Source: Candidatus Ratteibacteria bacterium (GTDB taxonomy: Bacteria > Ratteibacteria > UBA8468 > B48-G9 > JAFGKM01). From it: 36,140 nucleotides of DNA. Below are positions 1 through 36,140 of this stretch, piece by piece; position 1 is the stretch's first letter; each line of letters opens with the position of its first letter. A model generated the notes under the pieces. That model had not been told where the DNA came from, did no database searches, and saw only the letters and a list, made by a program, of their open reading frames with translations. A program made the translations under genes and the position numbers. The stretch is taken from the NCBI GenBank assembly GCA_046296715.1, contig JBKBIN010000012.1:1-36140 (forward strand), written 5' to 3'.

Positions 1-42
1 AGAAAAAAACTTCCAAAAAAATTTTTGTTTTTAAATTTTTTA

Positions 43-92
43 TGATAAAATAGATTTTAAGAACTTGATAAAAAACTTTAAATGATTATATT
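43..92 (+). promoter_or_regulatory. Candidate sigma70-type promoters for the DUF362/Tat operon
   Basis: TG-A-TAAAAT (extended -10) at 43-51; TTGATA(65-70)-16 nt-TATATT(87-92); SD GGAGG at 121-125. AT-rich background lowers specificity. Confidence 0.4.
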
Positions 93-131
93 TAAATTTT
101 TGATTATCAAAAACTTAAAAGGAGGGGGAAT

Positions 132-1022
132 ATGAAAAGAAGGGAGTTTTTGAAAAATAGTTTTGTCTTTTTAGCAGGTCTAAGTTTATCTAATATTTTT
201 AAAGGGAAAAGGGATATTTCTTTTGCAGAAGAAAAGTACAGTGAAATTTTTGTAGGAAAAGGTTCAAACTATGAAGAAGTCACAATTAAAGTTATTGAAA
301 AAATGGGTGGGATAGAAAAGTTTGTCAAAAAGGGACAGAAGGTTGTGATAAAACCAAATATTGCATGGAATAGAACTCCAGAGCAAGGTGCAAATACTCA
401 TCCAGATGTTGTTAGTGCTCTTGTAAAACTTTGTAAAAAAACTGGTGCAGAAGTTATAGTAACAGAAAATCCTGTCAATAACTGGAATGTTTCATTTGTT
501 ACAAGTGGAGTAAAAGAAAGTGTAGAAAAAGCAGGAGGAATTATAAAACCACCAAGTGAATGGGTAAAAGTAAATGTAAATGGCGATGTTTTAAAGGAAG
601 CGGAAGTTTTGAAAGATGTTGTTGAATGCGATGTTTTAATTGATGTTCCAGTTGTAAAAGTTCATGGCGTAGGAATTGTCACAATAGCAATGAAAAATTT
701 CATGGGAATCGTAAAAGACAGAGGATATTTTCACAGAACAGATTTACACAGATGTATTGCAGAAATTACAAAATATATTTTGCCAAAAACAAAATTAATT
801 GTTCTTGATGCAACAAGAATTATGTTAACAGGTGGACCTCAGGGACCCGGTGAATTGAAACAACTTGATATGGTAATAGGTGGAACAGATATAGTTGCTC
901 TTGATGCCTATGGAACAACCCTTCTTGGTAAAACTCCGGAAAGTGTTCCTCATATAAAATATGGTGCAGAGATGGGACTTGGGATAATGGATCTGAATAA
1001 AGTTAAAATCAAAAATGTATAA
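132..1022 (+). CDS. DUF362-family Fe-S protein with twin-arginine signal peptide
   Basis: N-terminal MKRREFLK plus hydrophobic stretch; VVIKPNIAW, ANTHP, PVVKVH, MKNFMG, DIVALDAY motifs typical of DUF362; strong SD. Confidence 0.85.
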   Translation: MKRREFLKNSFVFLAGLSLSNIFKGKRDISFAEEKYSEIFVGKGSNYEEVTIKVIEKMGGIEKFVKKGQKVVIKPNIAWNRTPEQGANTHPDVVSALVKLCKKTGAEVIVTENPVNNWNVSFVTSGVKESVEKAGGIIKPPSEWVKVNVNGDVLKEAEVLKDVVECDVLIDVPVVKVHGVGIVTIAMKNFMGIVKDRGYFHRTDLHRCIAEITKYILPKTKLIVLDATRIMLTGGPQGPGELKQLDMVIGGTDIVALDAYGTTLLGKTPESVPHIKYGAEMGLGIMDLNKVKIKNV

Positions 1023-1620
1023 AAAAATTATTAGAACTTTCATACAAGGCATTTTTATTTTTTTATTTTTTTATTTTTTTAAAAAGGCATCTTTCCCTTT
1101 ACCAGAAAAACTACCTTTAAACCTTTTTTTTCGCATTGATTTACTATTTGCTATTTTCACAACAATATCAACTTTACATTTTTCCTATCTATTCTTTCCA
1201 TCTATTGGTATTTTTATTATGCTTCTATTATTAGGTAATTTTTTCTGCTTTTACTTATGTCCTTTCGGAGGAATAATTGATTATGCAAATTTGATTTTAT
1301 TCAGAAAAAAATTAAAAATAAAAGTAAAAATTCCAACTTGGTTTAAATTAATTAGGGTCTTCATATTTTATCTGATTATTATTACAGCATTTTTAGCAAT
1401 TTTTTCTCTTGTCCCTTTCTTTTTCTGGATTTTGAACCCATATGTAATTTTAACAAAAGCTTTTATAACAAAAAATTTTCTTTATCTCTTGATTATAATA
1501 CTACTTTTAAGTTTTCTAATTCCAAGATTCTGGTGTAATCATATCTGTCCGCTTGGATATTTAAATTATTTGATTGGAGTAAAATTAAGGAATAAGATAA
1601 AAAGAATGAGGAAAATATGA
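1015..1620 (+). CDS. Membrane 4Fe-4S-binding protein (NapH/MauN-like)
   Basis: Several TM helices; FFCFYLCPFG and RFWCNHICPLG (CxxxCP) motifs; overlaps upstream stop. Confidence 0.8.
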   Translation: MYKKIIRTFIQGIFIFLFFYFFKKASFPLPEKLPLNLFFRIDLLFAIFTTISTLHFSYLFFPSIGIFIMLLLLGNFFCFYLCPFGGIIDYANLILFRKKLKIKVKIPTWFKLIRVFIFYLIIITAFLAIFSLVPFFFWILNPYVILTKAFITKNFLYLLIIILLLSFLIPRFWCNHICPLGYLNYLIGVKLRNKIKRMRKI

Positions 1621-2189
1621 AAAGAAGGGAGTTTTTGAAATTTTTTGCTGGAGTAGGGACATTTTTGACATTAAAACCAAGATTTACAGTAATAAAAAAC
1701 CCTAACTTAATTAGACCTCCTGGAGCAATAGAAGAAGATATTTTTATATATAAATGTATTAGATGTGGTGAATGTTTAAAAGTATGTCCTGTGAATTGTC
1801 TTAAACCAGTACCTTTAAGTAAAGGAATATTTGAATTTGGAACTCCACATATAACTCCAAGAGAAAAGGCGTGCCTTCTTTGTTTAAACTGTGGGAAAAT
1901 TTGTCCAACTGGAGCAATTCAAAAAGTAAAATTTAAAGAAGTAAAAATCGGTACTGCTAAAATAAATAGAAATAGATGCCTTGTCTGGCAGGAGAATAAG
2001 GATTGTTTTGTATGTATGGAAGTTTGTCCTGTAGGAGCAGTTTATAAAAATGAAAATGGTAAACCTGTAGTTGACCCTGAATTATGTGTTGGATGTGGTC
2101 AGTGCGAACAAAATTGTCCTGTAATTGGAGAATCTGCAATAATAGTTACAAATAAAGGACAAAAAAGAAAAAAATTAAAAGGAGGTTAA
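1617..2189 (+). CDS. NapG/MauM-like polyferredoxin with twin-arginine motif
   Basis: MKRREFLK; IRPPGA; CIRCGECLKVCP, CLLCLNCGKICP, CFVCMEVCP, CVGCGQCEQNCP. Confidence 0.85.
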   Translation: MKRREFLKFFAGVGTFLTLKPRFTVIKNPNLIRPPGAIEEDIFIYKCIRCGECLKVCPVNCLKPVPLSKGIFEFGTPHITPREKACLLCLNCGKICPTGAIQKVKFKEVKIGTAKINRNRCLVWQENKDCFVCMEVCPVGAVYKNENGKPVVDPELCVGCGQCEQNCPVIGESAIIVTNKGQKRKKLKGG

Positions 2190-2192
2190 AAA

Positions 2193-2372
2193 ATGTTTAA
2201 TATAGGTGCACCTGAACTTATCCTTATATTCTTTATAATTCTTCTCCTTTTTGGTGCAAAAAGATTACCTGAAATTGGAAGGGCTCTTGGAAAAGCACTT
2301 GGTGAATTTAAAAAGGGTATGAAAGAAGGAGTATCTGAAGAAGAAAAAAAGGAAGAGAAAAAAGAAGAATGA
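2193..2372 (+). CDS. tatA: Sec-independent translocase subunit TatA (59 aa; absent from the ORF track)
   Basis: Translated by hand: [61 protein letters not shown]-x-x-x-LP motif; SD GGAGG at 2181-2185; directly before tatC. Confidence 0.93.
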
Positions 2373-2375
2373 AAA

Positions 2376-3083
2376 ATGGAAGAAAAAGATTTAAGTATTA
2401 TAGAACATTTAGAGGAGTTAAGAAAAAGAATATTTTATTGTTCTGTATTTTTTTTATGTGTGTGCATTTTTTCTTATTTCTTTTCCACCAAAATTCTTTC
2501 TTTTCTAATAAAACCATTGAAAAAATATCAGGAAACAATTGTCTTTTTAAAACCAATTGAACCATTCTTTTCAATTTTGAAGATTACCTTTTTTGTGAGT
2601 ATTGTCATCACTATTCCATTTTTCTTATATCAAACTTATTTATTTATCGCACCGGGACTAACTGAAAGAGAAAGAAAAGTAGTTAAAGTGATTTTTATTT
2701 TCTTTCCTTTTTTATTTTTATTAGGTATGTTTTTCTCTTTTTATTTAATTATTCCTTTTGGTCTCAAAGTTCTTTTTTCATTTGGTAAAGGTGTTATGAT
2801 ACCACTTATTTCAATTACAAATTATCTTAATTTCCTTTTTGTCTTTCTTTTTACAATCGGATTAATCTTTAACCTTCCTGTTTTTATTTCTTCTCTTGCT
2901 TATATTGGAATAATCAACTCAAAATTTTTAAAAGAAAAAAGAAAATTTGCAATAATAGGTGCTTTTATTTTATCTGCAATAATAACTCCAACCACTGATA
3001 TCTTCACACAACTTTTGGTTGCAATTCCATTAATTTTTCTTTATGAAATTTCAATTTTCTTTTCAAAAATCTTTAATAAGTAA
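2376..3083 (+). CDS. tatC: Sec-independent translocase subunit TatC
   Basis: HLEELRKR, FIAPGL..ER, AIITPT.D, LYEISI motifs; multiple TM helices. Confidence 0.95.
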   Translation: MEEKDLSIIEHLEELRKRIFYCSVFFLCVCIFSYFFSTKILSFLIKPLKKYQETIVFLKPIEPFFSILKITFFVSIVITIPFFLYQTYLFIAPGLTERERKVVKVIFIFFPFLFLLGMFFSFYLIIPFGLKVLFSFGKGVMIPLISITNYLNFLFVFLFTIGLIFNLPVFISSLAYIGIINSKFLKEKRKFAIIGAFILSAIITPTTDIFTQLLVAIPLIFLYEISIFFSKIFNK

Positions 3084-3397
3084 GTTTCTCATTTTTAATA
3101 ACTTAAGAAATTTTATTTAACAAAATTTTTCAATAATAATTTTTTAAAATTTTTTGGAAATATTTTCAATTTCTTTTCCAAGGTTAGTTTTCTGACAAAT
3201 TCTGCAGAAAATGAAATTCAATTAAAAGTTAACATAATATTTCTTATCCGACATTTTTTACGTAAAATATTGAATATTAATAAGTTAACGAATATTTATT
3301 TTTTAAACTTTACTCAACTAAATCAACTTCTAATTTGACCAAAATTTAACAAGTTAAAACTTCAGTCTGATAGAAATTTAATACGAAAATTAAAAAT

Positions 3398-4066
3398 TTA
3401 TAAAGGTAATTGGACATTAACTGCTTTTCGTGGATAAAATTTAATTAGAAGATTTGAAATAACCACCATGTCATAAAACAATAAAAAACCGCTAAATAAA
3501 AGGCCGGTAATCCAATTAAGCAATAAAGTAAGGACAACAACCGAAATTAACAAAATTCCAACTACAAGTATATAGATAATAGTATACTCCTTTGGTATCA
3601 AAAAAACCTTTCCTAAAACTTCCCTTAAATCAAAACCTTTTTTTAATGAATTTTCCTCAAGATATACACATATCCCAAACAGAAGAAAATAAAGAGCAAT
3701 CAAAAAAAGTATTGTTGATAGTATTATTAGAATTAGGCCTCTAAATAAAAATAAAGACACGATTTCCCCTTGGGAAAGGACAGATATAAAGTAAACACCT
3801 AAAAAAAGGAAAATAAATGGAATTAAAAAGTATCCTAAAATTAAAATAAAAAGATATATCCCTTTTAAAAAAAATATCTTTATGTTTTCATCCCATTTCA
3901 ACTTTTTCTTTTCAAGTAATATTCCTACCCTCAATTTCTCAGAAATATATCCTAAGGAAATAAAATTAATTATAGGAAAAAATAACAAAATACCACCTAT
4001 CAAAAGATCAAAAAGATTTTTTTTTAGTATTGGTTGCTTAAGAGACTCAATAATCTTTTCTCTCAT
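3398..4066 (-). CDS. Integral membrane protein (DUF4013-like)
   Basis: Hydrophobic 222 aa; LLIGGILLFFPIINFISLGY and KW...FF.KG pattern resembles DUF4013; overlaps pdxJ stop. Confidence 0.6.
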   Translation of the reverse strand: MREKIIESLKQPILKKNLFDLLIGGILLFFPIINFISLGYISEKLRVGILLEKKKLKWDENIKIFFLKGIYLFILILGYFLIPFIFLFLGVYFISVLSQGEIVSLFLFRGLILIILSTILFLIALYFLLFGICVYLEENSLKKGFDLREVLGKVFLIPKEYTIIYILVVGILLISVVVLTLLLNWITGLLFSGFLLFYDMVVISNLLIKFYPRKAVNVQLPL

Positions 4067-4778
4067 ATCTTTCTATAACTTCTTTCATTTCTTTAACTGC
4101 CTGGTATATTCCTACATATATAGATCTGCAAACTATACTATATCCAATGTTCAGTTCTTCAATCCCTTTTATTTGACAGATTTTATGAACATTTTTATAA
4201 TCAAGACCGTGCCCTGCATTTACTTTTAAACCTATTGAAATCCCATATTCAGTTGCTTTTATTATTTTATTCAATTCTTCATAGATTTTTTCTTCTGTTT
4301 CTGCATCTGCATACCTTCCTGTATGAATTTCTATAAAATCAGCCCCTACTCTTTTACTTTCTTCAATTTGGTCAAAATCAGGTTCTATGAATAAACTAAC
4401 TTTTATTCCATTTTCCTGAAATTTCTTAATATTTTCTTTTATTTTTTCTGAATATTTTATTACATCAAGTCCTCCTTCTGTTGTTAATTCCTCTCTTTTC
4501 TCTGGAACTAAAGTTACCTGATCTGGTTTTACATCAAGTGCAATTTTAATAATATCTTCAGAAAGAGCCATCTCAAGATTAAATTTTGTCTTAACAACTT
4601 TTCTCAATAAATAAACATCTCTTTCCTGTATATGTCTTCTATCTTCTCTTAAATGGCAAACTATTGAATCACACCCAGCAAGTTCTGATAAAATTGCTGC
4701 CTCAACAGGATCTGGATATTTTCCCCTTCTTGCCTGCCTTAAAGTTGCAACATGATCAACATTCACTCCCAATTTCAT
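4047..4778 (-). CDS. pdxJ: Pyridoxine 5'-phosphate synthase
   Basis: LGVNVDHVATLRQAR, HLREDRRHI, LVPEKREELTTEGGLD, EIHTG, VNAGHGL motifs. Confidence 0.97.
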   Translation of the reverse strand: MKLGVNVDHVATLRQARRGKYPDPVEAAILSELAGCDSIVCHLREDRRHIQERDVYLLRKVVKTKFNLEMALSEDIIKIALDVKPDQVTLVPEKREELTTEGGLDVIKYSEKIKENIKKFQENGIKVSLFIEPDFDQIEESKRVGADFIEIHTGRYADAETEEKIYEELNKIIKATEYGISIGLKVNAGHGLDYKNVHKICQIKGIEELNIGYSIVCRSIYVGIYQAVKEMKEVIERYERKDY

Positions 4779-4798
4779 ATTTTTTCCCCTTTTAATTA

Positions 4799-4827
4799 AT
4801 TTTACTCCTTTTTGTAATATTTTTCAA
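4799..4827 (-). promoter_or_regulatory. Sigma70 promoter for pdxJ
   Basis: Minus strand TTGAAA(4827-4822)-17 nt-TAAAAT(4804-4799), just upstream of the SD-like AAGGGG and ATG 4778. Confidence 0.55.
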
Positions 4828-4925
4828 ACTTTCCTGTTGCCTCATTTAAAAACCTATTTCCTTTAAGAGAAAATTTTATAAAAAGGTGCATTGTTAAAAA
4901 AGTATAGAAATATGAAATTTATGGA

Positions 4926-5660
4926 TTAATAAGCATATATTTTGCCGTATGGTCTTTTTGTAACAGGTAATAATTTAATAACTTCTTTTAAAGAGATATC
5001 TTCATACTTCAAATCAAAATAATTACAAAATTTCTTAATATAATTTTCAATTTTGTAAATATCATCCTCATTTGCTTTAAATATTCTAACTTCTTTACCA
5101 ATTATTCTTTCATCAACTTGTCCAAATATAAAAATTTCTCCTCCATGCATACCTGTTCCAATTAATTCACCAACTATTTTATTTTTTCTTTCTAAATTTA
5201 AAATTATAATTAATCCACCTGCCATATATTCTCCAAGAAAATCACCAGCAGTTCCTCCAATAACTATAACTGGAAAATATTCATTATATGCTTTCATATG
5301 TATTCCAACTCTGTACCCAACATCACCTTTTATGTAAATTCCACCACCTCTCATTGAGTGACCAACTATATCTCCTGCATTCCCATTTATTACTATTTCT
5401 CCTGAATTCATTGTATTTCCAACACCATCTTGAGCATTTCCATTTACAAAAATTTTTGCTCCATCCATAAAACATCCAATGTCATTTCCAGCAACTCCAT
5501 CTATGTAAATTTCACAATTTTTTAATCCTGCACCAATATATCTTTGTCCAAATACATTTTTAATATAAATTTTTTTATAACCATTTTTTATTAATTCTTT
5601 TATTTTTTTATTTAATGTTTTATAATCTAAATTTTTGGCGTCTATTTTAATCTTATTCAC
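4926..5660 (-). CDS. Glutamate synthase GXGXG beta-helix subunit (GltB domain 3, archaeal-type split GOGAT)
   Basis: GQRYIGAG, GNAQDGVGNTM, GDVGYRVGIHMK, GDFLGEYMAGG repeats; last gene of N operon. Confidence 0.88.
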   Translation of the reverse strand: MNKIKIDAKNLDYKTLNKKIKELIKNGYKKIYIKNVFGQRYIGAGLKNCEIYIDGVAGNDIGCFMDGAKIFVNGNAQDGVGNTMNSGEIVINGNAGDIVGHSMRGGGIYIKGDVGYRVGIHMKAYNEYFPVIVIGGTAGDFLGEYMAGGLIIILNLERKNKIVGELIGTGMHGGEIFIFGQVDERIIGKEVRIFKANEDDIYKIENYIKKFCNYFDLKYEDISLKEVIKLLPVTKRPYGKIYAY

Positions 5661-6946
5661 ACTTCTATCCCCTCTCCTTTAACTATATGTTTTCTATAAC
5701 TTTCTGGCAATATTAAAAGACCAAATTTATCATCTAATAAATGATTTTTAAAAGTAGAAACATCAATTTTATTTTTTATCAAACCTGTTATTATTCCTGC
5801 CCTTTCTATATCCCCAAGAAAAACACCGCCTATAATTTTATTTTCTTTAATTAAAATCTTCTTATATGTTTTCTTTTTAGGATCAAATTTTTTTAATATT
5901 TCATAATCTTTTTCATTTTTAGGATTTGTTATCCCAAAAGAAATTGTTGGAGTATCCAAAAATTCAACAGAATTCATTATAAACATTCCTTCATACATTT
6001 CATTACCATTTGCCATATTAATTCCTGCTATTTTACCTTGTCTTGCTGCTCGTGGCCATATTGGAATTACTGATTTTTCCCCCCCGAATTCTTCTGTTTC
6101 ACAAACATCACCTCCAGCGAAAACAAAATGGAAATTTGTTCTCATAAACTTATCAACAATAATACCTTTATTCTTTTCTATATCAGTTCCTTCTATTAAT
6201 TCTGTATTAGGATATACTCCGATGGCTATTATTAAAATATCTGTTTTTATTTTTTTCCCATCTTTTAATATTAATTCATTTAAAATTCCATCTTTACAAA
6301 TAATTTTATCTATCGTATTTTTTTTAATTATCTCACAGTTTTTTTCTTTAAGTTTATTCTCTATTATTTCAGAAGCAAAATAATCAAAAGTGTTAGGAAG
6401 TAACCTATCAGAAAGCTCAATAATTACTAAAGAGAGATTTTTCCCTAAAAGGCCTTCTGCACATTTGAGACCTATTAAACCACCACCAAGAATTACAACT
6501 TCTTTAATTTCTTTTTCTTTTATATATTTTTTAAGTCCCTTTGCATCTTTTAATTTAGTGAATGTAAATATGCCTTTTTTAACACTCTCAATTCCTTCTA
6601 TATTAGGTATAATTGGTTTTCCGCCAGTTCCTAAAAATATAAAATCAAAATCAAATTCACCAGATGTAGTTAATAGAATTTTTCTTTTCAAATCAATATT
6701 TTTACATTTTGTATTTAAAAATAGGTTTATTTTATTTTTTTTATAAAAACTTTCGTCTTTAAAATTTAATTCGTTTTCTTTAAGACGACCTGATAAATAA
6801 TAGGAAATAAGAGGTTTTGAATAATTGAAGTACGTTTCATCTGTGAATACAAAGATTTCTCCATTTTTATCAATCTCTCTTATTCCCTCTACACAACTAA
6901 TTCCTGCAATTGAATTACCAACAATTATATATCTTTTATTTTTCAA
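5657..6946 (-). CDS. FAD/NAD(P)H-dependent oxidoreductase (NirB N-terminal/FNOR-like), probable electron donor to GOGAT
   Basis: IIVGNSIAG, YSKP, GTGG, VVILGGGLIG, FAGGDV motifs. TTG start at 6946 has SD GGAG; the ORF track ATG at 6964 is the alternative. Confidence 0.82.
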   Translation of the reverse strand: MKNKRYIIVGNSIAGISCVEGIREIDKNGEIFVFTDETYFNYSKPLISYYLSGRLKENELNFKDESFYKKNKINLFLNTKCKNIDLKRKILLTTSGEFDFDFIFLGTGGKPIIPNIEGIESVKKGIFTFTKLKDAKGLKKYIKEKEIKEVVILGGGLIGLKCAEGLLGKNLSLVIIELSDRLLPNTFDYFASEIIENKLKEKNCEIIKKNTIDKIICKDGILNELILKDGKKIKTDILIIAIGVYPNTELIEGTDIEKNKGIIVDKFMRTNFHFVFAGGDVCETEEFGGEKSVIPIWPRAARQGKIAGINMANGNEMYEGMFIMNSVEFLDTPTISFGITNPKNEKDYEILKKFDPKKKTYKKILIKENKIIGGVFLGDIERAGIITGLIKNKIDVSTFKNHLLDDKFGLLILPESYRKHIVKGEGIEV

Positions 6947-7400
6947 TCTTTTCTCCTTTATCATTTACAAGAATTAATGCTTCATTTGGACAATTTTCAA
7001 CACATGCAGGAAATTGATTTTCAATACATAAATCACATTTAGAAGCCACTTTTTTATTTTTTAAATCAATTTTTATAACACCTAATGGACATACCATAAC
7101 ACACATCCAACAACCTACACACTTATCTTTATTATGCAGAACTAAATTTGTATTTTCATCTCTATACATTGCTCCTGTTAAACAAGATGCAACACATGTG
7201 GCATCTTCACAATGTCTGCATTGAACAGCAAATGAAATATGGTCAATCTCTTCAAAGTATATTCCTGAAAGTGGTTTTGTTTTTTCCATTTTGTATGCTT
7301 TTATAATATCTTTTGTCTTTGAATGAGTTGTTATACAATGAATTTCACATAATCTACAACCTATACAAAATTCTTCCTTTATTAAAATTCTTTTCACCAT
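6936..7400 (-). CDS. 4Fe-4S multicluster electron transfer protein (CooF/HydN-like)
   Basis: CIGCRLCEIHC, CRHCEDATCVASC, CVGCWMCVMVCP, KCDLC...PACVENCP. Confidence 0.88.
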   Translation of the reverse strand: MVKRILIKEEFCIGCRLCEIHCITTHSKTKDIIKAYKMEKTKPLSGIYFEEIDHISFAVQCRHCEDATCVASCLTGAMYRDENTNLVLHNKDKCVGCWMCVMVCPLGVIKIDLKNKKVASKCDLCIENQFPACVENCPNEALILVNDKGEKIEK

Positions 7401-8914
7401 GCTTGCCCCACATGTTTAATCCCAAGTAATTTAAGTTCCATTTCATTTAATCCAATCCCTCTTAACTGTTCTCTATTTCCTCTTAATGACTCAATTGCAT
7501 TTATCCCCATTCCTCCAAGTATCTCTTTTATTTCAAGAGACCATGCCCTTAAAAGATTATATACTCTTTTTGCACCAATTTCATAATTCAATCTCTTTGT
7601 AAGATATGGATCTTGAGTTGCAATTCCCCAATTACATTTACCTGTATAACATTTCTGACATAAATGGCATCCAAGAGCAATCAAAGCAGCAGTTCCAATA
7701 TAAACAGCATCTGCACCCAGAGCAATAGCTTTTATTACATCTGAACTTTTTCTAAAACCTCCAGCAGCAATTATTGATGCATGATTTCTTATTCCTTCTT
7801 CTCTTAATCTTTGGTCAACAACTGCAATTGCTATTTCAATAGGAATTCCAACATTATCTCTTATTATTTTTGGTGCAGCACCAGTCCCTCCTCTTAAACC
7901 ATCAATCACAACATAGTCTGCTCCTGCTCTTACTATCCCGCTTGCAATAGGTGCTACATTATGAACTGCTGCTATTTTAACTCCCACTACTTTTTTGTAA
8001 TCTGTGGCTTCTTTTAAGGCATAAATTAATTGCTTCAAATCTTCAATTGAATAAATATCATGATGAGGAGCCGGAGATAAAGCATCAGTCCCTTCAGGTA
8101 TCATTCTTGTTTTACTTATCTCTTGTGTTACTTTTTCTCCCGGTAAATGTCCTCCTATCCCTGGTTTTGCTCCTTGACCAATTTTTATTTCAATTGCTGC
8201 TGCTTTTTCTAAGTATTCAATATTTACACCAAACCTTCCACTGGCAACTTGAACTATACATCTATGTGAATATTGATATAATTCTTCTGGCAATCCTCCC
8301 TCTCCTGTATTCCAGTAAGTTCCAATTTCACATGCTGCCTTTGCAAGTGATTTCATAGCATTTAATGATATTGAACCAAAACTCATCGCTGAAAACATAA
8401 TAGGAATTTCAAGTTCAAGTTGAGGTTGTATTTTTGTTTTTAAAGTCATATTTCCATTTTCATTTATATATTCAATTTTATCTGGCTTTTTCCCAATAAA
8501 AGTTTTCAATTCCATAGGTTCTCTCAATGGATCTATTGAAGGATTTGTTACCTGTGAAGCATTTAAAAGAATATGGTCAAAATAGATTTTGTATCCTTTA
8601 TCACATCCCATTCCAGTTAAGATTACTCCTCCTGTTTCTGCTTGCTTCTGTATATCTAAGATATATTCTTTTTCCCATAGATAATTAATTTTCATTTCAG
8701 ATGGATTTCTTCTTATTATTATTGCATTTGTTGGACATATATTTTCACAAAAATGACATCCAACACATTTTAAATTATCACTTTTAACTATATTCTCATC
8801 CTTGTCATAAATGTGAACATCATTAGAACACACTCTAACACATGCCTGACATTGAATACATTTTTCTTGGTCTCTTTCTACAATAAATTCACTTATTCTT
8901 TTTACTTTTGCCAT
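7394..8914 (-). CDS. Glutamate synthase FMN-binding subunit with N-terminal 2x[4Fe-4S] (archaeal-type GltB domain 2)
   Basis: Two CxxCxxCxxxC motifs; SAMSFGS, NTGEGG, QVASGRFG, EIKIGQGAKPGIGGHLPGEK, SPAPHHDIYSIEDL, CHLCQKCYTGKC. Confidence 0.92.
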   Translation of the reverse strand: MAKVKRISEFIVERDQEKCIQCQACVRVCSNDVHIYDKDENIVKSDNLKCVGCHFCENICPTNAIIIRRNPSEMKINYLWEKEYILDIQKQAETGGVILTGMGCDKGYKIYFDHILLNASQVTNPSIDPLREPMELKTFIGKKPDKIEYINENGNMTLKTKIQPQLELEIPIMFSAMSFGSISLNAMKSLAKAACEIGTYWNTGEGGLPEELYQYSHRCIVQVASGRFGVNIEYLEKAAAIEIKIGQGAKPGIGGHLPGEKVTQEISKTRMIPEGTDALSPAPHHDIYSIEDLKQLIYALKEATDYKKVVGVKIAAVHNVAPIASGIVRAGADYVVIDGLRGGTGAAPKIIRDNVGIPIEIAIAVVDQRLREEGIRNHASIIAAGGFRKSSDVIKAIALGADAVYIGTAALIALGCHLCQKCYTGKCNWGIATQDPYLTKRLNYEIGAKRVYNLLRAWSLEIKEILGGMGINAIESLRGNREQLRGIGLNEMELKLLGIKHVGQAW

Positions 8915-9987
8915 TTTACTTTAAAAATAACAGGTTTTCCTGCTTCAACCTGATAAACATTTGTAAAATTTTTGCTTATAACTCTTATAGCAGATTCTTC
9001 GGATGCTAAATAATAAAAATTTTCATCTTCACCTGCTACAAGAGGTCTTAACTTTAATCTATCATTTAACCCAATCATAAATTCAGAATTTGTAACTATT
9101 ATCCCAAAAGGACCATTAACAAGAGCAGGACCATAAATAATTCTTAAAATTTTCAAAAAATTTTTATAATTTTCATTTTCAATTCTATCAATTTGAAACC
9201 AGAAAGAAGGTGCAAGTATATTTCCTATTGTTTCAATATCAATTTTTTGTTTTCTATAAAATAGGTCAAATAGATAAGTAATAACTTCTGTATCTGTATA
9301 AAGTGTACAGTAATAACCAAAGTTTTCAAGGTATCTTCTATTTATTCCATAACTTGATATTTCACCATTATGAACAACTGCCCAATTAAGAATACCAAAA
9401 GGATGTGCACCACCCCACCACCCTACTGTATTTGTTGGAAATCTATTATGTGCAATCCATAGGTATCCTTTATAATCGTAAATTTTATAAAAATCAGCAA
9501 TTTCATCTGGATTACCAACCCCTTTAAATATACCCATATTTTTCCCTGATGAAAAAACAAAAGCATCTTCTATATTTTTATTTATAAACATAACACTATC
9601 CACAACAATATCCTCTTCAGATAAATTATTGTTTAATTTTTCTTCTTTCGTTTTCAAAAAATATCTCCATAGAATAGGAATAAAGTTTAATTTTATATTT
9701 CTATTAACGGGGATTGGTTCTTTATGTGTTATTTCAAAATTTGTTTTCAAGTAATCTTGAACAGATTCAATATTTCTTTCAGAATTATACATTATATGAA
9801 AACACCATTTATCAAAAAAATCTTGGTATATGCCATAAGATGCATATCCTGAACCAAGTCCATTACCTCTTTCAATCATATTACAAATAGAAATAGTAAT
9901 TTTTTCTCCTGAAAATAAATCTCCATTTTTTGACATAATTCCACTTATTCCACAACCTGACGGTATACGATAATTACAGTCATTCAT
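8902..9987 (-). CDS. Class II (Ntn) glutamine amidotransferase, glutamate synthase domain 1
   Basis: SGCGISG (nucleophilic Cys after short propeptide), ERGNGLG, AHNRFPTNT, GAHPF, VHNGEI, TDTEV, RLKLRP. Confidence 0.9.
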   Translation of the reverse strand: MNDCNYRIPSGCGISGIMSKNGDLFSGEKITISICNMIERGNGLGSGYASYGIYQDFFDKWCFHIMYNSERNIESVQDYLKTNFEITHKEPIPVNRNIKLNFIPILWRYFLKTKEEKLNNNLSEEDIVVDSVMFINKNIEDAFVFSSGKNMGIFKGVGNPDEIADFYKIYDYKGYLWIAHNRFPTNTVGWWGGAHPFGILNWAVVHNGEISSYGINRRYLENFGYYCTLYTDTEVITYLFDLFYRKQKIDIETIGNILAPSFWFQIDRIENENYKNFLKILRIIYGPALVNGPFGIIVTNSEFMIGLNDRLKLRPLVAGEDENFYYLASEESAIRVISKNFTNVYQVEAGKPVIFKVKWQK

Positions 9988-9988
9988 T

Positions 9989-11320
9989 TTATAGTATTGG
10001 TAAATATGTTTCTATTTCATATTCAAAAACTCTTTTTCTATATTCATCCCATTCAATTTTCTTTGCTGTTAGTAAATTTTTATATATATGTTCTCCAAGA
10101 ATTTCTCTTAATAAAACACTCTGCTCTGCTATTTCTATTGCTTCTATTAAACTTCCTGGTAAAACATCAAGCCCTAATCTTTTTCTATCTTCTTCTGTCA
10201 AATGGTAAACATCCATTTCAAGTGGTTCTGGTAAATCGTAATTTCCTTCTATTCCTTTAAGTCCTGCTCTAACCATACAAGAAAAAGCAAGATAAGGATT
10301 ACATGCAGGATCTGGTGAACGAAATTCTATCCTTGTTGATTTTTCTCTACCTGGTCTATACATTGGAACCCTTATTAAAGTGCTTCTGTTTCTTCTTGCC
10401 CAACAAATATATACAGGTGCTTCGTATCCAGGGACAAGTCGTTTATATGAATTTACCCATTGATTACATACGAAAGTTATCTCCTTTGAGTGTTTTAAAA
10501 GACCTGCTATATATTTTTTTGCAATATCACTTAAATAATATTCATCATTGGGATCAAAAAAAGCATTTTTATCTCCTGTAAATAATGATTGATGTGTATG
10601 CATTCCACTTCCATTTACTCCATATATTGGTTTTGGCATAAAAGTCAAATAGAGTCCATATTTAGCAGCAATCTCTTTTGCTATCATTCTATAAAACATA
10701 ACTATATCTGCCATTGTTAAAGCATCTGTATATCTTAAATCTATTTCATGTTGACTTGGTGCTACTTCATGATGTGAATATTCAACTTTTATTCCCATCT
10801 CTTCAAGTGTTAAAATTATTTCTCTTCTTACATCAGTTGCTGCATCAAGTGTTGTTACATCAAAATATCCTCCTTCATCAAGTATCTCTGTTGTCTTATC
10901 ATTCTTAAATATAAAAAATTCAAGTTCAGGACCAACATAAAATTTATATCCTTTTTTTTCTACATATTGAAGGTTTTTCTTTAATACATATCTTGAATCT
11001 CCATCATAAGGAGTCCTATCTGGGTTTAAAATATCACATATCATTGCTGCTACTGCTTTTTCTTTGGGTCTATATGGTAAAATAACAAAAGTAGAAGGAT
11101 CTGGCAAAGCAACCATATCTGATTCATCAATTCTTGCAAAACCCTTTATTGATGAACCATCGAATCCCATACCTTCTTCAAGTGCACGCTCAAGTTCTTC
11201 AACAGGAATGGAAAAACCTTTCATCTGGCCTACAATATCTGAAAAAAATAATCTTATAAACTTTACATCTTTTTCTTTACATATCTTTAAAACATCCTCT
11301 TTATTCAATCCACTAATCAT
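9989..11320 (-). CDS. glnA: Glutamine synthetase type I
   Basis: FDGSSI, GPELEFF, HHEVAPSQHEI, FMPKP..GVNGSGMH, SYKRLVPGYEAP, RIEFRSPD; SD GGAGG. Confidence 0.97.
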   Translation of the reverse strand: MISGLNKEDVLKICKEKDVKFIRLFFSDIVGQMKGFSIPVEELERALEEGMGFDGSSIKGFARIDESDMVALPDPSTFVILPYRPKEKAVAAMICDILNPDRTPYDGDSRYVLKKNLQYVEKKGYKFYVGPELEFFIFKNDKTTEILDEGGYFDVTTLDAATDVRREIILTLEEMGIKVEYSHHEVAPSQHEIDLRYTDALTMADIVMFYRMIAKEIAAKYGLYLTFMPKPIYGVNGSGMHTHQSLFTGDKNAFFDPNDEYYLSDIAKKYIAGLLKHSKEITFVCNQWVNSYKRLVPGYEAPVYICWARRNRSTLIRVPMYRPGREKSTRIEFRSPDPACNPYLAFSCMVRAGLKGIEGNYDLPEPLEMDVYHLTEEDRKRLGLDVLPGSLIEAIEIAEQSVLLREILGEHIYKNLLTAKKIEWDEYRKRVFEYEIETYLPIL

Positions 11321-11996
11321 TTTTATCCTCCTTTTTGTTTAAACTTAAAAAAATTTTAATAATTTTTCTTCCTATTTGCTTTAATATTTTCAATCTTTCA
11401 GTATCAAAATTTATAACTTCAAAACAATTAAGAAGCATTTCATCTATTTCTATATGAAATTGAAAACCATATAAATTTTCACCAACTTTAATTCCTTGAT
11501 TTATATAACAATCTTTCCCTTTTACAATTAAAATTCCTTTTTGTGGTATCTCAAAACAATCTGAATGATATTGAAAAACTGAGAAATTTTTACAAATCCC
11601 ATTAAAAATTTTATCTTTTTCGCCATATTCGGTTAATTCAACATCATAAAATCCTATTTCATTACATTGATTTAAATTGACTTTTGCACCAAAAATTTTA
11701 GCAAGTATTTGTGAACCAAGACATATACCAAGAAATGGAATATTATATTTTTCAATCTCTTTTATAAACTTTTCCTCTTCTTTTAAAAATTTGTATTTTT
11801 CAACTTCATAAACATTCATAGGCCCACCAAGAGAAATCACATTTTTCATATTTTCAAAATCCTTTGGTAATTTATCACCTTTTTCAAAATCAACAATAGA
11901 ATAATTTAAATTCTCTTCTTTCAAAATTTGTTCAATTATTCCAGGTCTTTCTTCAACTTTATGTTTTATTATTAAAATATAATCTTTATTTTCCAT
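11313..11996 (-). CDS. Class I glutamine amidotransferase-like protein (stand-alone)
   Basis: LGGPMNVYE, LGICLGSQ (nucleophile Cys), FQYHSD, GFQFHIE (His-x-Glu). Confidence 0.85.
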   Translation of the reverse strand: MENKDYILIIKHKVEERPGIIEQILKEENLNYSIVDFEKGDKLPKDFENMKNVISLGGPMNVYEVEKYKFLKEEEKFIKEIEKYNIPFLGICLGSQILAKIFGAKVNLNQCNEIGFYDVELTEYGEKDKIFNGICKNFSVFQYHSDCFEIPQKGILIVKGKDCYINQGIKVGENLYGFQFHIEIDEMLLNCFEVINFDTERLKILKQIGRKIIKIFLSLNKKEDKND

Positions 11997-12014
11997 TTTT
12001 TCAAATTTTATATT

Positions 12015-12353
12015 TTAAATGGCTTTTTCACCTCTTTCTTCTGTCCTTATCCTTATAGCATTTTCTATATTTGAAATAAAAATCTTTCCATCCCCTATTT
12101 CTCCTGTTTTAGCAGAATTAACAATGGACATAATTATATTTTCAACATCTTTATCTTTTACAACTATCTCTATTTTTATTTTAGGTATAAGTTCTATTTT
12201 ATATTTTTCACCTCTCCATTGTTGAACTAATCCTTCTTGTCTACCATAACCTTCTATTTCACTAATCATTAAACCTACACATCCTGCTTTTTTTAAAGCA
12301 TTACGAACTTCATCTAATTTCTCAGGTCTAATAATTGCTTCAATTTTTTTCAT
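12015..12353 (-). CDS. glnK: P-II nitrogen regulator (amt-linked, GlnK-type), 112 aa
   Basis: MKKIEAIIRPEK, GYGRQ.G, RGEKY, PKIKIE, TGEIGDGKIF, RIRT; ATG 12353 has SD GGAGG and gives the canonical 112 aa. Confidence 0.93.
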   Translation of the reverse strand: MKKIEAIIRPEKLDEVRNALKKAGCVGLMISEIEGYGRQEGLVQQWRGEKYKIELIPKIKIEIVVKDKDVENIIMSIVNSAKTGEIGDGKIFISNIENAIRIRTEERGEKAI

Positions 12354-13710
12354 TTCTTCCTCCATTTATAAATTCAAATTCCTTATTTTCTTTCTCTACA
12401 GTTCCTAAAAAAGAATAGGCAGGTTTCCTAATTAAAAATTCTGGATAAGATGAATTTCCATGTGCACCTATATCCAATCCTTCAATCTCTTCTTGCAAAC
12501 TAACCCTAATTCCTATTGTTTTTTTAAGAACTAACCATATTATAAATGAAACAAGGAAAGTATATGCTGCAACACTAACTATACCTGTAAGTTGTGCCTT
12601 CAATAATTTTGTTCCTCCACCAAAAAATAAACCATTATCAATATTCATTCCAGCTATTTTATCCTGTGCAAAAAGTCCTACACAAATTGTTCCAAAAATT
12701 CCATTGACTAAATGCACAGATAAAGCACCAACTGGGTCGTCTATCTTTAGTTTATCAAAACCTATAACTGCCAGCACAACTAAAATTCCTGCAATCAATC
12801 CAATGATAAGGGAACTGCCAATACTTACAAAAGCACAAGATGCAGTTATTGCAACTAAACCTGCAAGACATCCATTAAGAGTCATCCCTAAATCAGGTTT
12901 ACCCAAAAGAACCCATGACATTACTGTTGAAATCATAATACTTGCTGCAGCTGATGTGTTAGTAGTAACTGCAATATGACTGATAGCAACAGGGTCTGCA
13001 CTCATAGTTGAACCAGGATTAAAACCAAACCAGCCAAACCATAAGACAAAAATTCCAATAGTTGCTAATGGTAAACTATGTCCTAAAATAGGGTTAATTT
13101 TATTATTGTTATATTTTCCGAATCTTGGTCCTAATAATAATATTCCAGCAAGCGCTGCCCAACCACCTACTGAATGAACAACAGTTGAACCAGCAAAATC
13201 TAACATTCCTTTTTCCTGTAAAAATCCTCCACCCCACATCCAGTGCCCTACTACTGGATAGATGAACATAGTCATAGCGAAAGAGAATATAATAAAAGAG
13301 ATATATTTTATTCTCTCTGCTACTGCACCAGAAACAATAGTAGCAACAGTTCCACAAAAAACTAATTGAAAGAAAAATTTTGCCCATAAAGGAACAGCCG
13401 TCCAAGAAATTGCAGAATAAACTCTTTTATATGCTTGACCAGTTGCAGGTGAATTATCTAACCCACTTACAAACCATAATCCTTTCAGTCCAATAAATGA
13501 ATTACCATCACCAAACATTAACCCCCATCCTAAGATTAAAAATCCTAATGAAGATATAGCAAAGACAATAAAATTCTTGGATAAAATATTCACACAATTT
13601 TTTGCTCTTGTAAACCCTGTTTCAACCATTGCAAACCCTAAATTCATAAAGAAAACTAACTTTGCTGTTACTAAAACCCATATTGTGTTTACCACAACCT
13701 GCACATCCAT
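12340..13710 (-). CDS. amtB: Ammonium transporter
   Basis: LVFFMNLGFAMVETG, FFQLVF, SGAVAER, DFAGSTVVH, WFGWFGFN, DDPVGALSVH (twin His present); ATG 13710 has SD GGAGG (the upstream ORF extension runs through the terminator). Confidence 0.96.
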   Translation of the reverse strand: MDVQVVVNTIWVLVTAKLVFFMNLGFAMVETGFTRAKNCVNILSKNFIVFAISSLGFLILGWGLMFGDGNSFIGLKGLWFVSGLDNSPATGQAYKRVYSAISWTAVPLWAKFFFQLVFCGTVATIVSGAVAERIKYISFIIFSFAMTMFIYPVVGHWMWGGGFLQEKGMLDFAGSTVVHSVGGWAALAGILLLGPRFGKYNNNKINPILGHSLPLATIGIFVLWFGWFGFNPGSTMSADPVAISHIAVTTNTSAAASIMISTVMSWVLLGKPDLGMTLNGCLAGLVAITASCAFVSIGSSLIIGLIAGILVVLAVIGFDKLKIDDPVGALSVHLVNGIFGTICVGLFAQDKIAGMNIDNGLFFGGGTKLLKAQLTGIVSVAAYTFLVSFIIWLVLKKTIGIRVSLQEEIEGLDIGAHGNSSYPEFLIRKPAYSFLGTVEKENKEFEFINGGRNEKN

Positions 13711-13750
13711 TTTTCCCTCCTTTTTACTATTTTTTTCACCTTTTAAAAAT

Positions 13751-13795
13751 AAAAAAAGGCGTTTTTCATCCACCTTCGGGATTCAAAACGCCTTT
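13751..13795 (-). terminator. Intrinsic terminator (attenuator) in the amtB leader
   Basis: Minus strand AAAGGCGTTTT-GA-ATCC-cgaaggt-GGAT-GA-AAAACGCC-TTTTTTT, 40 nt before the amtB start. Confidence 0.85.
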
Positions 13796-13830
13796 GTTAT
13801 TCTTTTATATCTTTTTACGCCTCAGTGCGC
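13787..13830 (-). promoter_or_regulatory. ANTAR-type dual hairpin RNA motif (P1/P2) overlapping the terminator
   Basis: P1 GCGC-ACUGAG-GCGU (13830-13817), 18 nt linker, P2 AAC-AAAGGC-GUU (13798-13787); both hexaloops have A1 and G4; P2 overlaps the terminator 5' arm. Confidence 0.8.
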
Positions 13831-13853
13831 CTTTAAATATACAAGTAAAAATA

Positions 13854-14369
13854 CTACCTATTTTGGTAACACTTTATTTCTCCTACCAAATAAGGTTTGA
13901 GTTTCTCTCTAATCCTTCGTTGTAATTTCACTACTCTTACATGAGAAATCCCAAGTTTTTTCCCAATTTCTCTTATTGTTAATCCTTCCAAAGAAAAGCA
14001 AAAAACTTCTTTTTCTCTTTTTGTAAGAAGATTATTATCTAAAATATGGTCAATAAAAACTTTATATTGAAAATTTTCGGTATAACCTGGTTCAAAATAC
14101 TGATTTTCTTCTATTGTTTTCTCAAGACTTACCAAGTTGAGTTTAACAAAATTTTTCCTAATATAATTCTTTAGATAAAAATAACATCCTTGTAATATAT
14201 AACTATCAGCTTTACCATTTAATTTTCCTTCTTTAAAATTTAACCATAGATGTAATAATGCTTCCTGATAGAGGTCATTTTTGTCAAATATAGGAGTATT
14301 TCTTTGCAATTTTTTCACAATCTCTTCAAGTTTCTTGGATATTCTCTGTAAAAGTTCTTGGTAGCTCAT
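13854..14369 (-). CDS. Small sigma70-family (ECF-sized) RNA polymerase sigma factor
   Basis: 171 aa; region 2-like DLYQEALLHLW; region 4 HTH LTKREKEVF...EGLTIREIGKKLGISHVRV; SD GAGG. Confidence 0.82.
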   Translation of the reverse strand: MSYQELLQRISKKLEEIVKKLQRNTPIFDKNDLYQEALLHLWLNFKEGKLNGKADSYILQGCYFYLKNYIRKNFVKLNLVSLEKTIEENQYFEPGYTENFQYKVFIDHILDNNLLTKREKEVFCFSLEGLTIREIGKKLGISHVRVVKLQRRIREKLKPYLVGEIKCYQNR

Positions 14370-14380
14370 AGTTTCCTCGT

Positions 14381-15973
14381 TTATAACTGGTATTTATTAG
14401 TAATTGGCATCCTTCTATCTTTACCAAATGCTTTTGGTGTTATCTTTACTCCAGGCGGTGATTGTCTTCTTTTATATTCACTTCTATCAACCATTTTTAT
14501 TACTTTTTTTACAACTTCTCTATCAAAACCTATATTTACAATTTCATCATATCCTTTATCATTTTCTATATATTCCTCTAAAACACTATCAAGTATTTCA
14601 TAAGGTGGCAATGTATCTGAATCTTTTTGGTTTTCTCTTAATTCTGCAGTAGGTTCTTTAGTTAAAATATTTTCTGGAATAACAGGATTTATTGAATTTC
14701 TCCATTTTGCGATTTTATATACCATAGTTTTATATAAATCCTTTATAACTGCGAATCCACCAGCCATATCTCCATATAAAGTTGCATATCCAACACTCAT
14801 TTCTGATTTATTCCCTGTTGTTAAAACAAGATATCCAAACTTATTTGATAATGCCATCAAAATATTCCCTCTTATCCTTGCCTGTATATTTTCTTCTGTA
14901 ATATCAAAAGGTAAGTCATTAAAAATTTCTTTTAATGTTTCAAGATAAGAGGAAAAAATTTTTTCAATAGGTATAACAATACATTTAATCCCAAGATTTT
15001 CTGAAAGTTTTTTTGCATCTTCATAAGATTGAGAGGAGGAAAACCTTGAAGGCATAAAAACACCAATAACATTTTCTTTTCCAAGAGCATCAGTTGCAAT
15101 TGTTGCTACAAGAGAAGAATCAATTCCACCACTTAAACCAATAATAACTTTTTTGAAATTATTTTTATAAACATAATCTCTCAATCCACAGATAAGTGCC
15201 TTATATATTTCCTCCGATTCACCAATTTTTTCAGTTTTTTCATTTTTATCTTCTGTTGAAAAAATAATAATTTCCTCTTCAAAAATTTTCCCTTTCTTTA
15301 TAATTTCACCTATTGGGTTTACAGCAAAACTTTGACCATCAAAAACAAGTTCATCTTGTCCACCAACAAGATTTGTGTAAAATAAAAAAATATTATTTTT
15401 GACACATATATCTTTTACAATTTTCTCTCTTACATTTATTTTACCAAAATGGTATGGAGATGCATTTAAAACAAAAATATATTCTGCTCCTTTTTCTATC
15501 TGTTTTTTATATGGACCATTTTTATGCCATATATCTTCACAAATAACTACACCAAAATTTATTTCATTAACTTTAAAAAAGCCAATCGTTTTCCCTTCAG
15601 AAAAATATCTTTTTTCATCAAATACACCATAATTTGGAAGTATTTTTTTGTTGTAAACTCCAATTAATTTACCTTTGTATATTACTCCAGCTGAATTGTA
15701 TATGTTATTATTCACTTTATTAACAAAACCAACAATAACAATACTCTTTTTAACTGCTTTTCTTATCCTATCAAATGCTTTTAGATTATCTATTATAAAA
15801 CTACTTTTTAATAATAAATCTTCTGGTGGATATCCTGTAATAGATAATTCTGGAAAACAAATAAAATCACAATTCTCCATTTCTCCTTTTTCAATTGCTT
15901 TTATTATCTTTTCACTATTTTTCTCTATATCTCCAACAGTAAAATTCAATTGACATAAAGCAATTTTAGCCAT
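14381..15973 (-). CDS. nadE: Glutamine-dependent NAD+ synthetase
   Basis: Nitrilase domain (FPELSITGYPPEDL, LPNYGVFDEKRYF, ICEDIW) plus synthetase domain (GLSGGIDS, ENIQARIRG, TGNKSE, GYATLYGD). Confidence 0.96.
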   Translation of the reverse strand: MAKIALCQLNFTVGDIEKNSEKIIKAIEKGEMENCDFICFPELSITGYPPEDLLLKSSFIIDNLKAFDRIRKAVKKSIVIVGFVNKVNNNIYNSAGVIYKGKLIGVYNKKILPNYGVFDEKRYFSEGKTIGFFKVNEINFGVVICEDIWHKNGPYKKQIEKGAEYIFVLNASPYHFGKINVREKIVKDICVKNNIFLFYTNLVGGQDELVFDGQSFAVNPIGEIIKKGKIFEEEIIIFSTEDKNEKTEKIGESEEIYKALICGLRDYVYKNNFKKVIIGLSGGIDSSLVATIATDALGKENVIGVFMPSRFSSSQSYEDAKKLSENLGIKCIVIPIEKIFSSYLETLKEIFNDLPFDITEENIQARIRGNILMALSNKFGYLVLTTGNKSEMSVGYATLYGDMAGGFAVIKDLYKTMVYKIAKWRNSINPVIPENILTKEPTAELRENQKDSDTLPPYEILDSVLEEYIENDKGYDEIVNIGFDREVVKKVIKMVDRSEYKRRQSPPGVKITPKAFGKDRRMPITNKYQL

Positions 15974-15977
15974 GGAT

Positions 15978-16037
15978 ACCTCCTTTGATTTTCCCCTCTT
16001 TGGGCAAGGACTTCTTTGTTATGGTGAGAACTTCCTC
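15978..16037 (-). promoter_or_regulatory. Tandem short hexaloop hairpins (ANTAR-like) in the nadE leader, the last covering the SD
   Basis: Minus strand GAG-GAAGUU-CUC, AC-AAAGAA-GU, CCC-AAAGAG-GGG, AUC-AAAGGA-GGU; TTGACA at 16072-16067 upstream. Confidence 0.55.
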
Positions 16038-16096
16038 TTTTTTATTTTTTCATATATTAAATTTTATGTCAAATTTTTCATTAAATGGCTGTAAAA

Positions 16097-17617
16097 TTAT
16101 TCCCATTCAATTGTTGCTGGTGGTTTTGAAGTTATATCACATACAACTCTGTTAACACCTTTTACTTCATTCACAATTCTATTTGACATTCTTTCTAATA
16201 TCTTATAAGGGATCTTTACCCAGTCAGCAGTCATTCCATCCTTACTTTTTACTATTCTTATAGCAATAACATTTTCATATGTCCTTTTATCTCCCATAAT
16301 ACCTACACTTTTTATAGGTAATAGCACTGCAAAAGCTTGCCATATTTTATTGTAAAGATTTGCTCTTTTAATCTCTTGTTCAACAATGATATCAGCATTT
16401 TTTAATATTTCAAGTTTTTGTTTTGTTATACTACCAATAATTCTAACAGCAAGGCCAGGACCTGGAAATGGATGTCTATTTATTATAAAATCAGGTAGAT
16501 TTAATTTTTTCGCAATTTTTCTTACTTCATCTTTAAAAAGAAATTTAAATGGCTCAATAAGTTTAAATTTCATTCTTTCAGGTAGTCCTCCAACATTATG
16601 GTGTGTCTTTATTCTTACTGAAGGACCTCTAAAAGGCGACATACTTTCTATAACATCAGGGTATAATGTCCCTTGAGCAAGATATTCAGCACCGAATTTT
16701 TCTCCTTCTTTTTCAAATATCTCAATAAATGTATTACCTATAATTTTTCTTTTCTCTTCAGGATCTTCAATTTTCTCTAATTTTTTAAGAAATATCTCTG
16801 TGGCATCTATATATTTAAAGTTTACTCTTCCTTTAAAAAAATTTATTATTCCATCTGGCTCATTTTTCCTTAAAAGTCCATTGTTTACAAATATACTTAA
16901 AGAATTTCCACCGCAAACCTCATTTAAAATCAAAGATAAAACAGAAGAATCAACTCCTCCACTTAAAGCACATATAACTTTTTTATTGTTTACTTCTTGT
17001 TTAATTTCGCTTTTAATCTTTTGAATTATAGAACCAGGATTCCAGTTAGGTTTTAAATTACATATATTAAATAAAAAATTCTTTAATATTTTCTTGCCAC
17101 CTTCTGTATGAACTACTTCTGGATGAAATTGAACTCCATAAATTTTCTTATTTTTATCTCTAATTGCACCTATCTTGATATTCTCTGTTCTTCCTATTAC
17201 TTTGAAATTTTTAGGCAGTTTACTCACATAATCCCAATGACTCATCCAAACTATAGTTTTATCTTTTAAGGTACTAAAAATTTCCTCAGTTGTATCAGGA
17301 TAGAAAATTGTTTTCCCATATTCCCTTATATCTCCATGAACAACTTCTCCTCCAAAATATTTTGCTAAAAGTTGCATTCCATAACAAATCCCCAAAATAT
17401 AAAACTCTTTATCTTCAAAAATTCTACTATCAAGTTTAAAATCTTTCTCATTTATATGACCTGGACCTCCTGATAAAATTATAACTTTTACATTTTTTGC
17501 CTTTAATTCTTCATATTTTATTGAAAAAGAGAAAATTTCACAATAAATATTCAGTTCTCTAACTCTTCTTGCTATTAGTTGTACATATTGTGAGCCAAAG
17601 TCAATTATCGCAACCAT
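16097..17617 (-). CDS. guaA: GMP synthase (glutamine-hydrolysing)
   Basis: IDFGSQY, GICYGMQ, QFHPEV, LSGGVDS, QGTLYPDVIES, IKTHHNVGGLP, KPPATIEWE. Confidence 0.97.
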   Translation of the reverse strand: MVAIIDFGSQYVQLIARRVRELNIYCEIFSFSIKYEELKAKNVKVIILSGGPGHINEKDFKLDSRIFEDKEFYILGICYGMQLLAKYFGGEVVHGDIREYGKTIFYPDTTEEIFSTLKDKTIVWMSHWDYVSKLPKNFKVIGRTENIKIGAIRDKNKKIYGVQFHPEVVHTEGGKKILKNFLFNICNLKPNWNPGSIIQKIKSEIKQEVNNKKVICALSGGVDSSVLSLILNEVCGGNSLSIFVNNGLLRKNEPDGIINFFKGRVNFKYIDATEIFLKKLEKIEDPEEKRKIIGNTFIEIFEKEGEKFGAEYLAQGTLYPDVIESMSPFRGPSVRIKTHHNVGGLPERMKFKLIEPFKFLFKDEVRKIAKKLNLPDFIINRHPFPGPGLAVRIIGSITKQKLEILKNADIIVEQEIKRANLYNKIWQAFAVLLPIKSVGIMGDKRTYENVIAIRIVKSKDGMTADWVKIPYKILERMSNRIVNEVKGVNRVVCDITSKPPATIEWE

Positions 17618-19175
17618 TTTTTTCTTTTAGTTTATAATATTCTTTAATCTCTCTTACAGTTATACCTGTCTCTTTAAGTTTTTTTATTGCAAATAATGTT
17701 GCTTTTGCACCTGGAATTGTAGTTACAAGAGGTATATTCCTTTGAACAGCAATAGTCCTGATTGAAACAATATCTTTTTTAGGTTTTTTACCAGAAGGTG
17801 TATTTATTATCAGTGAAATTTCGTTATTTATTACATAATCAAGAATATTTGGTCTACCTTCATAAATTTTAGGAATTATCTTTACAGGTATGCTTTTTTC
17901 TTTTAAATATTTTCCAGTTCCAGAACTTGCAAGAATTTCAAAATTTAGATTTATAAGTTCTTTTGCTATAGAAACAATTTGTGGTTTGTCTTTATCTTTT
18001 ACACTTATAAATACTTTTCCAGATAAAGGTAATTTTTGTCCTGCTGCAATCTGACTTTTAGCATATGCAATTTCAAAACTTTCATCTATACCCATTACTT
18101 CTCCTGTTGATTTCATTTCAGGTCCTAAAACAGCATCTACATTTCCAAATCTATTAAATGGAAAAACTGACTCTTTTACAGCATAATAATTTATCTTAAC
18201 TTCTTTTTCAAATTTAAGTTCTTTTAATGTCTTTCCTATCATAATCTTTGTTGCAAGTTTTGCAAGAGGGATACCAATTGCTTTACTTACAAATGGAACT
18301 GTTCTTGATGCTCGTGGATTTACTTCCAACACATAAATTTTTCCATTTTTTATAGCATATTGAATATTTATCAGCCCCTTTATATTTAATGATAGAGCCA
18401 ATTTTTTAGTTGACTCTTTAATTTCTTCAATTATTTCCTTTTTTAAACTATATGGCGGCAAAACCATAGCGCTATCTCCTGAATGTATTCCTGCTTCCTC
18501 TATATGCTCCATTACTCCTCCAATAACACATATTTTTCCATCACATATTGCATCAACATCAACTTCTATTGCATCTTCAAGAAATTTATCAATTAAAATT
18601 GGATGCTCAGGTGAAACCTCAACAGCTTTTTCAATAAACTCTTTTAAAGATTCTTCGTCATAAACAATCTCCATTGCTCTTCCACCAAGAACATATGAAG
18701 GCCTAACTAAAACTGGATAACCAAGTTTACCAGCAATAACTTTTGCTTCTTGGTAAGTAAAAGCAGTTCCGTTTGGTGGCTGATTTAATTTTAATCTTTT
18801 TATTAATTCACTAAATTTTTCCCTATCTTCTGCTATGTCAATTGCTACAGGATCAGTCCCAAGAATCTTAACTCCAGCGTTCTTCAATGGAATTGCAAGT
18901 TTTAAAGGTGTTTGTCCACCAAATTGTAATATAACACCTTCTGGCTTTTCTTTATCAATAACATTTAAAACATCTTCAAGTGTTAATGGTTCAAAGTAAA
19001 GTCGTGTTGATGTATCATAGTCAGTACTTACTGTTTCTGGATTACAGTTTATCATTATACTATCATATCCTTCCTCTTTTAATGCAAAAGAAGCATGAAC
19101 ACAGCAGTAATCAAATTCTATTCCTTGCCCTATTCTATTAGGTCCTCCACCAAGAATAACAACTTTCTCGTTCAT
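17601..19175 (-). CDS. carB: Carbamoyl-phosphate synthase large subunit, C-terminal half
   Basis: GGGPNRIGQGIEFDY, RPSYVLGGRAM, AGIHSGDS, EVNPRASRT, C-terminal MGS-like domain. Confidence 0.93.
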   Translation of the reverse strand: MNEKVVILGGGPNRIGQGIEFDYCCVHASFALKEEGYDSIMINCNPETVSTDYDTSTRLYFEPLTLEDVLNVIDKEKPEGVILQFGGQTPLKLAIPLKNAGVKILGTDPVAIDIAEDREKFSELIKRLKLNQPPNGTAFTYQEAKVIAGKLGYPVLVRPSYVLGGRAMEIVYDEESLKEFIEKAVEVSPEHPILIDKFLEDAIEVDVDAICDGKICVIGGVMEHIEEAGIHSGDSAMVLPPYSLKKEIIEEIKESTKKLALSLNIKGLINIQYAIKNGKIYVLEVNPRASRTVPFVSKAIGIPLAKLATKIMIGKTLKELKFEKEVKINYYAVKESVFPFNRFGNVDAVLGPEMKSTGEVMGIDESFEIAYAKSQIAAGQKLPLSGKVFISVKDKDKPQIVSIAKELINLNFEILASSGTGKYLKEKSIPVKIIPKIYEGRPNILDYVINNEISLIINTPSGKKPKKDIVSIRTIAVQRNIPLVTTIPGAKATLFAIKKLKETGITVREIKEYYKLKEKNGCDN

Positions 19176-19176
19176 T

Positions 19177-20826
19177 TTATTCTATCTCAATTATTTCAGG
19201 TTGTTCATAAGTTGAATAATAATAAGGAGTGTATGCAATAAATTCACCTGCACAAGTGTCAACACATTTATAATCTGGTTCAATTTTATACTTTTTTCTC
19301 AAGTTTCTTATTTCCTCTTCACTTTTACCTACTATTTTCCCTATTTGTTTATCAGAAAACCCAAGTTCTTTTGCTTTTTTCATTGTTTGATAATCAATAT
19401 CTTTATCTTTAAATTTTTCAATTTCTCTCTCAAAATCAACAATCTCTTTAATGTTAAAAATAAACCATTTATCTATTTTGCAAAGGTTATAAATCTCATC
19501 TATTGTTTTCCCTTCTTTTAATGCTTTTTTAATATAAAAAATTCTGTAAGGATTTGGAGTTCTTAATCCATCATCTGTTTCCATTTTCAAATTTATATCT
19601 TCAAGTCCATAAAAATTTTCTTCCAAACTTCTTAATGCTTTCTGTAATGCCTCTTTAAAAGTTCTGCCAATCGCCATTACTTCACCAATTGACTTCATAG
19701 ATGTTGTTAAAAAAGGTATTGAACCAGGAAATTTCTCAAAATTAAATTTTGGTATTTTTACTACACAATAATCAATTGTTGGTTCAAAACAAGCAGGTGT
19801 CTTTTTTGTTATATCATTTGGTATCTCATCTAATGTATAACCAACTGCAAGTTTTGTTGCTATCTTTGCTATTGGGAAACCTGTTGCTTTTGAAGCAAGA
19901 GCAGAGCTTCTTGAAACTCTTGGGTTCATTTCTATAACAACCATTTCTCCATCTTCAGGATTAATAGCAAATTGAATATTACTCCCTCCAGTTTCTACTC
20001 CAATTTCTCTTATTATTTTTATGGCAGCATCTCTCATATCCTGGTATTCTTTATCTGTCAATGTTTGAACAGGTGCAACTGTTATACTATCGCCAGTATG
20101 GATTCCCATAGGGTCAAGATTCTCAATTGAACATATTATAACAACATTATCCTTTAAATCTCTCATTACTTCAAGTTCATATTCCTTCCAACCACAAACT
20201 GATTTTTCAATTAATATTTCATTTATTAAACTTGCTTTAAGACCAATTTCAGCAAGTTCTTCAAATTCTTCTATATTATAAGCAATTGAACCTCCTGTGC
20301 CTCCAAGTGTATAGGAAGGTCTTATAATTAATGGGAATCCGATCTTTTTTGCTATCTCAATTGCTTCTTTTATATTATGAGCAATACCACTTTCAGGAAC
20401 TTTCAGACCAATTTTTTCCATTGATTTTTTAAATAACTCTCTATCCTCTGCTTTTTTTATAGCATAATAGTTTGCTCCTATTAATTCTACATTAAATTTT
20501 TGTAAAATATTCATTTCATATAGAGATGTTGCTATATTTAATGCAGTCTGTCCTCCCAAGGTTGGCAGTAAAGCGTCAGGTCTTTCTTTTTCAATAATTT
20601 TGGCAACTATTTCAGGAACTAAAGGTTCAATATAGACACTATCAGCCATATCTGGATCTGTCATAATTGTAGCAGGATTACTATTTACTAATACTACTTT
20701 AAAACCTTCTTCTTTTAATGCTTTACAGGCCTGTGAACCTGAATAATCAAACTCACATGCTTGGCCTATTACAATTGGTCCAGAACCAATTATCATTATT
20801 TTTTTTAAATCAGTTCTCTTTGGCAT
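19177..20826 (-). CDS. carB: Carbamoyl-phosphate synthase large subunit, N-terminal half
   Basis: [55 protein letters not shown] then stop. Confidence 0.93.
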
Positions 20827-21898
20827 TTTTTTCTATATATCTATAAAATTTTTCAAATAAATATTCAGCATCTCTTGGACCAGGTGCATTTTCAGGATGA
20901 AATTGAACAGAAAATACAGGTAATTTTTTATGTTCTATACCTTCAAGTGTTTGATCATTTAAATTTATGTGAGTTATTTCAACCATAGGATCCTTAATAG
21001 TATTTATATCTACACAGAAACCATGGTTTTGTACTGTTATATAAATTTTATTTGTTTTTAAATCTTTTACAGGATGATTTGCACCATGATGCCCAAATTT
21101 AAGTTTATATGTTTTGCCTCCAAAAACTTGGCCTAAAATTTGATGTCCTAAACATATTCCAAAAATTGGATATTTTTCAACAAGATTTGAGATATTTTTT
21201 ACAATATAATCCAACGGTTCAGGATCTCCTGGTCCATTTGAAATCAAAATACCATCAGGTTTTTCCTTTTCAATTTCTTTGTAAGATATATTTGCAGGAT
21301 AAACTACAATTTTCAAATTAAATCTTGAAAGTAACCTCAAAATATTATATTTAACGCCGCAATCAATAACAATAACTTTATATTTCCCTTCTTTTTTCCA
21401 CCAATAAGGTTTGTTTCTTATAACTTCCTTTACAAGATCAATTCCAACAATTGAAGGAGAATTTCTAACTTTTTTAAGCATTTCTTTCAAATCGTTTTCT
21501 CCTGTGAATATTCCTGCTTTCATTGATCCTTCATCCCTTATCATTTCTGTTATTTTTCTTGTATCAACATCCTCAATCCCAATAATATTATTTTCTTCAA
21601 ATAATTCTTCAATTGATTTTTCTGCTCGCCAGTTTGAAAAAAATTTGCTCTTTTCTCTAACAACAAATCCTTCTAAATGAATTTTATATGACTCAATGTC
21701 TTGACTATTTACTCCATAATTTCCAATTAAAGGATAGGTCATAACAACAATTTGTCCTTTATAAGATGGGTCATAAATTATTTCTTGATATCCTGTCATA
21801 CTTGTGTTGAAGATAAGTTCGCCAAATTTTTCTCCTTTTGCTCCAAATACATTACCTTTATAAATTATGCCGTTTTCAATTACAAGATATCCCTTCAT
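20810..21898 (-). CDS. carA: Carbamoyl-phosphate synthase small subunit
   Basis: [38 protein letters not shown]. Confidence 0.97.
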
Positions 21899-23280
21899 CT
21901 TTCAAATTGTTCCTTGCCTTTAAAATCTTTAACTTCTAAAGAATATTTTCCTGTAAAACATGCTGTGCAAAATTCTTCGTCAGGCAAATCAATAGAAGAA
22001 AGCATTCCATGAATTGAAAGATAATATAAACCATCAACTCCTATAATTTTTTCTATCTCACTTATTTCTTTATTTGATGCAATCAATTCTTCTTTTGTAG
22101 GAAAGTCAATCCCATAAAAACAAGGATATTTTATAGGAGGACAACTAACTGCCATATATACACTTTTTGCTCCTGCAATCCTTAATTCTTTAATCCTTAA
22201 AGTACTTGTCGTTCCCCTTACTATTGAATCTTCAACTACAATTACTCTTTTCCCTTTTATTATTTCTTTTATTGGATTTAGTTTTAATTTTACACCGATT
22301 TCTCTTGAGATTTGAAAAGGTAAAATAAATGTTCTACCAATATAATGATTTCTAATAAAACCCATTTCAAAAGGAATTTTTAAACTTTCGGAGAGACCTA
22401 ATGCAGCAATATTACCTGAATCCGGAACAGGTATGACAATATCTCCTTTAAATGGCAATTCTTTTCCTAAATTTTCACCAAGTATTTTCCTTACTTTATA
22501 AACACTTTTTCCAAATATTTTACTATCTGGTCTTGCGAAATATATAAACTCAAATATACATCTTGAAATCTTGTTTTTTGGTAAATAGAAACTTTTTAGC
22601 CCTTCCTTTCCAATATAAAGTATTTCTCCTTCCTCAATTTCTCTTATATATTCAGCACCAACTAAATCAAAAGCGCAACTTTCAGAAGCAACAATATAAC
22701 CATTTTCAAGTTTACCAAGACATAAAGGTCTAAATCCATATGGATCTTTAATTGCATATATACCTTCTGGTGAAAAAATCACTAAAGAATAAGCACCCTT
22801 AAGTTTATTTAAGGCATCTATTAGTTTATCAATGAAATTTTCTTTTTTTGATTTAAAGATAAGATGCATTATTATTTCTGTATCAAGAGTTGTTTGAAAT
22901 AATGTCCCTTGTTCTTCAAGTTTTTTTCTTAAAGAGTAACTATTCACAAGATTCCCATTATGTGCAATTGCATATGTTTTTCCTTTATATTCAACTATAA
23001 AAGGTTGAACATTTTTTATATCTGGCTTTCCTGTGGTTGAATATCTTACATGACCAATACCAAATCCGTAATTTCCTTTATATTTATCAAAATCAAAATT
23101 TGAAAAAACATCATTTGTCAGTCCCATTCCTTTATGAACATAGATATTTTTATAATCTGAAAAAATAATTCCACAACTTTCTTGTCCTCTATGCTGAAGA
23201 GAAAAAAGAGAAAAATATAAAATTTTAGGAGAATCTTTTACATTATAAACTCCAACAATGCCACAATTTTCTTTTAGCAT
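21895..23280 (-). CDS. purF: Amidophosphoribosyltransferase
   Basis: ENCGIVG, LQHRGQE, GHVRYST, CIFEFIYFARPDS, VEDSIVRGTT, PCFYGID, FCTACF. Confidence 0.97.
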   Translation of the reverse strand: MLKENCGIVGVYNVKDSPKILYFSLFSLQHRGQESCGIIFSDYKNIYVHKGMGLTNDVFSNFDFDKYKGNYGFGIGHVRYSTTGKPDIKNVQPFIVEYKGKTYAIAHNGNLVNSYSLRKKLEEQGTLFQTTLDTEIIMHLIFKSKKENFIDKLIDALNKLKGAYSLVIFSPEGIYAIKDPYGFRPLCLGKLENGYIVASESCAFDLVGAEYIREIEEGEILYIGKEGLKSFYLPKNKISRCIFEFIYFARPDSKIFGKSVYKVRKILGENLGKELPFKGDIVIPVPDSGNIAALGLSESLKIPFEMGFIRNHYIGRTFILPFQISREIGVKLKLNPIKEIIKGKRVIVVEDSIVRGTTSTLRIKELRIAGAKSVYMAVSCPPIKYPCFYGIDFPTKEELIASNKEISEIEKIIGVDGLYYLSIHGMLSSIDLPDEEFCTACFTGKYSLEVKDFKGKEQFER

Positions 23281-23433
23281 TTTATTTATTTGCAGTTTTT
23301 AATTATATATTAATTTTACACATATTTTAAATTTTGCCAAATTTTTTTACAAAAAAATGCTCTTTTATTCTTCCTAACTTCTTTCTCTAATAAAAAGTTT
23401 TTCTTAAACAATTTTGCTCATCTTTAATAGAAT

Positions 23434-23475
23434 AAAAAAAATACCCGGCAAAAGCATCTTGCTTTTACCGGGTAT
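23434..23475 (-). terminator. Intrinsic terminator downstream of the glutamate-synthase-like gene
   Basis: Minus strand ATACCCGGTAAAAGCA-aga-TGCTTTTGCCGGGTAT (16 bp with one G-U) followed by a T run; 15 nt after the stop at 23491. Confidence 0.9.
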
Positions 23476-23490
23476 CTTCATCTTTATTTT

Positions 23491-25059
23491 TCAAAATTTC
23501 AGAATTTTATCAACTTCTTCTTTATCACAATCCATGACATATGGAATACCTGATATTTCTGAAGCAGTTTTTGTCAATGCAAAAATATCGTCTCTGCTAA
23601 TGTATTTAAGTGAAAATTTCCTTGCTCCAGCCATAAGTTGTTTCAATCCAGTTGCCAATCTATCATAGTAACTGTACATTCCTATTGCACCTATTGGCAT
23701 ATTCTTAAATTCTTCTCCATATTTTTTCTTAAGTATTTCAGCATAAACAAAAATCTGCTCTATTGTATCTCCATACTTTTTATATTCAGTTGGAATTTTT
23801 CCTTCTTTTATTAAATTTCCAATTGTTTTTGCTGCCATTACAGCAGAAAAAGTGGCTCTTCCTAAACATATTGCTTTAACATAAGGAGCAGCAAGAGCAA
23901 TAGCTTTAAAAATATGGTCTTCCAGTGCAAAGCCTCCAGCCATGGCTATAGGTGGAATATATTTTCCTTTTTTGTCTATTTTCTTTAACATATCATAAAG
24001 AAGGCATTCTAATTCAACAGTAGGAATTCCCCATTCATTCATCATTCTCCAAGGGCTCATTCCTGTTCCACCACCAGCACCATCAACTGTCAAAAGATCT
24101 ATTTTTCCTAAAGAAGCGCATCTTACAGCAAGTGCTAAATCTTTTGGTCTATATGCTCCTGTTTTTAAAGTAATATACTTAAATCCTAACTTTCTCAATC
24201 TTTCAACTTCTTTAAGAAATGTCTCTTCCTCCACCATACCAAGACGTGAATGTCTTTCAAATTCTTTAATTGCTCCTTCTTCATAGGCCTTTTGTACTAC
24301 TGGATCTTCAGGATCAGGGAAAACATAATATCCTCTTTTCTTAAGTTCTAAAGCTCTCTCTAATGAGGGTAATTTTACCTCTCCTCCTATGTCTTTTGCA
24401 CCTTGACCCCATTTAATTTCAATTGCTTCTACGCCTAACTCAAGTAAATATTCGGGAACACCAAATCTACTATCTTCTACATTGATCTGAACAACTATTG
24501 CACCCTTTCCATTATACCATTTTTTATAAGTGTTAACTCTTCTTTCCATTTCAGGAGATTTTTTTACTTTACCATTTTTAAACTCTGCTTGGGGATCCAT
24601 ACCGCAAACATTTTCTCCAACTACTACAACAGTTCCACATATAGCAGCACCAACTGCTACTCCTTCCCAATTAATTCTTGCAACATCTGTAGAACCAAGA
24701 GCACCAGTAAAAAATGGAAAATCTAACTTAATCTTATTTTCTCCTCCTATTTCAGTTGATATATCCACTGCCTGAAAAATTGCCTTATCAGGATCAGGAT
24801 CAACTCCAACTGCACCTACACATGTTCCATGAATATTAAAATGAGAAAAATCTATTGGATAGTCCTTTTCTGCACCAGCAACCATACTTCCATAAGGTTG
24901 TGGATATATCATCTCCCTACCTCTAATAGCAGATTTTGCAACTTCACAAAAACCAACACAACCATCTAAACATACAACACAAATTCCTGAAAAAGGCGAA
25001 GCATTAACTCTATTTCTTGTATTTGTAGCAGGACTCGCATTCGGCTTACTAAAAGACAT
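23491..25059 (-). CDS. Stand-alone FMN-binding glutamate synthase family protein
   Basis: EIKWGQGAKDIGGE, LKTGAY, VDGAGGGTG, AGGF, LGRA (GltB FMN barrel-like); N-terminal CxxCxxxCxxxC; SD GGAGG. Confidence 0.82.
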   Translation of the reverse strand: MSFSKPNASPATNTRNRVNASPFSGICVVCLDGCVGFCEVAKSAIRGREMIYPQPYGSMVAGAEKDYPIDFSHFNIHGTCVGAVGVDPDPDKAIFQAVDISTEIGGENKIKLDFPFFTGALGSTDVARINWEGVAVGAAICGTVVVVGENVCGMDPQAEFKNGKVKKSPEMERRVNTYKKWYNGKGAIVVQINVEDSRFGVPEYLLELGVEAIEIKWGQGAKDIGGEVKLPSLERALELKKRGYYVFPDPEDPVVQKAYEEGAIKEFERHSRLGMVEEETFLKEVERLRKLGFKYITLKTGAYRPKDLALAVRCASLGKIDLLTVDGAGGGTGMSPWRMMNEWGIPTVELECLLYDMLKKIDKKGKYIPPIAMAGGFALEDHIFKAIALAAPYVKAICLGRATFSAVMAAKTIGNLIKEGKIPTEYKKYGDTIEQIFVYAEILKKKYGEEFKNMPIGAIGMYSYYDRLATGLKQLMAGARKFSLKYISRDDIFALTKTASEISGIPYVMDCDKEEVDKILKF

Positions 25060-25083
25060 TTTTCCCTCCTTTTTGTTAAAAAT

Positions 25084-25122
25084 AAAAAAGGTCCTTTCTC
25101 TCTTTCTCCGAGAGAAAGGACC
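25084..25122 (-). terminator. Intrinsic terminator (attenuator) in the leader of the glutamate-synthase-like gene
   Basis: Perfect 13 bp stem GGTCCTTTCTCTC/GAGAGAAAGGACC, 7 nt loop, TTTTTT; lies between the promoter and the ATG. Confidence 0.9.
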
Positions 25123-25134
25123 CCTTTGTCCTTT
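25115..25134 (-). promoter_or_regulatory. ANTAR-like hexaloop hairpin overlapping the terminator 5' arm
   Basis: AAAGGAC-AAAGGG-GUCCUUU; loop A1/G4; mutually exclusive with the terminator base. Confidence 0.7.
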
Positions 25135-25143
25135 TATTTAAAT

Positions 25144-25172
25144 ATTATACCCTCTTTTTTATAAACTGTCAA
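25144..25172 (-). promoter_or_regulatory. Consensus sigma70 promoter
   Basis: TTGACA(25172-25167)-17 nt-TATAAT(25149-25144), perfect match. Confidence 0.9.
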
Positions 25173-25177
25173 GACAT

Positions 25178-25194
25178 TGTACAGATTGAGTACA
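25178..25194. promoter_or_regulatory. Palindromic operator candidate TGTAC-N7-GTACA
   Basis: Perfect inverted repeat ending 5 nt upstream of the -35 box. Confidence 0.5.
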
Positions 25195-25259
25195 GTTAAT
25201 ACTTTTTCATATCCTATGCAACATCTTGAAAATTCTATTATTTTAATTGATCAATTTAG

Positions 25260-26141
25260 TTATATCAGATTAGAAAGAGAAAGTAATTCAGGAACATATT
25301 TGTCCCAACCAAGTGGCATAATATGTATACCCTGACACATATCTTTCATACCTTTAATCAGTTCTGCTCCTATATTTAAACTTACCTTAACTCTTTCTTC
25401 TTTTTTTGCTTTTGCTAACATTTCAATATATCTATCAGGAACACTAACTCCTGCAACATTCTCATTCATATATTTTGCCATACCAGCAGATTTTAAAAGA
25501 ACAATACCACCAAGAATTGGAACTTTATATTTCTCAACTTTTTTCATAAATTGTTCAAATTTTTTTAAATCATAAATTGCCTGCGTTTGAAAAAATTTTG
25601 CTCCTGCTTCAATCTTTTTCTCCATCTTAATAATTTGCAATTCAAGTGGTTCATATCCAGGACTTACAACTGCACCAAGGAAAAATTCAGGTTTTCCATC
25701 AAGCTGATTCCCATTCATATCTTTCCCTTCCATTAACATTGAAGCAACTTTTAATAGAGAAACAGAATCAAGGTCAAATACTGGTTTTGCTTCAGGATGG
25801 TCTCCTAAAATTGGATGGTCTCCTGTCAAACATAAAACATTTCTAATGCCTAAAACATAAGCACTTAAAAGGTCTGATTGTAAAGCAAGTCGGTTTCTAT
25901 CCCTACAAGTTATTTGAAAAATTGGTTCAATCCCAATATCAATAAGTAAATGACAAACACAAAGTGATCCAAGTCGCATAACCGAACTCTGTAAATCAGT
26001 AACATTAATTGCATCAACTTTATCTTTTAACTCCTCTGCTTCTTTCAAAAACTCAAGATTTGTTCCTTTACCAGGACCTATTTCTGAAGTAATAATAAAT
26101 TTACCTTCTTTCAACTTTTTCTGTAAATTTGAGATTTCCAT
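25260..26141 (-). CDS. metF: Methylenetetrahydrofolate reductase
   Basis: EIGP.KG, DAINVTD, QITCRDRNRLALQSDL, LCLTGD, KKIEAGAKFFQTQ, GIHIM. Confidence 0.93.
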   Translation of the reverse strand: MEISNLQKKLKEGKFIITSEIGPGKGTNLEFLKEAEELKDKVDAINVTDLQSSVMRLGSLCVCHLLIDIGIEPIFQITCRDRNRLALQSDLLSAYVLGIRNVLCLTGDHPILGDHPEAKPVFDLDSVSLLKVASMLMEGKDMNGNQLDGKPEFFLGAVVSPGYEPLELQIIKMEKKIEAGAKFFQTQAIYDLKKFEQFMKKVEKYKVPILGGIVLLKSAGMAKYMNENVAGVSVPDRYIEMLAKAKKEERVKVSLNIGAELIKGMKDMCQGIHIMPLGWDKYVPELLSLSNLI

Positions 26142-26816
26142 TTATAACTCCTCGTTTTTATCTATATCATAAAATACCTTTTTTCTTATTTTCCCGGTTG
26201 GCTCATATAGTTTATAATTTCTTGGTTCTTGATATTCCTTTAAAATTTCAAGTTTTCCAATTTTTTTTAGTTTTTCATATATTATTGCCCATCCGCAATC
26301 CTTTTCTGAATCTATCTCACATTTACCATTATTAGTTCCTCCACATGGACCATTAACAAGTTGTTTAGTACAAAAAGTTATAGGACATATCCCACCTGTT
26401 ATCCCAAGAAAACACATACCACATTCAGCACATCTTTCTTCACCAGGCCAAAGTCCTTGAAATCCACCAAGATATATAGTATTTGTTGCAGGATAGACAG
26501 GTTTTTCAATAATTTTTGAAACACACTGAACTCCTATTCCACATGAAAAAACTAAAATACCAAAATTGTCTGAAAAATCGCTTATAAATCTTGACATTTT
26601 TCTTACTATTAAATTCTTATTACACAAAAAATCAACTTTAATTTTTTCTTTTATTTTTTTCCCGTTTGCTAATAATTTTTCTTCAATTTCACCAACACTT
26701 TTATCATCACTTACTTTACAGACCTCTGCACATCCGTTACAAGTAAGTAAAATTAAATTTTCCTCTTTTGCAATCTTTAGGATTTCTTCAAAATTTTTCA
26801 ATTCTGAGTAAATCAT
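26142..26816 (-). CDS. metV: MetV, Fe-S/Zn small subunit of MTHFR
   Basis: CNGCAEVC, SCGIGVQ, RCAECGMC, GGICPITFC.K..VNGPCGG..GKCE, DCGW; abuts metF; ATG 26816 has well-spaced GGAG (alternative 26822). Confidence 0.88.
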   Translation of the reverse strand: MIYSELKNFEEILKIAKEENLILLTCNGCAEVCKVSDDKSVGEIEEKLLANGKKIKEKIKVDFLCNKNLIVRKMSRFISDFSDNFGILVFSCGIGVQCVSKIIEKPVYPATNTIYLGGFQGLWPGEERCAECGMCFLGITGGICPITFCTKQLVNGPCGGTNNGKCEIDSEKDCGWAIIYEKLKKIGKLEILKEYQEPRNYKLYEPTGKIRKKVFYDIDKNEEL

Positions 26817-27285
26817 CTTCATTCTCCTTTTTTAAGATTAAATCACAAAATTTTATAAGTTTATCTAAAATCTCCTCAAATTTTTCAAGTAATGTTTCAG
26901 AAAGTCCAATTTTCCAATCAATTTTATCTGGCTCAATACCAAAAATATAAAAATTTTTCAAAAAATCAAGACAACTTAAAATTTCAATATCTAAATAATT
27001 TTTTTCATGAGAAGAGAATGTGCAAATATCTATAATTTTAGGATTTTTACTTATATAAACAAAACCTGGTATCAAATTAAAATTTATTGCATCAACTATA
27101 ACCAAATTTTCACATCTTTCTTCCTCAACTATAGGCAAAATCCTCCATGTCTCTGTTCCTATTTCATAAATTTTTACTTCTTTTTCATCATAATAATTTT
27201 TAAGTTCTCTGACAAGATATATCCCAATTCCATCGTCCATTCTTAAAGTGTTTCCTATTCCAATAACTAACAATTTTATGCCCAT
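26788..27285 (-). CDS. Hydrogenase maturation endopeptidase (HyaD/HybD family)
   Basis: GIGNTLRMDDGIG, IVDA, SSH, GIEP, GLS motifs; follows the large subunit. Confidence 0.9.
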   Translation of the reverse strand: MGIKLLVIGIGNTLRMDDGIGIYLVRELKNYYDEKEVKIYEIGTETWRILPIVEEERCENLVIVDAINFNLIPGFVYISKNPKIIDICTFSSHEKNYLDIEILSCLDFLKNFYIFGIEPDKIDWKIGLSETLLEKFEEILDKLIKFCDLILKKENEDDLLRIEKF

Positions 27286-28811
27286 ATTAAAAATTCTTTT
27301 TTATTCAATTTTTTTCTATCTATAATCTGAACTGCACACGCAAGGCATGGATCAAAAGACCTAATTATCCTTAAAATTTCTATTGGGTTTTCTTCGTCTT
27401 TTATAGTTGTTCCTATGAGTGCCTTTTCAATTGGTCCATAATTCCCATTTTTATCTTTTGGAGAAGCATTCCATGTTGTAGGGGAGATAACCTGATAATG
27501 TGAAATTTTTTTGTTTTTTATCTCTACCCAATGACCAACAGCACCACGAGCACCTTCGCTTAATCCAATTCCTTTACATTCAGAATGTATTTCAAAATTA
27601 ATGAAGAACTCTTCATCTGGCTTTATTCTTAATAACCATTTTAAACTTTCTTCTATTAAAACTTTTGCTTCTATAAATCTTGCAATATATCTTCCAAGAA
27701 CAGAATTTAATTTTGATATATCTATTTTTAAATCTGAAATAAATTTATCAATCTCTGTTTTCCAAGGTTCTATATTCTTTTTATATGCTACAATTAACCT
27801 TGCAACAGGTCCAACTTCAAAAGGTTTTTCTTTATATCTTGGACCTTTTATCCAAGAATATGCATTCTTATTTACATCTACCTGTGGAAAATCTGTTGCT
27901 GGATTTTCTTTTTCACCTTTATACCATGAATTTTCTATATGCTCTGTTATTTCACTAACATCTAATTCTTCAATATTTTCCATATTTAAAACTACTCCGC
28001 CTGGTTGAAATTTTTCTATATTACCATCTTTTTTAAAATAAAATGTTCCGTATGCAAGATAATTTCCATATGAAGCGCCTATATCAAAATAGTCATAATA
28101 GTAATTAATTAGATCTTTTAAATCTCTCATATAATAAAGGTCAACAAATTCTTTTATGTCCTTCAATTTACCTATCGCATTTTCTATTTTTCCCATATCA
28201 ACTTTTTGAGTAACTCCACCAGGAACAATTCCACATTGATGTGGCATTTTACCTCCAAAAATACTTAAAAGTTGATGTGCATATCTTCTAATCTCAAGTC
28301 CCTTTATATAGTTATGAAGGCACCTTAAATTTATATCTTCAGGTAATCTCAAATCTTTATTTGTTGAAGAGAAAGGATAATAATTATCTCTTTCAAAAAA
28401 TTTACAAACAAGGTCAATTTCACTACTTACTCCTCTTTTTGCTTTAGTTAAATCTAAAAAATCAAGTAAACACAAATGATAAAAATGTAAAATAGAATTA
28501 TGAATGTGATTTGAAGCATGTATTAAATTCCTCACATAATAGGCATTTTCTGGAATTTTTTCTTTAATTTCTAAAGCATCTTCAACAGCATAAGTTGATG
28601 CAGTTGCATGTGCAATTGGACATACTCCACATATTCTTTGAGTTATCTGAACAGCATCAATTGGATCTCTACCAATTAGTATGTTTTCAATTCCTCTATA
28701 AAGCATTCCACTACATTTTGCATCAATTACTTTTTTATCTTCAATTTCAACTTCTACTTTTAAATGTCCTTCAATTCTTGTAACCGGGTCAATTATAATT
28801 TTTTTACTCAT
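27276..28811 (-). CDS. [NiFe]-hydrogenase large subunit (group 1-like)
   Basis: DPVTRIEGH, L1 QRICGVCPIAH, YSWIKGPRY, PTTWNASP, L2 SFDPCLACAVQ plus C-terminal extension; ATG 28811 has SD GGAG. Confidence 0.92.
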   Translation of the reverse strand: MSKKIIIDPVTRIEGHLKVEVEIEDKKVIDAKCSGMLYRGIENILIGRDPIDAVQITQRICGVCPIAHATASTYAVEDALEIKEKIPENAYYVRNLIHASNHIHNSILHFYHLCLLDFLDLTKAKRGVSSEIDLVCKFFERDNYYPFSSTNKDLRLPEDINLRCLHNYIKGLEIRRYAHQLLSIFGGKMPHQCGIVPGGVTQKVDMGKIENAIGKLKDIKEFVDLYYMRDLKDLINYYYDYFDIGASYGNYLAYGTFYFKKDGNIEKFQPGGVVLNMENIEELDVSEITEHIENSWYKGEKENPATDFPQVDVNKNAYSWIKGPRYKEKPFEVGPVARLIVAYKKNIEPWKTEIDKFISDLKIDISKLNSVLGRYIARFIEAKVLIEESLKWLLRIKPDEEFFINFEIHSECKGIGLSEGARGAVGHWVEIKNKKISHYQVISPTTWNASPKDKNGNYGPIEKALIGTTIKDEENPIEILRIIRSFDPCLACAVQIIDRKKLNKKEFLIWA

Positions 28812-28812
28812 T

Positions 28813-29637
28813 TTACTCTCCAATTTTTTCAATTTCTTTTCTTTTAAATAAAGGGCTATTTTTATCTATAAATTCTGGTTCTGTGCAACCAAAACAAGGA
28901 GAATTATTTTTTATACACCAGTTTGTTCCACCATTCCATTCTCTTATGGGACAATCAGCATAAGTAAAAGGACCTTTGCAACCAAGTAAATATAAACAAC
29001 CTTCTTCTGAAAAACTTTTTGCAAATGAACCTTTATCAAAATAAGGTCTTCTTGGACAATTCTCATGAATCAATTTGGAATAAAAATCTAAGGGTCTATT
29101 TAATTCGTCAAGTTCTAATTTCTGTCCAATTATAATTTTTGTTATAGTCCCCAAAAACCAATCTGGATGAGGTGGACATCCTGGGATATTTATTAACAAT
29201 TTTTTGATATTCCTTTCTTCCATAATTTCTTTTACTGGCTTACAACCAGTAGGATTTGGCGATCCCATGGGAATTCCACCAAAACAAGAACAACTTCCAA
29301 TACATATAATCCCTTTACAGTTTTCCATCAAATCCCATAAAATCTCTAAAAATGTTTTTTCTCCTATCCTTCCATAAATACCATTATCTTTTGTTGGAAT
29401 AACACCTTCAACAACAAGAAAAAAATCCTTTTTGAAACTTTCTTCTTTCAAAACTTCTATAACTTTTTCTCCACTTTCTGCCATTATTGTTGACTGAAAA
29501 ACCAAAGATAATACTTTCCCTGGAACAATCTCATCAAGAAGTAAGTTTTTTATTTTAAGAGAAGATGAATTTAAAACAGATATAGTACATCCAGTACAAC
29601 TACCAGATTGAAGCCATACAACTTTTATAGTTTCCAT
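28813..29637 (-). CDS. [NiFe]-hydrogenase small subunit, no Tat signal or membrane anchor
   Basis: METIKVVWLQSGSCTGC, VEG, GSC..GG, PGCPPHP, HENCPRR, CLYLLGCKGP, WC...SPCFGC; ATG 29637 has SD GGAG (the longer ORF overlaps folD). Confidence 0.92.
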   Translation of the reverse strand: METIKVVWLQSGSCTGCTISVLNSSSLKIKNLLLDEIVPGKVLSLVFQSTIMAESGEKVIEVLKEESFKKDFFLVVEGVIPTKDNGIYGRIGEKTFLEILWDLMENCKGIICIGSCSCFGGIPMGSPNPTGCKPVKEIMEERNIKKLLINIPGCPPHPDWFLGTITKIIIGQKLELDELNRPLDFYSKLIHENCPRRPYFDKGSFAKSFSEEGCLYLLGCKGPFTYADCPIREWNGGTNWCIKNNSPCFGCTEPEFIDKNSPLFKRKEIEKIGE

Positions 29638-29639
29638 TT

Positions 29640-30497
29640 TTATACTCCCTTTTGCAATTTTGTAAGTAAAATTGTATTCCTCAATAATATTGCTGTAGTA
29701 ATTGGACCAACTCCACCAGGAACAGGTGTAATCCAACTTGCTTTTTCTTTTGCTTTTTCAAATTCAACATCTCCTACTATTTTATCCCCTACCCTATTTA
29801 TCCCCACATCTATAACTATTGCACCATCTTTAATCCAATCTCCAGGTATCAAATTTGCTTTTCCAACTGCGACTATTAATATTTCTGCTCTTTTTACATG
29901 CTCTTCTAATTTTCCTGCATCAGAAGTCCCTATATGACAAATCGTTGTTGTTGCAAATTTATCAACTAAAAGTAAAGCAACTGGTTTTCCAACTATATCA
30001 GAATGACCAACCATAACAACTTCTTTCCCATATAAATCAATTCCAAGATAATCTATTATTTCTTTAACAGCAAGTGCAGTACATGGACCAACATATGGCC
30101 TTCCATAAACAATCCATCCCATATTAGTTGGATTAACTCCTTCAACATCCTTTTCTGCCGAAATTTTTGATTGAACTTTCCTTGTGTCAACTCCTTTTGG
30201 TAAAGGCAATTGTAAAATTATTCCTGAAACTTCATTGTTTTTATTTAACATCTCTATATTTTCAATAATTCCAGATTCATCAATGCTTTCAGGTAAACTT
30301 AATATCTCATAATTAATACCTATTTTCTCACAATTTTTTTTCTGCTGATTCATGTAAACCATACTTGCTGGATTTTCTCCAACAGAAACTGCAACAAGTT
30401 TTGGAATTATTCCACTTATCTTTAATTTTTCAATTTCTTTTTTTAAATCCTCTTTTATTTTTTCTGCAATAAGTTTTCCATCAATCAAATTTCCCAT
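29640..30497 (-). CDS. folD: Methylene-THF dehydrogenase (FolD family; probably monofunctional)
   Basis: IDGK, GIILQLPLP, KDVEG, PCT, IVGKP, IDVGIN, ITPVPGGVGP. Confidence 0.93.
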   Translation of the reverse strand: MGNLIDGKLIAEKIKEDLKKEIEKLKISGIIPKLVAVSVGENPASMVYMNQQKKNCEKIGINYEILSLPESIDESGIIENIEMLNKNNEVSGIILQLPLPKGVDTRKVQSKISAEKDVEGVNPTNMGWIVYGRPYVGPCTALAVKEIIDYLGIDLYGKEVVMVGHSDIVGKPVALLLVDKFATTTICHIGTSDAGKLEEHVKRAEILIVAVGKANLIPGDWIKDGAIVIDVGINRVGDKIVGDVEFEKAKEKASWITPVPGGVGPITTAILLRNTILLTKLQKGV

Positions 30498-31103
30498 TTA
30501 TACCTCCATTTTTTCAATAACTCTTTTATTTATTAACTTGCTTTTATTTTTCATTTGCTTTTCTAACTCTTCTATTTTTTGTTTAACTATTCTTTTAAAT
30601 TCTGAATCTTTAAGAAATTTCAAATTTATCAATATATTCATTTTCCCACCTAAAAAAGCACCTACTGCAAAAATATTAGCAATTCCTATGTCAGAAATCA
30701 AATTTTTATTTCCTTTTTCAACAAGTATATCGCAAAAATTAACTATTTCAAACATATAATTACATATTTTAAGATGTAAATTCGCTGAAATTTTTAAGTA
30801 TTCTTCTGTATCCTTTTTCTCTTTAATTGCCTCATCAATCTTTTTATATATCCTGCTATCCTCTTCAATAAAATTTGTGCAATCAATTAAAATTTCTTCA
30901 TTCCTTTCTTTGATTTTCTTCAGTTCTTCTTGAAACTCTTCGTATCCCTTTTTGCCAATAGTATAATTTAAAACCATATTGATTAGAGAACTTGAAAGTG
31001 AAGAAAGACAGGCAACTGCACTACCACCACCTGGAACTGGTGACTTTGCTGATAAAATATCAAAATAATTTTTTAAAGAACTATTTAAAAAATTACAATC
31101 CAT
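30498..31103 (-). CDS. fchA: Cyclodeaminase/cyclohydrolase family protein (FchA methenyl-THF cyclohydrolase-like)
   Basis: S.SPVPGGGS, MVLNYTIGKK.Y, GNKNLISD, N..INL motifs; abuts folD. Confidence 0.82.
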   Translation of the reverse strand: MDCNFLNSSLKNYFDILSAKSPVPGGGSAVACLSSLSSSLINMVLNYTIGKKGYEEFQEELKKIKERNEEILIDCTNFIEEDSRIYKKIDEAIKEKKDTEEYLKISANLHLKICNYMFEIVNFCDILVEKGNKNLISDIGIANIFAVGAFLGGKMNILINLKFLKDSEFKRIVKQKIEELEKQMKNKSKLINKRVIEKMEV

Positions 31104-32601
31104 AATGAAATTCTTTCAATTTCAAATACTTTTCATAATTCTCATCCCACAATTCACTATTTTCTGGTCTATAAACAATTAAAGGGAAAGAATTTCTTAT
31201 AACCTCTCTAATCTGGGTTATATCTTTTAGTTCTCTTTTTGCAAGAATTTGAATTAATATATTTCCTATACTTGTTGCTTCTGAAGGCCCTGTTATAACA
31301 ATCTTTTTTGTTGCAGAAGAGGCAAATTGAGAAAGAAGTGAATTTTTACTACCTCCTCCAACTATATGTAATGTTTCAATAGGATATCCTATAATCTCTT
31401 CAAGTTTTTCTAAAACATATCTATATTCCATTGCCAAACTTTCAAGAATTACTCTTGTTATTTGAGGAATATCTTCTGGAATTCTTTGCCCTGTCTTTTT
31501 ACAGTACTCTTTTATTTTTTCTACCATATTCCCTGGATATAGAAAATCTGCACTATTAACATCTATAAAAGCATAAAAGGAAGTAGCATTTTTAGAAATT
31601 TCAACAAGTTCTTCATATTTGTATATCTTTCCTGCTTTATCCCATTCTTTTTTACATTCCTGTAATATCCATAATCCCATTATATTCTTCAAAAATCTTA
31701 TTGAACCGCCAAAACCACCCTCATTAGTAAAATTATATTCAAGAACTTTATCATTTATTATTGGGTCTGTAATTTCAACTCCAAGAAGTGACCAAGTACC
31801 AGAAGAAAGATAAGCCCATCTTTCTTCGTCTTTACCAGGTGTTCCAACTACAGCAGAAGCAGTATCATGACAACATACAGCAAAAACAGGTATTTGTCCA
31901 ACACCTATTTCTTCCTGTAGGTTTTTAGTAATATTGCTAATTAAAGTTCCAGGAGAAATAACCTGGGTAAGAAAATCTGTTTTTATACCAAGTTGTTCAA
32001 GTATTCCAAAACACCAGTTTCCCCTTGGCGCCTTATTCTGACCAGTTGCTAAAGAATTATACATTTGTGAGGTTGTTGTAATTGTATATTCACAGAACTT
32101 TTCTCCAGTTAATAAAAAGTTAAATAAATCTGGCATAAAAAGCAATGTTTTACAATTATCAATTAAATAAGGGAATTCTTTTTTTGTTGCATATAATTGA
32201 AATAGAGTATTAAGAGGCATAAATTGAATACCAGTTTCCTTAAAAATTCTTTCTCTCGGAACTAATTGAAAAACCTCTTCCATTATTCCATTTGTTCTTT
32301 CATCTCTGTAATGGAAAGGATTTGAAAGAATTAAATTATTATTTCCAATAAAACCACAATCAACTCCCCATGTCGTTATTCCAATTCCTGCAATCTCTCC
32401 ATAATTTTTTGCAATTGATATAATTTTTTTAACTTCTTCAAATAAAGACAATAAATTCCAGAATCTATGATTAAAAATTATTGTATTGTAAGTTGGAAAT
32501 CTATATATTTCTTCTATTGTAAGTTTATTTCCATCAAAATTTCCAATTATTCCTCTTCCACTTTCTGCTCCAAGATCAATCGCAAGATAATTTTTTTTCA
32601 T
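31093..32601 (-). CDS. rhaB: Rhamnulokinase/fuculokinase-family FGGY sugar kinase
   Basis: AIDLGAESGR, TWGVD, YRD.RT, TGIQFM, HDTASAV, SSGTWSL, TNEGG, LKNIMGLW, VGGGS; ATG 32601 preferred over TTG 32628. Confidence 0.85.
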   Translation of the reverse strand: MKKNYLAIDLGAESGRGIIGNFDGNKLTIEEIYRFPTYNTIIFNHRFWNLLSLFEEVKKIISIAKNYGEIAGIGITTWGVDCGFIGNNNLILSNPFHYRDERTNGIMEEVFQLVPRERIFKETGIQFMPLNTLFQLYATKKEFPYLIDNCKTLLFMPDLFNFLLTGEKFCEYTITTTSQMYNSLATGQNKAPRGNWCFGILEQLGIKTDFLTQVISPGTLISNITKNLQEEIGVGQIPVFAVCCHDTASAVVGTPGKDEERWAYLSSGTWSLLGVEITDPIINDKVLEYNFTNEGGFGGSIRFLKNIMGLWILQECKKEWDKAGKIYKYEELVEISKNATSFYAFIDVNSADFLYPGNMVEKIKEYCKKTGQRIPEDIPQITRVILESLAMEYRYVLEKLEEIIGYPIETLHIVGGGSKNSLLSQFASSATKKIVITGPSEATSIGNILIQILAKRELKDITQIREVIRNSFPLIVYRPENSELWDENYEKYLKLKEFHYGL

Positions 32602-32655
32602 ATGCAAATATTTAAATCCAAATTTCAAATTTTGTCAATAATCTTCCGCTAACAC

Positions 32656-33780
32656 CTACGAGGTGTAATTTGGGGAATACTTGAGTAATTCGGAAAGTTC
32701 TTTAATTAAAAATTTGTTTTCCTGTTCAGTTCCGATTGTTATCCGCACATATTGATTGCTTAAATTAAAACTTTTCATTCCTCTTATTATAATCCCCTTT
32801 TTTTCAAGTTCTTTTATTATTTCTGTTGCATCTTTTTTAAATTTGCAGAGGATAAAATTTGCTTCTGTTGAAATATATTCAATTCCTAATTTTTCTAAAT
32901 TTTCATATAAAAACCTTTTACCTTCTTTATTTACCTCAATTGACTTTTTGACAAAATCCTGGTCCTTCAAAGCAGTTATCGCAGCAATTTGAGCAAGTCC
33001 TGTAGTATTAAAAGGAGGCCTTATTCTTTCCATATAATTCAGAATTTCACTTTTCCCTATACCATAACCAATCCTTAAAGATGCAAGACCGTAAATTTTT
33101 GAAAAACTTCTTGTAAGAACTATATTTTTATCTTTGTAATAGGGAAAACAGGTCCCAAAATTTTTATCTTCAACATATTCAAAGTATGCTTCATCCGAAA
33201 TTACAATGATATTATCAGGTATTTTACTCAAAAATCTTTCAAGTTGGTCTTTATATACAATTGTTCCTGTTGGATTATTTGGATTACATAAAATTACCAC
33301 TTTTGTTTTTTCTGTAATTCTCTCAAAAAATTTATCAAGATTATATGAAAAGTCACTTTCAAGAGGAATTTCAACAGGAACTCCTCCCACTTTTAAAACT
33401 AATATTCTGTAAATGATAAAAGAAGGAAAAGGGTAAATAACTTCTTCTCCTGGATTCACAAAAGTTTCTATTACAAGGGAAATTACTTCACTTGAACCAC
33501 TGCCAAGAATTATTTCATTTTCAGGTATACCAAGAAAATTTGATAATTCTTTTTTCAAATAATAACCCGAACCATCGGGATACCTATTAATATCATCAAG
33601 ATTTTTCTTTAATACCTCTTTTACTTTTGGAGAACAACCAAGTGGATTTTCATTTGATGCAAGTTTTATAATTCTTTCAAGATTATAGACCCTTTTTATA
33701 TCATCAATTGGCTTTCCGGGAACATAAGGTGCAATCTCTTTTATCTCTTTTCTTACAAGTTTGTCAATTTTATTTGCCAT
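32656..33780 (-). CDS. hisC: Histidinol-phosphate aminotransferase
   Basis: YVPGKP, KLASNENPLG, RYPD, CNPNNPTG, DEAY, RSFSKIYGLASLRIGY, RITIG. Confidence 0.93.
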   Translation of the reverse strand: MANKIDKLVRKEIKEIAPYVPGKPIDDIKRVYNLERIIKLASNENPLGCSPKVKEVLKKNLDDINRYPDGSGYYLKKELSNFLGIPENEIILGSGSSEVISLVIETFVNPGEEVIYPFPSFIIYRILVLKVGGVPVEIPLESDFSYNLDKFFERITEKTKVVILCNPNNPTGTIVYKDQLERFLSKIPDNIIVISDEAYFEYVEDKNFGTCFPYYKDKNIVLTRSFSKIYGLASLRIGYGIGKSEILNYMERIRPPFNTTGLAQIAAITALKDQDFVKKSIEVNKEGKRFLYENLEKLGIEYISTEANFILCKFKKDATEIIKELEKKGIIIRGMKSFNLSNQYVRITIGTEQENKFLIKELSELLKYSPNYTS

Positions 33781-34762
33781 AGTTAAATCCTATCTTCTCT
33801 TTTACCTCATTAATCGTTTTAATCGCTGTTTGTCTTGCTTTTTTACTTCCTTCAATAAGTATTTCCATTATATCTTTTCTATTTTTCTCAAATTTCTTTC
33901 TTTTTTCTCTTATTTCAGCAAGATATTCAACAACTTTTTCTCCAAGTTCTTTTTTACAATCAGTACATCCTATCTTTGCGCCTTTACAATCAATTTCTAT
34001 CTCTTCTACCTTCTTTTCATTAAAAATTTTATGATATGAAAAAACAGGACAGGTCTCTGGATGACCGGGATCTTTTCTGAATATTCTCTTAGGATCAGTA
34101 AACATTTTACTCACTTTTTCCTTTATATCTTCAGGACTGTCTTTTAAATAAATTGCATTATTGTATGATTTGCTCATTTTCCTTCCATCTGTTCCAGGTA
34201 TTTTTGGAGTCTCTGTTAGAATTGCTTGAGGTTCAGGGAATATTTCTCCATATAAACTATTAAACCTTCTTGCTATTTCTCTTGTCAATTCAAGATGAGG
34301 CATCTGATCCATTCCTATTGGAACAAACTCTGCTTTATAAATCAAAATATCTGCTGCTTGAAGAACAGGATAACCTAAAAAACCATAAGTATTTAAGTCC
34401 TTATCCTTCATAACTTCTTTCTGCTCTTTATAAACTGGGTTTCTTTCAAGATATGGAACAGGAATAATCATAGAGAAAACTAAATGCAATTCTGTATGTT
34501 CTGGAACAAGAGATTGTATAAATATTGTTGATTTTTCTGGATCAAGCCCTGAACATATAAAATCTATTGCTACTTCTTCAACATAATTTTTTATATTTTC
34601 TATATTTGCATATTCAGTACTTAAAGCATGATAATCAGCAATCATATAAAAGCACTTATAACCTTCATCTTGTAATTTTTTCCAGTTTTTAAGTGCACCA
34701 AACAAATGACCTATATGTAGTGGACCTGTTGGTCTTATTCCACTTAATATTACTTTAGCCAT
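33770..34762 (-). CDS. trpS: Tryptophanyl-tRNA synthetase
   Basis: SGIRPTG.LHIGH, YPVLQAADI, DQ.PHLE, KMSKS. Confidence 0.96.
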   Translation of the reverse strand: MAKVILSGIRPTGPLHIGHLFGALKNWKKLQDEGYKCFYMIADYHALSTEYANIENIKNYVEEVAIDFICSGLDPEKSTIFIQSLVPEHTELHLVFSMIIPVPYLERNPVYKEQKEVMKDKDLNTYGFLGYPVLQAADILIYKAEFVPIGMDQMPHLELTREIARRFNSLYGEIFPEPQAILTETPKIPGTDGRKMSKSYNNAIYLKDSPEDIKEKVSKMFTDPKRIFRKDPGHPETCPVFSYHKIFNEKKVEEIEIDCKGAKIGCTDCKKELGEKVVEYLAEIREKRKKFEKNRKDIMEILIEGSKKARQTAIKTINEVKEKIGFNYGK

Positions 34763-34798
34763 TTTTCAACCTTTACAAGTTCATAAGTTATAAACTTC

Positions 34799-35662
34799 TT
34801 AACTTCCTAACTTAATTTTGTAATACTCTGTCAGTATTTCTTTATGATCAAATGCAATATTTTCTGGTAAATTTTTATTATTGAAGACAGAAGCATTTTT
34901 TGCATCATCTCCACTTTTTAATATTCCTTTCCCTTTTGCTATAAAGACTGTTGATATTGTGTGAAATCTTGGATCTCTACCTGGTTTTGAATATGTTTTA
35001 AGTTGTTTCAAATCATAAATATCAAGTCCTGTTTCTTCTTTTGCTTCTCTTATCGCTGTCTGTTCACAACTTTCTCCATATTCAACAAAACCACCAGGAA
35101 TAGCCCAACCAAATGGATAATTTTTTCTCTCTATAAGAACAATTCCATCATTATACTCAATTATTATATCAACTGTCGGGATTGGATTTTTATATGTTTT
35201 TTTTGTCAAGTTTCTTAAATATTTTTCAAAAACTGATAAAAAATCTCTGTAATCTTCTTCCTTTTCAATAACAAAATTAATTTCTTCAATTTGAAATTTA
35301 TTAGAAAGATATTTTAGTGTTTCTTCAATCATAATTTCTGCTACTTTTTGGCTCTCAAATTCTTCAAGTTTACAAAATGAGGTAGAAAAAGTAAGAGATT
35401 TAATTTTAAGTTGTTCAGATATTTTAAAACAATTTTCCATACATTTTTTTATAGTTTCATAATTTTCATCTATTTTAGTGTAAATTGTGTATTTTGAAGA
35501 TAGATTTTCTGACAACAAGCATATACTCTCTCCAACCTTTATATTCTCTACAAACTCAGATTTTGAAAGCATATTAACTATAGCATCAACTTTTTCCAAA
35601 TTAATATTGCTGTTTTTCAAACTTATCTTTACACCCATAATAAAAAAAATCGTTCTTTCCAT
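34799..35662 (-). CDS. Degenerate macro domain fused to a Nudix hydrolase (ADP-ribose pyrophosphatase-like)
   Basis: N-terminal KISLKNSNI...VDAIVN and IKSLTF (macro-like); C-terminal [30 protein letters not shown] (Nudix box), RDPR.H, AFDH. The start may be ATG 35638. Confidence 0.8.
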
Positions 35663-35668
35663 AAAAAT

Positions 35669-35677
35669 ATTATAACA
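35669..35677 (-). promoter_or_regulatory. Extended -10 promoter
   Basis: TG-T-TATAAT on the minus strand in the dcd/Nudix gap, 6 nt before ATG 35662. Confidence 0.6.
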
Positions 35678-35689
35678 TAATCTAAGAAA

Positions 35690-36139
35690 TTAAATAATCT
35701 TTGGAATTTCTATATCTTTTGCCTTATCATATTTTCCTAATAGGTCTTTATATGACCTTTCACAAACTTCATCAGAACTTAAAAAAATTACTTGTCCTAT
35801 TCCTTCATAAGCATAAACTTCTGCTTCAACAGATGTTAAATTTGCTATTTGTATTGTTATATATCCTTCCCATTCTGGTTCTAAAGGTGTAACATTTATA
35901 ACTATTCCACATCTTGCATAAGTTGATTTCCCAAAACATATTCCAATTACATCTCTTGGGATTCTGAAATACTCAACACTTCTTCCAAGAATAAAACTAT
36001 TTGGAGGTATTTTGCAAATTTTACCTTTAAATTTCTCAAAATCTTCTTCACTTATTTTCTTTGGTGACGAATATTTCCCTTTAAATATTAAAAAATAGTC
36101 CGATAGAGTAAAGTCATATCCATAAGAGGAAAGACCAAA
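35690..36139 (-). CDS. dcd: dCTP deaminase family protein (5' end outside the window)
   Basis: Hand translation: FGLSSYGYD...IPPNSFILGRSVEYFRIPRD...GKSTYARCG...VTPLEPEWEG...EGIGQV...IPKII*. Confidence 0.88.
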   Translation of the reverse strand, partial: FGLSSYGYDFTLSDYFLIFKGKYSSPKKISEEDFEKFKGKICKIPPNSFILGRSVEYFRIPRDVIGICFGKSTYARCGIVINVTPLEPEWEGYITIQIANLTSVEAEVYAYEGIGQVIFLSSDEVCERSYKDLLGKYDKAKDIEIPKII

Positions 36140-36140
36140 A

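Follow-up and report, generated by a model that had tools for sequence, protein, structure and literature searches.

Hydrogenase genes joined to metVF in a Ratteibacteria genome: a candidate H2-dependent methylene-tetrahydrofolate reductase

MetVF reductases and their electron inputs

Work on the energy metabolism of acetogens has yet to settle where MetVF-type methylene-tetrahydrofolate (methylene-THF) reductases take their electrons from (PMC8760232, PMC8578170). The type III enzyme, RnfC2-MetV-MetF, has been described from Acetobacterium woodii (PMC8760232), and the physiological donor of the type II MetVF enzymes of C. ljungdahlii and T. kivui has been called enigmatic (PMC8578170). For Ca. 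Bipolaricaulia, a one-sentence genomic remark places a group 1a-like hydrogenase, HysAB, beside MetVF and proposes that it supplies the electrons, with Rnf and a group 4 hydrogenase also present; the passage concerned does not bring in a missing Tat signal, exchange with RnfC2, a MetV subtype, a wider distribution or any test (PMC11287216). The available parts of other reports describe Hdr/MvhD-, RnfC- or plain MetVF and not a hydrogenase cassette (PMC5736913, PMC7325909, PMC9586279, PMC6895022, PMC10213532).

We analyzed a 36,140-nt stretch of a Candidatus Ratteibacteria contig (the window) in which genes for a [NiFe]-hydrogenase, hydS and hydL, lie with metV and metF. Because adjacency and role are in print for Ca. 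Bipolaricaulia, the linkage is not a first sighting. A preliminary description of the window had known of no characterized example; this holds for biochemistry, as we found no biochemical test of a hydrogenase-MetVF in the literature searched (subscription journals being thinly covered), but not for the adjacency and role, which the passage in PMC11287216 already gives.

As in type III, MetV and MetF come here with a dedicated co-encoded input module, and relatives in the order carry type III in the same slot; the input, however, is a Ni-Fe hydrogenase rather than an NADH flavoprotein, the MetV is of another subtype and no rnfC2 lies beside metVF. Like type II MetVF and the hypothetical Ech-MetFV and Rnf-MetVF complexes, the reductase itself has only MetV and MetF and no NAD(P)H module, but unlike type II it has a soluble candidate donor in its operon, overlapping metV and co-inherited, and any ion-pumping link would run through H2. 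Type IV of Moorella thermoacetica (HdrABC-MvhD-MetVF) likewise couples MetVF to a redox module of several subunits, but no Hdr or MvhD was found here, and since there is no extra flavoprotein we see no sign of bifurcation. The hydrogenase shares the two-subunit, three-cluster design of the periplasmic group 1a NiFeSe and NiFe enzymes; unlike them, it has no Tat leader and no Sec, it carries Gln for the terminal His, and we found no cytochrome partner for it. A hydrogenase-fed type would spare NADH and ferredoxin and would be a direct answer to the question of the MetVF electron source for many uncultivated Wood-Ljungdahl bacteria.

The operon, its hydrogenase and the genome

All seven co-oriented, tightly spaced genes of the preliminary description were found as open reading frames on the minus strand, spaced by 0, 2, 1, -10, -35 and 0 nt. 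In order of transcription they are fchA, for methenyl-THF cyclohydrolase (30498..31103; PF04961, with NF045657 below its cut-off); folD, for methylene-THF dehydrogenase/cyclohydrolase (29640..30497; PF00763 and PF02882); hydS, for the 274-aa [NiFe] small subunit (28813..29637; PF01058/PF14720); hydL, for the 511-aa large subunit (27276..28811; PF00374); a dedicated hydrogenase maturation protease gene (26788..27285; PF01750, TIGR00072); the Cys-rich metV, of the hydrogenase-linked subtype (26142..26822; PF12225); and, directly adjacent to it, metF, for the flavin subunit of methylene-THF reductase (25260..26141; PF02219). Upstream of fchA, and in the same orientation, come a gene for a rhamnulokinase-like FGGY kinase (rhaB-like; 31093..32601, minus strand, with a start codon of our choosing; 474.8 bits to TIGR02627, below the cut-off of 527.95), which overlaps fchA by 11 nt, and then hisC, trpS and a nudix gene. 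Within family f1 the kinase gene is conserved as the upstream neighbor whichever donor module is present, and it is outside the redox unit. We also place fchA-folD outside the core unit because the pair is missing upstream in 2 of 10 cassette relatives (G029 and G031) and in most distant loci; the G020 contig begins at hydS.

The co-oriented run terminates at metF. Ahead of the gene that follows, a 12/12 match to the sigma-70 consensus lies at 25172-25144 and a hairpin at 25127-25085; together they form a promoter-like element of the next transcription unit (25085..25172, minus strand), which as a pattern match would mark the downstream end of the operon. Promoter-like sites across the region number 68, against 70 in shuffled sequence, and so are not in excess.

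The hydS start is the ATG at 29637, 2 nt past the folD stop codon, with a purine-rich, ribosome-binding-like site ahead of it. Because only 13 residues, with no RR, precede the proximal CxxC and the protein ends just past its last cluster motif, HydS has neither a Tat leader nor a C-terminal helix, in agreement with the preliminary description. A longer TTG frame (29736) that would give HydS a leader was rejected as a shadow of the folD 3' end lacking a twin arginine. HydS keeps ligand sets for three Fe-S clusters, which, going by known hydrogenase structures, we take to be proximal (C14/C17/C116/C154), distal (H191/C194/C214/C220) and medial (C229/C241/C248/C251), the medial cluster having a fourth Cys in family f1.

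The nearest solved structures to HydL are group 1a [NiFeSe] and [NiFe] enzymes (PDB 4kl8, 1cc1 and 5jsu; 360 bits), and the two NCBIfam models matched are of the NiFeSe type, both below cut-off (NF033181, 558 bits against 600). By these matches HydL appears nearest to the NiFeSe enzymes of group 1a, although it has Cys in place of Sec: Cys489 aligns with the X (selenocysteine) of 4kl8 and 1cc1. The metal-ligand motifs RxCGxC (L1) and DPxxxC (L2) are kept, with C61, C64, C489 and C492 invariant. The case also cautions against taking every group 1a match from a metagenome for a periplasmic respiratory enzyme. Signal-less HydL proteins were not recovered as a single clade and showed three state changes on a FastTree tree made without an outgroup or AU test. 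A second hydrogenase maturation protease is encoded beside hypA/hypB on contig C43, which makes it unlikely that the operon protease acts on the group 4 hydrogenase alone.

The genome is 92% complete and encodes the Wood-Ljungdahl pathway, Rnf and a group 4 hydrogenase. Present too are fdhA, acsA-E, hypA, B, C, D, E and F, and fhs, so that the hyp, fhs and acsB genes, left by the preliminary description to be checked elsewhere in the genome, are all there. An assembly gap splits acsB between two contig ends (residues 1-165 on C8, 670-734 on C45), and we accordingly rejected the reading of a blank PF03598 search as a genome with no acetyl-CoA synthase. The hyp genes are uninformative for the cassette, since hypD occurs in 37 of the 41 genomes of the order and hyp also serves the group 4 enzyme. 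Searches of this 92%-complete genome found no RnfC2, Hdr/MvhD, cytochrome b or [FeFe] hydrogenase, which bears out the absences first noted at the operon; PF02662 and PF02754 (hdr/mvhD) gave no match in it, and hdr and mvhD are absent from the operon. There is a single MetV-domain match, and the sole RnfC, in the rnf operon on C10, lacks a MetV domain. Because only the 3' half of ackA is left and the CODH cluster has lost its Fer4-nuoEF block, the acetogenic flux of this organism is uncertain.

A slot shared by hydrogenase and RnfC2 modules

The order was represented by 41 genomes, of which 10 have the hydrogenase cassette only, 24 RnfC2 only, 1 (G020) both and 6 neither. Of the 25 genomes assigned RnfC2, 13 show it at the locus itself (Pfam-confirmed in 4), and the other 12 are assigned by a frame of at least 597 aa that matches the MetV domain. 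The order hydS-hydL-protease-metV-metF is kept in 9 of 10 HydL-bearing relatives, the tenth contig stopping within the protease gene, so that the linkage, for which the preliminary description proposed a synteny check, is conserved and not due to chance. In each of the three families, either module sits between the same flanks. As judged from gene order, hydS-hydL-protease-metV and rnfC2-metV (NADH input, type III) appear to be interchangeable in one slot, and their distribution is near-exclusive. A hydrogenase without an export signal thus occupies the slot of its relatives' NADH module, and therefore H2 probably drives the folate reductase step directly.

A wider survey of 80 loci gave 41 signal-less HydS beside metV and 6 without metV, each of these lying no more than 601 nt from where its contig stops; metV therefore adjoins 41 of the 41 signal-less HydS whose contigs reach far enough, as against none of 28 Tat-bearing HydS (5 loci were unclassified). 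Two Bipolaricaulota loci (L055 and L065) have the same layout as here.

The MetV tree splits by partner, with hydrogenase-linked sequences from three families together (99/96) apart from RnfC2-linked ones (84/97). FolD follows host grouping with both donor types mixed (98/99; 97/93), and the MetF of G004, a genome with RnfC2, falls inside the hydrogenase-linked MetF (100/98). Over 39 loci, whose pairs are not independent, MetV distances correlate more closely with those of HydS (Spearman 0.76) and HydL (0.81) than with those of the abutting MetF (0.53), and HydL distances with those of MetF at 0.29. In the trees, MetV tracks the donor module and FolD the host, as MetF does less clearly. Cassette MetV is 35-47% identical to the RnfC2-linked MetV of the order and shares 11 Cys with it; G119, W125 and E129 occur in 44 of 44 hydrogenase-linked and 0 of 12 RnfC2-linked MetV. 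The MetF studied here is 94% identical to that of G004, a member of the same genus that uses RnfC2, so that this exchange of NADH and H2 cassettes offers a ready comparison of two donors and two MetV adaptors on a single MetF. The MetV model has a mean pLDDT of 79.7 (below 50 at residues 121-129). Solved structures gave no sequence match to MetV; with the model, Foldseek gave no match at E 0.001 and structure comparison only generic alpha/beta folds (Z at most 9.1), which still allows for a solved relative.

One genome without this HydL, G005 (95% complete), has a 5'-truncated, frameshifted metV, an intact metF and an MTHFR-like open reading frame in the slot. That frame has no Pfam match and 23.5 bits to MetF, its MTHFR label coming from Atlas only (0.98, 236/256 features; the top match may be its own cluster). 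Matches to acsC/D above cut-off occur in 9 of 11 cassette carriers and 7 of 24 RnfC2-only genomes, kin that are not independent; two cassette genomes, G011 and G031, have no acsB or acsC/D match.

Proposed function and alternatives

We consider it likely that HydSL-MetVF is an H2-dependent methylene-THF reductase with HydSL as its electron-input module. HydS-HydL would be a cytoplasmic uptake [NiFe]-hydrogenase splitting H2 at HydL; electrons would run along the chain of three clusters in HydS to MetV, itself an Fe-S protein, and from there to the MetF flavin, where methylene-THF would be reduced to the methyl-THF used by acetyl-CoA synthase. The electron path is our inference, and thermodynamics suggest the uptake direction. 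One potential in the energetics is -320 mV. Reduction of methylene-THF by H2 yields -41 kJ/mol and still -13 to -19 kJ/mol at 1-10 Pa, pressures that make the reduction of NAD+ uphill; the potentials of -200 and -414 mV behind these values are as given in PMC9586279. If the proposal is true, uncultivated Wood-Ljungdahl bacteria would be able to use H2 at pressures too low for NAD+ reduction. Weighing against it are the Gln in place of the terminal His of HydL, the spread of signal-less HydL over more than one clade, the two modules of G020, the lack of acsB and acsC/D matches in G011 and G031, and the uncertain acetogenic flux of this organism.

The preliminary description suggested that HydSL may dock on MetV to give an H2-dependent reductase. 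Conserved linkage, the slot swap and co-inheritance with MetV speak for such a reductase; for the contact itself, the predicted HydS-MetV fold gives weak support, scoring 0.49 against 0.00 for the best control, with at least 69% of contacts shared between runs and partner pLDDT of at least 75. Of 157 solved complexes, 116 attain the mark for such folds, as do 2 of 215 mismatches; those doing so with a score of at most 0.60 number 18 of the 157 and both mismatches. A score of 0.49 lies in a range that the tool itself rates as mostly mistaken, except for pairings that were probable to begin with, and no interface was returned. We hold direct HydS-MetV contact to be as likely as not. Similarly in the balance is the fuller picture, in which HydS-HydL-MetV-MetF would be a stable, carrier-free four-subunit complex and a fifth acetogenic MTHFR type, found in uncultivated anaerobes under about eleven phylum labels, whose MetV subtype (with its G119/W125/E129 loop) would be the adaptor exchanged with the donor. 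It may also close an H2 cycle in which the organism's own membrane group 4 hydrogenase partly supplies the H2 and methylene-THF finally takes up the electrons of an ion-pumping oxidation of ferredoxin; this internal cycle is more speculative, and we advance it only tentatively.

Indirect coupling, in which free cytoplasmic HydSL would reduce ferredoxin, flavodoxin or another soluble carrier that feeds a type II MetVF, strikes us as unlikely. A shared carrier would not account for an exchange that takes MetV along with the donor and leaves MetF in place, neither this cassette nor those of relatives contain a carrier gene, and electron transfer from H2 to ferredoxin at -450 mV is uphill (+7 kJ/mol standard); in its favor are the weak HydS-MetV score and the acceptance of reduced ferredoxin by the type II MetFV of T. 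kivui in vitro, at 0.4 U/mg (PMC8578170). Mere co-regulation, with the hydrogenase balancing fermentation redox and passing no electrons to MetVF, would suit an operon that includes the unrelated rhaB-like kinase, hisC and trpS, but we think it improbable given a hydrogenase with no other encoded partner (no Tat signal, cytochrome b or diaphorase), a MetVF with no other donor module in the genome, the near mutual exclusion with RnfC2 and the constant presence of metV beside signal-less HydS on long-enough contigs.

The fourth medial-cluster Cys of family f1 HydS favors a low-potential [4Fe-4S] cluster and so might fit the reverse process, put forward in the preliminary description, in which methyl-THF (from acetate or methyl groups) is oxidized and the electrons are vented as H2. 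The Wood-Ljungdahl pathway is reversible, and MetFV oxidizes methyl-THF with benzyl viologen (PMC8578170). At +41 kJ/mol, however, H2 evolution would need H2 below an equilibrium of about 0.006 Pa with no energy-input partner encoded; models of syntrophic oxidizers invoke reverse electron transport at the membrane through Hdr and cytochrome b (PMC10689502), neither of which was found in this genome, and we regard this direction as very improbable. We give as little credence to a catalytically inactive HydL serving as scaffold or electron wire. That idea draws on Gln495, which replaces the terminal His of DPCxxCxxH, the residue after which the maturation protease cuts the consensus (PMC5299533). 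Gln stands there in 9 of 9 aligned HydL of the order and 22 of the 23 closest homologues, as against His in 95 of the 97 other matches listed; we found no precedent in the literature searched, where subscription journals are thinly covered. Gln may, however, bind Mg via its oxygen, and both the 16-residue C-terminal extension and the dedicated protease are retained. The four metal-binding Cys are invariant, as are E14, H68, R422, P444 and T445 (the roles of which we presume) among aligned members of the order. Finally, dN/dS values of 0.10 for hydS (against G006) and 0.12 for hydL, within an overall hydS/hydL range of 0.10-0.16 similar to that of folD, indicate purifying selection on both subunits.

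The folate gene run and its hydrogenase

All seven genes of the proposed operon, fchA-folD-hydS-hydL-protease-metV-metF, were found on the minus strand (25260-31103), with gaps of 0, 2, 1, −10, −35, and 0 nt, and Pfam and NCBIfam gave them the identities assigned in the preliminary description. Upstream, the run continues into a rhaB-like kinase, hisC, and trpS, and a perfect (12/12) sigma-70 consensus suggests that the gene downstream of metF is separately transcribed. The GC and GC3 values of the cassette (hydS-hydL-protease-metV) are like those of neighboring genes.

HydS (28813-29637) was correctly described as lacking both a Tat leader and an anchor: 13 residues precede its first CxxC, and it ends just past the last cluster motif. 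Tat export is present in the organism, as shown by twin-arginine leaders on a DUF362 protein and a Fer4 protein and by tatC at 132-3083, where a membrane Fer4_5 protein is also encoded. HydSL is not a canonical periplasmic group 1a enzyme. The best matches of HydL among solved structures were NiFeSe hydrogenases (360 bits), but HydL itself carries Cys at the Sec position. The medial-cluster position of HydS is occupied by Cys in family f1 and by Leu in families f2 and f3; elsewhere among metV-linked loci, the residue is Val or Ala, so that the cluster type may vary.

The terminal His of [NiFe] large subunits binds Mg. In this order, HydL instead carries the C-terminal motif DPCxxCxxQ (9/9 aligned); the terminal Gln recurs in 22 of the 23 closest homologues, and His is found in 95 of the 97 others listed. 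Purifying selection (dN/dS of 0.10 to 0.16 for hydS/hydL and 0.11 to 0.33 for the protease gene) and a dedicated protease argue for the Gln-bearing HydL being a working enzyme; 8 of 11 cassette carriers have two maturation proteases. The terminal His marks the protease cut (PMC5299533). At five metV-linked loci (L055, L065, L073, L102, and L121), HydL stops at the terminal His without an extension, and the locus has no protease gene.

Elsewhere in the window, a divergent glutamate-synthase FMN-domain protein of 522 aa with an N-terminal Cys motif (23491-25172) is preceded by a 12/12 promoter and a terminator-like leader hairpin, possibly an attenuator, and followed by purF-carA-carB. carB is split into two genes, one of 549 aa and one of 524 aa (17601-20826), likewise in the related genome G006. 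A nitrogen cluster (4926-13773) comprises amt, P-II, a glutamine amidotransferase, and glnA, together with a glutamate synthase divided into GATase, FMN/Fe-S, and GXGXG subunits; genes for a Fer4 protein and for a pyridine-nucleotide oxidoreductase accompany the synthase.

Exchange of MetV together with its donor module

The cassette is real and conserved. HydL of this type occurs in 11 of the 41 genomes of the order (57 to 100% identity), and the linkage, on which the original proposal leaned, holds: the order hydS-hydL-protease-metV-metF is kept in 9 of 10 relatives, across three families and with changing flanks, the tenth relative's contig stopping in the protease gene. In most other genomes, a MetV-domain search hit twice, once in MetV itself and once in a frame of ~600 to 700 aa that is RnfC2 (PF12225, PF13375, and PF01512 in 4/4 frames scanned). 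Ten genomes have the hydrogenase only, 24 have RnfC2 only, one (G020) has both, and six have neither, with 13 of the 25 RnfC2 loci inspected and 12 assigned from frame length. At the inspected loci, RnfC2 occupies the same slot as the hydrogenase cassette: after rhaB-fchA-folD in f1, after fchA-folD in f3 (G026 versus G028), and, judged from N-terminal sequences, behind the same two genes in f2 (G025 versus G029/G031). Throughout f1, the rhamnulokinase-like gene (31093-32601) is fixed ahead of fchA, whichever the donor module.

The genomes with neither module are G005, G009 and G013 (81 to 82% complete), and three more at 62 to 65%. G005 lacks this HydL; its metV is truncated and frameshifted, its metF is intact, and its donor slot (L168:850-1638) holds an inverted 262-aa ORF without a Pfam match, called MTHFR-like by Atlas. 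This looks like a natural loss, although the frameshift, which lies within a T run, could be an assembly error. G011, G020, and G013 each carry an orphan metV (L175, L176, and L177) that belongs to a third subtype; neither metF nor a donor module lies close to it.

As judged from sequence comparisons, the unit exchanged includes MetV beside the hydrogenase genes. In the same-genus genome G004, MetF is 94% identical to that of the host, but the RnfC2-type MetV is only 38% identical. When IQ-TREE phylogenies were built for the order after exclusion of partial genes (37 MetV-domain, 20 MetF, and 18 FolD rows), MetV split by partner (99/96 and 84/97), whereas FolD grouped by host with both donor types mixed (98/99 and 97/93); the G004 MetF nested among hydrogenase-linked MetF (100/98), much of that tree being without resolution. 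Pairwise MetV distances, compared over 39 cassette loci, correlated more closely with those of HydS (0.76) and HydL (0.81) than with those of the abutting MetF (0.53), values that are descriptive because the pairs are not independent. At five loci, a hydrogenase-type MetV lies beside a distant MetF lineage (43 to 45% identity). MetV residues G119, W125, and E129 are present in 44/44 hydrogenase-linked rows versus 0/12 RnfC2-linked ones; the Trp occurs in 2 of 11 other copies, namely, both that cluster with the hydrogenase-linked set. The loop bearing these residues is of low confidence in a monomer model.

Wider occurrence and known systems

We scanned species genomes with the HydL alignment and classified the best 80 loci among the matches listed, a nonrandom sample in which six repeat contigs already covered. 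Signal-less HydS accompanied a same-strand metV at 41 loci and lacked it at 6, each ≤601 nt from a contig end; one of these six (L088, with RR upstream of the likely start) was put in the signal-less class by hand. HydS bore a Tat signal at 28 loci, none with metV; beside 25 of these lay genes labeled hybA/hybB-like or cytochrome b-like by reference ORFs picked on size and position. Five HydS remained without a class, one of them with metV. Signal-less and Tat-bearing forms were interleaved in the HydL tree (3 changes needed). Among the matches listed, submitters' labels for metV-linked loci were Omnitrophota, Chloroflexota, Bipolaricaulota, Aerophobetes, Thermotogota, Fraserbacteria, Planctomycetota, Poribacteria, Nitrospirota, Actinomycetota, and Thermodesulfobacteriota, and the nearest named HydL relatives were labeled Candidatus Omnitrophota. 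Two hydrogenase loci (L086 and L113) have two metV genes, two metF genes, and a ~630-aa ORF after hydL or the protease gene.

The acetogenic methylene-THF reductases of types I to IV include no hydrogenase type in the accessible text of PMC8760232. The cassette-linked MetVF belongs to none of types II, III, and IV as defined; it would resemble type III in working mode, with H2 replacing NADH. The cassette is best read as encoding a hydrogenase-fed variant of MetVF. To that extent, the H2-dependent reductase of the preliminary description is probably right, but it is not entirely new: group 1a HysAB adjoining MetVF is already published, with a proposed role in supplying its electrons, for two Ca. 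Bipolaricaulia (PMC11287216). The literature searched held no biochemical test of a hydrogenase-fed MetVF.

Host metabolism and the probable electron path

The host genome (1.64 Mb, 117 contigs, 92% complete) carries the genes that the preliminary description had left to be sought elsewhere: fhs, hypA/B (C43), hypC/D/E (C9), hypF (C37), and acsB, split over contig ends C8:1-495 and C45:2-196. An absence of acsB was rejected, as the gene spans an assembly gap and is missed by the family search. Also present are acsA, acsC, acsD, acsE, cooC, a RACo activator, FdhA with NuoE/NuoF-like partners, and rnf genes (C10). A membrane [NiFe] complex (C6:27506-41756), which includes Mrp-like antiporter subunits and a pair of NAD(P)-binding flavoproteins, is probably group 4, judging by gene content and motifs; three unrelated-looking ORFs break up its cluster.

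Truncation of ackA and loss of a Fer4-nuoE-nuoF block count against a vigorous acetogenic role for this genome in particular. Only the 3′ half of ackA is present (C3:49731-50309), mid-contig and two genes past a pta-like ORF; the gene is intact in 4 of 5 relatives and divided between two contigs in the fifth. The block, present in the CODH clusters of G002 and G006, has been deleted. A 705-aa ADP-forming acetyl-CoA synthetase-like frame lies at C39:9083. A Fer4 gene remnant (first 51 codons; C8:3065-3288) precedes acsA; the same place in G002, G006, and G029 holds a Fer4-nuoE-nuoF-small Fe-S block, possibly an NADH-linked or bifurcating CODH module.

[FeFe] hydrogenase, MvhD, an HdrB-type CCG domain, and a hydrogenase cytochrome b were not found in the 92%-complete genome, leaving the hydrogenase without a usual acceptor and MetVF without a usual donor. 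Reduction of methylene-THF by H2 yields −41 kJ/mol. It stays favorable at 1 to 10 Pa, pressures at which NAD+ reduction is unfavorable, and to run backward it requires <0.006 Pa H2 (computed). Functional coupling of the hydrogenase to MetVF seems likely, and the chances of a stable direct complex, as in the proposed docking of HydSL on MetV, are roughly even. Folding HydS with MetV (44-row alignments) supported docking weakly, scoring 0.49 against 0.00 for the best control, with shared contacts of at least 69% and partner pLDDT of at least 75. This mark was reached by 116/157 solved complexes and 2/215 mismatches, but at scores of ≤0.60 by only 18/157 complexes and both mismatches; the prediction came as a score, with no interface. 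Neither sequence nor fold search matched a solved MetV structure.

H2 might come from the habitat or from the cell's own group 4 hydrogenase, for which the step from ferredoxin to H2 would gain ~30 to 35 kJ/mol at 1 to 10 Pa (computed). The latter route would achieve by diffusion what the Ech-MetFV complex proposed for T. kivui (PMC8578170) would do by contact.
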